Source: a bacterium (GTDB lineage Bacteria > Bacteroidota > Ignavibacteria > Kapaibacteriales > UBA2268). From it: a DNA stretch of 56,238 bases. Positions 1-56,238 of this stretch are shown piece by piece. The stretch lies in the NCBI GenBank assembly GCA_024710535.1, contig JANJUO010000279.1, forward strand, positions 1 through 56,238. The letters are read 5' to 3'. A program made the translations under genes and the position numbers. Numbering within the stretch: the first letter of the stretch is position 1; every line of letters starts with the position of its first letter. A model generated the notes under the pieces. That model was not told where the DNA came from, ran no database searches, and was given only the letters and a program-made list of their open reading frames with translations.

Positions 1-141
1 GGCCAGGTACTTTCGGGCCTTGTCGTCCAGCTTGTCCATCGTGTACCGGCTGGTGACGAACATCACCAGGCCGCCGGGCTTGACGCGATCAATGGTTTTG
101 GCAAAGAAGTAGTCATGCAGCGACAGCGCGCGCTTGGCATA
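1..141. repeat. Terminal overlap copy 1 (identical to 56098-56238)
   Basis: Direct comparison of the first and last lines of the window shows 141/141 identity. The overlap lies inside the methyltransferase-coding part of the giant ORF. Confidence 0.95.
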
Positions 142-3100
142 TTCCGGGTCGCCCAGGATCTTCGTGCCAGAGAACGGCGGGTTGCCGATGGCCACGTCAA
201 AGAAGTTCTTGGGAAGCTTCGTGTCAACGAACGACTCGACCAGGATGCGCTCATCCGGAAAAAGCTGCTTGAGGATGCCGCCCGTCATGGGCTCGAACTC
301 AATGCCGGTGTAGGACGAGCTGGCCGCGATGCCTTCAGGCATCAAGCCAGGGAAGATGCCGATGCCGGATCCGGGCTCCAGAATGGTGCCACCGGCAAAG
401 CCCATGCGCTGGGCTGCGCGCCACATGGACGAGACGACCGCCTTGCTGGTGTAGTGGGCGTACTGCGTGCTGCGCGAGGCGTCAGCAAACTCCTCGGGGG
501 TCAACAGTGCCTTGAGGCGGTCCCGCATTTCGATCCAGCGCAGCGTCTGCTTGTCGGGCATGACCTTCTTGATCATGTCCCGCGTGATCTCCTTGTGGGT
601 GTACCAGGTGATCTGAGGGTCGACCGCCTGCAGAGCCTTGAAGGCGTCCATGAACTCGGGGTCGCCCGAGACGTACTGGCGGCGGTAGCCAACGGTGTCA
701 TAGCCGCCGGGCTTGAGCGAATCCTTGCCGGCCTTGTCCATGGCGGCCAGGGCTTTCTCTGCCGACTCCTTGATGCTGGCGGCCTTGTTCAGCTTGTCGC
801 CGAACAGGTTGTTGGCCAACTCGGATGAGCCCCAACCAATGAACTTGGCCATGGTCTTCTGCTCATCGGCTGTGGCCTGGCGGCCGTCCTTCTGCAGGCG
901 CTTGAGCACCTCGATAGCGGAGATGTTCGCCTCGGCCTTGGAGAACCAAGAGCCGGTATAGGTCAGATCGTCGTTGCCGAACCGGTAGTTCAGGCCTGAC
1001 TTGGGGGCGATGTCTCGGCCTGCAGGGACTCCACCCACTGCGCCATCGCCATTTCCTGGTGCGCCAGATCGGCGGCGCGGATTCGCTTGGCGCTCTCCAT
1101 CGGCCCCAGGCTGTCCCACTTTTGCGCCGCGCGCTGCTGCTGCGTCATCGTCACCACGTTGCTGCTGATCTCCTCGGCTGCGTCGCGCACGAACGCCGCC
1201 AACGTCCCCTTGCTGTCCATTTCCTTGAACAGGGCGGGCGCCTTGGCCTTGAGCGTTTCCTTGACCAGGTTGTGCAGTTGCATCATCGCCTCCGAATAGA
1301 TCGGGCTCATTGTAGCCGTTTACGGCTAGCTGTGGTACATTGGAGTCGAGAGGTGTACCAATGAGAGTCCCAGACAAATTCCCGCCCGGCTGCGAATTCG
1401 GCACCAACGGTGACGCAACCGAGTTCGTCAAGTTCCCGGATGGCCGGGTGTTCCGACTCGACGAAGACACCGGGCTGCTGGCCTTGACGCCTGCCAAGGA
1501 TTTGCCCATGTCGCCCGGCAGCAACCGGTCGGACGAAGCCTCGTTGCGTGCCGCGGCAGCAGCGGCGGCCAAGGGGTAAATCTCCCGCTGAGAGTCCACG
1601 GCATCGGCCCTGGCCTTTGAACCTTCCTTCTCTGCACGCTCGATCTCATATAGCGCATGACCCTCGGCCAGCTTCACAGCCAGCATTTCTGGCACGTTGA
1701 TCTGGATCTCGGCGATCACCCCGTTGGGCAGCTTCACATTGACCAGCACCTGGCCGTAGCCTGACGGCACAAATGAGCCGCGCTTGCCGTCGATCTCGGC
1801 GTCGGTCATGTTCTTGACGCGGCCGGGCAGCACGTCGAACTGCTCCCGAATCGCATCCAGCACCACCTGGGCGTCCGCATAGCTGCTCACCACGATGGTC
1901 GAGCGCAGCATGTCGTACATCTTGTTCGCATCAAACATGGCCTCGTTGACCAGCTTGCGCGTCGCGCTGTCCAGAGACTTGACCGTCGTGAGCATCTGCC
2001 CAAGAGCGCCCGTCTTCTTGGCAATGTCGATGACCTTCTGATCGTACTCAGCTTTGGTGTCCTCGGCCCGGCGGATCAGCGGCTTGATCATCACCTCGGC
2101 ACGCGCGCGGTCGGCTTCGCTGATCGGGATCGGGGCGGCGGCCTTGCTCAGATCCCGAATCTGAGCGCGCGCCTTCTCCAGGACATCGGCCGCGATGAAC
2201 GTGTCTGTCGCCGGCGGCTTGAAGTTGTCGCGCGCCGGGTTGTATTCGCGACCGTTGATCGTGGCCACCTTCGGTGGCGTCTCGGCCAGCATGTTCGCCA
2301 GGTCGAACAAATCGCCCTGAACTGCATCGGTGGCAGCGTCCAGGTCGTCGAACAGGCTGCCCTGCTCCGCGGCCTTGGGGCGCGTCTCCATGGCCTGCAG
2401 CGCGGCCTTGTTGTAGGTCGCCGGTGCAATCTTGTTCCAGAAGGTCTTGAATCGCGGATCCTGCTTGAGCTGATCCTTCACCCACTTGGTGGTGGCCTTC
2501 ATGTCGGTACCGGCAATACGGATGGCCGAGTCGAACAGTTTGACCAGGGTCGGCATCAGGCCGGGGGTGTCCTCGGGGACCATCGCAGCGCGGGTGTGCT
2601 TGGATGCAATGGCCGCCAGGTCCGCCAGGGCGTCCTTGAAGTCCTGCACCGCCTCGGCGCGCTTGAGCGTCAGGTCGTTGGCACCATCGGACTGCTTGAC
2701 CCCGGGGAAGCTACGCACGACGGCCAGCAGCTCCTTGATCGGCGCATTGAAGCGGATCACCTGGGCCTGGTCGTTGGCAGCCACGGAGCCCATCCACTGA
2801 TGGTGACCGTCAAGAACGTACCCATCGGACGAAACCAGCACAGAGCGGTCGCCCTTCGTGTCGCTCTCCATCCAACCGCGAACCTTCTTGGGGGAGAACT
2901 CGGCCTGGGTGGGCTTGAGATCCGAAGCGGGAACAGCGGCACGCTCATGCTCGATGCCCCGCGACTTCAGGAAAGCGATCAGCGCTGGGCGCTCGGTGAC
3001 TTTGACCTGAGGCATCAGGGCACGGGGAATACCCAACGTGCCCGAGTCCTCGGGGAACATCACCCATTCGGCCTGGCCGTCTGCTGCGCCTTGCTGTCCT

Positions 3101-5922
3101 GATTGGGCATTTTGGCTGGCGCCTTCATTTCCGCCAGGGCCTTGGCCACGGCCTTGCGCATCTTCGGGTTGCTGTCGATCTTGGCCAGCAGGTCGGTCAG
3201 TGCTTTGCTCTTGCTCATTGGTCCCCTTTGCGGTCTTGAGTAGATCGGCGCGCGTCGGCGCCTCGGTGTCACCCAGCAGTGATCCCTGATTCGGGTCGCC
3301 GGCCGCCTCCAGGGCCTCGTAGTAGCGCTGCAGGAACTCGGCAATGCGCCGCGGACTGCGGATGTTGTCGGCCAGGAACTGGAGCAGATCGGCTGCCTCG
3401 GCGGAATACTTCGGCCCGGTCAGGTCGGTCTGACCCAGCTCCTGGGCCACCGTCCAGCCTTTGTCCTTGATCGAAGACAGACCCTCAACGGCCTGCACCA
3501 GGTCGGGCGCAATGTCGGCGTCATAAAGGCTACCGGCCTGCACTCGGTCCCGTGCAGCCGCAATCGAGGGGGCGGCGCGCACCAGGGCCTTGGAGACGTT
3601 GACCAGGTTGTTGTCCAGGCTCTCGGTCATCCGGCGCAGGGTCGGGCTGTCACCGTAGGCCTTGGCCAGGATGGCGTTCTGCATCCGGCGATAGCCGGTA
3701 GTCGACAGCCGCCCGTCACTCTCGATCATGTCCGACTGCTCGGTGATCGGCAGGGTTGCCATGAACTGGCGGATGAAGTCGTAGCTGGTGCTGAAGTCGC
3801 CGTTGTCGTCGGGCTGCAGGCCCTCCAGGCTGGTCAGGCGCCGGGCATCGGCCGAAGCCTGCTCGCTCGGGCTCATGCGCTGGATGGTCGACTGGTTGGC
3901 CTGGCGAGCAAACTCTGCCCGGTTCACCGGTGTGGCGCGAACCCGCACCAGCACTGGCTTGCGCATGCCGTCGACAGCCTCAGGCGTGATGCCGAACTGA
4001 GCGGCGGACTGGCGCAGCCAAGCCTTGTAATCCTCAGCTTTTTGGCCTTGAGCCTGGTACACGCGCTTGAGGGCGATCGTCCGGGCGTTGCCGGACTCCA
4101 CCAGGCCATCAGCGCCCACAATCGGTGCACCGGTGGCGGCGTCGGCGGAAACACCGAGACGCGCGGGATCCAGACGCTGCACGATGCTGGACACCTGCAA
4201 CTCGCTGGCCTGGCGCGATCGGTCGCGCGGCTGAAGCTCGGGAGGGAACAGCGGGTTCTGGCGCAGGTTCTCGTCGTGCGAGGTCACCAGGTCATCGGCA
4301 TCGACGAGGGCGTATTCGCCGTCCAGCTTGACGCCGGCCTCCGTCGAGAAGGATGTCGGCGCCCCTTTGATGGCAGTCGGCCAGGTCCGGGCGATCGAAT
4401 CGCGCTCGGCCTGGATCTGCTGGGCTTGCTGCGCCAGGTCGTTTCGCTCCGTGTCGAAGGCCGGGCCGTAGCCGTTTTCCGGCGACAGTTCGGTCATGCG
4501 CTTTTCCAAGCGCTGCAGCTCGGCACCAAGCTGGTCAGCGCGATCGAGCGCGGTCAGGTTGACCGGTTTGCGCAGCGCGCGCTCGGCCTCGTCAGTCGAC
4601 GAAGTGGCTACCCCAGCGGCTTGAACATTGGAATCGGGTCGTCCCGTGTCGGATACAACGGGGGCGGCGGCTCCATCAGTTCGCGCTGGCGTTGCCGCTT
4701 GATCTTGCCCGGCTTCAGGGATGGCCCCCTCATTGATGACGGCGCCATCGGATCCTTGCGCTTGGTTCGTGACACCTTGATCCCCTGAAAAGCGGTCCCG
4801 AATGCCGCTGTACGCGCCGCGGCCAGCGCCGGCTGGCGCGCCGCCCATGGCGCCCAGCACCAGGTTGGCTGCGGAGTCTTCGCCGATTTCCTTGGTCGGC
4901 ACGACACTGGCCACGCCAATATCAGAGGCAACGCCTTCGCCGACCTCTTGCACGCCCTCCTCGGCACCAGACAGCACAGCGCCTGCCGCGGTTTTTCCGG
5001 CAATCGACTTGCCTGCGGCACGGGTCAGAAGCGGGTCGAGCTTGCCGGTGACCAGCTTGCCGGTGAACCGATCGCCCACCGAGGCCACCGTGCCCTGAAG
5101 AAGCGCAGCAGACTCCGAGGCCTTGTCGAGGGTGAGACGGCGAGCCTCCTCGTAGGACGCCCCACCGTTGACCAGGCGGGCAAAGAACGGGCTTTGCTGC
5201 ATGAGCTCGTCATCGGTCTTGCCGGCGATGAAGCGGCTGGCGGACTCTGCACCTTCGCCCGCGGCCATGGATCCCCCAATCGCGCCGCCGACGTTCGGGC
5301 TCTTGGTCAACAAGGAGCCGACGACGACCGGCAGCATGGACCCGAACACATCGGATGCCTGCATCACAAAGCCGCGGACACTCGGATCCTTGCCGAAATC
5401 GATCTCACCCTTGAAGATGTTGCCGGTGATCTGGCTGTCGGCCACCGCCTGGCGGGTCGCTTCGCTGGTAGTGGCATGGATGGCCTCACGCCCATCCTGG
5501 CCAGCCTTGGCAAGGGAGCGGGCACCGGGGAGATTCGGAATACCAGAGGCTGCGCGCTCGGCGGCCAGGAATCGGACGTCCTTGTCGCGCTGAGTCTCTG
5601 GGCCGTGGATGGTTTCGTCAGTATCGATGCCCGGGTTGTAGATACCCGCCGGCACCATGGAGTCGCCTGAGGCTTCTACGGAGCTTCGGACAAGGGACTT
5701 GACGCCCTTCTCAATGCCCAAGGGGATCGATGCGACCCCAGAGACGACGGCGCCCGCGGCCCGCTTTCCCATGTCCAGGCCAAACTCGGCGATACCGTCA
5801 ATGAAAGACTGCTTCTTGGCGGGCTTTTGAGCTCCGCCTTCAGTCTCGAAATCCTGTTCCCAGGGTTTGGCGCCAGTGTCGGCAGTTTCAGCGGACCAGT
5901 CTTGTTCCCATGGTTTGGACAT
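1..5922 (-). CDS. Giant polyvalent multidomain protein, N-terminal part (ATG 5922); the ORF leaves the window at nt 1 and continues from 56097 downwards on the circle
   Basis: The minus frame with codon starts divisible by 3 has an in-frame TAG at 5926-5928 and then no stop down to nt 1. The track lists no ORF in this frame because it never terminates here. ATG 5922 follows GGGG..AGAG. Hand translation gives ParB-like motifs (LQPRDRS 4216-4236, SGNAR 4081-4095, DGHHQ 2797-2811), RelA/SpoT-like motifs (SGYGQ 1750-1764, AEIQI 1699-1713) and N6-MTase motifs (EPGSGIG ~355-390, NPPF 172-183). Confidence 0.85.
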   Translation of the reverse strand, partial: MSKPWEQDWSAETADTGAKPWEQDFETEGGAQKPAKKQSFIDGIAEFGLDMGKRAAGAVVSGVASIPLGIEKGVKSLVRSSVEASGDSMVPAGIYNPGIDTDETIHGPETQRDKDVRFLAAERAASGIPNLPGARSLAKAGQDGREAIHATTSEATRQAVADSQITGNIFKGEIDFGKDPSVRGFVMQASDVFGSMLPVVVGSLLTKSPNVGGAIGGSMAAGEGAESASRFIAGKTDDELMQQSPFFARLVNGGASYEEARRLTLDKASESAALLQGTVASVGDRFTGKLVTGKLDPLLTRAAGKSIAGKTAAGAVLSGAEEGVQEVGEGVASDIGVASVVPTKEIGEDSAANLVLGAMGGAPAGAGRGAYSGIRDRFSGDQGVTNQAQGSDGAVINEGAIPEAGQDQAATPARTDGAAAPVVSDTGRPDSNVQAAGVATSSTDEAERALRKPVNLTALDRADQLGAELQRLEKRMTELSPENGYGPAFDTERNDLAQQAQQIQAERDSIARTWPTAIKGAPTSFSTEAGVKLDGEYALVDADDLVTSHDENLRQNPLFPPELQPRDRSRQASELQVSSIVQRLDPARLGVSADAATGAPIVGADGLVESGNARTIALKRVYQAQGQKAEDYKAWLRQSAAQFGITPEAVDGMRKPVLVRVRATPVNRAEFARQANQSTIQRMSPSEQASADARRLTSLEGLQPDDNGDFSTSYDFIRQFMATLPITEQSDMIESDGRLSTTGYRRMQNAILAKAYGDSPTLRRMTESLDNNLVNVSKALVRAAPSIAAARDRVQAGSLYDADIAPDLVQAVEGLSSIKDKGWTVAQELGQTDLTGPKYSAEAADLLQFLADNIRSPRRIAEFLQRYYEALEAAGDPNQGSLLGDTEAPTRADLLKTAKGTNEQEQSTDRPAGQDRQQPEDAQGRGQGPGGNEGASQNAQSGQQGAADGQAEWVMFPEDSGTLGIPRALMPQVKVTERPALIAFLKSRGIEHERAAVPASDLKPTQAEFSPKKVRGWMESDTKGDRSVLVSSDGYVLDGHHQWMGSVAANDQAQVIRFNAPIKELLAVVRSFPGVKQSDGANDLTLKRAEAVQDFKDALADLAAIASKHTRAAMVPEDTPGLMPTLVKLFDSAIRIAGTDMKATTKWVKDQLKQDPRFKTFWNKIAPATYNKAALQAMETRPKAAEQGSLFDDLDAATDAVQGDLFDLANMLAETPPKVATINGREYNPARDNFKPPATDTFIAADVLEKARAQIRDLSKAAAPIPISEADRARAEVMIKPLIRRAEDTKAEYDQKVIDIAKKTGALGQMLTTVKSLDSATRKLVNEAMFDANKMYDMLRSTIVVSSYADAQVVLDAIREQFDVLPGRVKNMTDAEIDGKRGSFVPSGYGQVLVNVKLPNGVIAEIQINVPEMLAVKLAEGHALYEIERAEKEGSKARADAVDSQREIYPLAAAAAAARNEASSDRLLPGDMGKSLAGVKASSPVSSSSRNTRPSGNLTNSVASPLVPNSQPGGNLSGTLIGTPLDSNVPQLAVNGYNEPDLFGGDDATAQPGQGNAQGQGARPVQGNGQQGDVGGVRARRSRGDQQQRGDDDAAAARGAKVGQPGADGERQANPRRRSGAPGNGDGAVGGVPAGRDIAPKSGLNYRFGNDDLTYTGSWFSKAEANISAIEVLKRLQKDGRQATADEQKTMAKFIGWGSSELANNLFGDKLNKAASIKESAEKALAAMDKAGKDSLKPGGYDTVGYRRQYVSGDPEFMDAFKALQAVDPQITWYTHKEITRDMIKKVMPDKQTLRWIEMRDRLKALLTPEEFADASRSTQYAHYTSKAVVSSMWRAAQRMGFAGGTILEPGSGIGIFPGLMPEGIAASSSYTGIEFEPMTGGILKQLFPDERILVESFVDTKLPKNFFDVAIGNPPFSGTKILGDPEYAKRALSLHDYFFAKTIDRVKPGGLVMFVTSRYTMDKLDDKARKYLA
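990..1310 (-). CDS. 106-aa helical protein encoded in the +1 frame of the giant ORF (MSPIYSEAMMQLHNLVKETLKAKAPALFKEMDSKGTLAAFVRDAAEEISSNVV...)
   Basis: Third-position GC is 18/20 in this frame and 8/20 in the giant frame in both 1021-1080 and 1201-1260. The pattern reverts to 17/20 for the giant frame in 901-960. The sequence is strongly protein-like, whereas the giant frame reads G/Q/R/D junk. ATG 1310 follows a stop at 1320-1322 and a 48 % GC gap. No clear SD. Confidence 0.6.
   Translation of the reverse strand: MSPIYSEAMMQLHNLVKETLKAKAPALFKEMDSKGTLAAFVRDAAEEISSNVVTMTQQQRAAQKWDSLGPMESAKRIRAADLAHQEMAMAQWVESLQAETSPPSQA
1313..1328. promoter_or_regulatory. Operator-like inverted repeat TAGCCGT-TT-ACGGCTA in an AT-richer gap inside the giant ORF
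   Basis: Perfect 7-bp arms lie between the divergent starts at 1310 (-) and 1361 (+). 1321-1380 is 29/60 GC with no codon periodicity. The core AGCCGTTTAC recurs at 38179-38191, with close variants at the early promoter regions (34565-34579, 36059-36124). A possible extended -10 TGgTACATT lies at 1333-1341 (+). Confidence 0.45.
1361..1579 (+). CDS. Possible 72-aa plus-strand ORF antisense to the giant ORF (MRVPDKFPPGCEFGTNGDATEFVKFPDGRVFRLDEDTGLLALTPAKDL...)
   Basis: ATG 1361 lies 7 nt after GAGAGG (1348-1353). Third codon positions coincide with those of the antisense giant frame, so GC3 is uninformative. First-position G enrichment and amino-acid composition favour the plus strand. The giant-frame translation here is S/P/G-rich and junk-like. 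Confidence 0.35.
   Translation: MRVPDKFPPGCEFGTNGDATEFVKFPDGRVFRLDEDTGLLALTPAKDLPMSPGSNRSDEASLRAAAAAAAKG
3060..3218 (-). CDS. Possible 52-aa ORF in the +1 frame of the giant ORF (MSKSKALTDLLAKIDSNPKMRKAVAKALAEMKAPAKMPNQDSKAQQTARPNG)
   Basis: ATG 3218 sits 5 nt after AAGGGG. In 3121-3180 third-position GC is 19/20 in this frame and 8/20 in the giant frame. The stop TGA (3060-3062) overlaps an in-frame ATG of the giant frame (TGATG) that opens the ParB-like DGHHQ module (MFPEDSGTLGIPRAL...). Confidence 0.45.
   Translation of the reverse strand: MSKSKALTDLLAKIDSNPKMRKAVAKALAEMKAPAKMPNQDSKAQQTARPNG
4608..4748 (-). CDS. Possible 46-aa ORF in the +1 frame of the giant ORF (MAPSSMRGPSLKPGKIKRQRQRELMEPPPPLYPTRDDPIPMFKPLG)
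   Basis: ATG 4748 sits 5 nt after AAGGA. In 4621-4680 the third-position GC is 9/20 in the giant frame and 15/20 in the +1 frame. The giant-frame translation here is a Q/G/D/A/T low-complexity stretch. The +1 signal could also be a composition artefact. Confidence 0.25.
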   Translation of the reverse strand: MAPSSMRGPSLKPGKIKRQRQRELMEPPPPLYPTRDDPIPMFKPLG

Positions 5923-5981
5923 GCTCTAACCCCATGCATTCGATGGGGTGTGAGCCTGTCATGCTTGCCACGTTTGCCGGG

Positions 5982-7517
5982 TCACTGAACCTTGCCGGCC
6001 GACACCTTGCGCCAGCTTTTCTCGTCATTCGGGTTGCCACCAAGGAATTCGTATCCGCCCACCACCTGACCCTTTGAGATCGTGCGGCCGCTCGACTTGC
6101 CACCGCCTGACGCCCCACCAGTAGGCGCCAGAAACTTCTGCAACGCCTCGTTGGTGTCTGTGATCTGGTTCTTGCGCATGAACTCGAAGAACTCGCGCTC
6201 CCGGGTCGGGTTGCGGTTGACCACCTGGCGCCCGGTCATTGGATCCACCAGGGCGTTGCCGTTGGCGTCCGTCGCCGGGGTGCCCAGCAGAGTAGTCACG
6301 TCACCGGCCTCGACCTTGTAGCCGCCTTCCTTCTTGGGTACGGCTGGCAGCACCCCGCGCCGCACAGCCTCAAGCTCGGCGGCAGTTGCTCCAGGGTTGC
6401 GCTCCTGGAACAAGGCAACTCCCGCTGCTATACGGGCCGCCTCCTCGGACTTGCTGGCCCCAGCGCTGGCTGCTGCACGCCCCTCCGCGCGCTCCGCACG
6501 AGCATCCTGGCGCAGCGCCAACGCGTTGCGGAACTCGTTCTGCGACCAGTTGTAGACGGCCATCGGGTCCTTGAGGGCGGCCAGCGACGATGTCAGATGG
6601 TTCACATCCTTGAAGGTCATGGGCGGCATCGGCTGGCCACCGTCAGACTGGCGCTCAACGACGATGGAGCCGTTCGCACCCTGCCTCACGCCGGTGACCG
6701 TTGCACCGTCAGGCAAAAATCGATCGTAGAACTGGCGCGCAGCATCGAGATCGCCCGCATTGACCGCGGCGATGGTTTGCCCCAGCGCCTGGTCGCGCTG
6801 GGCTGTTTCAAGCTGGATCTTGACGAACGACTGCGCGTTGTAGTCCTTGATAATGGCCTGCGCAGCGTCGGTCTTGCCCGCTTCAATCAGCTTAGCCGCC
6901 TTGAACTGGCTGGCGGCCAGGTAGTCGTCCACCGTGGCCGGCCGCGTCTGCCCGTCCTGGCCAGCAAGCCGGCCTTGCATGAATTGCCCGACTTCACCCT
7001 CCAGGGTCTTCATGAATGCGTCGTTGGCATCCTCCTCGGCACCCTTTCGCATCTCCCGGGTTGCGCGTGCTTCTTCCCACCCGAAACGCTTGTCATCGCG
7101 CTCGGCCATGATCACATCGCGCATCATCCGGGAGCCTTGCACCGGGTCAGATCGACTGACCACCCCGGCAATGGCGCGCTGGCGGGCATTGGCCACATCG
7201 GTGTCAGACATCGTGCCGGCAGTGCGTTTGCCAAGGAAGTCCGTCACCCCCTGCTGCGTCACCTTGGCCGCCATCGACGGGTCGGACTTGGGCGTGACCA
7301 CGTAGGACTTCGAAGATTCGTCCCAGCCGATGTCGTACTGTCCAGACTCGGCCGCGCGGCGCAACTCGTCGCCCTGATCCGCGGTGAACCCTGTTGACTG
7401 CTCTGGGTTGGCTCTGGCGATCTCGTCGATGTCACCCTGATCCATCATGGAGTTCAACCGGCTGCCGATCGACAGGCCACCGCTGAATCCGTTGACAAAG
7501 CCTGCGAACTTGCTCAT
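5982..7517 (-). CDS. Hypothetical virion/internal protein (511 aa)
   Basis: ATG 7517 has SD GGAGAAA and an ATGA overlap with the upstream stop. The sequence is protein-like and Ala/Gln/Asp-rich. It sits between the virion-module genes and the giant ORF. Confidence 0.75.
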   Translation of the reverse strand: MSKFAGFVNGFSGGLSIGSRLNSMMDQGDIDEIARANPEQSTGFTADQGDELRRAAESGQYDIGWDESSKSYVVTPKSDPSMAAKVTQQGVTDFLGKRTAGTMSDTDVANARQRAIAGVVSRSDPVQGSRMMRDVIMAERDDKRFGWEEARATREMRKGAEEDANDAFMKTLEGEVGQFMQGRLAGQDGQTRPATVDDYLAASQFKAAKLIEAGKTDAAQAIIKDYNAQSFVKIQLETAQRDQALGQTIAAVNAGDLDAARQFYDRFLPDGATVTGVRQGANGSIVVERQSDGGQPMPPMTFKDVNHLTSSLAALKDPMAVYNWSQNEFRNALALRQDARAERAEGRAAASAGASKSEEAARIAAGVALFQERNPGATAAELEAVRRGVLPAVPKKEGGYKVEAGDVTTLLGTPATDANGNALVDPMTGRQVVNRNPTREREFFEFMRKNQITDTNEALQKFLAPTGGASGGGKSSGRTISKGQVVGGYEFLGGNPNDEKSWRKVSAGKVQ

Positions 7518-8947
7518 TGCATTTCTCCGGTCAGAAACTGGTACTGCCGATCGATCTCGGCGCGGATCTCGGCGAGGTTGCGCACCAGAACAGCATGCTC
7601 GGCGGGATGCTTCTGGCGCATGTAGGCGGCCCGTCCTTCATCCCACCAGGCCGTGCAGCCCATGCACTCGGGTGCGCGTCTGGCCCCGCTGTCGTAATAG
7701 TCGGCCAGCGGCAGCCCCTCGTCCTGCAGGTAGGCGGATACCCGTTCTCCTGTCCAGCTCTGGATCGGATACAGGAACTCGAAGCCCTCCCCAACGTCGC
7801 CACTGCGGTAGGGTGGACGGTTGAACTCGTCGTCGCGCTGGCCGCGCACGATCAAGGTGATTCCGTCAGCGATCATGCGCTGGTGCATCGGGTGCATGAG
7901 CGATCGGGCGCAGCATTCGTAGCGGCTTTGAATCTGCAGTGCACGCCCGGACACGTGGCGCCCAACGTATGCATGGTTGTCGACCGGTACCAGATCTGAG
8001 GGCATGCCGAATTGCTCGCGGACTGCTGAGACATCAGAGACGATGCGCTCCAGCTTCACGCCGGTGGCGGCCAGATCCGCCTCGACGCGCGCAACTACGT
8101 CACGGGTCGCCGGGAACTGATCTCCGGTGTCCAGGTGGTAGATCGTCATCTGATGCCAGTACGGCCGAAGCAGATATAGCGCCGCGGTGGAGTCGCGCCC
8201 ACCGGAAAACTGAAACCCGACTCGGGTGTGCCTGCTCATGGCCCAAGCCACAGGATCAAGGCCCTGCTCTTGACGCACAAAGCGCCAGGTAGCGGGCCAC
8301 ACATCCCCGACCACGACATCAAAGACATCAGGCCCCATCACTTCGCGAAGCCGGTTCACGGCAGGTTCATGAATCAGCGACTCGTGCAACCGAAAGCCCG
8401 CCAACGCGGCCGAGTGGCACACCGCCTGATTGGTATGCGCCGCCGCCCCCAGGCGATGCCACATCACGAGGTTGTCACCGCTGGCTCGCACGTAGTCGAA
8501 GATGAACAGCACACCACCAGGCTTGAGCACACGCCGCACCTCCCGCATCGTAGCGAACCAGTCGGCAGAGTGGCACATGGCGAAGTTGAACATTACAACG
8601 TCAACAGTCCCATCGGCTATCGGCAGGTGATTAAAGTCGGCCAAATGCACGTTGAGGCCTGAGGCCTTGCAGATCTCGGCTTGGTGCTCGTTGTTGTTGA
8701 CCAGGATGAACTCCAGGTCTGGGCGCTCCGCCCCCATCAATGTGGCCACCGCACCAACACCGCACCCCGCGTCAAGCACCACAGCACCTGCCGGCGGATC
8801 CATGAGCTGCAGCAGCCGCCGGACGTGCCCGTACTCGCTGGGCTCCAGAAGCGCGCCATTGAACACCGTCATGCCCTTGGCCATCAACGCATCGGTGGCA
8901 GACTCAAGTTGTCGCATCAGATCCTCATCAAATTGCGATGGATGCAT
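7514..8947 (-). CDS. Fusion of a class I SAM-dependent methyltransferase with a PAPS-reductase-like PP-loop ATP pyrophosphatase
   Basis: N-terminal half has VVLDAGCGVGAVA and LKPGGVLFIFD. C-terminal half has FSGGRDSTAALY (SGGxDS PP-loop), RGQRDDE and CMGC. ATG 8947 (MHPSQFDEDL) is preferred over the track start at 9073, whose upstream part is R/P-rich junk. Confidence 0.7.
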   Translation of the reverse strand: MHPSQFDEDLMRQLESATDALMAKGMTVFNGALLEPSEYGHVRRLLQLMDPPAGAVVLDAGCGVGAVATLMGAERPDLEFILVNNNEHQAEICKASGLNVHLADFNHLPIADGTVDVVMFNFAMCHSADWFATMREVRRVLKPGGVLFIFDYVRASGDNLVMWHRLGAAAHTNQAVCHSAALAGFRLHESLIHEPAVNRLREVMGPDVFDVVVGDVWPATWRFVRQEQGLDPVAWAMSRHTRVGFQFSGGRDSTAALYLLRPYWHQMTIYHLDTGDQFPATRDVVARVEADLAATGVKLERIVSDVSAVREQFGMPSDLVPVDNHAYVGRHVSGRALQIQSRYECCARSLMHPMHQRMIADGITLIVRGQRDDEFNRPPYRSGDVGEGFEFLYPIQSWTGERVSAYLQDEGLPLADYYDSGARRAPECMGCTAWWDEGRAAYMRQKHPAEHAVLVRNLAEIRAEIDRQYQFLTGEMQ

Positions 8948-9782
8948 AAATACCGACACCGGTACCAACAGCACCCCACATGCCGGCTTCTTCTTGGGCT
9001 GCGGCATTGCGAGCGTTGTTGTAGATGCCCGCCTGGGTGCCGTAGAGCTGGGCTGCCGTCGAACCAGAACCACTGGCAGCGCCAGCGGCGGCCGAGTAGC
9101 TACTGTTCATGCCCGCCACACCCTGGTTGACTACGGTCACGCCCGCGGTACCGTTTGTCAGACTGTTCTGGGTCGTCTGCATGGCCATCGCCGGGTAGCC
9201 CGACAAAGAGTTCGCAGCACGATCGGTCAGCGCGCGCCCTTCCCACCGGGCAGCTTCTCGGGCATCGTTTCCGGATGCAGCCTTGATACCGGCCTTTGCC
9301 AGGCTTGCAGCATTGGCATCCACGCCAAACCGCGTGGAATTGGGGTTGACGCCCATGCGGGTGAGACTACGGACACGATCCTGGTCAGCGCTTGCGGCAG
9401 CCGTCTCAACGTCGGCCATCGCCTTGCTGGCCAGCTCCTCCTGCCGGCCGGGCAGGTTGAACTCGTCGGCCTCCTTGATCATCCGGTTTTGCTGGGTGGT
9501 GAGCTGCCCACGGCGCTCCAGCATGTACCGGCGATCTTCTCGCGAGTCTGCATAGGCGGTTCTTGCCGCCATGAGCCCAAACTGCATCTGCTGCTGCTGC
9601 AGGGGGGCCAGGGCGTTGGCATTCGCCATGATCGACTTTGCGGCATCGGCCTGAATGTTCAGCGAATTGATCTGAGCATCAACCAGGCGCGGGTCCGGTG
9701 GAGGCGTTGAGTTCCCGCCGCCACCAAGGTACAGCCGAATGCCGTCACCCCAATACCCCTCGTGCTTACTGCGAATCAACAT
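8928..9782 (-). CDS. Hypothetical virion/internal (ejection-type) protein (284 aa)
   Basis: ATG 9782 follows AAAGGA. The sequence is Ala/Gly/Asn/Gln-rich with a hydrophobic C-terminus (GAVGTGVGIYASIAI) and lies in the virion module. Confidence 0.7.
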   Translation of the reverse strand: MLIRSKHEGYWGDGIRLYLGGGGNSTPPPDPRLVDAQINSLNIQADAAKSIMANANALAPLQQQQMQFGLMAARTAYADSREDRRYMLERRGQLTTQQNRMIKEADEFNLPGRQEELASKAMADVETAAASADQDRVRSLTRMGVNPNSTRFGVDANAASLAKAGIKAASGNDAREAARWEGRALTDRAANSLSGYPAMAMQTTQNSLTNGTAGVTVVNQGVAGMNSSYSAAAGAASGSGSTAAQLYGTQAGIYNNARNAAAQEEAGMWGAVGTGVGIYASIAI

Positions 9783-10218
9783 AGCGGCATCCTTTCGCCC
9801 ACATGACGTAGATCACAACGTCGCCGCCATCCTCTGCAGCTCCAGATAAAACCGCCTCGGGCTCAAACCCAAGGTGCTCCGCAAACGTGCGGCATTTCTC
9901 ATTGCTCGCCTCGACATACCCTGTCAGCCGAGACAGGCCGCAAACCTTGAATGCATACAGAAACGGGATGCGAACAGACTGCCTGTTGAGCCAGCGCTTG
10001 TCTTCGACGGCAGCAACATGCACCCAGGCGTTGTGACGCCCGATGTTCTCGAAGATCACCCCGGCCACCAACTCTCCGCGCCTGCGCCAGCCGATCCCGA
10101 CCATATGGTCCCGCCGCTTCACGCCAGGTACCCGCGCACGAACAAAGTCGAGCACGGGTTCAAGCTGGTACTCGATGGCCTGGGCAGTCATGGCGGCCCA
10201 TGCTGCCATGCTTGGCAC
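9766..10218 (-). CDS. GNAT-family N-acetyltransferase-like protein
   Basis: The sequence (ELVAGVIFENIGRHNAWVHVAA ... CGLSRLTGYVEASNEKCRTFAEHLGFEPE) fits the GNAT core pattern. The start is uncertain: GTG 10218 or ATG 10209. Confidence 0.6.
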   Translation of the reverse strand: MPSMAAWAAMTAQAIEYQLEPVLDFVRARVPGVKRRDHMVGIGWRRRGELVAGVIFENIGRHNAWVHVAAVEDKRWLNRQSVRIPFLYAFKVCGLSRLTGYVEASNEKCRTFAEHLGFEPEAVLSGAAEDGGDVVIYVMWAKGCRYVDSQ

Positions 10219-10221
10219 GCG

Positions 10222-10413
10222 CTATTGCAGGCGCTCTGCGATAGCGTTCAGGCGCTCAATCACCTGGGACAAGGTAGCGTTGCTGGGCAGTGGCGCTAGC
10301 TTTTCAAATCCCCGGGCCTGCCCGGTGATCTGGTCTAAATTCTGCTTGACCGCACTCAGCGCCTGATCAAGTGAATGCTGACCAGTGCGAACCGCTGGGA
10401 TCGACTGCTTCAT
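10222..10413 (-). CDS. Small hypothetical protein (63 aa)
   Basis: ATG 10413 overlaps the upstream stop (ATGA). The sequence is protein-like and helical. Confidence 0.65.
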   Translation of the reverse strand: MKQSIPAVRTGQHSLDQALSAVKQNLDQITGQARGFEKLAPLPSNATLSQVIERLNAIAERLQ

Positions 10414-12407
10414 GCCGAGAACTGAGCCAATTCATCCATCGACTGCGCGATGGTGACGTTGTGAATCCTGACGCTGCCTGAAATCCCGATCGATACGGTT
10501 TCCTGTTTGAATCCGTCAGGCAGCGGGAACGGCGTTTCGTTGGGGACCTCCTGGGTGTAAATGGCCTTGCCTTTCTCGTACAGCGTGAATTGAACCTTCT
10601 TCTGGGTTCTCCGCGGAATTGGAGTTAGGTTGCTGCCATTGATCTCGACATCCAGAAACCCGAACGAGAGGACGTGACCGCCAACAGAATCAGCACCTTC
10701 GGCCAGGAGCAACGCATTGTTGTCCACCTCGGTAGTCGGGTCCGGTGGCTGCTCGCTGTAATTGGCATGCACTTGCGCAACCGAGAAGTTCAGGGGTTTG
10801 CCAAGTTGAAGCACCGGGCTGATCCAATCCGTGAACATCGGATTGGCCTGATCAGCATCCCAGCGAAATATCTTGGATCCCTTGGCCAGGTACAACTCTC
10901 CGTCGAGCTCATTGCGCAGCAGAGCATCAGCCCACTCGGTGATTCGAACGTCGCTATCTGGCTCCGTTGCATCGAACGAGATCATCCGGCGACCGTCCAC
11001 AGTCTGGTGAACGGCCATGTACTTGCTGTCGTGGAACACGCCCACGAACGAGGCGGGATTCAAAGCCTTCCATTCGTCTTTTCGGTAGAGCCTGGCCGTC
11101 AGGTTTCGGTTGTCCCCAGGGGCAGCCAGCCAAAGGCCGTCATGCGACGGATAGAGCACGCCGCCGCCGACGTTGGCCGCGCCGCGCTTGCTCACGCACG
11201 GCGCATAGGTCTGCAGCACCGTCGGGCTCATGCTCTCGGGGTCCGTGCCCGTGAACATGATCGGGAAGCTCTCGGTCAGGACAATGATCGAATCACCAGC
11301 GTCGGCCGCGTGAACCCCTCGGCCAGAAAATGCGTACCTGTTTGATGCTGGCCAAGAGTACGGCAGGTAGGGCGCCGACAGACACAGCTCATTGTCGGCA
11401 ATGCCGAACAGACACCCGTTGGGCAGCACGCCGAGGCTTTTCAGGTTCGCCGGAGGGGGAAGCCCACCGATGGTTTCCATCGCCCCGCCCAAAGCGGTGC
11501 CCGCGATGGTGTCGTTGTAAGTGGCGTCAGCGGCCGGGATCTCGGCAACAAACAGAAATGTGCCAGCAGTCCCTGCGGTTCGGTAAATCCGCTTCTTCAT
11601 CCCCGACGTGTTGTACGGGGCCGCTCGTTCCCACGTCACAGAAGCGCCAACCGACCATGGGCCGCGAACGATCTCAACCTGGTTCGACGCGGCGATCACA
11701 TCAACCAGCCGGTGGGACTCCACCACTCCGTCAATGGACAGCTTCAGCGTCTGGTGCTTGGCTATCCCAAACACGGTGTTCAAGGTCAGCCGAAGCCTCC
11801 CGGATGACAGAGCCGATACCGCCGTCACCGTGCCCGAATTCGGGGGCGCGGCCTGCAAGTTCGTCAAAGCCCAAGTCCCGTTGGCATTGCCGGTTACCAC
11901 GTCAGATGCAGGTGATGGGCCAGACTCAGCGCCAAGAGCATCTACGTAGGTGTACGCATAGGCGCGAGACTCGGTGGGTGCAGCTCCACCAGAGACAGTA
12001 AGCCCGGGCTTCTGCGTTGGCAGGGGCAAGCCAAGTGCAAACCATGCAGTTGGATAAGGCAGCGTGTCGATGGCCAGGTCGAACGTCGACATCCGAGGTT
12101 CAAACTGATCCGACGACCAATAGAACCGGCCTTTTTCGTCGTTCGCAAGCGGAGAAAGCACCAGGTCGACGTCTTCGGAAAAGGTGAGCCAATTGTCCTG
12201 AATGCCGTCGTCGGTGATGTGCCGATAGCGGAAGAATGTCGAGATCTGCCGCCCGATGTCAATCGTCGTCTCAAGCCCCGCAATGGGATCGAGCGCACCG
12301 CTCGTGATCTTGCAATTCACCGCCCGCTGGGCGAAGTTGGGCAGAAGCAGGCGCTCGCTCAAGCGAGGGACCTGCCCGCGGATGTCTTTGATGTGAATTG
12401 CAGCCAT
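10410..12407 (-). CDS. Tail protein (665 aa), nozzle/tubular-type
   Basis: Large beta-rich protein in the tail module next to the fibre genes. The function is assigned from size and position only. Confidence 0.6.
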   Translation of the reverse strand: MAAIHIKDIRGQVPRLSERLLLPNFAQRAVNCKITSGALDPIAGLETTIDIGRQISTFFRYRHITDDGIQDNWLTFSEDVDLVLSPLANDEKGRFYWSSDQFEPRMSTFDLAIDTLPYPTAWFALGLPLPTQKPGLTVSGGAAPTESRAYAYTYVDALGAESGPSPASDVVTGNANGTWALTNLQAAPPNSGTVTAVSALSSGRLRLTLNTVFGIAKHQTLKLSIDGVVESHRLVDVIAASNQVEIVRGPWSVGASVTWERAAPYNTSGMKKRIYRTAGTAGTFLFVAEIPAADATYNDTIAGTALGGAMETIGGLPPPANLKSLGVLPNGCLFGIADNELCLSAPYLPYSWPASNRYAFSGRGVHAADAGDSIIVLTESFPIMFTGTDPESMSPTVLQTYAPCVSKRGAANVGGGVLYPSHDGLWLAAPGDNRNLTARLYRKDEWKALNPASFVGVFHDSKYMAVHQTVDGRRMISFDATEPDSDVRITEWADALLRNELDGELYLAKGSKIFRWDADQANPMFTDWISPVLQLGKPLNFSVAQVHANYSEQPPDPTTEVDNNALLLAEGADSVGGHVLSFGFLDVEINGSNLTPIPRRTQKKVQFTLYEKGKAIYTQEVPNETPFPLPDGFKQETVSIGISGSVRIHNVTIAQSMDELAQFSA

Positions 12408-12411
12408 GGCA

Positions 12412-12981
12412 TCAGTCGAGGCTAAGGACTCCAGCGCTGCCGCCGACTGGCAGGGTCAGGATGATCGGATCACGGGTAGCCTTGTCGATCATGGTCTGTC
12501 GCTCGGCGCTTCGAAGGGTCTCCATCTTCACGGCCGCATCGGCTTCCGCCTCCGCCTGACGGGCTGCAGCCGTGCGGGCGTTGTTGCGATCGGACAGCGC
12601 CATGCCACCAATGGCGATCGGGACCACTGTCTCGCGTCCGATGCCGCGGATCTCGCGTGCCATCTGGATGTTCTCGGATACCGCATCGGCTTCCTCGGCC
12701 AGCAGCAGTTCTTCGTTGAGCGGCACGAACACCTCGAAGCTCTCCGCCTGGATGGTGATCGGCTGTCCCTTCTGGGCCACCAGCTTGACGATGGGCTTCT
12801 GGTTGTTCATGACGGTCTGCACTTTCTCGTGGCGCTGCTGACGCTTCATCAGCGTGGTCGCCTCTGCGCTGGTGATGTTGCTGATACGGCCGTTGGTGAT
12901 GCTGGCTGTGGGAGGGGATACGCAGGCGGCCATGACGACTGCCATGAACATGGCCGTGATGAGGGTCAGTATTCGCTTCAT
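12412..12981 (-). CDS. Lipoprotein (189 aa)
   Basis: Signal peptide with lipobox (MKRILTLITAMFMAVVMAAC). Lies directly downstream of the spanin genes. Confidence 0.7.
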   Translation of the reverse strand: MKRILTLITAMFMAVVMAACVSPPTASITNGRISNITSAEATTLMKRQQRHEKVQTVMNNQKPIVKLVAQKGQPITIQAESFEVFVPLNEELLLAEEADAVSENIQMAREIRGIGRETVVPIAIGGMALSDRNNARTAAARQAEAEADAAVKMETLRSAERQTMIDKATRDPIILTLPVGGSAGVLSLD

Positions 12982-12984
12982 GGA

Positions 12985-13554
12985 TTACTCCTGGTTGGCT
13001 GGTTTGAAGGGTGAACGCGGCATGACGAACTGCCTCAGCGCTTCGGCGCGGCGGTGCTCGTAGTGGGCGCTGGCAGCAGATTCAACAAGGCCTCCAGATC
13101 CGAGTCCAATTTCTGCAAGATGGTCTCGACACGACGCTGCTGCTCTGAAGGATCCGGCGGCAAAGGCACGCGCGACTGTGCACTCGGCAGCGCCGATTCG
13201 CTGGTCGATCTCGGTGCCGCCGGCTGCGTCACGCACCCGCTGACCGCGAGCATGAGCACCAGCACGAGCATTGGCCAGGTCTTTGATGGTTTTGGCGTGG
13301 GCACTTTGGGCCTCCATGAGTTCGTTCGACAAGGTGGCCACGCGCTCGGCGCGCAGCAGGGCTGTGCGGATCTCGGCCTGCGCTTGCTGCAGCTTTTCCG
13401 CATTCCATGCAGCCTGAACCTCGGCGCGTCCGGCGTCTTTGCCGGCACCGTGGGTGTAAGCCAGGGCGCCGCCCACCGCGGCAGCCAGCGCCAGTACAGC
13501 CCCGGCGAGAATCGCCCAGCGGGTGGGGTTCATGAGGGCGAGGATGTCTTTCAT
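12985..13554 (-). CDS. Rz: i-spanin (Rz-like)
   Basis: ATG 13554 overlaps the upstream stop (TGATG). It has an N-terminal TM segment (WAILAGAVLALAAAVGGALAY) and then a coiled-coil Ala/Gln/Arg-rich periplasmic part. An Rz1 ORF is embedded. Confidence 0.75.
   Translation of the reverse strand: MKDILALMNPTRWAILAGAVLALAAAVGGALAYTHGAGKDAGRAEVQAAWNAEKLQQAQAEIRTALLRAERVATLSNELMEAQSAHAKTIKDLANARAGAHARGQRVRDAAGGTEIDQRIGAAECTVARAFAAGSFRAAASCRDHLAEIGLGSGGLVESAASAHYEHRRAEALRQFVMPRSPFKPANQE
13035..13271 (-). CDS. Rz1: o-spanin (Rz1-like), fully embedded in Rz in the +1 frame
   Basis: ATG 13271 gives MLVLVLMLAVSGC (lipobox) followed by a Pro-rich mature part of about 65 aa. This is the classic embedded Rz/Rz1 arrangement. 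Confidence 0.75.
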   Translation of the reverse strand: MLVLVLMLAVSGCVTQPAAPRSTSESALPSAQSRVPLPPDPSEQQRRVETILQKLDSDLEALLNLLPAPTTSTAAPKR

Positions 13555-13673
13555 CACCAGGCCACCGCAACCGCCAGGCCAAGCAGGCAAAGGATGGCAA
13601 GGCCGATGGCAGCGCCTACGATCACCGCGCCGCCCATGCCTTGCATGAACCAGATGGATTCACGTTCGTACAT
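13554..13673 (-). CDS. Small membrane protein (39 aa) in the lysis cassette
   Basis: MYERESIWFMQGMGGAVIVGAAIGLAILCLLGLAVAVAW. TGATG overlaps occur at both ends (with the endolysin stop and with the Rz start). Confidence 0.5.
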   Translation of the reverse strand: MYERESIWFMQGMGGAVIVGAAIGLAILCLLGLAVAVAW

Positions 13674-14593
13674 CACACCCTCCCCTCGTACAGCTTGGCA
13701 TCCTTGAACACCACAACGACGTGGTGCCGGTTGATGTCGCAGGCGGATCGGTTGCCATACAGCGGGGCCCTGGACTTCAGGCATATTCGCTCCACATGGC
13801 CATGCCATCGCTGGGGATCGCACCCCGGCTGCAGGCCGCACGCTCTGCGCTCCTTGTGCACGCCGCCCAGGCCGCCGTTGTAGGCGGCATCAGCGAAGCG
13901 CAGACGCTCCTGGCGATCGGTCACCGCCGCCAGAGCCGAGAAGTCGCCGCGCACCTTGAGAACCACAGCGCGCAACTGCAGGTCCGGACGGTGATAGACG
14001 TTCGACCAGTCCAGATCACGAAGCGCTGGGTGCTGCGCCCGCATTTCAACCAGGGCGTCGAAGCGCAGAGATCCGTCTTGGCGCCACGCCCGGGTGAGCT
14101 GGCCAAGGCCGGCTCCCTCCTCCCGATGCGTCTTGAGCTGGGACTTGGGATTCCAGCACTTGGACTTCAGCGCCGGGCACCCCGACTCGTGGTGAACCAG
14201 GCCAGCCAGGTACGAGCGTTGAGGCACGTTCGGCCACCGGGCATCAATCTCGGCCGACAAGATCGGCAGATACTGCTCGGCGCGCGGCGGTAACTCGGCA
14301 GCATTGGCTGATCGCCCGAAAAGGCCCAGCAGGGCTGAAAGCACCATGCAAACCCCCAGGAACACCAGGCCAGCCCCCACTGACGAGTCCTGAGCCCGGC
14401 GGGAAACCCGCTGCAGATCCAGGTAATCGAAAAGCCCCTTGCGCGCCAGGTGGGCAAACGCCACGGCAAGGACTGGTACAGCCAACGACATGACAAGCAT
14501 GCCGGTCATCAGGCCCTTGTCCGGGTCGGTGAAGAACAAGGTTGCCAGGATGGCGAACGATCCAAGCCCCATGAACCAGTGTCGAAATCGCAT
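13673..14593 (-). CDS. Lytic transglycosylase-type endolysin with about three N-terminal transmembrane segments
   Basis: The SLT-like catalytic region is LAGLVHHESGCPA ... GLGQLT ... AYNGG. The N-terminal ~100 aa has three hydrophobic helices. An internal Met gives MVLSALLGLFGRSANA-AE, which would look like a Sec signal peptide. Confidence 0.75.
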   Translation of the reverse strand: MRFRHWFMGLGSFAILATLFFTDPDKGLMTGMLVMSLAVPVLAVAFAHLARKGLFDYLDLQRVSRRAQDSSVGAGLVFLGVCMVLSALLGLFGRSANAAELPPRAEQYLPILSAEIDARWPNVPQRSYLAGLVHHESGCPALKSKCWNPKSQLKTHREEGAGLGQLTRAWRQDGSLRFDALVEMRAQHPALRDLDWSNVYHRPDLQLRAVVLKVRGDFSALAAVTDRQERLRFADAAYNGGLGGVHKERRACGLQPGCDPQRWHGHVERICLKSRAPLYGNRSACDINRHHVVVVFKDAKLYEGRV

Positions 14594-14594
14594 G

Positions 14595-14789
14595 TCACAC
14601 CCCTTCGGTTGAGACGCCCTTTACCTTCTCCCAGGCCTGGGCGCCGATGAATGCCACGATGGCAGCGATCAGAACGAGCTGCAGGTCGTCGCTGTCGAGC
14701 TTGTCTACCCAGGCAAGCACCCCGGCCTCAGCGCACACCACCAGGAAGGCGGTGAATCGCATGTTGGTGACGCGCTTGATCAGGTCCAT
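14595..14789 (-). CDS. Putative holin (64 aa, two hydrophobic segments)
   Basis: MDLIKRVTNMRFTAFLVVCAEAGVLAWV...LVLIAAIVAFIGAQAW. Lies immediately upstream of the endolysin. Confidence 0.55.
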   Translation of the reverse strand: MDLIKRVTNMRFTAFLVVCAEAGVLAWVDKLDSDDLQLVLIAAIVAFIGAQAWEKVKGVSTEGV

Positions 14790-14804
14790 GGTTGTGTCTG
14801 CCTG

Positions 14805-15119
14805 TTACAGCAGGCCGCTTTTTTTTGCCAAGAACATCAGCGATGCCGCGGCTGCAGCCCAAACACCGCGGTCGACCCAGATCGATGTGCGCGTGACCTC
14901 GGGCAGCCGCCTCTCGATCTCCGTCACCCGGTTCTCGATCTTCTCGATGGTCCCGAACGCGCGCTCGATCGCCTGCGCCATTTGCCCCTGCTGTTGCTCC
15001 ACCAGGGCCAACTTGTTGACTGCGCTGGTCAACTCCCTGAGGACGGTCTTCATCTCTCCCACGTCTTCATGAAGCATGCTCAATCGCTGGTTAAGCAAGT
15101 CGGTGGTGATGTCCGGCAC
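14805..15119 (-). CDS. Coiled-coil protein with a C-terminal membrane anchor
   Basis: GTG 15119 lies 6 nt after AGGA and downstream of the upstream stop at 15133; the track start at 15158 is also GTG. The C-terminus GVWAAAAASLMFLAKKSGLL is hydrophobic. Confidence 0.55.
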   Translation of the reverse strand: MPDITTDLLNQRLSMLHEDVGEMKTVLRELTSAVNKLALVEQQQGQMAQAIERAFGTIEKIENRVTEIERRLPEVTRTSIWVDRGVWAAAAASLMFLAKKSGLL

Positions 15120-15132
15120 GTTCGTTCCTCTG

Positions 15133-15657
15133 TCAGGTGTTTTGTTGGAAAAACTCACGTGTCACGTCTCGCGTTCCGGGTAGGTTCCAAATGACAGAGA
15201 CGAATTCGGCGACGCTCATGTCCTCGGATCCAGACAGGCCCATCGACTCAGCCACAGCCCGACTGCACCAGTAACCCAAGCCCGCAATCCGTACACCCTT
15301 CAGGTGCAGCAGAAACCGGGCAAACCACAAAGCAGACGACACAGCGCCAACCATGGAGTACGTGACACCCTGGCGCGCAGTGAACCATGCTCGGCACGTA
15401 TTCACGTCGGATGAGGGCACATCCAGGATCGTCCAGTGCCCGGGGTTGAGCTCAGTGGTGCGCACCCGCACCTGGTTGCCATCACGGACAGAGGCAGACG
15501 CGATCTCGGCCGATCTCCATGTGCCCCCCAAAATTGCTTCACAGTGGGTGTAGTTCCCATAGACCTCGGCGATCTGACCAAGCCTGATCAGGGCGTATCC
15601 CAAGCGGGCCTTGAGGCCGTCCTTCTTGTGGTCGCCGTGATAGAGCGCAACGAGCAT
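15133..15657 (-). CDS. Hypothetical protein (174 aa), possibly a permuted-papain/amidase-like enzyme
   Basis: ATG 15657 lies 7 nt after GGAGG (the track start at 15663 is TTG). The sequence is protein-like. The functional guess is weak. Confidence 0.55.
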   Translation of the reverse strand: MLVALYHGDHKKDGLKARLGYALIRLGQIAEVYGNYTHCEAILGGTWRSAEIASASVRDGNQVRVRTTELNPGHWTILDVPSSDVNTCRAWFTARQGVTYSMVGAVSSALWFARFLLHLKGVRIAGLGYWCSRAVAESMGLSGSEDMSVAEFVSVIWNLPGTRDVTREFFQQNT

Positions 15658-15659
15658 GT

Positions 15660-16310
15660 TCAACCTCCATAGGTCGGCGGCCAGCCAGTGGTGATGTCGA
15701 TGGCCTCGGGGTCCTCGGAGGTCATGATCTGGGCATAAAGGGCCTGCCCCCTGGCGTAGGAAAGTGCGCTCTGCGCCTCGATCGCCGTGGCGATTTCTTT
15801 GGCCAAGCCGGCCGTCATCGGCACGACGCCGTTGTCGTAGGTCTTCCAGCCAACCGGCTGACCGAGGATGGTCAAGACATCAGTGGCGGCACCACCAGAA
15901 GCGAGCACAGCATCAGCCTTCATGTCCAGTCGCATGAGCTTGAGCTGGCTTTCCGGGTCGGTCTGGAACCAGTGCCCTGCCGCCTGTACGCCGCCATACT
16001 CGCGGCGCGACCGCTCGGCCTTGGCCTGCTCCCAACGGGTCGCTCGACGCTCTGGCAATGAGGGTGGCGTATCAGCGATGACTCGCGCCGCTTCCCACTG
16101 ATCCAGCGCCATTTGAAAAGTCGCCAGATCCGTGATTTCTTCGTTGCGCACCGCCATATGCGTGATGGGGTCAACAATCTGAACTTCTCCGGCAACGTCG
16201 ATCCAGTTGACCGCGTGAACCTCTGGAGCGATCCACGATAAATCCAAGCCGCTGAAGCTGCGACCATTGACAGAAACAAAACCATCTGAAGGAATGATCA
16301 CCACGTTCAT
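15660..16310 (-). CDS. Tail fibre assembly/chaperone-like protein (DUF4376-like C-terminal part)
   Basis: ATG 16310 has SD GAGGA. The pattern W..Y DNGVVPMTAGLAKEIA is typical of the fibre-assembly family. It lies downstream of the fibre gene. Confidence 0.55.
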   Translation of the reverse strand: MNVVIIPSDGFVSVNGRSFSGLDLSWIAPEVHAVNWIDVAGEVQIVDPITHMAVRNEEITDLATFQMALDQWEAARVIADTPPSLPERRATRWEQAKAERSRREYGGVQAAGHWFQTDPESQLKLMRLDMKADAVLASGGAATDVLTILGQPVGWKTYDNGVVPMTAGLAKEIATAIEAQSALSYARGQALYAQIMTSEDPEAIDITTGWPPTYGG

Positions 16311-16603
16311 CGTTCAATCCTCTGTTGATTGGCTGCTGCCAGCAGTGCTTGTGCGGTACGCTCGTTGCCGGATACCATCTCGTTGCGGAACGACTCCACG
16401 GCCGCGCCTGTCTGGCGGCTTTGTTGGGCGTTTTCGATCAGCAGCATTGGCAGCCACGTCACAGCGCAGCCCCAGCTATCGACTTCCTCTCCAGTGTTCG
16501 GGTTGGTACCTCTGACCTGAGTGAACCAGCCGCACTCAAGCTGTCTGCAGGGCCTGAACCCGTCGAGAGGACAATTGCTTTTCGGTTCGATCTTCAGATT
16601 CAT
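16307..16603 (-). CDS. Cys-rich hypothetical protein (98 aa)
   Basis: ATG 16603 lies 2 nt after the fibre stop. MNLKIEPKSNCPLDGFRPCRQLECGWF... The upstream part of the track ORF is junk-like. Confidence 0.55.
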   Translation of the reverse strand: MNLKIEPKSNCPLDGFRPCRQLECGWFTQVRGTNPNTGEEVDSWGCAVTWLPMLLIENAQQSRQTGAAVESFRNEMVSGNERTAQALLAAANQQRIER

Positions 16604-16605
16604 GA

Positions 16606-17901
16606 TCAATCCTTGGTGGCGATGATCACGTCCACGTACTGGACGGCAAGGTTGATGGCGGTTCCTGTGAAAGTGTGGTTGTGGCCCTCGTTCCCTCCAG
16701 TCCCATAGGTCCAATCGACTGCCCCCGCGTTCTGAGACTTCCAGTTCCACCCGCTACCGCCGGGGCCGTTTTGAGTTCCGTGGCCTAGTTGGTGGTTGTG
16801 GTTGGGCATCTGGGCAACCGTCAGGGTTGTCATCCCCACAGTTCCAGCCACCGCATGGCTCTTGAAGGCGTCCGTAAAGGCCACCGTACCGCCAGAGCTT
16901 GCCGACCCTGTGACCACCCGGAGGGCCTTGTTGTCGTGGGTCGTGTCTTTGGTCCAGCCCACGGGGGCGGTGGACTGGGCGAAAAGCATCTTCGTGCCGG
17001 ACGGAAACGGCGTAGCACCAACCGCTTCGTCTCGGGCTGCTGAAGCCTCGGCGGCCTTGGTGGTGGCGATACCTGCCTGGGTGGTCGCCGTCGACGCGGC
17101 CGCTTCTGCGGACCCTTTGTGACTGAGTGCGTCGTTTCGTGCAGTTTCGGCTGCGGAGCGCGCCGTCTCCGCGGCAATGCGGTCATCGTTGGCGTTGGCT
17201 GCGTGCGCGCCAGCGGCTGAGGCCTGGGATGTTGCGGTGGCGGCGGCTGCTTCCGCGCCGCCTTTCGCCGTTTGAGCGGTGTCTCGTGCAGACTCAGCAT
17301 CTACTTTCGCGGCTTGAGCTTGGTCCCTGGCCAGCTCCGCTGCATTCTTCGAAGAAAGAGATGCGGCCTCGTGCCCGGCAGCTTCGGCAGCTTTGGTCGT
17401 CGATATGCCGGCCTGGGTCGTCGCAGTGGTCGCCGCGGTCTCGGCAGACACGCGATCTGCGTCAGCCTCGGTAGCAGCGACCAATGTTGCATCCCGGGCT
17501 ACGATGGTGGCGTCACGAGCGGCGAGCGCGACCTGGCTGGCCTCGATGGCCGATTCGAGCTGCACCTGGCCGTCGAGCTTGCCGGGAAATGGCGGCAGCA
17601 GCGAGATCTCGTGCAGATTGGCCGTGAGTTCGGATGGCACGACAGCCTGGACCGTCAACGAGCGCCCGGAGGTGCTCCGCATCTTCACGTCATACAGTGA
17701 CTCGGTGGCCCCAAGCTGGTTTGGCCACAGGTTCAGCACACACACGCCGTTTTCATCAGCGGTGCCTCGAACCACTTCAGGGACAACATAGCCCTGATAG
17801 ATCTCGAAGCGGTTGAGCTTGGCCTCGAACGTGGCTCCGGCTTCCGGCTGCCCGTCCTGGCCATGCATCACGCACGTAACTGCGCAGGTTTGGAGTCCCA
17901 T
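16606..17901 (-). CDS. Tail fibre with Ala-rich repeats and a C-terminal tail-collar-like domain
   Basis: The peptide unit ATTQAGI(S/A)TTKAAEA is repeated, from an imperfect ~55-bp DNA repeat at ~17047-17100 and ~17381-17440. The C-terminus carries NHNH...GHNHTFTG motifs as in tail-collar/microcystin-dependent-protein-type domains. Confidence 0.75.
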   Translation of the reverse strand: MGLQTCAVTCVMHGQDGQPEAGATFEAKLNRFEIYQGYVVPEVVRGTADENGVCVLNLWPNQLGATESLYDVKMRSTSGRSLTVQAVVPSELTANLHEISLLPPFPGKLDGQVQLESAIEASQVALAARDATIVARDATLVAATEADADRVSAETAATTATTQAGISTTKAAEAAGHEAASLSSKNAAELARDQAQAAKVDAESARDTAQTAKGGAEAAAATATSQASAAGAHAANANDDRIAAETARSAAETARNDALSHKGSAEAAASTATTQAGIATTKAAEASAARDEAVGATPFPSGTKMLFAQSTAPVGWTKDTTHDNKALRVVTGSASSGGTVAFTDAFKSHAVAGTVGMTTLTVAQMPNHNHQLGHGTQNGPGGSGWNWKSQNAGAVDWTYGTGGNEGHNHTFTGTAINLAVQYVDVIIATKD

Positions 17902-17902
17902 G

Positions 17903-18754
17903 TCACTGAATCCTGTAGGAGAGAATCACAACGCCCTTGCCGCCCCAGCCGGCAACGGGATCAGGACCACCAGCGGAGCCGCCGCCGGATCCGGAGTTGG
18001 GTGCACCATTGCCAGCGGGCACCCTGCTTTCAGAGCCGCCAGCACCACCCCCGCCAATACCCCCTGGGCCGCCAACACCGCCGGCCGCGCCAGAGCCTCC
18101 GCCGCCAGCACCGAAGCGCTCTGTGGTTCCTCGAATGTTGGTGGGCTTGCCGGGCCCGCCTGCACCACCGGACCGAACGTCCCCAGGAACGTCCTGGCCA
18201 GGTCCGCCCATACCGCCGCCGCCGGCACCACCGGTGCGGCCGGTCGTAGATCCACCACGATTGCCGCCTCGGAAGCCGGTCGTCGGCGTACCGCCAGAGC
18301 GTGCCGGTTGAGGCAAGTTGAAGATGCCGCCAGCTCCCGATCCGGTGGGCCCGTTGACGCCGTTGTCTTCCCCGAAGCCGCCGCGGGGGCCGCCGGCTGC
18401 AGTAATGCCGAGAGCTGAGCTGGGCTGGCCGTTGGACGCAACATTCCCGCCGTCTCCAACCACGATCGGATACGAGCCAGCCAAGGCAGTCGTTGTGTCC
18501 TCAATGACCTCACCACCGCCCGCACCCCCACCGGTGCCCACTGTTCCGCCGCCGCCACCAGCAACGACCAGACGGCGCAGTGTGTTGAGGCCGGGAGATC
18601 CAGGGTTCTTGACCTCAAAGGTTCCGTTCTCATTGAACGTGTGAACCCGCCAAACACGTCCATCCGCGTCTGTGTAGGTTGTGATGACTCCGCCGACCGC
18701 ATCCATGAACGGAGATCCGCCACCACCGAGGACGATGCAATGCACGCCCGCCAT
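17903..18754 (-). CDS. Glycine-rich tail-associated protein (283 aa)
   Basis: TGATG overlap with the upstream gene. Extreme Gly content in GGxGG repeats. Lies between two fibre-type genes. Confidence 0.65.
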   Translation of the reverse strand: MAGVHCIVLGGGGSPFMDAVGGVITTYTDADGRVWRVHTFNENGTFEVKNPGSPGLNTLRRLVVAGGGGGTVGTGGGAGGGEVIEDTTTALAGSYPIVVGDGGNVASNGQPSSALGITAAGGPRGGFGEDNGVNGPTGSGAGGIFNLPQPARSGGTPTTGFRGGNRGGSTTGRTGGAGGGGMGGPGQDVPGDVRSGGAGGPGKPTNIRGTTERFGAGGGGSGAAGGVGGPGGIGGGGAGGSESRVPAGNGAPNSGSGGGSAGGPDPVAGWGGKGVVILSYRIQ

Positions 18755-19440
18755 CAGCCGACCCCTTGCCCGGTGATCACGAACTCGTTTTCACGGATGC
18801 AGTAGATCGAGCACAGGCCCCGCGGCTGCAGCGTTCTGTTTGCGTTGGCCGCGCCTACCCACCAAAGGGTGACTCCCTCACCCTTGTTGATTACGATGCT
18901 GGCAGCGCTGTCGTTGTAGACCACCACGATGTCGTCCTTGACGAACTCCCCTGCGGGCAGGGTGATCGCGCCAGTTGCTGGGACGCACTTGCCGAGGTCG
19001 GCGCGAGAAAGCGAACGTCCAGGCGTCACCGGCTGGACGGGGACGGTGTTCCACTCGCGAGCAGCGGCGTCGAACGCGTTGAGGACATCGCCTGCGGTCA
19101 GGCAGATCCGGATAGGGGTGCCCGCGTCCCATGCCCGAGCTGCGCCCGATCCGTCCGTCTCGTAACCACGGATCACGTTGGCCAGAATGGCACTTCCAGC
19201 CGTTCGCGTCCGCACCGCAACGATCTCGGTGAACACCTCAACGGGAGGGTTCAGCGGGTCCGTCATGTTCGTCAGAGTTGCCTTGAACCAGTCTCCAGGA
19301 GCAGTCCCGAGCACACCGGCACCCACGTCAGCAATCGGAAACAGGTCGCCATCGCCAGCGGAAAGCGTGATCGTGGTGTCAAGAGCGGTGATCGCGGATG
19401 CCAGCACACTGCGGGCGTTGTTCTTGAACTTCTGGGCCAT
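18754..19440 (-). CDS. Tail fibre/adaptor-type protein (228 aa)
   Basis: ATG 19440 follows AAGGTG. The sequence is protein-like and beta-rich, in the tail module. Confidence 0.6.
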   Translation of the reverse strand: MAQKFKNNARSVLASAITALDTTITLSAGDGDLFPIADVGAGVLGTAPGDWFKATLTNMTDPLNPPVEVFTEIVAVRTRTAGSAILANVIRGYETDGSGAARAWDAGTPIRICLTAGDVLNAFDAAAREWNTVPVQPVTPGRSLSRADLGKCVPATGAITLPAGEFVKDDIVVVYNDSAASIVINKGEGVTLWWVGAANANRTLQPRGLCSIYCIRENEFVITGQGVG

Positions 19441-19443
19441 GGG

Positions 19444-20103
19444 TTACACCTTGGGCTCGACAGTGGTTGCGGCCTGCAGTTCCAGGCCAAGTTCTTGGGC
19501 TGCCTGCTGCAGGTAGCCGACAGAAATTGCAGTGTTGCCGGCGCCCTCCAGGTCCTTGGCGTAGGCGTAGTGCAGGATCAACGCCTCCAGGGCGGTCTGC
19601 CACTTGTCGGCCACACTGATGTCGCCAATGACGGTACTGAAGGCCTTGCCGTCGCCCGTAGGTGCCGGCACGTCCTGCGGGTACCGGCTGTACTCCAGAT
19701 CCACCACCGCGCCCGCAGCGGCAGGCGGATAGACCAGCACCTGGCGCGGCACGCGCAAGTCGTACATGAAGTGCACCACCTCGGTCTTGCCAGAAAGGCT
19801 GCGCCAGTTGGGCAAAGCGGCGTCCATCAGCGGCAAATCCGCCTTGGTGATGCGCGAGCGCTTGCCTGTCACGTTGGCCGTGATGTCGATCAGCGAGGCG
19901 GCGTAGGCGGGTAGCTCCTGACGGAAGCCAGCTACAAGTGGCCACTCCATTGACATGGCCGTCGTGTCGGGCCTTGCCTTCTGCATCCAGCGCTGCGCCT
20001 TGTTCAGGTGGCGCACCAGCGCTGATGCTGGCGAGCGAACGCCTGCCTTGTCATGCAGTGCTTCTTGGCAGTTCTCGATGATCGTTCGGGCGGCGATGGT
20101 CAT
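19444..20103 (-). CDS. Hypothetical virion protein (219 aa)
   Basis: Tightly packed ORF in the morphogenesis block with a protein-like sequence. Confidence 0.65.
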   Translation of the reverse strand: MTIAARTIIENCQEALHDKAGVRSPASALVRHLNKAQRWMQKARPDTTAMSMEWPLVAGFRQELPAYAASLIDITANVTGKRSRITKADLPLMDAALPNWRSLSGKTEVVHFMYDLRVPRQVLVYPPAAAGAVVDLEYSRYPQDVPAPTGDGKAFSTVIGDISVADKWQTALEALILHYAYAKDLEGAGNTAISVGYLQQAAQELGLELQAATTVEPKV

Positions 20104-20104
20104 G

Positions 20105-20722
20105 TCAGCACCATTTCACGCGCGAGCGCGGTACCGTGTTGGTGTGCGAGCGGAACACCAGGGCAGAGACGCGAGAGATTTCACGCTCAAAGAAAGCAAG
20201 ATCCAAGGCCGATCGGGCATCATCCGTGAACACCTGGTTCGGCAGCGATCGGATCCGATGCAACGCGCCTGCAACGATCGCGCTGGCGTATTGCTGCGTT
20301 AGGTGATCAGGTAGACCGATGGCATCCTCGGTGGGCGCCAGCGAGGCCTGCACCTGAATCCTCGTGCCCTGCGGAAACGAACGAGACAGCATGAGGACGC
20401 GCCGGTCGGTCGAGGACACCCCGTCACCACTCGGGTGACGCATCGGATCCGCACTCAACGTCATGGCTCCGTCGACAGGCAGCGGCGAGCCGTCTTTCGT
20501 TGCCGCCTCCACCCTGATGACGTATGCCCCGGCCGGAACATCCATATCCAGATCGCGCACCTCGTCGCTGTAGATCTGAAGCGGCTCCAGCCACTCGCGC
20601 CAGGCTCGGGTCTTGGAGAAAAACTCCTCGGCCGAGTTGCGCAGCTCAGCATTGGCCACCGGAACAGGACAGCCAATGACCCTGGGCAACAAGCGCGAAT
20701 GAAAAGCAGACCACTCGGCCAT
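20105..20722 (-). CDS. Hypothetical virion protein (205 aa)
   Basis: ATG 20722 follows GGGGTGA. Lies in the morphogenesis block. Confidence 0.65.
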   Translation of the reverse strand: MAEWSAFHSRLLPRVIGCPVPVANAELRNSAEEFFSKTRAWREWLEPLQIYSDEVRDLDMDVPAGAYVIRVEAATKDGSPLPVDGAMTLSADPMRHPSGDGVSSTDRRVLMLSRSFPQGTRIQVQASLAPTEDAIGLPDHLTQQYASAIVAGALHRIRSLPNQVFTDDARSALDLAFFEREISRVSALVFRSHTNTVPRSRVKWC

Positions 20723-20733
20723 CGGTCACCCCA

Positions 20734-21117
20734 TCAGGCTGCAGGCGGGGTGCCGGCCTTCTTGCGCCCACCGGTCTTGCGCGGTGCCTTGCCGGGCGCG
20801 GTCACAGGCGGGGTGTTGGCCTCGACGGGCAAACCGCTGGGGTTGCCGTTGTCCTGGCCATCGTCCTCGATGTCGTCATCGTCATCGTCGCCGGTGGCTG
20901 CATCGATCAAGGCCTCGGCCTTGGTCATGCCTTCCTCGTCCGCTGGCCAGAAGTAGTCGCCCTGGGCCTGCAGAACGTGCACCACAGTCGCGTCGTCATC
21001 GACTTCGCACACCATGTCACCCTGCTCGTCGGGCTTGAACTCGTAGGTCTTGCCGTTGAGGCCGGCCAGCTTGACGGTGCCATCGCGCCGGGGTTTGATC
21101 GAGGTTTGCAGCTTCAT
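20734..21117 (-). CDS. Hypothetical acidic protein (127 aa)
   Basis: ATG 21117 follows GGAGTG. It has a poly-Asp tract and a basic Pro-rich tail. Confidence 0.6.
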   Translation of the reverse strand: MKLQTSIKPRRDGTVKLAGLNGKTYEFKPDEQGDMVCEVDDDATVVHVLQAQGDYFWPADEEGMTKAEALIDAATGDDDDDDIEDDGQDNGNPSGLPVEANTPPVTAPGKAPRKTGGRKKAGTPPAA

Positions 21118-21128
21118 GTTTCACTCCA

Positions 21129-21162
21129 GAAAAAAGAAGGGGGCGCATGCCGGCCCCCTTCT
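21129..21162 (-). terminator. Rho-independent terminator after the decoration-protein gene
   Basis: 10-bp GC-rich stem (AGAAGGGGGC/GCCCCCTTCT), 8-nt loop, followed on the minus strand by TTTTTTC. Confidence 0.65.
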
Positions 21163-21207
21163 AAACCCGATGGCGCGGGACGCCGATCAAGGAGACAACT
21201 CAGCCGA

Positions 21208-21654
21208 TCAGGCCGCGCGATACATCAGGGTCAGGCCCACCGTGCCGGCCGCCTTGGTTGCGGCGGCTGCGGTGAACTTGATGCCGATCACACGGTCGAC
21301 GGCGGCGGGGGCCAGAGCCACCATTTCCTTGGTCACCAGATGCGCGGCCGTGCCATCGCGGCTGGCGGTCACACCAGCAGCCAGCACGGTCGACAGATCG
21401 GTTTCGCCGGCATTGACCAGGCCCACCGAGGCGGTGATGGTGGGGCTGGCATTGGTGTCCAGGTCGTCCGAGTCGTAGATGATCCCGGTCAGCACACAGC
21501 CGGCCGGCAGGATGGCCACAGCACCGGTGTCGTTGGCGTCCAGGTCGGCGGCCACCAAAGCGATGGTGCTGCGCTGGGCGACGATCTCGGCGCCCGCGGG
21601 CGTCACGGCAGGCGAGCGGCCTGCCAGTTGGTCGTTGCGATTGGTGAAAGCCAT
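21208..21654 (-). CDS. Putative capsid decoration protein (148 aa)
   Basis: Lies immediately downstream of the major capsid gene. Strong SD (GGAGAGAGAA). Small beta-rich protein followed by a terminator. Confidence 0.55.
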   Translation of the reverse strand: MAFTNRNDQLAGRSPAVTPAGAEIVAQRSTIALVAADLDANDTGAVAILPAGCVLTGIIYDSDDLDTNASPTITASVGLVNAGETDLSTVLAAGVTASRDGTAAHLVTKEMVALAPAAVDRVIGIKFTAAAATKAAGTVGLTLMYRAA

Positions 21655-21688
21655 TTCTCTCTCCTAAATCTTGGTGGCAGGCTCTGGA

Positions 21689-22804
21689 TCAGCGTGCAGC
21701 GCAGGCCGTATCCAGCGAGAACAGACCGAAGTCCTGGAAGCCGGCCGGCGTCTCGAAGCGCACCTTCTTCATGCCGAAGATGGAGCTGGTCGTGATCACC
21801 ACCTTGTCGCCGTTGTCACGGGTTTCCTCGTGCCAGTCGTAGCGCAGATTGGTACCGGGCGAACCGTAGGCAACAACGGCAGCCTGGGCGCCCATGAACA
21901 GTGCGCGGGCAGCTTCGACGTTGGCGCCGGATCCCGCGTTGTTGAAGCGGATCACGTTGCGGTGGCTGTGCAGGATCACGCCGCGGTACATGCCCAGCGA
22001 GCCCTTGAACAGCGGCGAGTTGCGGCCTTCGGCGCCGGCGGCAGCCTTCTGGATGTCCAGCCACTGACCGGTGTTCGTGTTCGAGCGAAGGTCGTCTTCC
22101 TGGAACGTGTGCATCACGCAGACGAACGTCTCGTTGCCGTCGATCTTGCAAGGCTGCAGCACCGGGATGTCGGTGGCACCGCCGCCCTGGCTGTCAGCGC
22201 GGGTCTTGGCGCGATCGATCAGACGCAAGTCGAACTTGTCGTTGGCGTCGATGTTGTTGAACGCGGTGGCGTCGTTGCCGTACAGCACGTGGGCCGAATC
22301 GGGGGCGGTCAGCGCGTTGTTGGCACGGCCAGCGTAGGTAGTCGGCAGCAGGAAGTTGGCGTTCACGCCACGGGCGCCCGACAGGTAGATGAACGACAGC
22401 TCATCCTGCAGGCGGGCCCACCAGCTCGACTGCTGGCGCTTGGCCTTGGCACGCAGATCGTGCAGCGTGCGCTTGCGGGTCATGCGGCCGCCAGTGTTCA
22501 CGCCGCAGCGTGCCTGGTCGATATACACCTGGTCGGTGTAGAAGCGCTGTTGCTCCTCCTTGCCTTCCAGGGTGTCCTCGCCTTCGACGGGGGCCATCTT
22601 CAGCTCGGCCAGCAGGTCGTAGCTGATCGCTTCGCCGGCATCCGACTCCAGATCGGTCAGGATCTGCAGCGGAACCTCGGCTTCGGCGCCACGCGCCATG
22701 AAGCGGCTGTTGAAGTAGGACTTCTGGCTGGCATCCAGCGCCAGCAGACCGGACCAGCGCTTGACCGCTTTGGGGTCGTTAACGCCAATGATTGTGCGAG
22801 CCAT
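21689..22804 (-). CDS. Major capsid protein, N4-gp56/epsilon15-type
   Basis: N-terminal pattern MARTIIGVNDPKAVKRWS...LTDLESDAGEAISYDLLAELK...GEDTLEGKEEQ...YIDQARCGV fits that family. SD AGGAG. Lies downstream of the scaffold gene. Confidence 0.8.
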   Translation of the reverse strand: MARTIIGVNDPKAVKRWSGLLALDASQKSYFNSRFMARGAEAEVPLQILTDLESDAGEAISYDLLAELKMAPVEGEDTLEGKEEQQRFYTDQVYIDQARCGVNTGGRMTRKRTLHDLRAKAKRQQSSWWARLQDELSFIYLSGARGVNANFLLPTTYAGRANNALTAPDSAHVLYGNDATAFNNIDANDKFDLRLIDRAKTRADSQGGGATDIPVLQPCKIDGNETFVCVMHTFQEDDLRSNTNTGQWLDIQKAAAGAEGRNSPLFKGSLGMYRGVILHSHRNVIRFNNAGSGANVEAARALFMGAQAAVVAYGSPGTNLRYDWHEETRDNGDKVVITTSSIFGMKKVRFETPAGFQDFGLFSLDTACAAR

Positions 22805-22850
22805 GTGTTACTCCTAAAGGTTTTGACCTGAAAGAGCACTCCTGCGCTCG
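22805..22850 (-). promoter_or_regulatory. Capsid-gene 5' leader with two GGA motifs (candidate CsrA-type binding sites)
   Basis: On the minus strand, GGA sits in the loop of a short hairpin GAGC-gcaGGAgt-GCTC (plus coordinates 22834-22849). A second GGA lies inside the SD AGGAG (22811-22815), 25 nt downstream. Confidence 0.4.
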
Positions 22851-22926
22851 ACAGCTTGAAATAAGCAGGCTCTATAGAACCATGCTTGTCACGAACTCTT
22901 GCATGCTCACCACGAGATTCACGCAG

Positions 22927-23130
22927 TTATGCGTGGGCCTCTGTGGCGTTTCGTGCGGGCTCTCTGTCCCGCGCCCTCTCTCGTTGAACTTTGACGGTGC
23001 GCGGCGCCACGACAACCAGGCGGGCCAGGCGGCCGGTCTTGTGTTGGATCTCGATGCGAATGCCATCGCCCAGCATGAGGCAGTCGCCGGGCTCCACATC
23101 GATCGTCAGTCGTGACGCCGCTTCGCTCAT
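22927..23130 (-). CDS. csrA: CsrA/RsmA-family RNA-binding protein homologue (67 aa)
   Basis: LTIDVEPGDCLMLGDGIRIEIQHKTGRLARLVVVAPRTVKVQRE aligns with E. coli CsrA [44 protein letters not shown] (G..LMxGD..., GxxxR, APxxVxVxRE). TGATG overlap with the scaffold gene stop. Confidence 0.7.
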   Translation of the reverse strand: MSEAASRLTIDVEPGDCLMLGDGIRIEIQHKTGRLARLVVVAPRTVKVQRERARDREPARNATEAHA

Positions 23131-24083
23131 CAGACCCCCGCGGCGTACTTCTCGCGCTGCGCCGGAGAAAGGCGCGCCAGGGCGGCCTCCAGCTCAACGC
23201 CTTCCAGGCGGTCCAGGTCGGCGAACTCGTCACCGGCAATGTCGCCAGGGCCATCGGACCCGGGCACGTGGGCCACGCTGGGGGCCACGGCGGCAACCGG
23301 CGGTGTGCGCCTGCTCACCGCGTCCTTGACCGGATCTGCGGCAGGTGCGCTGGCTGGCGGCTTTTGCGTGCTGATGCCGTGCAGGGCCAGCACTCGGCGG
23401 TGCGCTTCTTGCAGGAACCAGTCCATGGACTTGTCAGCGTTCTCGGCACGCGCGCCAAGCTGACGAACAAACCCGTCCAGGTCGTTCATCTTCTCGGTGT
23501 CGGTCCGATAGTCGATGCCGCCATGCTCCGGCTTGGCCGCCGCGGCAATCTGACGATCAATCGCGGCGTGCCACTGCTGCTCGATCGTCTGCTGATTCAT
23601 TTCCTTGGAGATCTCGGCCTTGAGCTCCAAGGTGCGCAGACCGTCTCGCTCCTGGCGGATCTGTTCCTGCTGCGCCTCGTAGTCGTCCAGCTCGATCTCG
23701 CCGGCTTTGAACTTCTCGCGCAGTTCCGCCGATCGACGTTCGACATCGGCCTTCTTGTCGGCGAAGTCTGCGGGCAGATCGGCTTTGTAGGTGACGGGCT
23801 TGCCCTGGGTAGCCGCATCATCAGCAACAGCCGGTGCGGCAGGTGCGGTAGCCGGCTGCGCTGCGGCGCCGTCCGCGGCTTGCGATGCGGGAGCGGGCGC
23901 GGCAGATCCTGCAGCGGCAGCGTCATCGCCGTCATCATCGTTGTCGTCGGCGGACGGGGCTGCACCGGAAGCGATCCGCTCCAGGGCTGCTTGTTCTTCG
24001 GCGTCGACCTCGGAAATTGCTGCTCGCTCCTCGGGGGTGAGGGTGTCGAGCATGGCCTGGTCGTTGTTGTCGGTAGCACTCAT
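23130..24083 (-). CDS. Scaffolding protein
   Basis: ATG 24083 follows AAGGAG. The protein is acidic, Ala/Asp/Glu-rich and coiled-coil, and lies between the portal and capsid genes. Confidence 0.65.
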   Translation of the reverse strand: MSATDNNDQAMLDTLTPEERAAISEVDAEEQAALERIASGAAPSADDNDDDGDDAAAAGSAAPAPASQAADGAAAQPATAPAAPAVADDAATQGKPVTYKADLPADFADKKADVERRSAELREKFKAGEIELDDYEAQQEQIRQERDGLRTLELKAEISKEMNQQTIEQQWHAAIDRQIAAAAKPEHGGIDYRTDTEKMNDLDGFVRQLGARAENADKSMDWFLQEAHRRVLALHGISTQKPPASAPAADPVKDAVSRRTPPVAAVAPSVAHVPGSDGPGDIAGDEFADLDRLEGVELEAALARLSPAQREKYAAGV

Positions 24084-24120
24084 GCGCTGATCTCCTTGCG
24101 GGGGTGGTGGGGGAAACTGC

Positions 24121-24309
24121 TCAATCCGGATCGGCCGCCACCTTGGCAACGGCCATCATCTTTTCCTTGGCCAAGGCCTGGGCCTTCGCCAGGCGCTTCG
24201 GGTCGGCCTTGATCTTCTCGGCCTCCATCAGGTACTCCAGGTCGCGCTCGACCTTCCAGCGGTCGTCGTCACTGATGGCAATTGCGTTGCCGGCTTTGCT
24301 CTTGGCCAT
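24121..24309 (-). CDS. Small hypothetical protein (62 aa)
   Basis: ATG 24309 follows GGAG. The sequence is helical and Lys/Ala-rich. Confidence 0.6.
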   Translation of the reverse strand: MAKSKAGNAIAISDDDRWKVERDLEYLMEAEKIKADPKRLAKAQALAKEKMMAVAKVAADPD

Positions 24310-24315
24310 GGTGGA

Positions 24316-26664
24316 TCACTCCTGTTTTGACGTGGCGGAATCTGCCATGCTTGGCACGTTGCGACCCTCCTGCGCCTTGGCCAGGCGTGCCTCGATGGCA
24401 GCCAGGCGCTCATTGCTGGCGGCCTGGATCTCGGCCACACGTTCGCGGCTGGCGGCATCGATGCGTGCAACCTCCAGACGCACGTCGGCGTCCTTGTTGA
24501 GCTTGAGGGTATCGTTGGCCAGTTGGCTTTGCGCCTTGGCAAGATCGGCGCTCAGACGCTCGATCTCGGCAGACGTGGCGGCCATGGTCTGCATGTCCAT
24601 GCCCTGGGGACTGCCGGCTGCAGCGGCGTCGGCCTCCAGCTTGGCGGCCCGTGCGTTGATCTCTCGCACCTTGGCCTTTTGTTCCTCCAGGGCGGTCATC
24701 GCCTGTTCGCGCTGCATTTGCAGGGCTTCGGCCTGCATGGCGGCCTGCTGATCTAGCTGTTCCTGCTCCTCGGGTGTCACGGGCTTGTTCGGGTCGCGTT
24801 CGCCGGTCAGCTTGCGGAACTGTTCGGCAATCTCGTCCTTGTTGGGAAGATCCGAGAACTCGAAGGCCATGGTCATCAGCTTCAGCGCCACATCAGGCGG
24901 CAGTCGGCCGGCGATGTTGTTGAGGCTGTCGAACATCACCTGGCGCAAGGTGCCGGCGTAGTCCTGCTCCGACACAATGAAGTCGGCCATGCTGGCCGTG
25001 ATGTCGTTGAGGAACCTCACCGATCCATCGGCCGCGGCCTCTGGCTGGTTGACCTTGACCCACTCCAGCGCGCCCTTGTGACCAACCAGGCGGATCACCT
25101 TTGGGGTCGTGTAGAACTGCTCGGTCAGGGAGACTTGCTTTTGCCCCTGAACCTGGGTGGCCAGGCGCAGATTGTCGAAAGGCTCCGTCGTGACGACGCT
25201 ACCCTGAATCTGGCGGGCCTTGATGGCTTCGCCGCTGACCGCGTTGGTCTGGCGCCCCAGGTTCTCGTCGGCCACGCCGGCTGACTTCTGGATGGACTGC
25301 GCATCCAGGCTCATCATCGAGATCTGGCCTGTTGCGCCGTCTGTGTCGCGCCGAATCAGGAACTCGCGGCCGGGCTTCTTGATGATCACCCCATCGGGAC
25401 GGTCGGCCTCATCGCGGGCCACATCCCAATCCTCGACGGCGCCCTCGTCGGCAATGATCTGGTTGGAGTTGAGCAAGAACAGCGCCTTGGATGCGCGCTT
25501 GTTCAGATCCTGCTGCACGTCCCGCACGCGGCGGATTGCGCCATAGGGCAAGCGATCGCGGCCCCGGCGGTAGCACCACACAGGTGTCAGGCTGAAGTCG
25601 TTGTGCCGATAGATGCTCGGCCCGAAGTGCAGCATGTCCGTCTCGGTGAAGACGGCAATGTGCATGCGCATCATGAGCTTGTCGACCAGCTTGGAGCCGC
25701 TGGCCACCACGTTCTGCACCATCACCTGGTCGCGCTCGTCGAAAACCAGGCCTTGCATCGGCCCTGAGTCCACCACCTTGACGTTGGTCGGGATGCGGTA
25801 CTGAGCCTCGATCAGCCGGACCTTACGGCGCTTGGCGTCGACCATCATCCCGGATCCGTGGGCGTAGATCACGCCAGATCGGTTTTGCCCACCGAAGGGG
25901 TCGATGGAGTCGTACCAAGATTCCTCCTCGAACGCGCCGCCGGTGCGCTGGGACGCCTCCTCGACGGCCGCGCGGATGCGGTTGGCCCGATCCGGGAACA
26001 TCATCACGGCGATGTCTTCATCCACCCAGCGCCAGCGGAACAGGTAGCGGCAGTCGCTCAGATCGGGCTCGTAGGCGTCGCTGTCCCAAAGGACATTGCG
26101 CCAGTCCTGGTACATCGAGTACAGCACGTCCTTGGTCGGGTCATCCCGCGCGCCGTCATCGAGCCAGCCCACACCGCCCTTGATGGCATCGGCAAAGGCC
26201 CGGGACCGGGCAAACACCGTTCGGTTGATGTCGCTGACGTACTTCAGCACCTTGGTTTTGATGTCCGCGAGATCGACGTCATCCTCGGTGCGCGGCAACA
26301 CCTTCCAATCGACGCGCGTGCGGCGCTCGGTACCGATGAGCCAGTCGCACATCGGGGCGACTTCGTTGTAGACCAGAGGCATCTGGCCGCGGTCGCGGAC
26401 CGCCTGGGCATCCTCGGGATCCCACTGGAGGTTGTCGTAGAAGTCGTGATCGATGGACATTTCCAGGCGGTTGGCGGCCTGCTTGTCCTTCTCGTAGTAG
26501 AACCACTCCAGCAGGCGGCGCAGTTCGTTTCGCGCCTCCTGCCCGTCCATGGGGTGCGCGCTGACCGTCGCCAACTCATTGCGGCGGGTGTCATCGGCGT
26601 GCGAGTCGAAATACTGGTCGCCGGGCGCACGGCCCCGCTTGACCGTGACATCCAGCTCATTCAT
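24316..26664 (-). CDS. Portal protein (782 aa)
   Basis: The call rests on size, position between TerL and scaffold, and SD AAGGAAGG. The coiled-coil C-terminus is typical of podophage portals. Confidence 0.75.
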   Translation of the reverse strand: MNELDVTVKRGRAPGDQYFDSHADDTRRNELATVSAHPMDGQEARNELRRLLEWFYYEKDKQAANRLEMSIDHDFYDNLQWDPEDAQAVRDRGQMPLVYNEVAPMCDWLIGTERRTRVDWKVLPRTEDDVDLADIKTKVLKYVSDINRTVFARSRAFADAIKGGVGWLDDGARDDPTKDVLYSMYQDWRNVLWDSDAYEPDLSDCRYLFRWRWVDEDIAVMMFPDRANRIRAAVEEASQRTGGAFEEESWYDSIDPFGGQNRSGVIYAHGSGMMVDAKRRKVRLIEAQYRIPTNVKVVDSGPMQGLVFDERDQVMVQNVVASGSKLVDKLMMRMHIAVFTETDMLHFGPSIYRHNDFSLTPVWCYRRGRDRLPYGAIRRVRDVQQDLNKRASKALFLLNSNQIIADEGAVEDWDVARDEADRPDGVIIKKPGREFLIRRDTDGATGQISMMSLDAQSIQKSAGVADENLGRQTNAVSGEAIKARQIQGSVVTTEPFDNLRLATQVQGQKQVSLTEQFYTTPKVIRLVGHKGALEWVKVNQPEAAADGSVRFLNDITASMADFIVSEQDYAGTLRQVMFDSLNNIAGRLPPDVALKLMTMAFEFSDLPNKDEIAEQFRKLTGERDPNKPVTPEEQEQLDQQAAMQAEALQMQREQAMTALEEQKAKVREINARAAKLEADAAAAGSPQGMDMQTMAATSAEIERLSADLAKAQSQLANDTLKLNKDADVRLEVARIDAASRERVAEIQAASNERLAAIEARLAKAQEGRNVPSMADSATSKQE

Positions 26665-27073
26665 AGGTCACGCCTTCCTTCTCGACTCGGATGTCTTCGC
26701 CCGCGATGACCTTGCCGCCCTCCTTGAGGATCATCTGCCCGACCGAGCCCTTCAGGTACTCGGGCAGCGGTGCGGCTGGCATGCGGATCAGATCGGGCAA
26801 CCCCTCGTGGATGATCTTGGCGATCCGGAACCAGTTGGGCCGGCTGGGCTCCATGCCCAGCACGACGCAGGCCTTCATGCTGCGCGCCTGCAGCTCGATC
26901 GGGTTGTCGTACTCGAACGCGGCCGACTCCATGATGATGAACCAGGGTGCACCAGGCCGATTGGCCGGGATGAGCACCAGGGCGCGTTCGTCATTGACCC
27001 ACGTGTAGACGGCGTACAGGTCACCGTGTTTGCGGGTCAGGTGGGCTTTGCGGGTGTCGATGGTGGCGGGCAT
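26657..27073 (-). CDS. Hypothetical protein (138 aa)
   Basis: Protein-like ORF between a DUF1367-like gene and the portal gene. Confidence 0.6.
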   Translation of the reverse strand: MPATIDTRKAHLTRKHGDLYAVYTWVNDERALVLIPANRPGAPWFIIMESAAFEYDNPIELQARSMKACVVLGMEPSRPNWFRIAKIIHEGLPDLIRMPAAPLPEYLKGSVGQMILKEGGKVIAGEDIRVEKEGVTYE

Positions 27074-27135
27074 AGTGCCCGGAAGTTGCCATGCTCAGTA
27101 CGAGTTTGTTTTCGATCACTGACGGTTGTTGTCAT

Positions 27136-27657
27136 TTACTCCCGGAACCTGGCCAGGATCTCCTCGATCATGTCAATCCGCTGGGGCTGGGTCAGGTGCT
27201 TCCAGAGCGTGCGCCCGGCATGCTCGCTGCGCAGGAACTCGACCGCATCGGTGTGGAACTGCTCCATTTCGGCCTGCTCCAGCTTTGCGTAGCTGATCGA
27301 CTTGGGCACCGGGAACACGCCGCCTTTGGGCCCTGGGTACCAATCGCAGAACGCGGCGCCGACCTTGAGCCAGTCACGAAAGGCCTTGAAGTTGTCGAAT
27401 CGGTCTTGGCTCTCGAACACGGCCGCTTCGAGCGCCATGTGCTTGCGGTGGAACCATCCGAGGCGTTCCTGGTGGGTCTTGATCTCGACCATTTCCCCCG
27501 GCTCCAGGCGCATCAGGCCATTCCACAAGCGGCGCCACTGCCGTTTCCCGCGTTCGCCCAAACCATCGACGATGCCGAACATCACCCGGCGTGCCGCTGC
27601 TTTCTCGGCATCGGTCAGCTCGGCATCGTGCTGACGCACCAGGATGATCTCGGCCAT
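27136..27657 (-). CDS. Hypothetical protein (173 aa), DUF1367-like
   Basis: ATG 27657 lies 2 nt after the TerL stop. The family assignment comes from recollection of sequence patterns and is weak. Confidence 0.55.
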   Translation of the reverse strand: MAEIILVRQHDAELTDAEKAAARRVMFGIVDGLGERGKRQWRRLWNGLMRLEPGEMVEIKTHQERLGWFHRKHMALEAAVFESQDRFDNFKAFRDWLKVGAAFCDWYPGPKGGVFPVPKSISYAKLEQAEMEQFHTDAVEFLRSEHAGRTLWKHLTQPQRIDMIEEILARFRE

Positions 27658-27659
27658 GG

Positions 27660-29036
27660 TCAGACCGCCATGCCAGATCGACGACGGCGCCAGCCTTCAC
27701 CACCGTCCTTGCGCACACTGCCACCAGCTCGGAAATGATCCTCGGCAACGACTGCCATCAGACCGAAGCCATCGGCCCCGTGCGAAGCCCAATCGTGCTC
27801 CGGGCCCAGGCCTATGTCGCGCTCCTCATCCCACTTCTCGTGATACCACTCCAGCGCGTCCATGCCCTCGTTGGTCGTCGGCTCGAACTCCCGGCCATCC
27901 TCCTCGGAGATCTCTGTTTTGTCCTCCAGGTTGATCCAGACGGACGGGAAGATGCGCCGGGCGGCGTTGATCCGTGCAATCGCCGCTCCCCTGCCCTGGT
28001 TGGGCACCACCGTGACGCTGTAGCCGGCAGCCGTGAATGCCGACTGGTAGCTCACGTCGTACACCTTGTCGTGCGTGGCCCCGTCGTGCGGCAGGAAGAT
28101 CTCGGTGTTCTCGGGCAGGTAGCCCTTGCGGCGCATCCACTCCAGGTGGTGGCTCACCTCCTGGCCGACCTGCTCGTAGTAGTTGAGCACCCGCACCTCT
28201 CGGCCGACGAACTGCGCGCCCCACATCACAAAGGCATCGGAGTTTCGCCCGGTACCGCCGATGTCGGCAAACAGACGGCGCTTCATCAGCGGGTCAGGCC
28301 CGACGCGACAATGCCGACGCTCTCGCTTGAGTGCGGCCAGTTGCTTGGTGAAGTACGCGCCCTTGTGGGCTTCCAGGTAACCGCCCTCCCACACGTGATC
28401 GTAGGATTCCGGGTTGGTGCGCATCCACTTGAGGCGCTGGCGGTTCAGGATCTCCGGGAACCAGGGGTTGTCGCGCCAGTTCATGGTCACGACCTTCGCC
28501 CGCGGATCCTTGGTGTGCCAGAACCTGCGCTCGGTCGCCCCGTTCTTGCGCGCCGGGTTCCAGGTCACCCACAGTTCCGAGTCCTCCTGGCGCAGCGTCG
28601 GGATCACGATGTCCCAGGCCTTGTCGGTGATCGGCTCGGCCTCATCTGCCCACAGCAGCAGGATCTTGGCCTTGGACTTGAGCGAGTTGATCGTCTTCTT
28701 GTCCATGCCGCTGAACTTGTACCGGATGCGGCCGGACTTGGTGCGGATGAACTTCTCGCCGATCTCGAAGTGCGGCAGCAGCAGCTCGGGCTCGGACTCG
28801 ATGGCGGCCTTGACCTCGGCCAGCGATGAATCGTCGATCGAGTTCAGGAATTCCCGGCCGCAGACGATGACGCCCTCCCGCCCAGCCTGGTCCCACATCA
28901 GGGCCCGGACGGCGGTCATCTTGGCAAACGTCATGGTCTTGGCCGAACCGCGGCCACCCCGGGCGCCGCGCACGTCGGCCTCACCGGTGAACACGTCCAC
29001 CAGGATCTCGGGGATCTTGATCTGTGCAGTCGTCAC
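27660..29036 (-). CDS. terL: Terminase large subunit
   Basis: Walker A GARGGRGSAKT; nuclease-half motifs (ADIGGTG..., HDWASHGADGF). GTG 29036 overlaps the upstream TGA (GTGA). The track extension to 29114 is junk-like. Confidence 0.85.
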   Translation of the reverse strand: MTTAQIKIPEILVDVFTGEADVRGARGGRGSAKTMTFAKMTAVRALMWDQAGREGVIVCGREFLNSIDDSSLAEVKAAIESEPELLLPHFEIGEKFIRTKSGRIRYKFSGMDKKTINSLKSKAKILLLWADEAEPITDKAWDIVIPTLRQEDSELWVTWNPARKNGATERRFWHTKDPRAKVVTMNWRDNPWFPEILNRQRLKWMRTNPESYDHVWEGGYLEAHKGAYFTKQLAALKRERRHCRVGPDPLMKRRLFADIGGTGRNSDAFVMWGAQFVGREVRVLNYYEQVGQEVSHHLEWMRRKGYLPENTEIFLPHDGATHDKVYDVSYQSAFTAAGYSVTVVPNQGRGAAIARINAARRIFPSVWINLEDKTEISEEDGREFEPTTNEGMDALEWYHEKWDEERDIGLGPEHDWASHGADGFGLMAVVAEDHFRAGGSVRKDGGEGWRRRRSGMAV

Positions 29037-29212
29037 GGCAGCTTGTACTTGTCTCGGCAAGGCGCGCAGGCACCATTGATCAGACGCCCGGACCACTCCC
29101 CGCACAGGTCGCACTCTCCGGGTTGTCCCTCTTGGATGGGCTTTGCAGCCTGGCGCAGCGCCTCGGCCAGGCCGCGCTCCACCTCGTCGTTTGCGCGATC
29201 GACTTCATCCAT
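29033..29212 (-). CDS. TraR/DksA-type C4 zinc-finger protein (59 aa)
   Basis: CDLCGEWSGRLINGACAPC at the C-terminus. ATG 29212 overlaps the upstream gene end. Confidence 0.65.
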   Translation of the reverse strand: MDEVDRANDEVERGLAEALRQAAKPIQEGQPGECDLCGEWSGRLINGACAPCRDKYKLP

Positions 29213-29729
29213 TGGGCTGGCTCTCCAGGTTGTTGGGGATCGCTTCATCTGTTGCGACGTGAGCAACAATCTCCTTCGCCAACAAGATCATTCCAGCCCT
29301 GATTGCAACAGGAACACGACCGTTCAGCCGCTTGCGCTGCCAATGCAATGCAAGTTCCGCCATGTCATCAAGCGAGTCGTTAACGGGGTCGGCCACGGGT
29401 GCCGGTGGGCCGATCTCAAATGCGTGTGGTGATTGGTCGCTCATGTGCTTGACTCCAGTCCTCAGTGGGTGATCGACGGGCAGCTTCAGGCGTCCGCACT
29501 CTGGCGTCCTGCACACACCACCAACTTCACAACATGGACATGGATCATCTGTCAGCGGCTGCTGTGCTTCCATCAGCCATGTCTCATTGCAGTGCGGACA
29601 GGTCTGCGGAACGAACCCAACCGGCACGGCCTGCGCTTCGTCAGCTTCGAGTGTGGTCATGGACTTCTCCATCTGGCGGTGCTCGCGCTCGTAGCGCTCC
29701 TGCAGCGTCTCGTCGTGGTTCGTGGGCAT
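29205..29729 (-). CDS. Cys-rich hypothetical protein (174 aa)
   Basis: ATG 29729 lies 1 nt after the TerS stop. Cys clusters CPHC...CPCC...C..PEC are present. Confidence 0.6.
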   Translation of the reverse strand: MPTNHDETLQERYEREHRQMEKSMTTLEADEAQAVPVGFVPQTCPHCNETWLMEAQQPLTDDPCPCCEVGGVCRTPECGRLKLPVDHPLRTGVKHMSDQSPHAFEIGPPAPVADPVNDSLDDMAELALHWQRKRLNGRVPVAIRAGMILLAKEIVAHVATDEAIPNNLESQPNG

Positions 29730-29730
29730 G

Positions 29731-30258
29731 TCAGTTCTCCTGTTGCTTCTTCGGACGCACGCCCACCAGCTCGATCCGGTTGATCGTCGGGGGCTTCTGG
29801 TTGTTGTCGGCCTCATAGAGCCCCAGGTGCTTCATCGCCTTCTCCAAGGCGGTGTTCTTGTCCCAGAACTTGTATTCGATGCGGCCGTACTCATCGATCT
29901 TGAAACTGGCCACCGCGGCGCGCGTCACCGGGTCCAGCTCGTGGGGCAGCTTGACCTTGCCGTCGCTGGTCATGATCCCGGCGATGTCGGAGTGAGCAAG
30001 GCGGCGCACTTCTTCGAGAACCTTGGAGGCCTCAAGGCCGGCTTTCTCGGCTCCGATGGCCTGAATAGCCTTGATGCGTAGCGAAATGTTAGTGAGTGCT
30101 ATCATCTTGCTCGCGTTCACCCGTACCGCTTCGTCTTTCCAGTCCTTGGATTTGGGGTAGGCCTGGCGGTAGGCGTCGACACCTGGCGTTCCTCCCCCGA
30201 CGAGCTGGGCGAACTTCTCTTGCTGCGGCGTCAGGCCGTGTTCGTTCTTGGCGCTCAT
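29731..30258 (-). CDS. terS: Terminase small subunit (P27/Terminase_2-like)
   Basis: N-terminal LTPQQEKFAQLVGGG...AYRQAYP pattern. SD GGAGGAA. TGATG overlap. Lies upstream of TerL. Confidence 0.7.
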   Translation of the reverse strand: MSAKNEHGLTPQQEKFAQLVGGGTPGVDAYRQAYPKSKDWKDEAVRVNASKMIALTNISLRIKAIQAIGAEKAGLEASKVLEEVRRLAHSDIAGIMTSDGKVKLPHELDPVTRAAVASFKIDEYGRIEYKFWDKNTALEKAMKHLGLYEADNNQKPPTINRIELVGVRPKKQQEN

Positions 30259-30632
30259 CAGTTTCCTCCCGCTCCACGCGACAAAGCATCAACCAGAGCC
30301 TTTGACAGCTCGCGAACTGTGCGCTCGTATTGATTGATACTGCCCCGCTGGCCTGGAAGCCACGAGGGACGCAGCAGCATGGCCAATACCTCGTCTCTGG
30401 TGGTGATAATCCAACTGCGAGCCGAGCCAAGGCGAATGGGGGTGAACTCAAGAGTGACAGCGCGCGCTGTAATGGACTGGATCTGAACAGACTCAGATGT
30501 GGGCTCAAGTAGCACGGGGTTGATCACTTCAACCTGAACATGCGCCCGGCGCTCCGCGAGTTCCAACGCCCACAGTGGCAGATCGATGATGGTGATGGGC
30601 TCCATGTCCCGGGTGTAAATGACGACGTTCAC
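30258..30632 (-). CDS. Hypothetical protein (124 aa)
   Basis: GTG 30632 overlaps the upstream TGA (GTGA), 9 nt after GGAGG. Confidence 0.55.
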   Translation of the reverse strand: MNVVIYTRDMEPITIIDLPLWALELAERRAHVQVEVINPVLLEPTSESVQIQSITARAVTLEFTPIRLGSARSWIITTRDEVLAMLLRPSWLPGQRGSINQYERTVRELSKALVDALSRGAGGN

Positions 30633-31084
30633 GATCGAACCTCCTGGATCTCGATGCCGTGGCGGAACAGCATCAGCTTGCGTTTCAGACGGAATTCCGG
30701 AGTGACTGCACCCTTGACGTCCTCGACGATCTGCTTGCCGGTCTTGTCCAGGTACACAAAGTCAGCCAGATAGACGGTGGGCCGCTCGATGCCGCCGCGG
30801 GGCTTTGGCGTGGCCGGGATCAGCTCGAACGGAACCTGGCGCTGCAGATCGCGGATCTCGCCGGTCTTGGCCAACATGCACAGGTACACCCAGCGCTTGT
30901 GCTCGGCCTTGCTGTCGAAGGTGATGCCCTGGTCGGTCACCTTCTGGTTGCCGTACTTCTGGCCGCGGCGCTGGCGCTTTTCCGCGGGGTTGTCACGCAG
31001 CGTGGTCAAGCTGGGTCGGGCGGCTGCCCTGGCCTGCAGGTTGCGCAGCTCCTCGACGGTCATGCGCTGGGCAGTTGCGGCCAT
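30629..31084 (-). CDS. DUF1064-type putative endonuclease/resolvase
   Basis: KYGNQKVT..GITFDSKAEHKRW..L ... YLADFVY ... EDVKG pattern, which is PD-(D/E)xK-like. Confidence 0.6.
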   Translation of the reverse strand: MAATAQRMTVEELRNLQARAAARPSLTTLRDNPAEKRQRRGQKYGNQKVTDQGITFDSKAEHKRWVYLCMLAKTGEIRDLQRQVPFELIPATPKPRGGIERPTVYLADFVYLDKTGKQIVEDVKGAVTPEFRLKRKLMLFRHGIEIQEVRS

Positions 31085-31380
31085 GTGGCACCCTCCTCTT
31101 GGGTGGTGGTGTCCTCGGGGTGCAGGATGTCGTCAGCAGCGAAGCCGTGGAACTTTCGGGCGGCGTGCCGCCTGGCGCTGTGGATCGTTCCGGAGTACCC
31201 GTCACCAGCTCCGCTGGTGCATGGCTCACCGACCAATGCGCCGCAATGCGGACAGCCGACGAAGGCAACCGGCTTTTCGGTGCGCACGTAGCGTCCGCGC
31301 TCGTTGGGCACGGCCACAAAGATGAACTGCGCCTTGCGGTCCTCCCATGCGGTGAGGTGGATCTTCGGTGTGACGGTCAT
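31060..31380 (-). CDS. Hypothetical zinc-finger-like protein (106 aa)
   Basis: CPHCG...C motif. ATGA overlap with the upstream stop. Confidence 0.55.
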   Translation of the reverse strand: MTVTPKIHLTAWEDRKAQFIFVAVPNERGRYVRTEKPVAFVGCPHCGALVGEPCTSGAGDGYSGTIHSARRHAARKFHGFAADDILHPEDTTTQEEGATWPQLPSA

Positions 31381-31613
31381 GACAGGTCAGCGTCCTCGAA
31401 CAGGTCGCGGGTCTTTGCGTCGCGATAGGCCCGGCTGGTCGTTGCGTGGGGCCCTGACGCGGGTCGGACAGCGCCGCGGCTTTCACGAATGGCGTCGCCC
31501 AGGTTGTGGCGCTTGGCGCAGGTCGGCCCCACCGGGTGATTGCCGATGTAGGCGGCCGGCTTGAAGGTGACGCGCGAACAGAACGCGCAGCGAATGAGCG
31601 GCGACTGGTTCAC
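31377..31613 (-). CDS. Hypothetical Cys-containing protein (78 aa)
   Basis: GTG 31613 overlaps the upstream TGA (GTGA). The protein-like part starts VNQSPLIRCAFCSRV...; the upstream part of the track ORF is junk-like. Confidence 0.45.
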   Translation of the reverse strand: MNQSPLIRCAFCSRVTFKPAAYIGNHPVGPTCAKRHNLGDAIRESRGAVRPASGPHATTSRAYRDAKTRDLFEDADLS

Positions 31614-31816
31614 GCGATGTGCCCCTGTGCGCGCAGCTTTCGCTCTCTGTGCCCGGACGTGACAGCATCCGCCGGCCGGTGCTTGTCGCAGGTCCAGTGC
31701 GGAGGGCGATAGGTTCCCCGCGGCTCGTGCAGGCACCAGCCAAACCCCAGGTCGGCCATACGGGTTTTGCCGATCTCGCGCTTCTCGGCAGATCCGTCCC
31801 AGCTCTTGCAGGTCAT
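31610..31816 (-). CDS. Hypothetical Cys-rich protein (68 aa)
   Basis: ATG 31816 lies 8 nt after GGAG. MTCKSWDGSAEKREIGKTRMADLGFGWCLHEP... Confidence 0.5.
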   Translation of the reverse strand: MTCKSWDGSAEKREIGKTRMADLGFGWCLHEPRGTYRPPHWTCDKHRPADAVTSGHRERKLRAQGHIA

Positions 31817-31838
31817 GCAGCATGCTCCGCTCACGACG

Positions 31839-32333
31839 TCAGGCTGCGGCCCGCATCGGTGCGGCCTCGGTGGTCAGGCCCAGGGCCTGGCGGGCAAAGT
31901 GCAGCGTGAGCGGCTTGACCTTGTATCCCGCCTCGTGGGCTGCGATGTGTCGCTTGGCCCAAGCCTTGGGGTCATGGCCACCCAACATCACCGGCATGCG
32001 CTTGTCCCTGGGCACGTGCCCCAGCTTGGCCAGCTCGGCGCGCAGTCGCTCTGGGTTGGCCGGTGGCGCGGGCAGTGGCGGTGGCTCGGGCATCTTCATC
32101 TGCAGGCACAGGTTGCGAAACTGCACGGCGTTGGGCGCACGATCGGGCAGGTTGTCCAGAGCGGCGGCGATGCGGCGCAGGCCTGCGGCGGTCCCCAAGC
32201 TGGACAGCTCGTGGCACCAGGCGGTTTTCACGCTGCCCGGGTCGACGTCGGCGTACAGGTCGAGGAACTGTCGGCCGTAGGTCGCGGTCAGGCGCTCAAA
32301 GATCCGGTCAATGGCTGGCAATGGCAGGGACAT
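31839..32333 (-). CDS. Lambda P-like replication (helicase-loader) protein
   Basis: IDRIFERLTATYGRQF...VKTAW...LP...APNAVQFRNLC parallels the lambda P N-terminal region. Lies downstream of the initiator gene. Confidence 0.5.
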   Translation of the reverse strand: MSLPLPAIDRIFERLTATYGRQFLDLYADVDPGSVKTAWCHELSSLGTAAGLRRIAAALDNLPDRAPNAVQFRNLCLQMKMPEPPPLPAPPANPERLRAELAKLGHVPRDKRMPVMLGGHDPKAWAKRHIAAHEAGYKVKPLTLHFARQALGLTTEAAPMRAAA

Positions 32334-33300
32334 GCGGCGTCTCCAGGTCGATGGTTACAGGGGTTGGCGCAGTGCCGGGGCGCCGCTTGGCGACACCCGG
32401 GGCCAAGCCCTCGGCCGTTTCGCGCATCTTTCGGGCGTGGGCGCTTTCCGGCGGGCCAGGGGGCATCGCGGCGGTGGGCAGTGGGCCGTGGTGGATCTGC
32501 CCAGCCAGAGTTGCTGCGCGTTGGCGCTCGTTGGTCACGATGGTCAGCGCGTAGGCAAAGCCTGCCCGCTTCTTGACCGCGGCATTGGCGGCAGCGGTGA
32601 ACTCGGCATCTGTCGCGCCAGCGTCGATCAGCACCCGCAGCGTTGGGTGAGCGGGATTGACGCCGGTCAGTCCGGTGGACTTCATCAGCCTGCAGATGCG
32701 TCCCGCGTCTGTCCCATGGGACACGACCGGATCCTCACCCGCGCGAGGTGGTGGATTACTACTATCTAAACCGGTTCCGGTTCCGGTTCCGGTTCCGGTA
32801 GCGTCACTCCCACCGGATTCCCGCGTCTGTCCCTCGTCTGTCCCATGGGACATTCCCATGTCTGTCCCTTGGGACATTCGCGCCTCAGCGTTGGCTTCCG
32901 CCAGCTTCCGCTCGGCTTCCATCCGGGCGCGATAGTCGGCCTTGCGCTGGCGTTCGGCGTCCTTCCTGCCCAGCATGTCCAGCACGCGCTGGGTGATGGT
33001 CGGGTGGTAAAGGCGGCCGTCATCAGCAAGCCACCAGCCGCGCAGCAGAACGCGCTTGCAGCGCGCGAAAACGTCATGGTCAATACCCAGGCGTGCAATG
33101 ATCAATTCGTCGTCGCCTGGCATGGATCCGCATGGCACTTGCTGCCAGGCAGTCGTCCACAGCATCAGCAGCCACGGGCGCACGTCCGGCTTGGCCAGCG
33201 CCCAGGTATCGGACTGCATGACCTGTTCCAGATCCAGTTCAAATCGCCATCCCTTGGCCCTGGTGGTCGCCGGGTATGGTGCGGGTCTTGGTTCAGTCAC
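32308..33300 (-). CDS. Replication initiator-like protein (DUF1376/YdaU N-terminal domain) containing the putative origin
   Basis: GTG 33300 (GTGA overlap, SD GGAGGG). DUF1376-like N-terminus (WRFELDLEQVMQSDTWALA...WLLMLWTTAWQQVPCGSMP.DDELIA). Iterons lie inside the gene, as in lambda O. Confidence 0.65.
   Translation of the reverse strand: MTEPRPAPYPATTRAKGWRFELDLEQVMQSDTWALAKPDVRPWLLMLWTTAWQQVPCGSMPGDDELIIARLGIDHDVFARCKRVLLRGWWLADDGRLYHPTITQRVLDMLGRKDAERQRKADYRARMEAERKLAEANAEARMSQGTDMGMSHGTDEGQTRESGGSDATGTGTGTGTGLDSSNPPPRAGEDPVVSHGTDAGRICRLMKSTGLTGVNPAHPTLRVLIDAGATDAEFTAAANAAVKKRAGFAYALTIVTNERQRAATLAGQIHHGPLPTAAMPPGPPESAHARKMRETAEGLAPGVAKRRPGTAPTPVTIDLETPHVPAIASH
32710..32876. repeat. Iteron cluster / putative origin of replication
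   Basis: The 14-bp palindrome TGTCCCATGGGACA occurs at 32710-32723 and 32839-32852. A variant TGTCCCTTGGGACA lies at 32863-32876 and a half-site GTCTGTCCC at 32825-32833. An AT-richer patch (ggattactactatctaaa) and a hexamer repeat lie between them. Confidence 0.55.
32771..32800. repeat. Tandem hexamer (CCGGTT)x4 plus CCGGTA
   Basis: Read directly from the sequence. It encodes (Thr-Gly)5 in the initiator protein. Confidence 0.9.
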
Positions 33301-33650
33301 GCAGCCCTCCGCAGCCGATACACCTGCTTCGGTGCACCGTTGGATGAGGCTGCCGGGCGAGTCTTGCCCTCGACGGGCTCGATCAGCATGCGGCGCTTGC
33401 AGCCGGACGTGACGGCGCCCCAGGCGCGCAGCTCGGACGGCTCCGGAATGGTAGGAGCGACAACGGCGCGGGCTTCCTCGATGGTGAAGTCCCGGGGATA
33501 GGTGCGCATGGCGAAGGCGTGCACAGCGTCAATGGCCAGATCGACCCAGCCGGGGTTCTCGCTGTCGGCGTGGCGTGCAGCGCTGGTCATGCCTGCTTGG
33601 CGACGGTTGGCGGCGCGTGAAAGGTCAAAGGCGAGCTCGGTCTGCTGCAT
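33297..33650 (-). CDS. Hypothetical protein (117 aa)
   Basis: ATG 33650 follows AAAGGAA. MQQTELAFDLSRAANRRQAG... Confidence 0.55.
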   Translation of the reverse strand: MQQTELAFDLSRAANRRQAGMTSAARHADSENPGWVDLAIDAVHAFAMRTYPRDFTIEEARAVVAPTIPEPSELRAWGAVTSGCKRRMLIEPVEGKTRPAASSNGAPKQVYRLRRAA

Positions 33651-33972
33651 GTTCGATTCCTTTCGTGGTTGCGCGGTACCGCTGGTACCGGCTGTTGCGA
33701 CTGTCATCCGAGGTCGATTCGATGTGCTTCTGCGTCTTGAGGTAGCGCAGCGCGTGGTCGATGGCGGCCTTGGTGCATTGGGATTGGTGCTTGACCTGGG
33801 CGAAGGTCAGGAAGGCGGGGTACCGCCGGCAAAGAACGGCCAGGACGATCTCGGTAGGGGAGCCTGGTCGAATCACGCCGGCAGGCCGCGGGTTGTATCG
33901 GGGAATGTCCGTCACGTAAGGCCTGGCAGCGGCCATGCGCGAGAGCTGTGTGGCGATCCATTCGGTACTCAT
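33625..33972 (-). CDS. Winged-helix-type DNA-binding protein (115 aa)
   Basis: ATGA overlap. The pattern ...FAQVKHQSQCTKAAIDHALRYLKTQKHIES...RYQRYR suggests a wHTH fold. Confidence 0.5.
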   Translation of the reverse strand: MSTEWIATQLSRMAAARPYVTDIPRYNPRPAGVIRPGSPTEIVLAVLCRRYPAFLTFAQVKHQSQCTKAAIDHALRYLKTQKHIESTSDDSRNSRYQRYRATTKGIEHAADRARL

Positions 33973-34241
33973 CCGGCGGTGCTCCGAGATTCATCCCATC
34001 GACCGGGGACCATGGGCCGTGCGATCCTTCTGGCCATGGACAACTCACCGAACAAATGGCGCTCAAGAACCATGCGCACGTACTCGGCCTTGGGCACGCC
34101 AGCCATCACGGCCATACCGATGACGGCCTCCTCCAGATCCTCGGAGACGGGGATGTCCAGCCTGCGCGTCAGCTTCCCGCCTACGCTGCTGCTTCCTGAG
34201 CGCGACAGCATGGTGTCGCCGTCCTCTGCGACGCCTGCCAT
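33969..34241 (-). CDS. Hypothetical regulator-like protein (90 aa), possible ribbon-helix-helix
   Basis: ATG 34241 follows GGGAGC. LDIPVSEDLEEAVIGMAVMAGVPKAEYVRMVLERHL. Confidence 0.45.
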   Translation of the reverse strand: MAGVAEDGDTMLSRSGSSSVGGKLTRRLDIPVSEDLEEAVIGMAVMAGVPKAEYVRMVLERHLFGELSMARRIARPMVPGRWDESRSTAG

Positions 34242-34242
34242 G

Positions 34243-34539
34243 TCAAGCTCCCGATGCAGCTACGAGGGCATCCTCACGAGATGGACGGCCGACGCGGGGT
34301 CTGGGGGTGGCGCGCTCAGGCAGCACGATCTTGTCGTCGGACTCCAGACGATCAAGAGCGCGCGACAGGTTGACAAAGGTGTGCAGCCGCGGCGACTTGG
34401 ACTGATCCTGGTAGATCTTGCAGATCGTGCTGTAGGGCACACCCGACATGGCGGCCAGATCCGACCACTTGCCTTTGGCTTTGTGCAGCCGTTTACGCAT
34501 AGCCAGGACGATCTCGTCGGCGGATTGCTTGAATTTCAT
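34243..34539 (-). CDS. Cro/CII-type HTH regulator, first gene of the leftward early operon
   Basis: ATG 34539 lies 7 nt after AAGGAGAG. HTH-like WSDLAAMSGVPYSTICKIYQ. Divergent from the CI-like gene. Confidence 0.65.
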   Translation of the reverse strand: MKFKQSADEIVLAMRKRLHKAKGKWSDLAAMSGVPYSTICKIYQDQSKSPRLHTFVNLSRALDRLESDDKIVLPERATPRPRVGRPSREDALVAASGA

Positions 34540-34562
34540 GGGTTTGCTCTCCTTGCCCATGA

Positions 34563-34591
34563 ATCATAAACCGTTTATGACTAGGTTACAA
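34563..34591 (-). promoter_or_regulatory. Early leftward promoter (PR-like): -35 TTGTAA, 17-nt spacer, -10 TATGAT
   Basis: Read on the minus strand (plus coordinates 34586-34591 and 34563-34568). A palindromic operator overlaps the spacer and the -10. Confidence 0.55.
34565..34579. promoter_or_regulatory. 15-bp palindromic operator CATAAAC-C-GTTTATG
   Basis: Perfect 7-bp arms in the cro/cI intergenic region. It shares the core AACCGTTTA with sites at 36109-36124 and related sites elsewhere. Confidence 0.6.
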
Positions 34592-34615
34592 CCACAAACG
34601 CAAGCCCATGACGCA

Positions 34616-34621
34616 TATCAT
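34616..34621 (+). promoter_or_regulatory. Possible -10 (TATCAT) of a PRM-like promoter giving a leaderless cI transcript
   Basis: The hexamer ends 7 nt before the A of ATG 34628. There is no SD upstream of cI and no convincing -35. Confidence 0.3.
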
Positions 34622-34627
34622 CCGAAT

Positions 34628-35359
34628 ATGGCTAAACGTAAACCATCCGGCGACCTTCAGATCGGGGAAAACATCTCCAAGCTGATGGAGGCTCACCCCC
34701 ACATCAAGACGCAGACCGCCCTGGCGGCCGAGACTGGCATTGCTCAGGCAACCATAGGGCGAGCGCTGCGCGGCGAGTCCATGCTTTCGGCCGAGTACGT
34801 GCAGCGCATCGCCAAGGCGCTGGGTGCCAGCCTGGACGAGGTGTACGGCGTGGTGCCGGCTGTTGGTGCCGGTAGTCGTGCAGATCGGCCGATCAAGACG
34901 TGGGAGCACCCGGAGGAACTGCCCGCGGGCGAGTTCGCCCTGGTGCGTCGTCTTGATGTAAAACTATCGGCGGGGAACGGACACGAAGACATAGACGTGA
35001 CAATCAGCGAGGATCTACTGCCACAGGCATTTCGCGCGGACTGGATCCGCAAGATGGGGCTCAAGCCGAACCGGCTGGCCTCGGTCACCGCCGACGGCGA
35101 CTCCATGGAGCCCAGCATCCACGACGGGGATGCGCTGGTCATCAACCTGGACGAGACGGCCGTCATCGACGGCAAGGTCTACTGGATCTGGTACGACGGC
35201 GGCGCGAGGGTCAAGCGCTTGTACCGGCTGCCTGGTGGTGGCCTGCGCATCAAGTCCGATAATGCGGCCTACAGCCCGATCGACCTGACATCAGATCAAG
35301 CCCAGCACGTGCGCGTGATCGGGCGCGTCAGACACAAAGCGGGCGAAGGGGGCCTATGA
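34628..35359 (+). CDS. cI: CI-like repressor (HTH_XRE N-terminal domain plus S24/LexA-type autopeptidase domain)
   Basis: The HTH is KTQTALAAETGIAQATIGRAL. The C-terminal domain has GDSMEP and VKRL... as in LexA/CI peptidases. ATG 34628 is in frame with track ORF 34448..35359. Confidence 0.85.
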   Translation: MAKRKPSGDLQIGENISKLMEAHPHIKTQTALAAETGIAQATIGRALRGESMLSAEYVQRIAKALGASLDEVYGVVPAVGAGSRADRPIKTWEHPEELPAGEFALVRRLDVKLSAGNGHEDIDVTISEDLLPQAFRADWIRKMGLKPNRLASVTADGDSMEPSIHDGDALVINLDETAVIDGKVYWIWYDGGARVKRLYRLPGGGLRIKSDNAAYSPIDLTSDQAQHVRVIGRVRHKAGEGGL

Positions 35360-35694
35360 AACCGTACCGTCGTCTCACCATCGCGAACTTGCTGCTGCCG
35401 GTCGCCATCCTGGCTGCAGCCACATTCGCCTACGCCTGGTGGGAGCTGAAGACGGCTGCGGAGAAGGAGCCCATGCACATCAACATGGCAAAAGTGCCGG
35501 GCGAGCTGGCCGCTCCGGTCTTCCGGGAGTTCGTGACGCCCGAGGGAACGCTGCTGGAAATGCGCGTCCCTTATGACCCGCTACAGATCGGCATCAGCAC
35601 TGAGCGCACCTGCTGGATCTGGCGTGACGCGCGCACCCCGACCGCATCGCTTTCTTGCCCAAGCGCCGACCCCGCTGTCATCCCCGGAAACTGA
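35356..35694 (+). CDS. Membrane-anchored/secreted protein (112 aa) co-transcribed with cI
   Basis: ATGA overlap with the cI stop. N-terminal hydrophobic segment LTIANLLLPVAILAAATFAYAWW. Confidence 0.65.
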   Translation: MKPYRRLTIANLLLPVAILAAATFAYAWWELKTAAEKEPMHINMAKVPGELAAPVFREFVTPEGTLLEMRVPYDPLQIGISTERTCWIWRDARTPTASLSCPSADPAVIPGN

Positions 35695-35696
35695 CC

Positions 35697-35987
35697 ATGC
35701 GACAGATCCTGATTGCCCCTGCCCTGGCCGTGGCCGCCCTGCTCTCGGCCTGCGCCACCAGCGTCTACGAATCTGGTGTCGTCGACGTGGGTGACGGTGT
35801 GATGATGCTCTCGCGCCAGGACTACGGATTCAACTGGTCAGGCGGGAAGATCAAGACCGAACTGATCCAGCAGGCCGGCGAGCACTGCAAGCGGCAAGGC
35901 AAGCAGTTGTCCCTGGTATCCGACCAAGCCAACGACGCCGAAATGACGAAGTACGCCAGCGCAGAGATCAAGTTCCGCTGCCGATAG
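35697..35987 (+). CDS. Lipoprotein (96 aa) co-transcribed with cI
   Basis: MRQILIAPALAVAALLSAC lipobox. Followed by a strong terminator. Confidence 0.7.
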   Translation: MRQILIAPALAVAALLSACATSVYESGVVDVGDGVMMLSRQDYGFNWSGGKIKTELIQQAGEHCKRQGKQLSLVSDQANDAEMTKYASAEIKFRCR

Positions 35988-36008
35988 GCGCCAACGCCCT
36001 ACCCATCC

Positions 36009-36032
36009 AAGCCGCTTTCGAGCGGCTTTTTT
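36009..36032 (+). terminator. Rho-independent terminator of the cI operon
   Basis: AAGCCGCT-TTCG-AGCGGCTT followed by a T-run (TTTTTT). Confidence 0.8.
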
Positions 36033-36058
36033 GTTGCCTTGGAGCGACATCGAGGGTC

Positions 36059-36124
36059 TAGCCGTTTTCGGCTTGACGTGTTAGCCGTTATTGGTTTACC
36101 ATGATTATGCGTAAACGGTTAAAC
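36059..36124 (+). promoter_or_regulatory. Early rightward promoter/operator region (PL-like)
   Basis: -35 TTGACG (36073-36078), 18-nt spacer, -10 TACCAT (36097-36102). It is flanked or overlapped by three operator-like sites: TAGCCGTTTTCGGCTT 36059-36074, TTAGCCGTTATTGG 36081-36094 and GCGTAAACGGTTAAAC 36109-36124. Confidence 0.5.
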
Positions 36125-36146
36125 ACTCTCTCGAAAGGAGAACCCC

Positions 36147-36428
36147 ATGAGCGAAACCTATGGCCAGTACGAGGCCCGGGCACTTCGGGAAACCATCAGC
36201 AGCCTGGCCGCGATCGTTGAAGACAAGACCGTTCTCCAGATCAGCGTGCGCAGCAACTACGGTGCGCCCGCGATCTACCCGGCCAACGAGGCGGCCCGGA
36301 TCTTCGCGGACATCGCGGGCACGAAGACCCTCAAGGTCGACACCCTGGCCAAAGCCAAGCGGCTGGGCTTTCGGATAGAGCGGCTTGGGGACTCCATCGA
36401 CGTGCCGGGCTTGGCGGATCTGTACTGA
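36147..36428 (+). CDS. Hypothetical early protein (93 aa)
   Basis: ATG follows AAAGGAG. Protein-like. Confidence 0.65.
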   Translation: MSETYGQYEARALRETISSLAAIVEDKTVLQISVRSNYGAPAIYPANEAARIFADIAGTKTLKVDTLAKAKRLGFRIERLGDSIDVPGLADLY

Positions 36429-36439
36429 GTGAGGACACC

Positions 36440-36715
36440 ATGAGAACCCTGATCCAATGCGCCCCCGGCTTCCAGGCCGAAATCCAGGCCCTGGCGGCCG
36501 TGGCCAAGATGGACCCCGAACAGGTCTATGCTCTGTGGAGAAAGTACGACACGCGCTGCACGAACTACGACCAGTCCCCGGTCATTTCCGAGTTCGTGAG
36601 CTGGTACGCGGTCGAGCTGGGCGGCGATCAGCTCGCCCTGGTCCAGGCCCTGCAAAAGGCGCGCAACGAGGCACTGACGGCGGACCTGTTGCAGGTCATG
36701 GGAGCTACAGCATGA
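36440..36715 (+). CDS. Hypothetical early protein (91 aa)
   Basis: ATG follows GAGGA. Protein-like. Confidence 0.65.
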   Translation: MRTLIQCAPGFQAEIQALAAVAKMDPEQVYALWRKYDTRCTNYDQSPVISEFVSWYAVELGGDQLALVQALQKARNEALTADLLQVMGATA

Positions 36716-37518
36716 AGGCGCGCCCAATGCTCATGAGCGCCCCGATGGTGCGGGCCATCCTGGCCGGCACGAAGACGCAAACGCGGCGGGTGGTGAAGCC
36801 GCAGTTTGTTGCCGACGCCATGCCAGTCGAGATGCCGGCCACTGATCCGGCTGGTGGATGGGTCGTACCAGGCCACTCTGGAACATGGTGGTGCGAGGCC
36901 GCGGCCAATCCCGACGACGCGCGGCGCTGCCCCTACGGCCAGCCCGGCGACCGGCTGTGGGTGCGGGAGACGTGGCAGGTTGCACGCGAAACCCTCGACT
37001 ACGAAACCGGCGGCGAGTATGACGTGTGGGAGTGGAATGACGATATGGGCGACCCGAGTCAGTACCTCAAGGGTGATGCCAGGTTCGGCACAAAGGCAGG
37101 CTTGTTTTATGCGGCTGATGGCGAGGACAAAAACCCCGGCGCTTTCTACAACCTCACCGGCCTCGACAACAAGACCATATTGCGCACCAAGGAGATCAAC
37201 TGGCGGCCATCAATCCACATGCCCCGCTGGGCCAGCCGCATCACGCTGGAGGTAACAGGCGTGCGCGTCGAGCGGTTGCAGGACATCAGCGATGACGACG
37301 CCGCAGCGGAAGGTATCGAGCGCACCCGCAGAGGCGATATGTGGCGCACCTATCGGCCGGACTGTGTCCAGCACTGGAACACCGACGCCGAGCTTGGTCA
37401 CAAACTGGCATCTTCGTCTTACGCATCACTCTGGGAGTCCATCAACGGCCCCGGAAGCTGGGAAGCCAACCCATGGGTCTGGGTGGTCGAGTTCAAGCGC
37501 CTGGAGGTGCAGCAGTGA
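36712..37518 (+). CDS. Hypothetical protein (268 aa), ASCH/PUA-like pattern
   Basis: ATGA overlap. SAPMVRAILAGTKTQTRRV...GDRLWVRETW...HMPRWASRITLEVTGVRVERLQDIS..DAAAEG is a widespread phage family pattern. Confidence 0.6.
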   Translation: MKARPMLMSAPMVRAILAGTKTQTRRVVKPQFVADAMPVEMPATDPAGGWVVPGHSGTWWCEAAANPDDARRCPYGQPGDRLWVRETWQVARETLDYETGGEYDVWEWNDDMGDPSQYLKGDARFGTKAGLFYAADGEDKNPGAFYNLTGLDNKTILRTKEINWRPSIHMPRWASRITLEVTGVRVERLQDISDDDAAAEGIERTRRGDMWRTYRPDCVQHWNTDAELGHKLASSSYASLWESINGPGSWEANPWVWVVEFKRLEVQQ

Positions 37519-37712
37519 GCCTGAACCCCACGATCGCTCTGGCACTGGCACCCTTCGCGCCGCCGGCCAGCACCGTGCACCAGGACGCACAGGAGGCCCA
37601 GGCCATCCGTGCGGACCTGGCCTACAACGAACTGAAGAACAGCGGGGAGCTGCGCCGCCGCGAGGACGCGCGCGCCCTGGCCGAGCAACAGAAATGGAGC
37701 GACGAGCAATGA
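37515..37712 (+). CDS. Small hypothetical protein (65 aa)
   Basis: GTG 37515 (GTGA overlap) lies 5 nt after GGAGGTG. Confidence 0.45.
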   Translation: MSLNPTIALALAPFAPPASTVHQDAQEAQAIRADLAYNELKNSGELRRREDARALAEQQKWSDEQ

Positions 37713-37894
37713 ACTTCCTGACCATCACGTTCACGCGCATCAAGCGGATGGCTCCGCCCGAGCCACTGCCCCAGATCACCGAAACGCCGCGCGAGGCTTT
37801 CCTGGCCGGCTGGTGGGGCGGCATCTGCATCGGCTGCGTCATCGGCGGCGGCCTGGTTGTTTTCCTGCTCCAAGGCCTTGGGAGGCTGGCATGA
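37709..37894 (+). CDS. Small membrane protein (61 aa)
   Basis: ATGA overlap. C-terminal TM segment GWWGGICIGCVIGGGLVVFLL. Confidence 0.5.
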   Translation: MNFLTITFTRIKRMAPPEPLPQITETPREAFLAGWWGGICIGCVIGGGLVVFLLQGLGRLA

Positions 37895-37989
37895 ATGCAC
37901 CGTCCAAGACCGAGAAGCTCATGGATGTGGGCCTGGCCGTGCTGATTGGTGTCGGCCTGGCGTATCTGGCCCTCAAGTGGGTCACGTAG
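37891..37989 (+). CDS. Very small membrane protein (32 aa)
   Basis: ATGA overlap. MNAPSKTEKLMDVGLAVLIGVGLAYLALKWVT. It is below the track size cut-off. Confidence 0.35.
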   Translation: MNAPSKTEKLMDVGLAVLIGVGLAYLALKWVT

Positions 37990-38017
37990 TTTTTCGCCCC
38001 GTCAAGCCTTTTATGGC

Positions 38018-38045
38018 TTGCAATTGCCATCATCAAGCCTATAAT
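38018..38045 (+). promoter_or_regulatory. Sigma70-like promoter: -35 TTGCAA, 16-nt spacer, -10 TATAAT
   Basis: Read directly from the sequence. It is flanked by the direct repeat TCAAGCCTtTTATGGCT (38002-38018) / TCAAGCCTaTAATGGCT (38033-38049). Confidence 0.5.
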
Positions 38046-38085
38046 GGCTATCCATAAACGAATAAACCCGGAAAGGAAGACAAGC

Positions 38086-38283
38086 ATGCAAAAGACTGGA
38101 ATCAAGGTCGACCGCTATGTCGGAAAGACCAAGGTGGGCACAAAGACCACATCCATCCCCTTCAAAAAGCCCATCCCAACCGTAAACGGCTTTCGCCGGG
38201 CGGCTGCCTGGGCCTTGGTGGTCGTGACCAGCGCAGTGTCTGCCGCAGCACTGACGTTCGGTATCCGTGTCGCCGGCAAGTGA
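38086..38283 (+). CDS. Small membrane-anchored protein (65 aa)
   Basis: ATG follows AAGGAAG. C-terminal TM segment AAWALVVVTSAVSAAALTFGI. It contains one copy of the operator-like motif (38179-38191). Confidence 0.55.
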   Translation: MQKTGIKVDRYVGKTKVGTKTTSIPFKKPIPTVNGFRRAAAWALVVVTSAVSAAALTFGIRVAGK

Positions 38284-38290
38284 GGACGAC

Positions 38291-39439
38291 ATGACAGAGC
38301 AAACCGCACTCCCGATCGACGTTGCGCAGCCCGACGCTCCGGCGCCCGCCCTTCCCTCCCCCGTAGAACGCGCCGCACTGGCATTGAACTCGACGCAGAC
38401 CGAGCGCGATCTGCAGGCGCTGGCCACCAAGCACGCCAGCATCACCGAGATCAAGGACAAGGCGGGCCGAGAGCAAGCCCACGGCGCAGCCATGGAGTTG
38501 ATGCGCGCCCGCACCTTGATCGAGAAGATCAGCAAGGAAACCCGCGACGACGCGACGAAGTTCTCAAAGGCGGTGATCGCTGAGGAAAACCGCCTGGTGT
38601 CGATCATCAGCAACGAGGAAAAGCGCCTCAAGGCTCTGCGCGATGCGTGGGACGCAGAGCAGGAGCGCATCAAGCGTGAGTCCGCCGAGCGCGAGCGCCA
38701 GCGCATCGAGCAGCACCAGAAGAAGCTCGCCACCATCCGTGGCTACCTGGACACCGCCCGGGGTGCGCGCACGTCGCAGATGGTCATGGACCTGATCAAC
38801 CGGCTGGTGCACATCGACCTTTCCGACATGGAGGAGTTCGAGGCCGAGGCCAAGCAGGTGCGGATGTCGACTGAGACAGCCATGTATGCCGTACATGATC
38901 AGCTCAAGGGCGCCGAGAACGAGCGCGCTCGCCTGGCAGCCGAGCGGGCCGAGCTTGAGCGTCAACAGGCCGAGGCCCAGCGCCAGCAGCAAGAACGCGA
39001 AGCCGCACAGCGAGCCGAGGCCGAGCGCCTGGCCGCCGAGCGCGCGGAGCTGGAACGCATGCGCGCCGAGATCGAGGCAGCCAAGGCCCCACCGGCGAAG
39101 CCAGTCGAGCCCTTTGTTGTGGACGGGACCGTCGTGCCCACCAAAAAGGTCATCGAGGCCCTTGCAAGCACGGGTCACACCCTAGCCGATGTGGATCTGG
39201 TCGACACCGCACCGGCAACTGAAGGCGCCGAGATCCGCATGGGCTTTGACATGGCCATGTCGATGCCGGTGATCACCCACGACATCAACAAGACCCCGAG
39301 CGATGCGCCGCCAGCGACGTCCCTGATCAAGTGCATCGCCTTCGAGTACGGCGTTGACCTGGAAACCGCCTGCCAGTGGCTCTGCCAGCGCGCGGCCGAC
39401 TTCGAAGCCTGGACGCAGCCCGCGGCCGAAACCGTCTAA
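38291..39439 (+). CDS. Coiled-coil protein (382 aa) upstream of RecT
   Basis: ATG 38291 follows GAGGA. Long ERAELER-type heptad region. Confidence 0.65.
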   Translation: MTEQTALPIDVAQPDAPAPALPSPVERAALALNSTQTERDLQALATKHASITEIKDKAGREQAHGAAMELMRARTLIEKISKETRDDATKFSKAVIAEENRLVSIISNEEKRLKALRDAWDAEQERIKRESAERERQRIEQHQKKLATIRGYLDTARGARTSQMVMDLINRLVHIDLSDMEEFEAEAKQVRMSTETAMYAVHDQLKGAENERARLAAERAELERQQAEAQRQQQEREAAQRAEAERLAAERAELERMRAEIEAAKAPPAKPVEPFVVDGTVVPTKKVIEALASTGHTLADVDLVDTAPATEGAEIRMGFDMAMSMPVITHDINKTPSDAPPATSLIKCIAFEYGVDLETACQWLCQRAADFEAWTQPAAETV

Positions 39440-39469
39440 CCCCCTTCACCACTGAGAGGAAATCACCGA

Positions 39470-40612
39470 ATGAACACGCACACGCGAACCGAGGCCATGG
39501 CTTTGACCCAGGTGCCGGCACCTGCAGCTCTGGCAGCAGGAACCACCAGTGCATCGGCTCTGATGCTGTCCGGAGACAGCATGGACAAGATGATGCGTAT
39601 TGCCGACTTCATGGCAAGCGCCAAGGCAACGATCCCCCAGCACCTGCGCAACCCGGGGGACTGCCTGGCGGTCGTCATGCAGGCGACCCAATGGAACATG
39701 AACCCATTTGCCGTGGCCCAGAAAACCCACCTGGTCAACGGAACCCTTGGCTACGAGGCTCAACTGGTCGCCGCCGTGATCAACAACAGTGGCCTAGTCA
39801 AGGACCGATTCAATTTTGAGTGGTTCGGCGCCTGGGAAAAGATCGTCGGCAAGTTCAAGGAGGTCGAGTCCAAGACCAAGAAGGACGACAACGGCCACCC
39901 CAAGAAGTACATCGTCCCGGCCTGGGATCAGAAGGACGAGCAGGGCCTGGGTGTGCGGGTGTGGGCCACGATCAAGGGCGAGACAGGGCCCCGTGTGCTG
40001 GAACTGCTGATGACGCAGGCACGCACACGGAACAGCACGCTCTGGACGGAAGACCCCAAGCAGCAGATTGCATACCTGGCGCAAAAGCGCTGGGCCCGTC
40101 TGTATGCGCCCGACGTGATCATGGGCGTCTACACGCCGGACGAACTGGAGGACAGCGTACCCCGCGACATGGGGCCAGCCGAGGAAGTGAGCCCATGGAC
40201 CGAGCAGCAACTGGAGGCCGGCAAGGCGGCCGCCTCGAAGGGCGCCAAGGCTTACGTCGAGTTCTGGAAGGGCCTGGGCGCGGAGCTGCAGCAGAAGCTG
40301 GCCAAGACCCGCGAGCACGAGCAGTTCAAAGAAGCCGCCCAGCGCGCCGACGCGAACCGCACCGTGGACGCGGCGCCCAAGGCTGCGGCGCCGGCCGCGG
40401 CCCCAGCACCCGCGCCAGCAGACCCCGCAACCGGCGAGATCGTCACCACCCCGGCCGACGTCCGCGCACGCATGGAAGACGCCAAGACCGAAGACGCACT
40501 TTTCGTGGCCTTCGACTGGTTCAACGCCATGACACCTGAAGACCAGGCAGCCAGCCGCGCCGACCTGGAAGCTCTGTTTGACACCCGCCTCAAGGCGCTT
40601 CGTGGGGAGTAA
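39470..40612 (+). CDS. recT: RecT-family single-strand annealing recombinase
   Basis: GDCLAVVMQATQWNMNPFAVAQKTHLVNGTLGYEAQLVAAVIN pattern. It is paired with a YqaJ-type exonuclease. Confidence 0.75.
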   Translation: MNTHTRTEAMALTQVPAPAALAAGTTSASALMLSGDSMDKMMRIADFMASAKATIPQHLRNPGDCLAVVMQATQWNMNPFAVAQKTHLVNGTLGYEAQLVAAVINNSGLVKDRFNFEWFGAWEKIVGKFKEVESKTKKDDNGHPKKYIVPAWDQKDEQGLGVRVWATIKGETGPRVLELLMTQARTRNSTLWTEDPKQQIAYLAQKRWARLYAPDVIMGVYTPDELEDSVPRDMGPAEEVSPWTEQQLEAGKAAASKGAKAYVEFWKGLGAELQQKLAKTREHEQFKEAAQRADANRTVDAAPKAAAPAAAPAPAPADPATGEIVTTPADVRARMEDAKTEDALFVAFDWFNAMTPEDQAASRADLEALFDTRLKALRGE

Positions 40613-40617
40613 CCGTC

Positions 40618-41295
40618 ATGCGCATCATCACCTGTGAACAAGGTTCGCCCGATTGGCACCAGGCCCGTGCCGGGGTCATCACCGCCAGCATGTTCCGCGT
40701 GGCGCGAGAGCGCCTGAAGTCTGGCCCGAACAAGGGCGACTTCACGGAAGCCGCCAAGAACTACGCATTCCGCGTGGCGGTCGAGCGCATCGCCGGGAAC
40801 CCTCTGGATGAGGGCTTTGAAACCTGGCAGATGAAGCGTGGCCACGAGCTGGAGCCCGCTGCGCGCGCTGCCCATGAGGCGGCGAGCGGCGAGGTCGTGT
40901 TCCGCGCCGGCTTCGTGGTGACGGACTGCGGCCGATTCGGCGCCAGCGCTGACGGTCTGATCGGTGACGACGCTGGCAGTGAATACAAGTGCCTCGTGTC
41001 GCCCGAGGGCCTGCGCGATGTCCTGTTGGAGGACGACATCACCAAGTACATCGACCAGATCCAGGGTTGCATGTGGATCACCGGCCGGCGGCGCTGGCAC
41101 TACGCCATGTACTGCCCGGCGCTGCAGCCCATCGGAAAGGATCTGTACTGGCGAGTCGTCGAGCGCGATGACGACTACATCGAGGCCATGGAGTCGGACC
41201 TGATCGATTTCATGCGGCTGGTCGATCGCTACGAGTTCACCCTGCGCGCGCAGCCGGTGGCGGCCAACAACGCCCGAATCCTGGAGGCAGCATGA
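40618..41295 (+). CDS. YqaJ/lambda-exonuclease-type recombination exonuclease
   Basis: GSPDWHQARAGVITASMF N-terminus and D...EYK catalytic pattern (ADGLIGDDAGSEYKC). Confidence 0.75.
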   Translation: MRIITCEQGSPDWHQARAGVITASMFRVARERLKSGPNKGDFTEAAKNYAFRVAVERIAGNPLDEGFETWQMKRGHELEPAARAAHEAASGEVVFRAGFVVTDCGRFGASADGLIGDDAGSEYKCLVSPEGLRDVLLEDDITKYIDQIQGCMWITGRRRWHYAMYCPALQPIGKDLYWRVVERDDDYIEAMESDLIDFMRLVDRYEFTLRAQPVAANNARILEAA

Positions 41296-41915
41296 AGATG
41301 GCAAAGGCCAGTGAGGCCGACCTGAACATGGCCATGGAGTTGACCAGCGCTCTCGATGTGCTTGGCCAGCGCTTCCTGCCCGCGATGCCCGAAGCGATCG
41401 AGAAGCTGGGGGAAGACGACGAGCGAGAGCCATTCGATCGACACGACGATGAGCAGTGCGGCCGGGCACTGCGCCACCTACTGGACCTGGCCGACCGCGC
41501 CAGCTTATCGCGGGTGGTCTTTGGCTGCGCTGTGATGCTGGACCCGGCAAACAAGTGCGTCGATCCTGACGCCGACACCATCGAGCACCACCCTGACGTC
41601 ATTGCCGGCCTGCGAGCACTGCAAGGCAGCGCGAAGGATGTGCTGGCGGAGCGGCAACGGCAAATCAATGCTGAGGGCTGGACGCCTGAGCACGACGACA
41701 TGCACAAGGGTGGTCAGCTCGCCGTAGCGGCGGCTTGCTACACGCTCGCTGCGCATCGACTCACCAGCCAGGGATCGATACCACCCCTCTGGCCGTGGGC
41801 GCCGTCCTTCTGGAAACCCGCCTACGGGCGCCGCGACCTGGTGAAAGCGGGCGCCCTCATCCTGGCCGAAATCGAACGGATTGACCGTGCGGCTGAGAAA
41901 GGCGGTGCAGCATGA
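41292..41915 (+). CDS. Hypothetical protein (207 aa)
   Basis: ATGA overlap. The C-terminal ERQRQINAEGWTPEHDD...WPW..FWKP...AGALILAEIERIDR is a common phage domain of unclear function. Confidence 0.6.
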   Translation: MKMAKASEADLNMAMELTSALDVLGQRFLPAMPEAIEKLGEDDEREPFDRHDDEQCGRALRHLLDLADRASLSRVVFGCAVMLDPANKCVDPDADTIEHHPDVIAGLRALQGSAKDVLAERQRQINAEGWTPEHDDMHKGGQLAVAAACYTLAAHRLTSQGSIPPLWPWAPSFWKPAYGRRDLVKAGALILAEIERIDRAAEKGGAA

Positions 41916-42364
41916 CCACGCTGACCGAAGCCCTCAAGAACGAGGCGCCGCACATCACTCACTGCGGCAACTACCTGGTCAACCTGTGCCACGAGGCCAG
42001 CAACGCCGCCGGCTGGTGGACACACCACCCGACCGGCGTCGACTTGATCGACCTGATCAACAACCCCCAGAACTCGCTGGATGAGCTGTTCGCCGCCGCC
42101 CTGGTCGCCCAGAAGCTGTGCCTGACGCACTCCGAGATCAGCGAAGGCATGGAGGGCCACCGCAAGGGCCTGCAGGACGAAAAGCTGCCGCACCGACCGA
42201 TGCTGGAGGTCGAGCTGGCGGATGCCGTCATCCGGATCTGCGACCTGGCCGGCGCGCTGGGACTGGATCTGGGTGGCGCGATCGCCGAGAAGCTGCTGTT
42301 CAACGCTGGGCGGGCAGACCACAAACCCGAGGCCCGAATGCAGGCCGGCGGCAAGTCCTACTGA
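41912..42364 (+). CDS. MazG-like nucleotide pyrophosphohydrolase
   Basis: HSEISEGMEGHRKG ... EVELADAVIRICDLAG ... NAGRADHKPE pattern. Confidence 0.65.
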   Translation: MTTLTEALKNEAPHITHCGNYLVNLCHEASNAAGWWTHHPTGVDLIDLINNPQNSLDELFAAALVAQKLCLTHSEISEGMEGHRKGLQDEKLPHRPMLEVELADAVIRICDLAGALGLDLGGAIAEKLLFNAGRADHKPEARMQAGGKSY

Positions 42365-42392
42365 TTTTCACCACCACCAACCGAGAAACGCT

Positions 42393-42638
42393 ATGCGCAA
42401 ATCATCACTCAGTTTGTCTGTCATGTCGGCCCTGGCCGCAGCGGGGGCAATGGTAATGCCGGCCGCTGTATCGGAGTCAGCAAATGTCATGAACAGGCGT
42501 GTCATGCGCCGAAGCACGCCGCGCGCCACAGGTCGCCGCTATCCCGAGCAGTCCAGTCGCCAAGCCATGCGTGGCTCACGCCGCGCCCAGGGTGGCCCAG
42601 GCATCGTGCTGATCGACGGTGCATACGTGCGCAACTGA
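42393..42638 (+). CDS. Small secreted basic protein (81 aa)
   Basis: Signal-peptide-like MRKSSLSLSVMSALAAAGAMVMPAAVS. Confidence 0.45.
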   Translation: MRKSSLSLSVMSALAAAGAMVMPAAVSESANVMNRRVMRRSTPRATGRRYPEQSSRQAMRGSRRAQGGPGIVLIDGAYVRN

Positions 42639-42670
42639 TTCGACCTCCCCAACCAACCCAGGAGAACACC

Positions 42671-43027
42671 ATGCACCAGCGCCCCGCATCCGCCGCCACC
42701 GACATCCCCGAGTTCGTCACCGATCTCGACGGCGGCCAGTTCGAGCTGATTCTGTCCAAGGCCATGTCCGAAGTGGCCGCGGCAGTGGTCGATCACAACA
42801 AGAACGGTGAAGTCACCGTGAAGTTCAAGATCGAAAAGATCCCCGGCACCCAGCAGGTCCGCCTGCAGCATGACGTGAAGTTCATGAAGCCCACCAGCAT
42901 GGGCAAGGCCGGCGAAGAAACCAGCGGTGCCACCGTCCTTTTTGTCGGCAAGTACGGCGCCCTCTCTCTGGCCCAGCCGAGCCTGCTGAACGACGCCAGC
43001 CGCCAGCAGATGCTGCCCGGCGCCTGA
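42671..43027 (+). CDS. Hypothetical protein (118 aa)
   Basis: ATG follows AGGAGAA. Protein-like. Confidence 0.65.
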   Translation: MHQRPASAATDIPEFVTDLDGGQFELILSKAMSEVAAAVVDHNKNGEVTVKFKIEKIPGTQQVRLQHDVKFMKPTSMGKAGEETSGATVLFVGKYGALSLAQPSLLNDASRQQMLPGA

Positions 43028-43201
43028 ACCAGTTTTGGGGGAAAGCTGCCCGGAAGCGGGAAGCCGCACCAGGGCAGGCGAAAGCCGATGAAGTTCCGTC
43101 GCTTGTGACAGTCAGCCCGGATGGGTCGAAGTCCCGAGAAGTGGCAAGCGAGACAGGCAGCAAGTACCCCACCCATTCACCAACCACCAAGGATTACTTT
43201 C

Positions 43202-44029
43202 ATGTTCGACAAATCTGCAATTGAAGCCATCAACGAGGGCGCCGGTATCTACATGGCCCGCGAGGCTATCCGCGTGGCGCTGACCGAAGGAAACCGGGGC
43301 GCAGTCCCGCTGCCCAACGACTTCCAGCTCCACGACCTGGAGAAGTTCATGCCGACGCGCCGCCGCGCCCGTGGCCTGATGGAAACCAGCCTGGTACAAG
43401 ACTTCGCGTCTTACGTTTCCGGCAACGTGGTCGCCGGGTCCACCGTGTTCGTGTCTCACAAGGCAATGGTGGCCAACGCAGTGCTGAACCTGGGCACCCA
43501 GGACAAACCCGGCCATGCCGACGACCGCGCTCAACTCAAGCCCGACATGACGGCCGCCTACACGGCGCTGCGTCAACATGCCAACGGCAACGCCATGGAG
43601 CAGGCACGGGTCGCCGAGTTCCTGGAAGACTGGTCCCCCATGATCGAGTGCTTCCACGAGAGTGAGCGCCTGAAGATCGACAAGGCTATCTCTGCGGTAC
43701 GCAACATCACGATCGAGGGCCTACGCAAGGTGGAGGCCAGCGAACAGCAACTGAGCGCCAGTAAGTCGGCCTTTGAATCGGTGACGGCCAGCAGCAAGGA
43801 CACGCTGCCGACGTTCATCTACTTCAAGTGCGTGCCCTACCACGGCTTCAACGAGCGCACCTTTGTGATGCGCCTGGGCATCCGCACCAGCGACAAGCCG
43901 GCCATCGTGCTTCGGATCATCAACACCGAGCAGCACGAGGAAGAAATGGCTCAGGAACTGGCCGAGAAGGTCAAGCAGGCCATCGGTGATTCCTGCCCCG
44001 TCTTGATCGGCGACTACACCGCCAAGTAA
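43202..44029 (+). CDS. DUF2303 (YfdQ-like) protein
   Basis: ATG 43202 follows AAGGA. Size, position in the recombination module and sequence pattern resemble YfdQ-type prophage proteins. Confidence 0.55.
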   Translation: MFDKSAIEAINEGAGIYMAREAIRVALTEGNRGAVPLPNDFQLHDLEKFMPTRRRARGLMETSLVQDFASYVSGNVVAGSTVFVSHKAMVANAVLNLGTQDKPGHADDRAQLKPDMTAAYTALRQHANGNAMEQARVAEFLEDWSPMIECFHESERLKIDKAISAVRNITIEGLRKVEASEQQLSASKSAFESVTASSKDTLPTFIYFKCVPYHGFNERTFVMRLGIRTSDKPAIVLRIINTEQHEEEMAQELAEKVKQAIGDSCPVLIGDYTAK

Positions 44030-44219
44030 CGGACACAGCGGGAACGCCCGGGCTTCCTTTCACCTTCGCCAGGCCACGAGGGGACCAGCCGATGCAGCTC
44101 ACCTACCAACCAGCCCGCCGTCTTGTTCTGGGGCAGGTGCGTCAAAAGCCTGGGGCGTTCGAGAGTCATCACAGGCAATGCATCGGAACGGCCACATCTG
44201 TTTGAACAACGAGAAGACC

Positions 44220-44420
44220 ATGAGCATCGAAAGAAAATCCAACAACGTGCACGCAGCGCTGTGCTTCGTGCTTTGGTACCACCAGGGCGGCAGCTCCCCC
44301 ATCGGTCAGCAGATCCGGCCCCTGCTTGGCCTGGGTCAGCACGAGCGCATGACCGACGAACAGGTGCAGGAGGCCAAGCGCGTCCAGGAAGCGCTCAACG
44401 TCGAGCAGGTGGCAGCATGA
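44220..44420 (+). CDS. Small hypothetical protein (66 aa)
   Basis: ATG 44220 follows GAGAAG. Confidence 0.5.
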   Translation: MSIERKSNNVHAALCFVLWYHQGGSSPIGQQIRPLLGLGQHERMTDEQVQEAKRVQEALNVEQVAA

Positions 44421-44962
44421 ACCTTCCAGCGCACGTAACCCTTGAGTGGCTGCTCAATCGCTGCAACGAGTGCCCGTGCTGCGGAAACATGACCAACTGG
44501 CCGACCACGGAGGCCGGAAAGGCCCGGTCTCCAACGATTGATCTCGTGATGAATGGCAAAAGGTCAAAGCTGTATGTGCGCCGAATCGTTTGGAAGCTCA
44601 CACACCCAAACGGCCGGCTGCCAGAAGGTAGGACGTCTGTGATCACGAGCCGGTGCAGCAACAGACACTGCATAGACCCAGATCAGATCTATCAAACCGC
44701 AAAGTCTGCCGCCTTCCAGCAGGCGTCACAACGTGGCTCATGGAGGGGCCCGGAGCTTCGGCTGAAGAACGCCATCAATGGCGCCAAGCGGTCGCGCCTC
44801 TCCGATGAGGCGGTTGAGGACATCGTGACCTCGGGCGACCGGGCAGTTGATGCTGCGCGAAAGCACGGCGTATCAGAGGCCTACATCCACATGCTGCGGG
44901 GCGCCAAGTTTCGGCGAACCGTCACCGCACGACACAACCCGTTCTCAATGCTCATGAGCTAG
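44417..44962 (+). CDS. HNH-like/zinc-finger DNA-binding protein (181 aa)
   Basis: ATGA overlap. CNECPCCG and SRCSNRHCIDPDQI resemble HNH_3-type motifs. Confidence 0.5.
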   Translation: MNLPAHVTLEWLLNRCNECPCCGNMTNWPTTEAGKARSPTIDLVMNGKRSKLYVRRIVWKLTHPNGRLPEGRTSVITSRCSNRHCIDPDQIYQTAKSAAFQQASQRGSWRGPELRLKNAINGAKRSRLSDEAVEDIVTSGDRAVDAARKHGVSEAYIHMLRGAKFRRTVTARHNPFSMLMS

Positions 44963-44974
44963 GAGGCACAGATC

Positions 44975-45211
44975 ATGTCGACGACGATGACTGAGAACGA
45001 GATTGCTGCGATCACCGGCTACATCCAGCCTGGGCGCCAGCTCGCCACGCTCAAGGCACGGGGGTTCGAGCGCGCCTACCGCGACCGGGCCGGACGTGTC
45101 GTACTTGAGCGCTCGCATTACGATGCGGTGTGCCAGGGGACCTACCGGTCGGCAACCGTCGTTGCTGGTCGGCCTGCCGTCAATACGTCATTCCTCAAGA
45201 GGGCAGCATGA
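44975..45211 (+). CDS. DUF4224-like protein (possible excision/recombination directionality factor)
   Basis: EIAAITGYIQPGRQLATLKARGFERAY..RAGRVVLER pattern. This family typically sits next to integrases. Confidence 0.55.
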   Translation: MSTTMTENEIAAITGYIQPGRQLATLKARGFERAYRDRAGRVVLERSHYDAVCQGTYRSATVVAGRPAVNTSFLKRAA

Positions 45212-45711
45212 CTCCACCAAGAGTGCTTGACCCTTGCAGTGGGAGCAGGATGATGTGGTTCGATCGTGCCCACCACGATGTGGTCTTCGGTGACAAAAGG
45301 CGCGAGACGTTGACTGTCACAGACCGAAGCCACGGGAAGGTGGACGGAACGCGCACGCTCAAGGTCGACCCCGACATGCTGATGGACTTTCGTGATCTCC
45401 CCTTTGAAGACAACACATTCAGGTTGGTGGCTTTCGATCCGCCGCACCTGGTCCGCGCCGGTCCGAGATCATGGCTTGCAGCCAAATACGGCAAGCTCGG
45501 TAACGACTGGCGCGACGACCTTCGCCAGGGGTTTGCGGAGTGCTTTCGCGTGCTGCACCCTGATGGCGTGTTGGTCTTCAAATGGAATGAGACCCAGGTG
45601 AAGCTGGGCGAGGTGCTCGCTCTAACTCCCTGCCGACCTCTTTTTGGAAACACCAGTGGGAAAAAAGCAGGCACACACTGGCTTGTATTCATGAAGGAAC
45701 GTGCCACATGA
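45208..45711 (+). CDS. Small DNA methyltransferase (DPPH motif)
   Basis: ATGA overlaps at both ends. LDPCSGS (SAM-binding-like) and FDPPH catalytic motif of amino-methyltransferases. Confidence 0.65.
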   Translation: MTPPRVLDPCSGSRMMWFDRAHHDVVFGDKRRETLTVTDRSHGKVDGTRTLKVDPDMLMDFRDLPFEDNTFRLVAFDPPHLVRAGPRSWLAAKYGKLGNDWRDDLRQGFAECFRVLHPDGVLVFKWNETQVKLGEVLALTPCRPLFGNTSGKKAGTHWLVFMKERAT

Positions 45712-46805
45712 TCAGGCGACGTGAAAAGCCGGACGGACTCCCGTTCCGCGTGTACGAGCGCAAGGGCGCCAGGGTCTACAGCATCGGCTACAAGCAGGCC
45801 GACGGCAAGTGGGCTTTTCGGTATTCCTGCCCGGTGGAAGACCGCCAGCAGATCGCCGGCCTGCGCGCCCAGGCGATCAGCGAAGCAGCATTGATCGGCC
45901 AAGGCGTGCACACCACGGGCCAGACGGACGAACTCATCGCCGCCTGGTTCGAGCACCAGCAGAGCATGCCGATCGGCGACCCGAACCGGCGCGCAGAGTC
46001 GACGCTGGCCGAGAACAAGCGCGAGGCCGAGAACCTGAAGAAGGCCTTCGGCCACATGGATCCGGGCGAGATCACAAAGGCAGACGGGTATGCCTACCTC
46101 GATGCGTGTGCACAGGCCGGCAGGGCCGCCAAGGGCAACAAGGAAATGGCGCTCATGCACCTGATCCTGGAACACGGGGTACGCATCGGCCGGCTGCCAT
46201 TCAACCCGCTGCAGGGTCTGCGCAAGCTCAAGACCCGGGTCAACAAGCGGTATGTCACCGACGCCGAGCTGGATCTGGCAGTGGAGATTGGACGCCTCAA
46301 GGGCGGGCCCCGACATATCGTGGCCATGGCCCTGAAGACAGCCTATCTGTGCACCAGGAGATCCGTCGAGGTCCGCGCCATCAAGCGCGACGCCATCACG
46401 GCCGATGGCGTGCTCTGGCATGACGGAAAGAACAAGGACAAGCCGCCGGTGCTGATCGAGTGGACGCCAGAGTTACGGGCCACGATCAATGAGGCGTTGC
46501 AGATCAAGCGGCACCACGTCGCCGGCACCATGTACCTGTTCGGCAACATGAAGGGCCAGCGGTACACAAAGGGCGGCTGGAAGGCAGTGCTCGATGACCT
46601 GATGTTCGACTGTGTGGCTGAGGCCGAGCGCCGCGGCATCAGCTTTGCCCGGTTCAGTCTTCAGGAGTGCCGGCCGAAGGGTGCGACCGACAAGCTCAAC
46701 GCCGGCCACTCCGACGCCAAGGACGCCCTGGGGCACACCACCGACCGGATGCTGGGCCAGGTCTACGACCGGCGCCAGGTCAAGAAGGCGGCGCCTGTCA
46801 GGTGA
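45708..46805 (+). CDS. int: Tyrosine integrase
   Basis: C-terminal catalytic pattern ...TRRSVEVRAI... LGHTTDRMLGQVYDRR (R..H..R..Y). Lies about 1.2 kb from the partial tRNA-Asp. Confidence 0.85.
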   Translation: MIRRREKPDGLPFRVYERKGARVYSIGYKQADGKWAFRYSCPVEDRQQIAGLRAQAISEAALIGQGVHTTGQTDELIAAWFEHQQSMPIGDPNRRAESTLAENKREAENLKKAFGHMDPGEITKADGYAYLDACAQAGRAAKGNKEMALMHLILEHGVRIGRLPFNPLQGLRKLKTRVNKRYVTDAELDLAVEIGRLKGGPRHIVAMALKTAYLCTRRSVEVRAIKRDAITADGVLWHDGKNKDKPPVLIEWTPELRATINEALQIKRHHVAGTMYLFGNMKGQRYTKGGWKAVLDDLMFDCVAEAERRGISFARFSLQECRPKGATDKLNAGHSDAKDALGHTTDRMLGQVYDRRQVKKAAPVR

Positions 46806-46810
46806 TCGTG

Positions 46811-47236
46811 CTACGGGAACAGGATCTGCTCAAGCAGCTTCTTGTACTCGCGAGAAATCCGCCTGGATGCTAGCGCGCCGGAAACGATCCGCCACAAAAC
46901 TTGGCCGTCAAACGGCTCCTTGACGGTGTACTGGCCTTGCTGAACCATCTTTTCGATGTGGCTCACCTGCTCCAGCCTGGAGAACCTGTAGTCGAGGTAA
47001 CTCTGCCTCTGGATAAACGGGTGATCTCCAGGTGCAAGCACGCAACTGGTTTCCACATTAAGCCCGTCGTGCAGGGTACAAACCGGGACCATCAAAACCA
47101 TCGGCTGGCTGCCGTAACCATCGACAGCCAGTGGCTCGATCACGATTGCAAACAGGTGCTGTTTGTCACCTGGGCCAGAAGGCACCAGAACAGACTCAGC
47201 TCTGCGGCAGATCCAAGAAGGGGTAGCTGCGCTCAA
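46811..47236 (-). CDS. Putative toxin partner of the Panacea-domain protein (141 aa)
   Basis: TTG 47236 overlaps the upstream TGA (TTGA); there is no in-frame ATG before residue ~93 of the track ORF. The protein-like part is KQHLFAIVIEPL...MVLMVPVCT...CVLAPGDHPFIQRQSYLDY. The toxin role is inferred only from genomic context. Confidence 0.45.
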   Translation of the reverse strand: MSAATPSWICRRAESVLVPSGPGDKQHLFAIVIEPLAVDGYGSQPMVLMVPVCTLHDGLNVETSCVLAPGDHPFIQRQSYLDYRFSRLEQVSHIEKMVQQGQYTVKEPFDGQVLWRIVSGALASRRISREYKKLLEQILFP

Positions 47237-47811
47237 CGGAATGCGGCATTGACTCGTTTTGCGTCGTGCAGCCGTCGTGAGATCGCCTGCACCTGAACGT
47301 CGGAATAGCCAACCGCTCTCAAGAGTCGCGCGTATGGAATTGGCCGACTTTTGCCCATGGGGTCTTCCCACTCTGGGCAAGCCTCGGAGTGGGTGTAGTT
47401 CCTAAGCTTGAATCGCTCCCAATGCCCAAACTGCCCCCAGGTCTCATACAGGCATTCCAGATCTGTCTCACTGAGAGCAAGAAGATCTTCTTCGGGAGAG
47501 CGGATCATGCTTGGATCTTTCAGACCGACAGCGTGACCATCACGGTCAGAGATCCAAGATGACCACCCACCAGGTACTGACGGCAGGTTTCCATTCGAAT
47601 GGTCATAGGTAATCGACAGCACCGGGCCATGCGGCATCGACACGAACTCGTCTCCGGTGATCGTGTCACCAAACTTCTGCATGGACAGCCTTTCGGCCAG
47701 ATACAGAAGCTTGATCAATTTGAGCAACGGCAAATTCCCACCGGCCTTGTGCAGGAAGAACGCCGCAGCTTGGGCGGCCTTCTTCTCGTCGAAAAGTACG
47801 TAGGGGCTCAT
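47233..47811 (-). CDS. Panacea-domain (DUF4065, SocA/PanA-like) putative antitoxin
   Basis: N-terminal AAQAAAFFLHKAGGNLPLLKLIKLLYLAERLSMQKFGDTITGDEFVSMPHGPVLS matches the DUF4065 pattern. ATG 47811 is preferred to 47850. Confidence 0.6.
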   Translation of the reverse strand: MSPYVLFDEKKAAQAAAFFLHKAGGNLPLLKLIKLLYLAERLSMQKFGDTITGDEFVSMPHGPVLSITYDHSNGNLPSVPGGWSSWISDRDGHAVGLKDPSMIRSPEEDLLALSETDLECLYETWGQFGHWERFKLRNYTHSEACPEWEDPMGKSRPIPYARLLRAVGYSDVQVQAISRRLHDAKRVNAAFR

Positions 47812-47997
47812 GGTCTGCCTGTGGTTGAGGTCAATGCTGCCACGCAACATATTGGAGCATCGAACCGGTGTAGGGAATAGAGGAAACCCACAAATCGACC
47901 CTCATTTGAGGGGCCCGGCAACGGCCTTTGTCTCTGCAAGGCCACAAACTGTATTCCAAACATTGGAATATGGACACAACCTGCCCGTGATCGTTCT

Positions 47998-48033
47998 AAA
48001 GAAAAAGCCCCGTAAGTCATTGACTTACAGGGC
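47998..48033 (-). terminator. Rho-independent terminator downstream of the tRNA fragment and the giant ORF
   Basis: On the minus strand: GCCCTGTAAGTCAaTGACTTACGGGGC followed by TTTTTCTTT. Confidence 0.6.
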
Positions 48034-48040
48034 GATTCTT

Positions 48041-48090
48041 TGGCGGAGTGGACGGGGCTCGAACCCGCGACCCCCGGCGTGACAGGCCGG
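48041..48090 (-). other. 3' 50 nt of a tRNA-Asp(GUC) gene: probable attP core
   Basis: The reverse complement CCGGCCTGTCACGCCGGGGGTCGCGGGTTCGAGCCCCGTCCACTCCGCCA covers the anticodon stem-loop (CU-GUC-AC), variable loop, T-arm, acceptor 3' strand and CCA, near-identical to E. coli tRNA-Asp. No D-arm or 5' acceptor strand lies upstream. Confidence 0.75.
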
Positions 48091-48195
48091 AGCCAAAACC
48101 CAGCATCGACGCTGGTACCGGACCTATTTTTAATTCCAAAAATCACCATGAATAGCCCAGCATTTGCGCGGTGCGCGCCGGGTCTATTCCAAAGT

Positions 48196-51100
48196 TCAGT
48201 TCAGCTTTTCCCGGACCTCCTGCATCAGCTTGCGCTTCTTCTCGATCTGCACAGCAGCCTGCTCGTCGAACTCCTGGCGGTCAATGCGGCCGGTGGCCAA
48301 CTGACGCTTGAGCTGCCCGATGTTCTTGTCGATCTCCGAGGCCTCGGCCATCGCCTTGGCGCCCAGGTTGCGACGCAGAACGTCGGCCGGGTAGCTGCCC
48401 AGCTTCACACCGAAGGCGCTGGCCATGGCCTGGGGTGTCGACAGTTCGCGGCCAAAGGCGTCGGTGCGACCGGTCATGGATCCAACCACGCCCTCGGTCG
48501 CGTAGGTGTTGGGTAGGCCAACGATGTTCGGGGCGAAAGCCTTATATAGATAGTCACCCACCTTGGCGGCCTTCTCGGCGCCAGTGTCGGTTTCCAGGGT
48601 CAGCGGCTTGCCCGTGAAGGCGGACTTGTTCAGGACGATCTCGCCGGCGATCACCAGCGGGCCGCCCGGCATCAACCCGGGGAACATCGGCACAGCCGCA
48701 TTGCCAGCGCCCACGTCGAACACGTCGCCCACCGGCACCCAGCGGCGGATGTCCAGGTACACCGGCGATCCATGCGCATCGTTCCAGGGCATGCGAATCA
48801 GCTTTGGCACCATCCCCCAGATCCGGCCGGCCTTCTCCTCGGGCAGCATCTTGCGTTCATCGTCATCGCCGCCACCGCCCAACAGAACACCCAGGGCATT
48901 GAGCCCACCGGCCAGCATCATGAGCTTCATGAGCTTGTGTGGCTTCTTGCCCGCAATCTCGAACAGCAGGGGAACCGCCCGATAGGTGAAACTGATGAAC
49001 GGCCAGGCTGTCGAGCGCATTGCCTGCACCCATGGGGCGTTGATGTTGTAGTCCAGGAACGAGCGGCGCGCTTTCTTGCCGGCCGCCAGGTCGTCTGCAC
49101 CATCTTCCTTGGCCTTGAGCCATGCCGCCAGCCGGAATACATCGTCTTCGGCCTGGTACAGATCGATGAGCGCCCCAGCGGCATTGCCCACCGCTTTGCC
49201 GGTCTTCCCAGAGGCCAGGGCTTCCCATGCGGCTGGGAAACGCGCGCCCAGCGCGTGCTGCAAGGCGGCGTAGATGCCGGCCTGAGCGTCCATGGCCTGG
49301 TCGGCGGTGGCTGCCAGCTCGACCTCCAGCTCAGACAGGATCGGGTCAAGCTGCTCCTTGGCAATTTCCTGGGTCACCCAGGATCCGATGTCACCGCCGC
49401 TGTCCTTGTACCGGTTCAAGACCTCCAGCGCCGCGGCCGAGTCGGCAATGCCACCCTTCTTGCCGCTGGCCGCGAGAATGATTCGCAGCGACTTGGCCAC
49501 GTGCACCGCCCGCACGTCCTGCCAGTCGGCCATCACAAAGTTGGACATGACGTTGTTCATGTGGACCGCGGGCGACAAGGCCGTCTTGCTGGTCTTCCAC
49601 ATGCTCAGGATCTTGGCGTAGGCATCGCCGAACGGGCGGAACTGGCCGCCAACCACCTGGCGCAGATCATTCCAGATCGGTCCAGGCAGGTAGTGGCCAG
49701 CCAATGCGCCGTACTTGAGCACGCTCGTGCCAGGGATTTTCGTGTCGGGCACCTTGACCCACTCGTTGGGAGCAAAGGTGTCGCGGTATCGCTCCGAGGC
49801 CTCCACCACCACACCGGGGATGGTCTGCCCTTCGGCCTTGGAGTAGTTCCGTGCCAACCACTCCAGGTAGCGGCCCACCTCCACGTCATGGATCATGGCG
49901 TGCATGGTCTTGGCGATCGCAAAACGGGCTTCATCGACCTCTCCCATCTGCTGGCGCTCATCCTTGGTGAAGTCGCGCCAGAGCACTACATTGCCCGCCT
50001 TGACGTCACGAACCTCCCAGGTGTCGGCCTGGATCCAGTCCGAAAACTGCTGGGGGATGGCCTGGCCAGCGGGCACATACACCACCTTGGACGTGCGGCC
50101 TGGTGCAGCCGGGTCCATGCCGGGCAGTGCCCGGGTGCCGGCGCCAGGCTGGGGGCGCTTTTCCAACCGGATGAACTTCTGTCCCTTGAGCGCGGTGTCG
50201 GCCTTGCCGTCCTTGAGCTTGCGGCCCCACCAGTCGGGCGATGCCGCCTGCATCTTGGACATGGGCTCGGCCTGCACCAGCCCGCGGCCCTTGTATTGAT
50301 CGCCCAGAATCGAAATCACGCGCGATCGTTTGGCCTTTTCCCCGGCGGTCTGCGCCAGGATGTGCTTGGCGTAGGAACGGCGCAGGTAGGCGAAGCGGTT
50401 GCGCTCGAATGCCTCCTTGTCCAGTTGCCCCAAACGAACCGCCTCCTGGCTCAGGTCGTCGATCAGCTTCTGCACTTCCTGCAGCACCTGCACCGACTCC
50501 TCGGGCAGGCCCTGCATCATCGACAGATAGGCCTTGGGGTCGGATCCGTCCATGTTCATCCACTCGTAGGCCACCCGGCTTTCTTCGCGGGTCAGGGTTG
50601 CCAGCTTCTCGATCAGAGTCCCAGCCTTGCGCAGTTGGACGCGCTGGCGCCCCTGCAGCATGATGCGTTGGTCGATGACCGCCTCGGGCACGCCGTAATC
50701 ACTCACGATACCGGCCTTGACCTTCTCGGGAACCATGCGGTCCAGCAGAGCCCCGGCCCGATCGTAGATCGCACCGGTCAGACGCTCGACACCGGTCACC
50801 TTCGTGGCGGCCCTGGCAATCGCATCCAGGGGGGCAGATCCCCCGGCTTTCTTCTGGATGATGGCCTCTGCCCGGTCGGCGACGGTCTTGCCAGCACCGC
50901 CAGGAGGTGCAGAGCGAGACAGCAATGCCTCGGCCGGGTTCTTCTTGCGCCACAGCTCGGCCAGCTTCTCGAAGGTCGGGTAGTCGCGTTCCAGCAAGTC
51001 CTCGATGTCCTTGAAGCCTCGTGCGCGGGCCTCGGCCTGCAGCCAGGCCTCCTGCTTGGCGATGTCCTCGGCCAGGGTTCCAGACAGGCGGGTACCGAAG

Positions 51101-54100
51101 ATCGCTCCAGCGCGCCCCGGCCGCTTGCCGGCAACGTAGTCCCGGGCAGCCCCGACCAGTTCAGCAACAAACAGATCAGCGCGCTGTTGCTGGGTCAGCG
51201 TCCCGTCCAGCCAATCGGTCAGCTTCTGCGCCAGGGCGGTGTATCCACGCCCGTCCAACCAGTCGCGAACATTGAGCACCAGCTTGCGCCAGCCGCGAAG
51301 CTGTGCCAGTTGCGCGGTCGGGATGTCGACGATCACCTCCTCGGTGGCCACCACATCGGAGAGCTTCCCGCGCTTCTGCAGCTCGGTTGCCGCCTTGCGC
51401 ACACTGGCGTTCTGCGCATGGATCAAGCGCATCGCCGACTTCAGAGACGTGCCCAAAATGGCGCGCAGGCCGTAGTGGGCGGCTTCGTGCTCCACCAGCA
51501 CGTGCTCGGCACGCGCCTCATCGGCCAGACCAGAGGCGAACAGGTAGAGCTCGCCGTCGTGCATGGCGCCCTCAACGTCGTACCAGGCATCCTGGCGGAT
51601 GATGTACTCGCGAAGGGCGCGTGGCGCCTTGGATGGATCCGGGAGCACGTGCACCCGCGGCATGTTGGGCATGCCGGCTTTCACGCGCTTGGCCAGGGCC
51701 TGCAGTCGGTCGAAGTCGAGCTTATCGGTGTTGCCATCACGTGCACGGAGCGAAAGCCGCGGGCTATCCGCTTCGGCCTGGGTTTCCTCGACTTGCAGCT
51801 TGGCAACCCACTCCTCGGGCGCGCCGCCATTCGTCTCGATGGCCTTCATGATGGCCGCCGATTCGTTGACCGCCTTGACATCAAACCCCAGACCATCGGC
51901 CTTGCGCTCGACGCGGTAGGTCTTGTCGGTGCTGTCGGACTTGATGGCGTCCTCGATGGCCTGGGCCTCCTTGATCTTGTCGGCCAACATGGCAGACATG
52001 GGGAAGGGTGCGCTCAGACGTTCGCGCAGCGCATCCATCTGGGCCCGTGCTTCGGTGATGCGCTCCCGCATCTTGACCGGCAGGCGTGCCACGTCGGCCA
52101 CGGCGTTCTGAGCGCGCATGGCCAGGCCCGACAGGTTCGGTTTGATGTCGTAGGACTCGTGCAGGAACTTCGGCTCTGGCGTGCCCAGCACCAGGCGGGT
52201 GACGTACTGGCCGGCAACCGTCTCGCCTCCGAAAACCACCGGAAAGCCGGAGATTTCGGCAACGGTACGCGGCTTCGTCTCCTGGGCGGCGTTCAGCTTG
52301 TCGAACTCGGCAACCAGGGCCTCGGCCCACTTGGCGCGCTCGGTGAACGCCTTGCCCCCCGCCTTGGCGATGAACTTGTCGCCGCTCAGATCCTTGGCCA
52401 TGGCGGCGGCCTTCTCTGCCTCTGGCAGGCGCTTCTCGTTGAACTCCACCGTGACGCTGGCCGCGTCGAACTGCGACCGGAACCGCTGGCGCTGGTCTTC
52501 ATGGGCCTGGTACAGGCGCTGCAGCTTCTCGATCTCAGCACGGGCGCCAGCCAGTTGGAGCACGCGAGGATCTTCCGCCACCATAGCCGCTGCCAGGTCA
52601 AACTGGCTCTGGCTGTCCAGATCCTCGATCTCGGTCAGGCTTTCATCGCCGGACATGGCCTGGTCGATGAAATACTGCTTCGAGGCCAGCATCTTCCACA
52701 TGTTCTCGTCATAGGTGCCCTTGGCCGCGTAGGCGTAGATCTGCACCAATGGGTTCTTGTTGCCCTGGCGGACGATGCGGCCCTCCCGCTGCTCCAGGTC
52801 GGCCGGGTACCACGGGCTGTCCAGGTGGAACAGGGCCTTGAGTCGCTGCTGTGCGTTGACGCCAGTCCCCATGTTCTTGGAGCTACCCACCAGCACGCGA
52901 ACACGGCCAGCGTTGACGTCCTTGAACAGCTTGAGCTTGTCGGCCGACTTCTTGTAGTCGGACATAAACGCGACCTGGTTCATGGGCACACCCGCGTCGC
53001 GCATGCGCTTCTCGAACCAGGCACGGGCGTTGAAGCCGCGGCTCTCGGCCACGCCTTCGCCAAACCCCAAGTCAGAGAACACCATCATCGAGGCGCCTTT
53101 GTTGGGCTCGACATTCCCGGCCTTGTCTCGGTACTCCAGATCGGCAGTTTCCTTGAACTTGGCGATGACGTCGTCGATCATCCGGTTCAGCTTGGAGTCC
53201 GGGTCGCTGGGCAGCGATGGGTTGATGAACCGCATGTCGATGGCAGCCAGGCGGCCGTCACCAATGATCCGAATCATCGGATCCGGGTTGTTCGGCTGAT
53301 CCTTGCTCGGCTTCCAGGCACGGGATTCCTCGACGCGGCGCTCCAGCTCCTTCTGGTACTCCGCATAGGCGGGGGTCTTGGGCGTGACGGTGATGCTTCG
53401 TGATCCGCCTTCGACCTTGGGGCGCTTGTCACCCAGCAAAGCGGCCAGGTGGTCAGACGTCAGCACGTCCGCGAACTCCCTGAACATCTGGGTCAGCGCG
53501 GGCACCTTCACGAACTTGGTGAACCGGGTCACCGGCGTGTATCGCCCAGCGGCATCGGGCTCCAACGTCGTGCGTTCGCGGCCGAACATGGCTGCCCACG
53601 AATCGAAGTCGTCGATGTTGCGGTCAATCAGGGCCTGACGGTCCATGAACTTCTGCACCGTGTAGAGCTCGGCCAGGGTGTTGGTGATCACCGTGCCGGA
53701 TGCCATCACCAGGGAGCGGCCGGGCTGCTTTTCCTCCAGGTACCGGGACTTCATATACAGGTCGAACGCCTTGGCGGACCCCTGGGGACTGATGCCCTTG
53801 ACCTGGCGGGTGGTGGCGAAGTCCAGCTTGCGGTACTCGTGCGCCTCGTCGACCATCAGGAAGTCGACGCCCAGCTCGTCGAAGCGGACGTTCTTGTCCT
53901 TGCCTTCTGAGGACATGGCGGCTTCCAGCTTCTGCTCCATGTTCTCGATCTGCTTTTCGATCTGCTTGACCCGGGGGGACTTTCGGCCGCCGCCTTCGCT
54001 CTTGTCGTCCTGCTGGGCCTCGCTCAAGGCTGCCTGCATGAACTCCAGTTGCTCCTCGATCATCTTGCGCTTGAAATCGCCATCCAGATCCAGCAGCTTG

Positions 54101-56238
54101 AACGCACTGTGGGTGATGATCACGCCATCCAGATCGGACAGAGCCACGCGCGAGACGAAGCGGCGGCGGTTGTCGGTGTGGAAGTTGTTTTCATCGGCCA
54201 CCATCAGGCGGGCAGCCGGGTACAGCAGTTGCCACTCGTGGGCAAACTGCTTGAGCATGTGGTTGGGCACGACAACCATGGGCTTCTTGATCAACCCCAG
54301 GCGTTTCTGCTCCATGGCGGCAATGACCATCTGGAAGGTCTTGCCGGATCCAACCGCGTGCGCCAGATAGGTGTTGCCCTGCTGGATGATGCGCCAGGCC
54401 CCGCGCTTGACGTGATCGAAGACCTGGAAGGCCTTGGACGTGCCAGGCAGCGTCAGGTGCGATCCGTCGAACTTGCGCGAGACGGTGGTATTGAACCGGT
54501 CGTTGTAGATCTTGACCAGGCGATCGGTGCGCTCAGAATCGTTCCAGACCCAGGCCTGGAATGCTTCGCGCATGGCGTCCAGCTTCTGGTTGGCTGCTTC
54601 CGTGCCAGCGGCATCAAAAACGCTCTTGCGGTCTTTGCCCGTGCCCTCGGTCTTGGTGATGCGAACCGGGCGACCGGTCAGCGCGTGCTCGAGCAGGTCG
54701 GTCGCGTTGCGTTGATCGGTACCGTGATCAGCAGTTGCCCGCGTGGTTTTGCCGCCGCTGATCTCCTTGACGATCCACTGCTTGGTGGCGTCGTTGAACT
54801 CGACCTCGGCGCGAACCCCGGCCAGGTCATACAGGAACTGAGCGTAATCAGACCCAGGAATCCAGTTCTCTCCCAGGCCGGGGGAGATCTGGCTGGGCAC
54901 CTTCGGCGCGGGCTGGGCGGCTTCCAGGGCGGTGACGTTGCGCTCATAACGGCGGTCTGCCTGGGCCGCGGCGCGCACGGCTTCGAGCTTCTTGCGGACG
55001 TTGCCGCTCAGATACTCGTCGGCCGTCTGCCAGCCGGCCTCGGGATCCTGATAGATCGTCGATCCCAAGGCCTCGATGGTGTCCTGCTCGGACATACCTA
55101 CGCGCTGGGCGATCAGCTCAACATCCACACGACCAACGTCGTTGAGGACCGTCAGCAATGCGTCCACCGGTGAATTGATGGCCGGCTCCTCAGGCTTACC
55201 GAGGACGCGCTGGGTCAGGAACGCCGAGGGCTTGATTTCCCCGGTGTCGTCGTTGATCGTCTCCAGCGCGGCGACCAAGCTGTAATCGGGGTCATCGCGC
55301 AGCTTCTGCAGCAGCGGAAACACCCGAACGGTTGCCTCGTCCGTGTACTCCTGGCCGGTGTCCTCGTCGATCGCCTTGGTCTTGACGACCTTGGTGGTGA
55401 ACTGGTTGACCTGGCCATGCTTCTTCGTGAAGCGCTCGTATTCCTTCTGCAGGGCAGCAAGGCTGGGCTGCCAGTCGCCGTCCGTGAGCTGGTCGTAGTG
55501 GGCCTGCTTGAGAGCATCGCGCAGCGGCACAAAGTCCTTGATCAGCTCAACATCCTTGGCCGACTTCAGTTGCACCCGCTGGCCGACACCCTCCTCCCGG
55601 ATCATCAGCACGCCAGCGTCGGTGACGTAGTAATTGCCCTCCTTCTGGGCCTTCGGGTTGAAATCAATCTCCCGGACCTTGGCGGCCTCGGCCGCGCTGC
55701 CGCGCTCGGCTTTGTAGATGTCGGCCGGCAGCGTTTCCACCGCCTTGGCAAATTGCTCCTCGATGTCGCCAGCCAACGGGGTGACGGTGTACTCACGGGC
55801 CCGGCGCATTGATCCCTCGGCGGAGTGCTGGCCCAAGACCATTTCCGGGTGCGCGGCGAAGTATTCGTTGATCATGGCTGGCCGGTCGGCGTCGCCTTCC
55901 TTGTTGCCGCTGACCATCAGGGCTTTGCCGTCTGCGGTCTTGGCCTCGGCCACGCCCAGCCAGGGCTGCGCGTAGGTGAAGGTTTCCCCGGGCACCTTCT
56001 TGCGCAGAAACAGCACGTCAGTGACCACTTCGGTCCCGGCATTGGCCTTGAACGCGGTTTGCGGCAGACGGATGGCGCCCACCAGGTCGGCGCGCTCGGC
56101 CAGGTACTTTCGGGCCTTGTCGTCCAGCTTGTCCATCGTGTACCGGCTGGTGACGAACATCACCAGGCCGCCGGGCTTGACGCGATCAATGGTTTTGGCA
56201 AAGAAGTAGTCATGCAGCGACAGCGCGCGCTTGGCATA
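48196..56238 (-). CDS. Giant polyvalent multidomain protein, C-terminal part (2,680 codons plus stop); DarB-like N6-methyltransferase end, SF2 DEAH helicase, HExxH metallopeptidase-like region, hydrophobic C-terminal region
   Basis: The track ORF 48196..56163 extends in frame to the window end and matches nt 1-141. Motifs: Walker A GSGKT 54337-54351, DEAH 53839-53850, helicase C motifs (GTGVNAQ, EQREGRIVRQGN), HEAAH 51475-51489. Hydrophobic stretches lie near the C-terminus (e.g. KLMKLMMLAGGLNALGVLLGGGG). Confidence 0.85.
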   Translation of the reverse strand, partial: YAKRALSLHDYFFAKTIDRVKPGGLVMFVTSRYTMDKLDDKARKYLAERADLVGAIRLPQTAFKANAGTEVVTDVLFLRKKVPGETFTYAQPWLGVAEAKTADGKALMVSGNKEGDADRPAMINEYFAAHPEMVLGQHSAEGSMRRAREYTVTPLAGDIEEQFAKAVETLPADIYKAERGSAAEAAKVREIDFNPKAQKEGNYYVTDAGVLMIREEGVGQRVQLKSAKDVELIKDFVPLRDALKQAHYDQLTDGDWQPSLAALQKEYERFTKKHGQVNQFTTKVVKTKAIDEDTGQEYTDEATVRVFPLLQKLRDDPDYSLVAALETINDDTGEIKPSAFLTQRVLGKPEEPAINSPVDALLTVLNDVGRVDVELIAQRVGMSEQDTIEALGSTIYQDPEAGWQTADEYLSGNVRKKLEAVRAAAQADRRYERNVTALEAAQPAPKVPSQISPGLGENWIPGSDYAQFLYDLAGVRAEVEFNDATKQWIVKEISGGKTTRATADHGTDQRNATDLLEHALTGRPVRITKTEGTGKDRKSVFDAAGTEAANQKLDAMREAFQAWVWNDSERTDRLVKIYNDRFNTTVSRKFDGSHLTLPGTSKAFQVFDHVKRGAWRIIQQGNTYLAHAVGSGKTFQMVIAAMEQKRLGLIKKPMVVVPNHMLKQFAHEWQLLYPAARLMVADENNFHTDNRRRFVSRVALSDLDGVIITHSAFKLLDLDGDFKRKMIEEQLEFMQAALSEAQQDDKSEGGGRKSPRVKQIEKQIENMEQKLEAAMSSEGKDKNVRFDELGVDFLMVDEAHEYRKLDFATTRQVKGISPQGSAKAFDLYMKSRYLEEKQPGRSLVMASGTVITNTLAELYTVQKFMDRQALIDRNIDDFDSWAAMFGRERTTLEPDAAGRYTPVTRFTKFVKVPALTQMFREFADVLTSDHLAALLGDKRPKVEGGSRSITVTPKTPAYAEYQKELERRVEESRAWKPSKDQPNNPDPMIRIIGDGRLAAIDMRFINPSLPSDPDSKLNRMIDDVIAKFKETADLEYRDKAGNVEPNKGASMMVFSDLGFGEGVAESRGFNARAWFEKRMRDAGVPMNQVAFMSDYKKSADKLKLFKDVNAGRVRVLVGSSKNMGTGVNAQQRLKALFHLDSPWYPADLEQREGRIVRQGNKNPLVQIYAYAAKGTYDENMWKMLASKQYFIDQAMSGDESLTEIEDLDSQSQFDLAAAMVAEDPRVLQLAGARAEIEKLQRLYQAHEDQRQRFRSQFDAASVTVEFNEKRLPEAEKAAAMAKDLSGDKFIAKAGGKAFTERAKWAEALVAEFDKLNAAQETKPRTVAEISGFPVVFGGETVAGQYVTRLVLGTPEPKFLHESYDIKPNLSGLAMRAQNAVADVARLPVKMRERITEARAQMDALRERLSAPFPMSAMLADKIKEAQAIEDAIKSDSTDKTYRVERKADGLGFDVKAVNESAAIMKAIETNGGAPEEWVAKLQVEETQAEADSPRLSLRARDGNTDKLDFDRLQALAKRVKAGMPNMPRVHVLPDPSKAPRALREYIIRQDAWYDVEGAMHDGELYLFASGLADEARAEHVLVEHEAAHYGLRAILGTSLKSAMRLIHAQNASVRKAATELQKRGKLSDVVATEEVIVDIPTAQLAQLRGWRKLVLNVRDWLDGRGYTALAQKLTDWLDGTLTQQQRADLFVAELVGAARDYVAGKRPGRAGAIFGTRLSGTLAEDIAKQEAWLQAEARARGFKDIEDLLERDYPTFEKLAELWRKKNPAEALLSRSAPPGGAGKTVADRAEAIIQKKAGGSAPLDAIARAATKVTGVERLTGAIYDRAGALLDRMVPEKVKAGIVSDYGVPEAVIDQRIMLQGRQRVQLRKAGTLIEKLATLTREESRVAYEWMNMDGSDPKAYLSMMQGLPEESVQVLQEVQKLIDDLSQEAVRLGQLDKEAFERNRFAYLRRSYAKHILAQTAGEKAKRSRVISILGDQYKGRGLVQAEPMSKMQAASPDWWGRKLKDGKADTALKGQKFIRLEKRPQPGAGTRALPGMDPAAPGRTSKVVYVPAGQAIPQQFSDWIQADTWEVRDVKAGNVVLWRDFTKDERQQMGEVDEARFAIAKTMHAMIHDVEVGRYLEWLARNYSKAEGQTIPGVVVEASERYRDTFAPNEWVKVPDTKIPGTSVLKYGALAGHYLPGPIWNDLRQVVGGQFRPFGDAYAKILSMWKTSKTALSPAVHMNNVMSNFVMADWQDVRAVHVAKSLRIILAASGKKGGIADSAAALEVLNRYKDSGGDIGSWVTQEIAKEQLDPILSELEVELAATADQAMDAQAGIYAALQHALGARFPAAWEALASGKTGKAVGNAAGALIDLYQAEDDVFRLAAWLKAKEDGADDLAAGKKARRSFLDYNINAPWVQAMRSTAWPFISFTYRAVPLLFEIAGKKPHKLMKLMMLAGGLNALGVLLGGGGDDDERKMLPEEKAGRIWGMVPKLIRMPWNDAHGSPVYLDIRRWVPVGDVFDVGAGNAAVPMFPGLMPGGPLVIAGEIVLNKSAFTGKPLTLETDTGAEKAAKVGDYLYKAFAPNIVGLPNTYATEGVVGSMTGRTDAFGRELSTPQAMASAFGVKLGSYPADVLRRNLGAKAMAEASEIDKNIGQLKRQLATGRIDRQEFDEQAAVQIEKKRKLMQEVREKLN
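56098..56238. repeat. Terminal overlap copy 2 (identical to 1-141)
   Basis: Same comparison as copy 1. The offset of 56,097 is divisible by 3, so the reading frame is preserved across the join. Confidence 0.95.

Follow-up and report, generated by a model that had tools for sequence, protein, structure and literature searches.

The 4,607-aa giant protein encoded by an uncultured phage contains a RelA/SpoT-like (RSH) synthetase domain. From its sequence, residues 1269-1449 are predicted to form a catalytically competent pyrophosphokinase module of the Tas1/Apk1 type. We consider it probable that this domain is an effector which is injected into the host and makes (p)ppApp-type nucleotides from ATP.

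The giant ORF and its phage genome

The window, i.e. the whole stretch of 56,238 nucleotides that was analysed, begins and ends with the same 141 nt and hence represents a circular unit of 56,097 bp. Because of this terminal identity, the giant ORF resumes at the end of the window. It is located on the minus strand and runs uninterrupted from the ATG at 5922 past position 1 to the stop at 48196. The following features were assigned:

1..5922, minus strand: giant ORF, part 1 (residues 1-1974), start codon ATG 5920-5922; leaves the window at its start
3937..4335, minus strand: DdrB-like ParB domain (residues 530-662), Pfam PF18763, E = 6e-37, homologous to DdrB of phage P1
3073..3222, minus strand: low-complexity Gln/Gly/Asp-rich linker (residues about 901-950), directly preceding Met955 (ATG 3058-3060)
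2668..3072, minus strand: second ParB module, of ParB/Srx fold (residues 951-1085), with the invariant DGHH motif; DGHHQ at 2797-2811
2119..2667, minus strand: region between the ParB/Srx module and the RSH domain (residues 1086-1268), less conserved, no family match
1576..2118, minus strand: RSH synthetase domain (residues 1269-1449, counted from Met1), Pfam core 1669-1983
1-231, minus strand: beginning of an N6-adenine methyltransferase (residues about 1898-1974), NPPF at 172-183
48196..56238, minus strand: giant ORF, part 2, past the circular join; 56098-56238 duplicates 1-141, stop codon 48196-48198
within 48196..56238, minus strand: remainder of the N6-adenine methyltransferase (part 2)
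about 52762-54384, minus strand: SNF2/ResIII-type helicase (part 2)
51475-51489, minus strand: HEAAH motif, residues 3511-3515 (part 2)
within 48196..56238, minus strand: conserved C-terminal region of about 900 aa (part 2)
47233..47850, minus strand: gene with a SocA/Panacea antitoxin domain, Pfam PF13274, E = 1e-20, directly downstream of the giant gene

The architecture of the giant protein is thus modular, with DdrB-ParB, ParB/Srx, RSH, N6-methylase, helicase and C-terminal regions. The region around HEAAH matched no Pfam family; a zincin-like metallopeptidase serving self-processing was considered here. The carrier is an uncultured temperate Bcep22-like phage in which the giant ORF adjoins genes for internal virion proteins, tail, capsid and portal. 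At least two disparate domains are combined in one phage polypeptide that is encoded together with late/virion genes, as is characteristic of polyvalent proteins. Neither the giant protein nor the 274-aa segment used as query belongs to an NCBIfam family, and a megablast search with positions 1-12000 of the window yielded no match among phages and plasmids. ARAGORN found no tRNA genes, Rfam only a sub-threshold tRNA-like remnant. As GC3-based gene calling was imperfect, ORFs were added by hand for the proteome scan.

Fold, family and catalytic residues of the RSH domain

A sequence-only reading of this DNA had proposed a RelA/SpoT-like domain inside the giant protein at 1640-2060. The minus strand reads identically to the hand translation on which this proposal was based (KMYDMLRSTIVVSSYADAQVVLDAIREQF ... 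GKRGSFVPSGYGQVLVNVKLPNGVIAEIQINVPEMLAVKLAEGHALYEIER), and the domain itself was confirmed by sequence profiles, by structure prediction with fold search and by its catalytic residues. The positions given do lie within the domain, but its true limits are wider (1576-2118, residues 1269-1449).

Fold and family membership are clear. The isolated 181-aa domain scored 30.2 bits (E = 6e-07) with Pfam RelA_SpoT (PF04607), above the curated cut-off of 27 bits. The score was 28.8 bits with the 274-aa piece and 24.6-26.3 bits, below the cut-off, when the domain was embedded in larger pieces. The same Pfam family is matched by 32 of 41 family members. In the PDB, a search with the single sequence detected Tas1 at E = 2.8e-4, while the family profile retrieved Tas1/Apk1 (PDB 6OX6) first (E = 2.9e-24, 89 bits), followed by Rel, RelA, RelQ and SaEAS at 1e-8 to 1e-3, with Rel as the next best (38.6 bits). 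The AlphaFold2 model of the domain (pLDDT 96.4, pTM 0.90) shows the RSH synthetase fold. All of its best 50 Foldseek matches in the PDB were RSH synthetases, Tas1 being the best (TM 0.69; SaEAS, TM 0.70), and the top matches in a viral structure library (TM up to 0.87) were proteins of uncultured phages labelled RelA/SpoT, Tas1, DdrB-like or ART-PolyVal.

The key residues are K1315, K1323, D1337, R1340, G1388-Y1389, E1405, Q1407, K1417, H1422 and Y1425. A loss of predicted catalytic residues, which would have spoken against the assignment, did not emerge from the alignment; the K, K, D, R, GY, E-x-Q, K and H-x-x-Y that are invariant in the family are all retained. D1337, E1405, Q1407, K1315, K1323 and R1340 align with their counterparts in Tas1 and Rel and are 97-99% conserved in the family. 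The domain is also under strong purifying conservation. Its core is 72-83% identical to that of the three closest relatives, a value at least as high as that of every other region of the giant protein except DdrB-ParB in one relative (P0003). For the preceding residues 1086-1268, identity to relatives is 44-49%.

Distribution of the family and a divergent lineage

Since the 274-aa segment, used as a single query in a word-indexed protein search, retrieved nothing, an exhaustive search was required. It returned 770 representative proteins at E <= 1e-3, the top hits mostly comprising 2,000-5,300 aa. Relatives occur on 164 viral contigs of IMG/VR. The order DdrB-ParB, ParB/Srx, RSH, helicase is conserved. 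In tblastn searches with the segment, Bordetella phage PHB04 was the sole match among cultured phages, and an Azospirillum hit the only one among plasmids. The family motifs had no match in the searchable text of the supplementary sequence lists of PMC12691689.

At two positions the domain departs from the family consensus: S1319 replaces an R that is present in 87% of the family, Q1391 a D that is present in 95%. Apart from the query, only three close representatives combine the two substitutions. In this lineage, the specificity or the activity may be different. Taken further, the RSH activity could have been changed or lost, leaving a module that binds nucleotides or has a structural role, or else an enzyme acting on a new acceptor, and the strong conservation of both positions together with the restriction of the double change to these four sequences would fit such a view. 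Against it, the remaining invariant residues are intact and the core is still 72-83% identical across the lineage. Moreover, positions 1319 and 1391 vary among active enzymes (R and G in Tas1, S and S in Rel) and in other lineages of the family (S/G in L073-L082, R/Q in L003). We regard a changed or lost activity as very unlikely.

Probable delivery with the phage DNA

It had also been suggested that the protein is injected with the DNA, and homology makes this plausible. In its helicase core, the giant protein shares 45-46% identity with the DarB-like proteins Bcep22 gp75 and JC1 gp69, the latter of which has been detected in purified virions by mass spectrometry (PMC9144972). Because this homologue is virion-associated, the giant protein is probably packed in the capsid as well, and it would enter the host together with the phage DNA. 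The RSH module was not detectable in cultured Bcep22-like phages, and the C-terminal 899 aa gave no tblastn match among cultured phages. Therefore, the argument for packaging runs through the central region only.

Nature of the acceptor

In the host, ATP would serve the RSH module as donor of its beta-gamma pyrophosphate, which would be attached to a nucleotide's 3'-OH. The likeliest acceptors are ADP and ATP, so that (p)ppApp would be formed, as by Tas1. Such an activity would consume ATP and disturb purine metabolism and host responses within the first minutes of infection. The choice between an adenine nucleotide, a guanine nucleotide and tRNA is, however, the least certain step of this reading. 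The proposed link to toxic alarmone synthetases was apt inasmuch as no solved structure is closer than that of Tas1/Apk1, a toxin that synthesises (p)ppApp. In the profile search of the PDB, Tas1 was nearer than (p)ppGpp synthetases or tRNA-modifying toxSAS, and it was also the top fold match. The single-sequence alignment showed the Tas1-like motif variants DxxRxT and EIQ(I/V)NxPEM, the profile alignment GHxxYE. On the other hand, homologues of Apk1 vary in their product, VpEAS and AaEAS making only (p)ppGpp and SaEAS making both (PMC12691689), so closeness to Tas1 does not fix the acceptor.

Iyer et al. interpreted the RSH domains of polyvalent proteins in terms of (p)ppGpp and the stringent response (PMC5512222). 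At phage entry, a (p)ppGpp synthetase would shut down or reprogramme host transcription and translation in the manner of a stringent response. Besides that proposal, the fold and catalytic residues common to (p)ppGpp synthetases, the exclusive (p)ppGpp production of some Apk1 homologues (PMC12691689) and the serine at position 1319, as in canonical Rel enzymes, agree with this alternative. It is nevertheless unlikely, as the family profile scores 89 bits with Tas1 and at most 39 bits with any (p)ppGpp synthetase, and the motif variants resemble those of Tas1 rather than Rel/SAS: GY(R/Q)SxH lacks its His, and EIQINxP stands in place of E(V/I)QIRT.

A 3'-pyrophosphorylation of tRNA, as carried out by toxSAS enzymes, appears improbable to a high degree. 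No tRNA-targeting toxSAS occurred among the profile matches in the PDB at E <= 1, and the fold search ranked Tas1 and nucleotide-producing enzymes far above CapRel, which shares the fold and was found at rank 47 (TM 0.64). It may be added in favour of this activity that the phage-encoded PhRel is cited among the small alarmone synthetases that pyrophosphorylate the tRNA 3'-OH (PMC12691689).

Hydrolase and immunity partners

In short relatives of the protein (L057-L062), a gene for an HD_4 small alarmone hydrolase (SAH) lies about 1.5 kb downstream, and some giant relatives contain an HD_4 domain in frame. These partners fit a hydrolysable 3'-pyrophosphorylated product. A search for an HD_4/SAH hydrolase was negative for the giant protein studied here and for the 25 families listed of the 29 matched by the genome's 61 other ORFs, and tblastn with the SAH of PHB04 detected none in this genome. 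Likewise, no Tis1-like immunity gene was recognised in the genome, although such a gene could be missed from sequence. That an ATP-draining enzyme would have to be tolerated during virion packaging with no recognised immunity gene is a point against a (p)ppApp-making effector. It is possible that the Panacea gene, whose region (47233..47850) has the lowest G+C of the window, provides immunity to the RSH domain. More likely, it forms a toxin-antitoxin moron of its own with the ORF at 46811-47380.

The ParB/Srx module

The ParB/Srx-like neighbour with the DGHHQ motif, likewise postulated in the sequence-only reading, gained support at the level of the fold. In Pfam, its sole match was one weak ParBc_2 hit. 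A single-sequence search of the PDB gave nothing significant, and profile matches to Protein A repeats were rejected as spurious summed matches; for these reasons a fold search was used. The top 18 PDB matches of the model (pLDDT 91.8) were all sulfiredoxin, ParB-N, Noc, SbnI or serine kinase structures, with probabilities of 0.77-1.0 and weak E-values of only 9e-3 to 0.17. DGHH is invariant in 20 homologues, most relatives having DGHHR where DGHHQ is found here. The module is present upstream of RSH in 32 of 150 RSH-containing representatives, which supports a recurrent association of the two modules.

A separate expression of this pair from ATG 3060 gained no support. The ATG at 3058-3060 is the in-frame internal Met955, and the TGA overlapping it is out of frame. 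An in-frame ATG directly behind a low-complexity linker, at a module boundary, might suggest that the pair is translated as a protein of its own, the more so as both modules exist elsewhere as stand-alone proteins of 428-603 aa. However, the frame is open on both sides with 954 open codons upstream of Met955, homologues have G, N, V, A, R or H at this position, no promoter-like site lies within 1400-3600, and by eye there is no clear Shine-Dalgarno sequence upstream of the ATG. The linker is a border between modules rather than the beginning of a gene, and separate translation is extremely unlikely.

Within the intact protein, the RSH module may cooperate with the nucleotide-binding module of ParB/Srx type by which it is usually preceded. 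It is conceivable, albeit quite unlikely, that the two constitute a nucleotide-modifying unit of two enzymes with a chemistry of its own, or that they pyrophosphorylate an immune-signalling nucleotide of the host or another 3'-OH in the course of counter-defence. The ParB/Srx module might then bind or hydrolyse an NTP and thereby feed or gate the pyrophosphokinase. If so, the phage would inject the pair as a counter-defence rather than as a growth-arresting toxin. The lineage with S1319 and Q1391, lacking a hydrolase partner, would in that case have moved towards a new acceptor.

Significance and comparison with known systems

RSH domains had been predicted in polyvalent proteins in 2017, and with Apk2 a Tas1-like toxin encoded by phages is known as well; the locus introduces no new principle. 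What it reveals is that giant DarB-like proteins of Bcep22-type phages frequently carry a Tas1-like domain. For Apk2, the puzzle has been raised why an ATP-consuming alarmone synthetase should be delivered into a cell that the phage needs for its replication. Some relatives possess a hydrolase partner and others do not, a natural contrast that lends itself to the question of whether these domains kill, reprogramme or protect. The practical gain lies in a delimited construct (residues 951-1460 or 1260-1460) together with specific point mutants.

By profile and fold, the solved structure closest to the domain is that of Tas1/Apk1 (PDB 6OX6), a (p)ppApp synthetase toxin which Pseudomonas aeruginosa PA14 delivers by type VI secretion. 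Both domains have K-x7-K, DxxRxT, GY, EIQ(I/V)NxPEM and GHxxYE in common, and both are cargo within a larger protein, delivery of the phage domain being presumed. Their identity is only about 24%, and Tas1 has R and G where S1319 and Q1391 are found. Furthermore, Tas1 is part of a PAAR protein, uses the type VI secretion system and has the immunity protein Tis1, while the present domain lies amid a 4,607-aa phage protein with no recognised immunity gene.

The toxSAS modules (FaRel, FaRel2, PhRel, CapRel) consist of a small stand-alone toxin and an adjacent antitoxin gene, whereas the present domain lies inside a 4,607-aa ORF. The Panacea gene downstream of the giant gene does not establish such a pairing, as it adjoins its own ORF.

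Another known system is Apk2, which is fused to MuF and makes (p)ppApp (PMC10083569). As with the present domain, it is a phage-encoded Tas1-like RSH domain on a capsid-internal protein that is thought to be co-injected with the DNA, both being presumed here. Its layout with a downstream HD_4 hydrolase gene recurs in the short relatives (Bordetella phage PHB04, L057-L062). By contrast, the giant protein has no hit to the MuF/SPP1 gp7 family anywhere, its carrier part being a DarB-like methylase-helicase giant instead of MuF. Apk2 stems from temperate phages of Bacteroides caccae and Streptococcus pneumoniae and is accompanied by immunity genes of the Tis1-like and Aph1 types, while no SAH/Aph1 gene was found in the present genome.

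Genome type and gene order correspond to those of the phages encoding the DarB-like antirestriction proteins Bcep22 gp75 and JC1 gp69 (PMC9144972), including the upstream genes for a methyltransferase-PAPS reductase fusion and a 511-aa protein (PMC9144972). The Bcep22 and JC1 records annotate a lytic transglycosylase in the DarB-like protein, in which the RSH module is not detectable.

The occurrence of RSH domains in polyvalent proteins of phages was described by Iyer, Burroughs, Anand, de Souza and Aravind in 2017 (PMC5512222). Like these proteins, the giant protein is a single chain that unites numerous unrelated enzymatic domains and is encoded in the late (virion) part of the genome, and it contains the same hub domains (DdrB-ParB, SNF2-type helicase and N6A methylase). 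In that survey, RSH was mainly reported from prophages of Spirochaetes and Epsilonproteobacteria (PMC5512222), while the present domain belongs to a Bcep22-like phage of high G+C. A further difference is that it is a member of a large family (770 representatives) with a recurrent ParB/Srx partner module.

Genome context of the giant protein

The peptide in which the sequence-only reading recognized a RelA/SpoT-like nucleotidyltransferase is the exact minus-strand translation of 1640-2060. Its frame is free of stops from an ATG at 5920-5922 and runs past the start of the window. Since the first 141 nt (1-141) are identical to the last (56098-56238), the assembly in the window is circular and complete, with 56,097 bp. 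The frame carries on through the circular join and forms a single ORF of 4,607 aa with its stop at 48196-48198, so that the protein cut at the window start and the 2,655-aa ORF found at the window end belong to one gene.

On sequence grounds, the genome is that of a temperate tailed phage. PHROGs and Pfam identified a large terminase, a P22-like portal, a major head protein and an internal virion protein, as well as RecT, an integrase, an S24-type repressor peptidase and a methyltransferase-PAPS reductase fusion. Its head protein shares about 50% identity with those of Burkholderia phage DC1 and of many Ralstonia phages; at the nucleotide level no match was found among cultured phages or plasmids. 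The fusion (7514-9073, minus strand), encoded two genes upstream of the giant gene, is a 519-aa protein joining a SAM-dependent methyltransferase domain to a PAPS reductase domain. At the equivalent position, Bcep22-like phages are described as having a PAPS reductase "moron".

Directly downstream of the giant gene lies a SocA/Panacea antitoxin-domain gene (47233-47850, minus strand; Pfam E = 1e-20), the only antitoxin-like gene in the genome. It overlaps a 189-aa ORF without family match (46811-47380, minus strand), which is possibly the toxin partner. The pair, flanked by the integrase and the giant gene, occupies the part of the genome with the lowest G+C (0.586), and the SocA/Panacea gene therefore probably belongs to a separate toxin-antitoxin moron. 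With Rfam, a tRNA-like remnant (48044-48113, minus strand) reached only 22.8 of the 29 bits required, and ARAGORN detected no tRNA. Its T-arm is intact, its 3' end reads ...GGTTCGAGCCCCGTCCACTCCGCCA, and a hairpin with a T-run follows just downstream (about 47995-48030). These elements probably are the attP core and the terminator after the giant gene.

Domain layout of the giant protein

Features of the giant protein (minus strand; residues counted from Met1 of the 4,607-aa ORF)
Residues 530-662: DdrB-like ParB domain (E = 6e-37)
Residues about 901-950: low-complexity linker, Gln/Gly-rich
Residues 951-1085: DGHHQ-motif module
Residues 1086-1268: less conserved region without family assignment
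Residues 1269-1449: RSH (RelA/SpoT homologue) domain
Residues about 1898-2009: Eco57I/N6 adenine methylase, NPPF motif
Residues about 2546-3086: ResIII/SNF2-type helicase
Residues 3511-3515 (window 51475-51489, minus strand): HEAAH (HExxH) motif, no family match
Residues about 3710-4607 (window 48199-50895, minus strand): conserved C-terminal region of about 900 aa

The region around the HEAAH motif is conserved among relatives (33-61% identity) and gave no profile match; the site could be a zincin-like self-processing peptidase, as is typical of polyvalent proteins. The C-terminal region, which includes a Gly-rich hydrophobic stretch, is 59-66% identical in all close giant relatives, even those devoid of methylase and helicase, and may be needed for packaging or ejection. 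Its 899 residues matched no Pfam family and nothing among cultured phages.

Identity of the RSH domain

The segment at residues 1269-1449 is an RSH domain, as the sequence-only reading had proposed; Pfam, PDB profile, structure model and fold search all bear this out. The Pfam RelA_SpoT score (cut-off 27 bits) rose from 24.6 bits for the whole protein to 28.8 bits for a 274-aa piece and to 30.2 bits for the isolated 181-aa domain. Against the PDB, the single sequence matched best the (p)ppApp synthetase toxin Tas1 (6OX6; E = 2.8e-4), with the aligned blocks KIKDLARNTIIV / KMYDMLRSTIVV, GYSGV / GYGQV and GEIQVNSPEM / AEIQINVPEM. An exhaustive search of 1.84 billion cluster representatives yielded 770 proteins at E <= 1e-3, of which 122 reached E <= 1e-10; the top matches were mostly 2,000-5,300 aa long. 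A 41-sequence family profile, of which 32 members individually matched RelA_SpoT, raised the Tas1 match to E = 2.9e-24 (89 bits), followed by Rel, RelA, RelQ-like proteins and SaEAS.

The AlphaFold2 model based on the family alignment revealed a confident RSH synthetase fold (pLDDT 96.4, pTM 0.90). All 50 best Foldseek matches in the PDB were RSH synthetase domains, Tas1 ranking first (TM 0.69/0.65) and SaEAS reaching a TM of up to 0.70. In a library of viral structures, the top hits (TM 0.72-0.87, 30-36% identity) were uncultured Caudovirales proteins labelled 'RelA/SpoT', 'DdrB-like domain-containing' or 'ART-PolyVal-like'; a small siphovirus 'Tas1' was also found.

Conservation of catalytic residues

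Among 150 representatives, K1315, K1323, D1337, R1340, G1388, Y1389, E1405, Q1407, K1417, H1422 and Y1425 are each 96-99% conserved. The giant protein retains them all, so that a loss of catalytic residues, which would have spoken against the domain, was not seen. In the alignments, D1337 pairs with the Asp, and E1405/Q1407 with the Glu-x-Gln, of Rel and Tas1. Two other positions deviate: residue 1319 is Ser (Arg in 87% of the family) and residue 1391 is Gln (Asp in 95%), a combination common only to the giant protein and its three closest representatives. The same positions are Arg/Gly in Tas1, Ser/Ser in Rel, and Arg/Gln or Ser/Gly in viral contigs L003 and L073-L082, respectively. Given this variation, a role in specificity or in the second shell seems more plausible for them than one in catalysis.

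Identity to the three closest relatives amounts to 72-83% for the RSH core (residues 1310-1430) and 74-80% for the DdrB-ParB domain; helicase and methylase occur in just one of the three, P0001, where they are 74% and 60% identical. Such values argue for a working RSH domain, and it is improbable that its activity has been altered or lost. In more distant full-length relatives the RSH core is just 45-54% identical versus 69-83% for the helicase, so the RSH module of this lineage has diverged faster than its carrier protein.

The ParB/Srx module

The DGHHQ module had been read as ParB/Srx-like. It has no Pfam match and PDB sequence searches were uninformative, yet its predicted structure (pLDDT 91.8) supports the assignment: the 18 top-ranked hits of the fold search all belong to ParB/Srx (sulfiredoxin, ParB N-domains, Noc, SbnI and free serine kinase), with modest E-values of 9e-3 to 0.17. 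DGHH is kept in 20 of 20 homologues, mostly in the form DGHHR. The module occurs in 32 of 150 RSH-containing representatives, upstream of RSH in 30 and at a distance of 40-280 aa in 27; the order is reversed in two giants, and five proteins (428-603 aa) consist of the two domains. Thus, the pair is a real and recurrent association of two separable modules. By contrast, its separate translation from the ATG at 3058-3060 did not hold up. The frame is open upstream, Met955 is replaced in homologues by Gly, Asn, Val, Ala, Arg or His, and no promoter-like site was detected within 1400-3600.

Relatives and hydrolase partners

One pattern scan of IMG/VR revealed 164 viral contigs encoding a relative. 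Among the best 80, more than half have it within ORFs of 1,700 aa or longer; the order in many of these is DdrB-ParB, ParB/Srx, RSH, helicase. In gene layout, the short relatives behave like Apk2, the MuF-fused phage homologue of Tas1. The only cultured match is Bordetella phage vB_BbrM_PHB04 (L001, MF663786.1; locus 5095-7360), where the RSH domain ends a 493-aa 'hypothetical protein' whose gene directly follows that of the portal. Next come a 69-aa ORF and a 192-aa protein with the annotation (p)ppGpp synthetase/hydrolase, an arrangement resembling Apk2 with its immunity genes Tis1 and Aph1, although the record carries no such annotation. L057, L059, L060 and L062 encode a 304-312-aa RSH protein that is followed, 1.2-2.1 kb further downstream, by an HD_4 gene.

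Three giants from IMG/VR contigs (L028, L031 and L034) contain, after the helicase, an in-frame match to the PHB04 small alarmone hydrolase (SAH), about 1,900 residues past the synthetase domain (at about 12.2-12.5 kb in each locus). Pfam confirmed HD_4, the RelA/SpoT-type hydrolase, in L028 and L034, which unite synthetase and hydrolase within a single polyvalent polypeptide. In the genome studied here, no HD_4/SAH-like sequence was found in the giant protein or by tblastn, nor among 25 of 29 matched families listed for the 61 other ORFs scanned.

Delivery, activity and comparison with known systems

The helicase region shares 45-46% identity over 98% of its length with DarB-like proteins of Bcep22, JC1, DC1, BcepIL02 and Ralstonia phages. 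The gene order (PAPS reductase gene, a protein of about 510 aa, giant gene) is the one described for JC1, whose gp69 (4,515 aa) was detected in purified virions (PMC9144972). It is therefore reasonable to infer that the giant protein is packaged in the virion and co-injected. The cultured DarB-like relatives, unlike this protein, lack the RSH module.

The polyvalent DarB-like protein harbors an RSH-fold domain that is closest to Tas1, under strong constraint and intact in its catalytic set. This domain would enter the cell together with the phage DNA and there move pyrophosphate from ATP onto a 3'-OH. The most likely product would be (p)ppApp because Tas1 is the closest relative by a large margin; an adenine nucleotide as acceptor has close to an even chance. 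The tRNA-modifying RSH toxins have the same fold, but tRNA as acceptor is assigned only a slight probability. Some Apk1 (Tas1) homologues make only (p)ppGpp and some both products (PMC12691689), so that a guanine nucleotide deserves consideration, even if the proximity to Tas1 makes it rather unlikely. The phage might benefit by shutting off the host, by interfering with nucleotide-dependent defences or by killing non-permissive cells.

Domains of this kind are already known. Iyer et al. described RSH domains in phage polyvalent proteins, found them accompanied by DdrB-ParB in prophages of Helicobacter, and proposed a shut-off of the alarmone type (PMC5512222). For Apk2, a phage-encoded Tas1 homologue fused to a capsid protein, (p)ppApp synthesis was shown experimentally (PMC10083569), and in public viral protein sets close structural relatives are already labelled RelA/SpoT or Tas1. 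The domain, correctly identified, is therefore a further case of the described phage RSH domains. Modest additions are the S1319/Q1391 lineage without hydrolase partner, the size of the RSH family in DarB-like giants, its recurrent ParB/Srx partner and the relatives with in-frame HD_4 domains.

Follow-up and report, generated by a model that had tools for sequence, protein, structure and literature searches.

Homologues of CsrA have been annotated in phage genomes since 2011. The gene is annotated in Bcep22, BcepIL02 (gp49), BcepMigl (gp35), JC1 (gp47), GP4 (gp04), PEp14 (PEp14_0009), ZX1, Itty13 and Skulduggery, most records of Bcep22-like and related phages name it 'CsrA-like regulator', and in Bcep22-like phages the gene itself is already known. 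Records of Klebsiella phage LASTA and Pseudomonas phage Skulduggery, known here by annotation only, also list a CsrA-like regulator. Bcep22-like phages of Burkholderia and GP4-like phages of Ralstonia have the gene after a scaffold-like gene and upstream of the capsid gene, as in the DNA studied here, with one small ORF in front of and/or behind it in BcepMigl and GP4; in Erwinia phage PEp14, Klebsiella phage ZX1 and Pseudomonas phage Itty13 it directly follows the scaffold-like gene. Sobrero and Valverde reported 30 csrA-positive phages as well as Burkholderia hosts without csrA (PMC7366521), and the paper on JC1, which classes the gene among morons without a known role, detected one peptide of its product in virions (PMC9144972).

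As of 2025, what phage CsrA homologues do in the life cycle of the phage was still called untested in the study that presented the first functional test of one of them, a CRISPRi-ART knock-down of gp28 in the E. coli phage PTXU04, which resulted in smaller plaques (PMC11879866). This knock-down is the only functional test that our literature search found, and we considered it as direct support for the locus described here but set it aside because its context is different: gp28 follows the holin and closes a leftward lysis operon, whereas the gene studied here belongs to a head operon, and gp28 represents a different lineage, nearer to canonical CsrA, that is silent on capsid leaders. The same search found no paper on the RNA elements dealt with below, namely the box and the closed fold of the capsid leader and the hairpin at the scaffold start. 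Together, the two hairpins that lie around the CsrA-like gene of this uncultured phage suggest that head-protein synthesis may be under a switch of the phage's own.

The head operon and its CsrA-like protein

The window, by which we mean the whole stretch of DNA analysed (56,238 nucleotides), is an entire 56-kb contig of 63% GC assigned to a metagenomic bin of 34% GC, and the contig is therefore mis-binned. It is the genome of a Bcep22-like temperate phage, probably with a host in the Burkholderiales. Its capsid protein is about 49% identical to those of Bcep22-like and related isolates, of which it is an uncultured relative, and the closest prophages reside in the Burkholderiales genera Hydrogenophaga, Rubrivivax, Giesbergeria, Roseateles, Limnohabitans and Quisquiliibacterium. 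A CsrA-FliW pair present in the bin was considered as a clue to the host and rejected, as it lies on a contig of 30-35% GC from another organism.

The head operon runs entirely on the minus strand in the order portal, small ORF, scaffold, CsrA-like and capsid (Table 1). The scaffold-like gene owes its name partly to its place between the portal and capsid genes, and its probable start is supported by an SD, AAGGAG, before the ATG and by an N-terminus, MSA or MST, that is kept in relatives. Base 23130 is common to the scaffold stop TGA and the ATG of the CsrA-like gene, and the resulting TGATG overlap bears out the translational coupling noted in the preliminary description, which had also rightly taken the gap after the CsrA-like gene to be the leader of the capsid gene. 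A sigma-70 promoter scan of the region found none.

Table 1. Features of the head operon and of the capsid leader, with positions in the window
Feature	Position	Strand	Basis or remark
Major capsid gene	21689-22804	minus	PF13252 at 7.9e-63; PHROG 334
Closed conformer of the capsid leader, long helix	22793-22853	minus	predicted; MFE -23.7 kcal/mol, z -3.1
Capsid leader, 122 nt	22805-22926	minus	gap up to the capsid ATG at 22804
Capsid SD, AGGAG	22811-22815	minus	holds the second GGA
HP3, small hairpin AGGU-CAAA-ACCU	22818-22829	minus	between box and SD
HP2, box hairpin GAGCGC-AGGA-GUGCUC	22834-22849	minus	core GCGCAGGAGUGC at 22836-22847
Degenerate copy of motif 1 (GUGACAAGCAUGGUU)	22878-22892	minus	part of the capsid leader
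CsrA-like gene, 67 aa	22927-23130	minus	Pfam CsrA; PHROG 8397 'CsrA-like regulator'
Scaffold-like gene	ORF 23130-24149; 23130-24083 from the probable start, ATG 24083	minus	PHROG 8246, 8e-52
Second box hairpin, GCGC-AUGA-GUGC (GCGCAUGAGUGC)	24076-24087	minus	scaffold start codon in loop
ORF, 62 aa	24121-24309	minus	
Portal gene	24316-26664	minus	

By sequence and predicted fold, the 67-aa protein is a divergent member of the CsrA family. It scores 29.4 bits against the Pfam model PF02599 (cut-off 27) over residues 9-55, an alignment that covers the beta-core and leaves the last 12 residues unaligned, so that the family proposed in the preliminary description stands. A word-based protein search returned the query itself as its sole match. 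Among 53 homologues, taken from viral contigs related via the capsid gene and from two isolated phages, 38 match Pfam CsrA individually, K31 and G33 are invariant, and D11, G15, S32, R37 and A42 are nearly so; their profile matches PDB chains of RsmE, CsrA and RsmA, the best being RsmE 2JPP (E 1.2e-8). An AF2 monomer model, for which 51 of the 53 homologues were aligned (two rows from annotated records were left out), has a pLDDT of 83.9, and the first 15 ranks of a Foldseek comparison with the PDB are all CsrA, RsmA or RsmE (probability 1.00 down to rank 14, 0.95 at rank 15), most of them superposing with an rmsd of 1.1-1.5 Å over about 45 residues; the predicted fold is thus CsrA-like. DSSP assigned no C-terminal alpha-helix after strand 5 of the model, where the tail has a pLDDT of 58-67, and the C-terminal tails differ among relatives, their coding sequence often running through the nucleotide motif 1 discussed below. 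The equivalents of E. coli L4 and R44 are I10 and R49, with K or R at the latter position in relatives, and those of R6 and R7 are V12 and E13, neither of them basic; most relatives have R at the R7 position.

Could such a protein serve to hijack the host Csr/Rsm regulon, late in infection or in lysogeny, as the preliminary description had put forward? Roles of this kind have been proposed for CsrA homologues of mobile elements (PMC7366521), among them the plasmid-borne RsmQ (PMC9928087), and the treatment of the gene as a moron in the JC1 paper (PMC9144972) would fit them. Yet the PF02599 matches in five host genomes that carry the nearest prophages are prophage genes only, with no CsrA of the host, and csrA is reported missing in Burkholderia hosts (PMC7366521). 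Moreover, a gene that lies inside a late head operon, coupled to the scaffold gene and in a position conserved across more than 100 phages, is not moron-like. Nor did the window reveal an antagonist of the CsrA family: neither FliW nor a multi-GGA sponge RNA was found in it, and an Rfam search of the leader and of the entire window gave no family at threshold, the sponge RNAs of the CsrB/RsmY/RsmZ type included. Given hosts without a CsrA of their own and a window without a sponge RNA, hijacking is unlikely for this lineage, and we regard it as highly improbable.

The capsid-leader hairpin and its predicted closed fold

The leader holds two GGA triplets 25 nt apart, one in the loop of a hairpin (22842) and one inside the SD (22814), as the preliminary description had correctly observed; the hairpin too is present, although it is better drawn with six pairs, GAGCGC/GUGCUC with one G.U among them, closing an AGGA tetraloop (-9.1 kcal/mol, z -2.5), than in the shorter form first given. 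The minus strand is expected by chance to contain 2.0 GGA per 122 nt, and a count of two is therefore no evidence in itself. Enrichment of the 12-mer box in the window was also considered and dismissed, as 13 copies with up to two mismatches were found against 15.8 expected. The signal above chance, as judged from sequence comparison, is the conservation of the box rather than the number of GGA triplets. A set of 67 non-identical viral contigs, whose capsid proteins are 76-96% and whose CsrA-like proteins only about 30-60% identical, has GCGCAGGA(N)GUGC some 45 nt upstream of the capsid ATG between flanks that differ freely, and across 56 non-identical relatives the box is nearly invariant while its flanks vary. 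A covariance model scores the capsid box of the window at 32.3 bits and the next match at 13.6 bits, and in each of about 75 loci its single match falls in the capsid leader. More than 100 relatives, some with only about 43% capsid identity, have the box in the form GCGCA-NGA-(N)-GUGC; among prophages whose capsid proteins are at least 43% identical, 44 carry it, their identity going down to about 46%, and it is present in BcepMigl and GP4 (with GGA), PEp14, POI1126 and PBC5 (UGA), and Itty13 and ZX1 (AGA). The viral-contig scan detected at least 594 relatives, of which the analysed set is a part, about 500 remaining. A separate scan of viral contigs with the UGA variant of the box was discarded, its matches being mostly random (8 of 120 in a capsid leader).

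Canonical CsrA requires both Gs of GGA, as known from the RsmE and CsrA literature. Across the family of leaders, the loop triplet is GGA in 88, UGA in 18, AGA in 11 and GCA or GUA in 3, the last giving loops AGCA and AGUA. Because other lineages have UGA, AGA, GCA or GUA, the first G is not a conserved feature, and the conserved unit, at the level of sequence, is RCGC-A-N-N-A-(N)-GYGY. The stem of GP4 is compensated (ACGC/GUGU). In the covariation analysis of the small hairpin, the four inner pairs of the stem are the same in every sequence and the result did not exceed that of the shuffles, so that covariation lends it no support.

What RNAfold predicts in 63 of 64 leaders is not the small hairpin but a long helix, in which the mean probability that the SD is unpaired is 0.15. 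The partners of the box strand in this predicted closed helix are the SD, the spacer, the AUG and capsid codons 2-3: GGA(N)GUGCUCY lies opposite the SD and spacer and, of the bases upstream, CA lies opposite the UG of the AUG and GC opposite codon 2. The pairing is borne out by comparison of leaders, with 81.6% of alignment cells paired versus 77.3% in shuffles (0 of 500 reach the observed value) and 29-43% with slid partners, and with cognate box-RBS duplexes at -14.1 versus non-cognate ones at -11.6 kcal/mol (permutation p < 1e-4, phylogeny uncorrected). The loop base, moreover, tracks its partner, as GGA with UCC in BcepMigl and AGA with UCU in ZX1, and a UGA loop pairs with UCA-UG at the start codon in POI1126, PBC5, L134 and L191. 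An outer helix, of CGAGC with codons 2-3, was not retained, since in fixed register 23 of 61 leaders are paired against 19 expected (p = 0.12). Between box and SD, HP3 shows compensatory changes at all four of its pairs among relatives.

Since the default fold is the long helix, the AGGA-loop hairpin that was first noticed is, in the folding model, an alternative, mutually exclusive "open" conformer. Forcing the hairpin form on the leader of the window frees the AUG (probability unpaired 0.89) at a cost of 8 kcal/mol. Compared with SD-sequestering leader switches, a likeness in how they work and not membership of a curated family, the predictions and pair counts give an SD and AUG that are paired by default and an upstream hairpin that excludes this pairing. 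The capsid leader appears to be a conserved regulatory RNA, and is the most plausible candidate target of the CsrA-like protein.

These properties bear directly on the proposal, made in the preliminary description, that a CsrA-like dimer bridges the GGA of the hairpin and that of the SD and thereby represses or delays capsid translation. The AGGA loop and SD GGA at 25 nt from each other would accommodate it, as would the roughly constant distance from box to SD among relatives; the loop with its closing pair, CAGGA(N)G, resembles the CsrB repeat, and the spacing falls within the published range for dual sites. Against it, the GGA of the loop is missing in many lineages, so that the two-GGA geometry is not conserved: its first G varies and pairs with the spacer before the AUG. 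The SD is, furthermore, predicted to be already paired, sequestered by the box strand, and a limiting repressor is therefore not needed; the capsid protein is also the most abundant late product, and the open leaders of a clade without the CsrA-like gene, described below, would be unexpected if the protein were only a brake. Bridging repression at the capsid leader is, on balance, clearly unlikely.

Farther upstream, the leader contains a degenerate copy of a motif, motif 1 (GUGCCAAG[C/G]AUGGCA), that is enriched on the coding strand (15 matches versus 5.8 expected) and in most relatives is located at about -95 from the capsid ATG and also at the 3' end of the portal gene. As a second CsrA site it was rejected, its stem not being compensated and the clade without the CsrA-like gene having kept the motif; a late promoter or a processing signal for another factor is more likely, and a tie to the CsrA-like protein is doubtful.

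A second hairpin at the scaffold start and the loss of the gene

A second hairpin of the box type, which the preliminary description had missed, holds the start codon of the scaffold gene in its loop. It is one mismatch away from the capsid box and is the second-best match of the covariance model in the window, and these two, at the scaffold start and in the capsid leader, are the only hairpins of this type at ribosome-binding sites in the whole window. The exact 12-mer is found at the scaffold start in 17 unique relatives, and 16 further ones have a single C.A mismatch in the stem (GUAC or GCAC, with Thr replacing Ala); compensated stems occur as GAGC/GUUC, a double change, in 6 relatives and as ACGC/GUGU in 1, and nine others carry ACGC-AGGA-GUGU or CCGC-AGGA-GUGG over the scaffold SD instead. 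Only the clade nearest the window, in which capsid identity is at least about 71%, has the scaffold-start box; BcepMigl, GP4, PEp14, Itty13 and ZX1 do not. The 12-mer of this box is identical to the capsid-leader box of the UGA lineages. With one hairpin type at two initiation regions, where the pairing partners differ, an explanation by cis pairing alone is hard to sustain, and the recurrence points to a common trans-acting reader, as far as sequence can indicate one.

The distribution of gene and box among relatives is informative mainly where the gene has been lost. The two co-occur wherever capsid identity is at least about 43%, and both are missing from 25 more distant prophages, related by their capsid genes, and from two isolated phages; as the sequences have it, this co-occurrence is largely a single phylogenetic split. 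Median SD accessibility is 0.17 in leaders with gene and box versus 0.42 in the distant relatives with neither (Mann-Whitney p = 2e-7, uncorrected for phylogeny or GC content). Within a very young clade, whose members share capsid identity of at least 99%, the gene has been lost in L045, L056, L216 and L055, and there the leader has either lost the loop or gained a longer local hairpin, with a probability of 0.42-0.95 that the SD is unpaired. In L047, of the same clade, the gene copy is degenerate and the loop is lost, the SD being unpaired with a probability of only 0.31, and L044, a 96% relative of the gene-loss clade, retains both the gene and the AGGA loop. A separate loss, in L278, is accompanied by a degenerate box and an open RBS (0.75), and the counter-example is L292, which has kept the box and has no CsrA-like ORF. 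An open leader in the gene-loss clade fits activation better than repression and, together with an SD predicted to be sequestered in nearly all leaders, runs counter to the earlier idea that the protein limits capsid translation.

The loops and the proteins were also compared for covariation, a line of evidence that was rejected, as the protein core of L252, with an AGA loop, does not differ from that of L031 and L260, with GGA loops. No protein residue was found to change with the loop base among the compared homologues; in phages with non-GGA loops, the residue equivalent to L4 is of aromatic type in some (W, W, F, H, F) and V, L, L or I in others.

It may be that the box hairpins and the closed leader act purely in cis, in mRNA stability, as an RNase III-type processing site, in presenting the start codon or through being opened by ribosomes that finish on the upstream ORF, and that the CsrA-like protein acts elsewhere, on host mRNAs or in association with the virion. 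The lineage-specific pairing of loop and spacer (GGA-UCC, UGA-UCA(UG), AGA-UCU) would then follow, and part of the invariance of the box is explicable without a protein, since much of the box pairs with the invariant SD and AUG (CA with the UG of AUG, GUGCUC with the SD); G.U wobble, for its part, allows drift on the RBS side with the box side unchanged. Protein and loop do not covary, the box of L292 persists without the gene, the stop codon of the CsrA-like gene lies 59-98 nt before the capsid ATG in most relatives, near the foot of the helix, and the single CsrA peptide in JC1 virions (PMC9144972) would suit a role in the particle. Set against this are the identical 12-mer at the initiation regions of two genes with different pairing partners, the upstream stop of the window, which at 122 nt is too far off for opening by ribosomes, and the coincidence of the rewired leader with gene loss. 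In addition, the GCGC/GUGC stem is kept where capsid codon 2 is not GCN, and pairing with codon 2 therefore cannot explain it. A purely cis-acting explanation is the main rival to the reading that follows and strikes us, on this evidence, as less likely than it.

A candidate phage-private circuit among known regulators

The reading that we favour is a circuit private to the phage, in which the CsrA-like dimer would read both hairpins, blocking the scaffold start and favouring the open form of the capsid leader, and we hold it with roughly even confidence. Bound at the scaffold start, the dimeric protein would block initiation, and this block would feed back on the synthesis of the CsrA-like protein itself, because its gene is translationally coupled to that of the scaffold. 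Bound at the capsid leader, it would trap the hairpin form, thereby removing the anti-RBS strand from the SD and AUG and opening capsid translation. In sum, the phage would control from within when, or in what proportion, scaffold and capsid protein are made, independently of any host Csr system. Opening is the more likely sign of the putative effect at the capsid leader, as suggested by just two observations, the closed default fold and the rewired leader of the CsrA-less clade. That a two-site circuit of this kind, turning scaffold and self off and, through a riboswitch-like leader, capsid on in a Csr-less host, sets the timing or stoichiometry of head assembly is a tentative possibility.

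The circuit would provide the CsrA-like lineage of head operons with two candidate RNA targets, each with a sign of effect, and would offer a reason for the retention of the gene in hosts without CsrA. If true, it would constitute a virus-owned post-transcriptional switch for capsid assembly and, given loops of the form A-N-N-A, a CsrA-family protein of relaxed or retuned specificity, which would bear on the prediction of CsrA targets in general.

With CsrA, RsmA and RsmE the window protein shares the sequence family and beta-core, and the locus shares a candidate target in the form of an AGGA-loop hairpin near an SD, as well as possible autoregulation via a coupled upstream gene. CsrA is also known to activate, by opening SD-sequestering structures, as in ymdA and moaA. 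The differences are that the window protein lacks a predicted C-terminal helix and basic equivalents of R6 and R7, that the phage family can do without the first G of GGA, that each genome has only two candidate sites, both in phage genes, and that the window has no sponge RNA or FliW partner and the hosts no CsrA. The coat protein of MS2 and Qbeta and RegA of T4 are small phage proteins that repress a phage gene through a hairpin or site holding its start codon. The proposed logic of the scaffold-start hairpin is that of these operators, although the protein families are unrelated and neither MS2/Qbeta nor T4 RegA is known to have an activating second site of the kind that the proposed circuit includes. 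Like the window protein, RsmQ of plasmid pQBR103 is a CsrA-family regulator encoded on a mobile element, but RsmQ works on the Rsm regulon of a host that has Rsm proteins (PMC9928087), whereas the candidate targets described here are the element's own mRNAs.

Origin of the window

The window (1-56238) comprises an entire contig of 56 kb with a GC content of 63%, the longest in a metagenomic bin of 34% GC. It is a mis-binned phage genome, and its host can therefore not be inferred from the bin.

A recurrent motif at late-gene junctions

A 15-nt nucleotide motif, GTG[C/G]CAAG[C/G]ATG[G/A]CA (motif 1), recurs at late-gene junctions of the window, on the coding strand only, with 15 matches against 5.8 expected; five copies are listed in the table. 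Among relatives, it lies about 95 nt upstream of the capsid ATG and at the 3' end of the portal gene. A C-terminal peptide, 'VPSMA' or 'VARMT', recurs in the portal protein, including that of the window, and in many CsrA-like proteins (L013-L086, loci of relatives), and is a by-product of the nucleotide motif falling within the ORF; the CsrA-like ORF of the window ends ahead of motif 1, which is there read in a different frame.

Motif 1 is retained in phages that have lost the CsrA-like gene. Its central bases (GCA, GGA, GTA, GCG) vary in concert among the copies of one genome, a pattern that recognition by a factor encoded in the phage would produce. Possible roles of motif 1 are those of a late promoter or of a processing signal.

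Copies of motif 1 and additional small hairpins in the window
Feature	Position	Strand	Remark
Motif 1	24343-24357	minus	portal C-terminus
Motif 1	10204-10218	minus	
Motif 1	5957-5971	minus	
Motif 1	27087-27101	minus	
Motif 1	22878-22892	minus	
GGUUC-UAUA-GAGCC	22868-22881	minus	followed by U-rich run; terminator-like
CACGCA-UAAC-UGCGUG	22920-22935	minus	spans CsrA-like stop codon

Insertions ahead of the capsid leader

An insertion hot spot separates the CsrA-like gene from the capsid leader and holds extra genes in relatives: a basic ORF of 226-245 aa (L010, L026, L030, L079), an HNH-type ORF (L038), a toxin-antitoxin-like pair of small ORFs (L055), and a 2.3-kb insert (L047). In all these cases, motif 1 and the box, a conserved hairpin about 45 nt before the capsid ATG, stay with the capsid gene and not with the CsrA-like gene.

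Capsid starts and hairpins of the leader

In some relatives (L010/L011, L034, L036, L054, L079), the capsid start is apparently TTG, or even ATC, where others align ATG. Two further small hairpins occur in the capsid leader of the window (see table), and the place of the terminator-like one is held by a variable hairpin in most relatives. Some distant leaders, from prophages in genome contigs (L271, L280, L290), carry two box-type hairpins in tandem, for example GGGUCGC-AGGA-GUGACCC followed by GGCGC-AAGA-GCGCC, a pair that would suit a dimeric binder.

What the first reader, a model, noticed from the sequence alone, without database searches (positions are those of the whole stretch)
48196..56238. 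Wrap-around 4,607-codon ORF: a polyvalent, probably virion-delivered protein taking about a quarter of the genome
Joining 5922->142 with 56238->48196 gives 13,824 nt without a stop.

Domain order read from motifs:
1. Gly/Ala-rich N-terminal region.
2. ParB-like domain (LQPRDRS...SGNAR).
3. ParB/Srx-like domain (DGHHQ).
4. RelA/SpoT-like nucleotidyltransferase.
5. N6-adenine-type methyltransferase (NPPF).
6. SF2 DEAH helicase.
7. HExxH metallopeptidase-like region.
8. About 700 aa of C-terminal region with hydrophobic segments.

The methyltransferase-helicase pairing is that of P1 DarB, an injected antirestriction protein. A roughly 4,600-aa virion-associated multidomain protein is published for Bcep22/BcepIL02, and polyvalent proteins of phages and conjugative elements have been described by sequence analysis. 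The gene class is therefore known. This domain set and its function are not established here.
Basis: partly seen in the sequence, partly recalled or inferred. Interest (0 to 1): 0.7.

Follow-up and report, generated by a model that had tools for sequence, protein, structure and literature searches.

The report
Giant injected multi-enzyme phage protein
One gene filling a quarter of this temperate phage genome encodes a 4,607-residue, cysteine-free chain of enzymes that is most likely packed into the virus particle and injected with the DNA to disarm the host; the gene class is known, but this domain set and its tail module are uncharacterised.

Summary
The window is a circular assembly with an exact 141-bp overlap. 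The minus-strand ORF 5922->142 joined to 56238->48199 is 4,607 codons, 24.6% of a 56,097-bp genome. Independent linear contigs span the join, and the gene is under purifying selection (98 synonymous, 22 non-synonymous differences).

All eight motif-based domain calls hold or are sharpened:
- The N-terminal region matches the membrane-binding N-terminal domain of N4 virion RNA polymerase and Bcep22 gp75.
- A P1 DdrB-like ParB segment is present.
- A second ParB/sulfiredoxin fold is present.
- The RelA/SpoT domain is specifically Tas1-like ((p)ppApp synthetase type).
- A DarB-like LPD36, N6A methylase (NPPF) and SF2 helicase (DEAH) block is present.
- The HExxH region is a zincin-like peptidase.
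- The C-terminal module is about 900 aa. It has no Pfam, NCBIfam or PHROG match and sits at the C-terminus of more than 3,400 clusters of giant proteins.

Gene order matches the Bcep22 late operon. The protein has no cysteine (P about 5e-19), a published mark of ejected podophage proteins.

Verdict: a virion-delivered polyvalent protein, a new variant of the Bcep22 gp75 / N4 gp50 / P1 Dar kind. Delivery and enzyme activities are inferred, not shown.

The parts
142..5922 (-). First part of the giant ORF: aa 1-1927, with ATG at 5922-5920
   Evidence: Gene calls on independent contigs start at the same ATG.
48196..56238 (-). Second part of the giant ORF: aa 1928-4607 plus TGA at 48198-48196
   Evidence: Contigs L009-L015 span the junction.
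1..141 (.). Exact copy of 56098-56238, the overlap of a circular assembly. It must be removed before joining.
4603..5493 (-). N-module, aa 144-440. It is helical and Gly/Ala-rich, with a hydrophobic segment at aa 186-204. It is homologous to Bcep22 gp75 aa 360-647 and to the lipid-binding N-terminal domain of N4 gp50 (aa 237-455).
   Evidence: PHROG 2206 'virion RNA polymerase' E 1.3e-11. hhalign against gp75: 99.2%, E 8e-20. hhalign against N4 gp50: 92.4%, E 5e-7. The N4 N-terminal domain is membrane-inserting (PMC13434306).
3268..4344 (-). P1 DdrB-like segment, aa 527-885. It contains the ddrB-ParB domain (aa 530-662, window 3937-4335) and about 220 aa homologous to DdrB aa 170-407.
   Evidence: Pfam PF18763 E 4.4e-38. 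35% identity to P1 DdrB aa 34-407, E 9e-51.
2680..3069 (-). Second ParB/sulfiredoxin-fold domain, aa 952-1081, with DGHHQ at aa 1038
   Evidence: 47% identity to gp75 aa 975-1090. AF2 model pLDDT 86. Foldseek BFVD matches to ParB/Sulfiredoxin proteins: TMt 0.82-0.84, rmsd 1.6-2.2 A, E about 2e-8. PDB pNOB8 ParB-N: E 2e-3.
2278..2670 (-). Conserved helical domain of unknown function, aa 1085-1215
   Evidence: High pLDDT in the model. Found in 31 of 145 family representatives. No database match.
1528..2130 (-). Tas1-like RelA/SpoT nucleotide pyrophosphokinase domain, aa about 1265-1465
   Evidence: Pfam RelA_SpoT 27.6 bits. Foldseek: Tas1 6ox6_A TMt 0.69 and RelQ 6fgk TMt 0.72. Profile against PDB sequences: Tas1 E 4.5e-16, next hit 0.08.
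142..1056 (-). Start of the DarB-like block (aa 1623-1927). It holds the LPD36-like helices (GWGS at aa 1696) and the N6-adenine methylase, with NPPF at aa 1914 (window 172-183).
   Evidence: The LPD36 GxGU motif is as described in PMC5512222.
51952..56238 (-). Rest of the DarB-like block (aa 1928-3356): end of the methylase, an inter-domain region, and the SF2/SNF2-like helicase at aa 2520-3110 (window 52690-54462). Helicase motifs are GSGKT at aa 2557, DEAH at aa 2724 and QREGR at aa 3077.
   Evidence: 46% identity to Bcep22 gp75 aa 1628-3170. phrog_10089 E 2e-212. Pfam ResIII and Helicase_C. Collinear with P1 DarB aa 91-1678 at 21-31% identity.
50905..51762 (-). Zincin-like metallopeptidase module, aa 3420-3705. 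HEAAH is at aa 3511-3515 (window 51475-51489), with an invariant glutamate at E3561.
   Evidence: Shuffles as an independent module. H3515 and E3561 are conserved in 44 of 44 homologues; 33 have HExxH and about 10 have HExxxH. This matches the published description. HMM hit on the HExxH region of gp75, aa 3518-3591, i-E 4.6e-7.
48199..50886 (-). C-module, aa 3712-4607. It is mostly helical, with two family-conserved hydrophobic segments at aa 4363-4384 (48868-48933) and aa 4441-4463 (48631-48699). Its function is unknown.
   Evidence: 3,413 cluster representatives at E<=1e-3, and it is C-terminal in all full-length proteins of the top 150. No Pfam, NCBIfam, PHROG or PDB match. Distant collinear homology to the gp75-type C-terminus: hhalign 94.8%, E 5e-8. 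Hydropathy.
48007..48033 (-). Intrinsic terminator-like hairpin (12-bp stem plus a T run), 163 nt downstream of the stop codon
   Evidence: Bcep22 has an annotated terminator directly after gp75.

Best explanation
The gene encodes a virion-packaged, ejected polyvalent protein of a temperate Bcep22-like podophage that infects a Burkholderiales host.

It is built like N4 virion RNA polymerase, as a delivery chassis carrying cargo. The N-terminal helical module anchors the chain to the inner membrane and ejectosome. A zincin-like peptidase and a roughly 900-aa C-terminal module close the chain; they probably serve capsid incorporation, membrane association or both. Between these ends, enzymatic domains are joined by low-complexity linkers.

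The cysteine-free chain is proposed to leave the capsid through the tail and cross the periplasm domain by domain, then refold at the cytoplasmic face next to the entering DNA. The proposed roles there are:
- The DarB-like methylase-helicase and the two ParB-fold domains act on or along the incoming DNA to blunt restriction, as the P1 Dar proteins do.
- The Tas1-like pyrophosphokinase makes (p)ppApp or a related nucleotide, transiently lowering ATP and rewiring host physiology.
- The peptidase may cut the chain into working units.

Shown here: the ORF, its selection, the domain identities, the synteny, the cysteine absence and the modular shuffling. Inferred: packaging, ejection, and every enzymatic activity and target.
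For: ORF and junction.

Domains.

Synteny. The order is internal virion protein (665 aa), GNAT, virion protein (284 aa), PAPS reductase, a 511-aa protein, then the giant gene followed by a terminator. This is the Bcep22 gp67-gp75 order.

Homology to four proteins that are experimentally virion-associated:
- Bcep22 gp75 and JC1 gp69; JC1 gp69 gave 51 peptides in CsCl-purified virions (PMC9144972).
- N4 gp50 N-terminal domain.
- P1 DdrB and P1 DarB.

Cysteine absence. There are 0 Cys in 4,607 aa, against 0.9% in 35 other ORFs of the window, giving P about 5e-19. Bcep22 gp75 has 0 of 4,602 and N4 gp50 has 0 of 3,500. Across 145 family representatives the Cys frequency is 0.017%. Cysteine suppression is a published hallmark of ejected N4-like proteins (PMC11445570).

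Chassis plus cargo. The C-module is C-terminal in every full-length protein among the top 150 hits. Those 2,000 aa or longer show 21 different internal architectures. Hydrogenophaga P0046 equals this protein minus aa 1539-3433. A Giesbergeria relative carries an N-terminal glucosaminidase and gp75 carries an SLT domain.
Against: - There is no experimental datum for this phage.
- The C-module has no recognisable fold; its model has pLDDT 53 and gave no Foldseek hits. Its role is therefore a guess.
- The C-module is not detectably related to the N4 gp50 C-terminal domain.
- P1 DarB and DdrB do contain cysteines (9 and 2), so the cysteine argument is not universal.
- A Tas1-type enzyme is a lethal toxin in its known setting, and it is unclear how a phage would profit from it.
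- Pfam does not recognise the peptidase, the second ParB domain or LPD38 in this protein.
Confidence: 0.75

Rival explanations
1. The protein is mainly a machine for getting the genome in, and is not mainly an antirestriction or host-takeover toolkit. In this reading it is anchored in the inner membrane by its N-module and C-module. Its SNF2-like translocase would pull the DNA out of the capsid, playing the part that transcription by vRNAP plays in N4. The other domains would be accessories.
For: - The N-module is homologous to the membrane-binding N-terminal domain of N4 gp50.
- The C-module has conserved hydrophobic segments.
- The helicase has intact ATPase motifs.
- The gene occupies the position of an essential ejection protein at the end of the structural operon.
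- N4-like phages use the injected enzyme as an 'ejection motor' (PMC11445570).
Against: Only about 22 of 120 full-length C-module proteins carry the helicase, and close relatives such as P0046 lack it entirely. It therefore cannot be the generic import motor of the family. Its closest characterised relative, P1 DarB, is a non-essential antirestriction factor.
Confidence: 0.12
2. The protein is not packaged. It would be a late-expressed cytoplasmic enzyme complex that modifies progeny DNA (methylation) and manipulates the host before lysis.
For: The methylase could protect progeny DNA in trans. No virion data exist for this phage.
Against: - Total cysteine avoidance is not expected of a cytoplasmic enzyme.
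- The protein shares modules with four virion proteins.
- It sits inside the structural operon.
- Relatives carry peptidoglycan hydrolase domains, which make sense only on entry.
Confidence: 0.08
3. The ORF is an artefact: a chimeric join of two contig ends, or a decaying pseudogene kept open by high G+C content.
For: The gene is split by the window ends. In 63% G+C DNA, long antisense ORFs do occur, such as 48772-53403 (+), 1,543 codons.
Against: - Six independent linear contigs cross the junction without indels, and one carries a complete 4,606-aa call.
- Synonymous to non-synonymous differences are 98:22.
- GC3 is 0.84, against 0.66 for the antisense ORF.
- Domain homology runs along the whole length.
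Confidence: 0.01

Closest known systems
Bcep22 gp75, BcepIL02 gp76 and JC1 gp69 'DarB-like antirestriction protein' (Lessievirus; phrog_10089)
   Same: - Same size (4,602 aa against 4,607 aa) and same genomic position at the end of the late operon, followed by a terminator.
- Homologous N-module (hhalign 99.2%).
- Second ParB/Srx domain at 47% identity.
- LPD36-methylase-helicase block at 46% identity over about 1,600 aa.
- HExxH peptidase at the collinear position.
- Distantly related, collinear C-terminal region.
- Zero cysteines.

   Different: - This protein lacks the N-terminal SLT transglycosylase and LPD3.
- Pfam LPD38 is not detected in it.
- It has a P1 DdrB-like ParB segment and a Tas1-like RelA/SpoT domain that gp75 lacks.
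- About half of the sequence (aa 1-143, 441-955, 1074-1622, 3357-4607) is not BLAST-alignable to gp75.
- The phage DNA has no megablast match in 50,697 phage records.

Phage P1 Dar system (DarB and DdrB, separate head proteins)
   Same: - DarB: the same LPD36, N6A methylase (NPPF) and SF2 helicase order, collinear at 21-31% identity.
- DdrB: aa 527-885 of this protein matches DdrB aa 34-407 at 35% identity.
- In P1 both are packed into the head, and DdrB aids DarB incorporation.

   Different: - Here the two are parts of one polypeptide, with a Tas1-like domain between them.
- No homologues of DarA, Hdf, DdrA or Ulx were looked for or seen.
- The capsid-targeting signal of P1 DarB is its own N-terminal 30 residues, whereas here the DarB block is internal.
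- The P1 proteins contain cysteines.
- P1 is a myovirus.
N4 gp50 and DEV gp71 virion RNA polymerase (Schitoviridae ejection protein)
   Same: - A giant, single-chain, cysteine-free protein.
- A homologous stretch of the N-terminal membrane-binding domain.
- Cargo in the middle.
- An HExxH peptidase-like region followed by a large C-terminal domain.
- Long low-complexity linkers, giving a beads-on-a-string layout.

   Different: There is no RNA polymerase domain here; the cargo is DNA-modifying and nucleotide-signalling enzymes. The C-terminal domains are not detectably related. The phage type is different: temperate, with an integrase, and Bcep22-like.
Tas1, the Pseudomonas aeruginosa type VI secretion effector ((p)ppApp synthetase; PDB 6ox6)
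   Same: It is the best PDB relative of aa about 1265-1465 by profile (E 4.5e-16) and by fold (TMt 0.69, 24% identity). The D-x-x-R, G-Y and E-I-Q-I/V-N-x-P-E-M motifs align.
   Different: Tas1 is a stand-alone toxin domain delivered by a type VI secretion system and is paired with an immunity protein. Here the domain sits inside a phage structural-operon protein. Its product and target are untested.

Membership tests
Phage-type polyvalent proteins (Iyer et al. 2017, PMC5512222) | Several (2-15) distinct effector or enzymatic domains in one polypeptide | tested here: met
   At least seven recognisable domains.
Phage-type polyvalent proteins (Iyer et al. 2017, PMC5512222) | Encoded among late or virion genes of a phage or prophage | tested here: met
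   Terminase, portal, major head protein, internal virion protein and tail fibre genes lie upstream on the same strand.
Phage-type polyvalent proteins (Iyer et al. 2017, PMC5512222) | Contains hub domains of the class: zincin-like peptidase, DdrB-ParB, and the N6A methylase-SF2 helicase dyad with LPD36 | tested here: met
Phage-type polyvalent proteins (Iyer et al. 2017, PMC5512222) | Transferred into the host together with the DNA | not testable with these tools
   Only indirect support: the cysteine absence and homology to packaged proteins.
Bcep22 gp75 family (phrog_10089, 'DarB-like antirestriction') | Collinear homology over the full length | tested here: not met
   BLASTP aligns only aa 956-1073 and 1623-3356. 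Profiles add aa 144-440, the HExxH region and aa 4125-4388. PHROG covers profile positions of about 411-627 and 1772-3236 out of 4,647.
Bcep22 gp75 family (phrog_10089, 'DarB-like antirestriction') | N-terminal SLT lytic transglycosylase domain | tested here: not met
   gp75 has SLT at aa 74-165. No such hit in this protein at E<=5.
Bcep22 gp75 family (phrog_10089, 'DarB-like antirestriction') | C-terminal LPD38 domain (PF18857) | tested here: inconclusive
   gp75 has LPD38 at aa 4283-4487. Pfam finds none in this protein. The region just upstream is homologous by profile-profile comparison (94.8%, E 5e-8), and weaker collinear hits follow.
Bcep22 gp75 family (phrog_10089, 'DarB-like antirestriction') | Position after the gp74-like virion protein, at the end of the late operon | tested here: met
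P1 DarB-type methylase-helicase | LPD36 (GxGU), gamma-class N6A methylase (NPPY/F) and SF2 helicase, in that order | tested here: met
   GWGS at aa 1696, NPPF at 1914, GSGKT at 2557, DEAH at 2724 and QREGR at 3077. Pfam Eco57I, N6_Mtase, ResIII and Helicase_C. Collinear BLASTP to DarB.
P1 DarB-type methylase-helicase | Protects incoming DNA from type I restriction | not testable with these tools
   This needs plating assays.
P1 DdrB | DdrB-like ParB domain followed by the DdrB middle region | tested here: met
   Pfam E 4.4e-38. 35% identity over 385 columns.
P1 DdrB | Own C-terminal zincin peptidase (HELGH at aa 872 of DdrB) directly following | tested here: not met
   The peptidase of this protein lies about 2,500 aa downstream. 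It shows no detectable similarity to the HExxH region of DdrB.
RelA/SpoT homologue synthetases, Tas1-like branch | RSH synthetase fold with conserved catalytic motifs | tested here: met
   Pfam 27.6 bits against a cut-off of 27. Model pLDDT 86. TMt 0.69-0.72 to Tas1 and RelQ. Tas1 E 4.5e-16 with aligned D-x-x-R and E-I-Q-x-N motifs.
RelA/SpoT homologue synthetases, Tas1-like branch | Makes (p)ppApp rather than (p)ppGpp or pyrophosphorylated tRNA | not testable with these tools
   Only similarity ranking is available: Tas1 4.5e-16, against 0.08 for a GTP pyrophosphokinase.
N4 gp50-type ejected giant protein | N-terminal membrane-binding domain | tested here: met
   phrog_2206 E 1.3e-11. hhalign 92.4%: aa 175-280 of this protein against N4 aa 237-358, which overlaps the N4 membrane-spanning helices at aa 224-278.
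N4 gp50-type ejected giant protein | T7-like RNA polymerase core | tested here: not met
   No polymerase family in the Pfam, PHROG or NCBIfam scans.
N4 gp50-type ejected giant protein | Suppression of cysteine | tested here: met
   0 of 4,607 residues. N4 gp50 has 0 of 3,500. The criterion is published.

The most novel reading that the evidence does not exclude
The N-module together with the peptidase and the roughly 900-aa C-module may form a general, still undescribed protein-injection chassis. Thousands of podophage lineages would use it to deliver interchangeable enzymes into the host.

In this phage the chassis would inject a Tas1-type (p)ppApp synthetase. That would make it a phage-delivered alarmone and ATP-depletion enzyme, switching off ATP-dependent defences at the moment of DNA entry. 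It would work next to a fused DdrB-DarB antirestriction unit.
Probability: 0.3. Interest if true: 0.7.

Novelty: new variant of a known kind. Interest (0 to 1): 0.45.

Why it matters
- **Links three model systems.** Until now they have been treated separately: Bcep22 gp75, the P1 Dar proteins and N4 virion RNA polymerase. The protein joins P1's DdrB and DarB in one chain. The JC1 paper (PMC9144972) reported no DdrB homologue in Bcep22-like phages.
- **A dark domain.** The roughly 900-aa C-terminal module is absent from Pfam, NCBIfam and PHROGs. Yet it ends more than 3,400 clusters of giant cysteine-free proteins. It is an obvious target for structural work on how 500-kDa proteins are packed and ejected.
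- **A testable idea.** An injected Tas1-like enzyme raises the possibility that phages use (p)ppApp synthesis or ATP depletion at entry.
- **A possible tool.** The chassis-plus-cargo layout suggests a natural platform for delivering foreign proteins into Gram-negative cells.

Tried and rejected
- Megablast of the gene against 50,697 phage records: no match.
- tblastn of the C-terminal 1,374 aa and of the N-terminal 520 aa against phages: essentially nothing.
- phmmer of both halves against PDB sequences: nothing.
- Pfam at E<=5 on all unassigned segments: only noise.
- NCBIfam: only generic helicase and methylase fragments.
- AlphaFold2 of the C-module with a 19-sequence alignment: pLDDT 53. 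Foldseek against PDB gave no hit below E=1, so no fold assignment is made.
- Profiles of the C-module against single sequences of gp75 and N4 gp50: not significant. Only the profile-profile comparison with a 95-sequence gp75-type alignment reached 94.8%.
- Peptidase profile against the HExxH of P1 DdrB: no relation.
- Second ParB domain against the first by hhalign: the right motif aligns, but only at E 0.035. The assignment rests on Foldseek instead.
- ARAGORN finds no tRNA in the window. The tRNA-like stretch is a 3' fragment, not a gene.
- The antisense 1,543-codon ORF was rejected as a G+C artefact because its GC3 is 0.66.
- The P1 Dar paper PMC6011833 is not held.
Full report
**1. The observation**

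The first 141 bases of the window are identical to its last 141. The window is therefore a circular, or circularly permuted, 56,097-bp genome that was opened inside a gene. After dropping the duplicate, the minus strand is open for 4,608 codons. The ORF runs from ATG at 5922 down to 142, continues from 56238 down to 48199, and ends with TGA at 48198-48196. That gives 4,607 aa, or 24.6% of the genome.

The join is real. A 42.9-kb linear contig from another assembly (L009) is 100% identical over 9,941 nt across the junction. Five further contigs are 98.8-98.9% identical without any indel, and one of them (L013) carries a complete 4,606-aa gene call. Against that variant there are 98 synonymous and 22 non-synonymous codon differences. 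GC3 is 0.84 in this frame and 0.66 in the long antisense ORF. The gene is real and under purifying selection.

**2. What kind of phage this is**

Upstream on the same strand lie the terminase large subunit, portal, major head protein and tail-fibre-like proteins. They are followed by an internal virion protein (665 aa), a GNAT acyltransferase, a virion structural protein (284 aa), a PAPS-reductase/methyltransferase fusion and a 511-aa protein. The giant gene comes next, followed by a strong terminator. This is the gene order gp67-gp75 plus terminator of Burkholderia phage Bcep22.

The opposite arm carries an integrase and a RecT-like recombinase. A 50-nt exact copy of the 3' part of tRNA-Asp(GTC) of Hydrogenophaga and many other Burkholderiales lies 106 nt downstream of the giant gene. 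The nucleotide sequence has no megablast match among 50,697 phage records. This is therefore a temperate, distant Bcep22-like phage of a betaproteobacterial host.

**3. Anatomy of the protein, N to C**

(a) *aa 144-440, the N-module.* It is Gly/Ala-rich and helical, with a hydrophobic stretch at aa 186-204. It is a genuine domain:
- A small family profile aligns it to Bcep22 gp75 aa 360-647 (hhalign 99.2%, E 8e-20).
- It also aligns to N4 virion RNA polymerase gp50 aa 237-455 (92.4%, E 5e-7).
- PHROG 'virion RNA polymerase' matches it at E 1.3e-11.
- In N4 this region holds the predicted membrane-spanning helices (aa 224-278) of an N-terminal domain that inserts into nanodiscs and anchors the ejected enzyme to the inner membrane (PMC13434306).

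(b) *aa 527-885.* This segment matches P1 DdrB aa 34-407 at 35% identity. It includes the Pfam ddrB-ParB domain (E 4.4e-38).

It is 47% identical to gp75 aa 975-1090. Pfam does not see it. A pLDDT-86 model superposes on small phage ParB/sulfiredoxin proteins with TM 0.82-0.84 and rmsd 1.6-2.2 A.

(d) *aa 1085-1215.* A confident helical domain with no match in any database.

(e) *aa about 1265-1465.* A RelA/SpoT synthetase fold:
- Pfam scores it just above the cut-off.
- Foldseek gives TM 0.69-0.72 to Tas1 and RelQ.
- The family profile finds the type VI effector Tas1, a (p)ppApp synthetase, at E 4.5e-16. The next PDB sequence, a GTP pyrophosphokinase, scores only 0.08.

(f) *aa 1623-3356, the DarB block.* It holds LPD36-like helices with the GxGU motif (GWGS at aa 1696), an N6-adenine methylase (NPPF at aa 1914) and an SF2/SNF2-like helicase (GSGKT, DEAH, QREGR). 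It is 46% identical to gp75 and collinear with P1 DarB at 21-31% identity.

(g) *aa 3420-3705, the peptidase.* This module shuffles independently among relatives. In 44 diverse homologues H3515 and E3561 are invariant. Thirty-three have HExxH and about ten have HExxxH. This is the helix-HExxH-helix-Glu signature, including the HExxxH variant, described for the zincin-like peptidases of polyvalent proteins (PMC5512222). Its profile also picks out the HExxH region of gp75 at the collinear place.

(h) *aa 3712-4607, the C-module.* See section 4.

Low-complexity linkers separate the units. For example, 55% of aa 1501-1600 are P/G/S/Q/N/T.

**4. The C-module**

A profile of this region finds 3,413 cluster representatives (1,139 at E<=1e-30) among 1.84 billion proteins. 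In every full-length protein among the best 150 it sits at the extreme C-terminus of a protein of 2,000-5,980 aa.

It has no Pfam, NCBIfam, PHROG or PDB relative. Its structure could not be predicted with confidence: the model has pLDDT 53 and no Foldseek hit. Two moderately hydrophobic segments, aa 4363-4384 and 4441-4463, are conserved across 141 members.

It is distantly and collinearly related to the C-terminal region of Bcep22 gp75. That is the region carrying Pfam LPD38. Profile-profile comparison gives 94.8% and E 5e-8, aligning aa 4125-4388 of this protein with gp75 aa 4032-4283. LPD38 itself is not detected here.

**5. Modularity**

Among 120 representatives of 2,000 aa or longer that carry the C-module I counted 21 different arrangements of the modules defined above. 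Five representatives share this protein's full arrangement.

A Hydrogenophaga intermedia prophage protein (P0046, 2,609 aa) equals this protein without aa 1539-3433. The window's gene therefore looks like that scaffold with a Bcep22-type DarB block inserted between two linkers.

Other relatives carry ART-PolyVal, MuF_C, LPD3, LPD38 or an N-terminal glucosaminidase. Bcep22 gp75 has an N-terminal SLT domain.

**6. Is it delivered with the DNA?**

This was not tested, and cannot be tested with these tools. Four independent lines point that way.
- Its position inside the structural operon.
- Homology to proteins found in virions: JC1 gp69 gave 51 peptides from CsCl-purified virions (PMC9144972); P1 DarB and DdrB are head proteins (PMC9024508); N4 gp50 is an ejected protein (PMC13434306).
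- Relatives carry cell-wall hydrolase domains.
- The complete absence of cysteine.

On the last point, there are 0 Cys in 4,607 residues against 0.9% in 35 other ORFs of the window, giving P about 5e-19. There are also none in Bcep22 gp75 or N4 gp50. Cysteine makes up 0.017% of residues over 145 family representatives. Suppression of cysteine is a published feature of the ejected proteins of N4-like phages and is ascribed to passage through the oxidising periplasm (PMC11445570).

**7. Most likely mechanism**

The protein is the counterpart, in this phage lineage, of N4 gp50. It is a beads-on-a-string chain that leaves the capsid through the tail and the ejection channel. Its N-module stays anchored at the inner membrane, and it refolds next to the entering DNA.

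Its cargo is not an RNA polymerase. It is a set of DNA-directed and nucleotide-directed enzymes: two ParB-fold domains, a methylase-helicase of the DarB type and a Tas1-like pyrophosphokinase. By analogy with P1 Dar, the first three would protect the incoming genome from restriction. The Tas1-like domain would perturb adenine nucleotide pools or signalling. The peptidase may release the units. The C-module may serve capsid incorporation or membrane insertion.

All of these functional steps are inference.

**8. Rivals**

- The helicase could be a DNA-import motor. This is unlikely as a general role, because most family members, including close relatives, lack it.
- The protein could be a non-packaged late enzyme. 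Section 6 argues against this.
- The ORF could be an artefact. refute this.

**9. Comparison and novelty**

This protein is not a full-length member of the gp75 family. It lacks SLT, LPD3 and a detectable LPD38, and about half of it does not align to gp75.

Three things are new relative to characterised examples:
- the fusion of DdrB-like and DarB-like parts in one chain;
- a Tas1-like domain within it;
- a widespread but unannotated C-terminal module.

I file it as a new variant of a known kind, of moderate interest.

Noticed in passing
window 48041-48090 (-), with terminator 48007-48033 (-) and integrase 45708-46805 (+): There is a 50-nt exact copy of the 3' part (anticodon stem to CCA) of tRNA-Asp(GTC) of Hydrogenophaga and many other Burkholderiales. 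It lies 106 nt downstream of the giant gene. ARAGORN calls no tRNA here and Rfam scores it below threshold (22.8 bits). It is a probable attP core, so in the prophage the giant gene would sit at one end.
   Followed up: partly
window 1-141 and 56098-56238: An exact 141-bp terminal duplication. From my own knowledge, 141 is the largest k-mer of a common metagenome assembler, so this looks like the signature of a circular assembly rather than a biological terminal repeat.
   Followed up: partly
window 48772-53403 (+): A 1,543-codon ORF antisense to the giant gene. Its GC3 is 0.66, against 0.84 for the sense frame. It is most likely a by-product of high G+C content and GC3-rich codons, not a gene.
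   Followed up: yes
window 5982-7517 (-) and 8928-9782 (-): The 511-aa protein just upstream (at the gp74 position, with no PHROG match) and the 284-aa virion structural protein also have no cysteine. Their neighbours have 3-9 cysteines. They are candidates for co-ejected partner proteins, analogous to N4 gp51 and gp52.
   Followed up: no
window 7514-9073 (-): A PAPS reductase fused to a SAM-dependent methyltransferase domain. Bcep22 gp73 is annotated only as a PAPS reductase. It has 9 cysteines and sits between two cysteine-free virion genes. Gene callers on other contigs start it 52 codons later, giving 467 aa.
   Followed up: no
window 13673-14593 (-): A 306-aa ORF inside the structural region has a weak endolysin-family match (phrog_669, E 2.5e-10). 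It may supply the cell-wall hydrolase activity that the giant protein lacks, unlike Bcep22 gp75 (SLT) and the Giesbergeria relative (glucosaminidase).
   Followed up: no
L007 10001-15676 (Hydrogenophaga intermedia GCA_005938115.1): This 1,891-aa relative (P0002) starts in the middle of the DdrB-like part and lacks the DarB block. It lies among ordinary chromosomal genes with no phage genes within 10 kb. It looks like a prophage remnant or a retained fragment next to an old attachment site.
   Followed up: partly
L009-L018 (Logan assemblies SRR19748632, SRR35204268-82, ERR9698304): The same phage, at 98.8-100% identity in the giant gene, recurs in at least 15 contigs from three sequencing-run accession series, so it is a circulating population rather than a single observation.
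   Followed up: partly
L028 and L051 (Hydrogenophaga sp. ANAO-22 and H. pseudoflava): The 35-nt tRNA-Asp 3' fragment occurs in these genomes at places where ARAGORN finds no tRNA gene within the 8-kb loci. These could be prophage junctions (attR or attL) of related phages.
   Followed up: no
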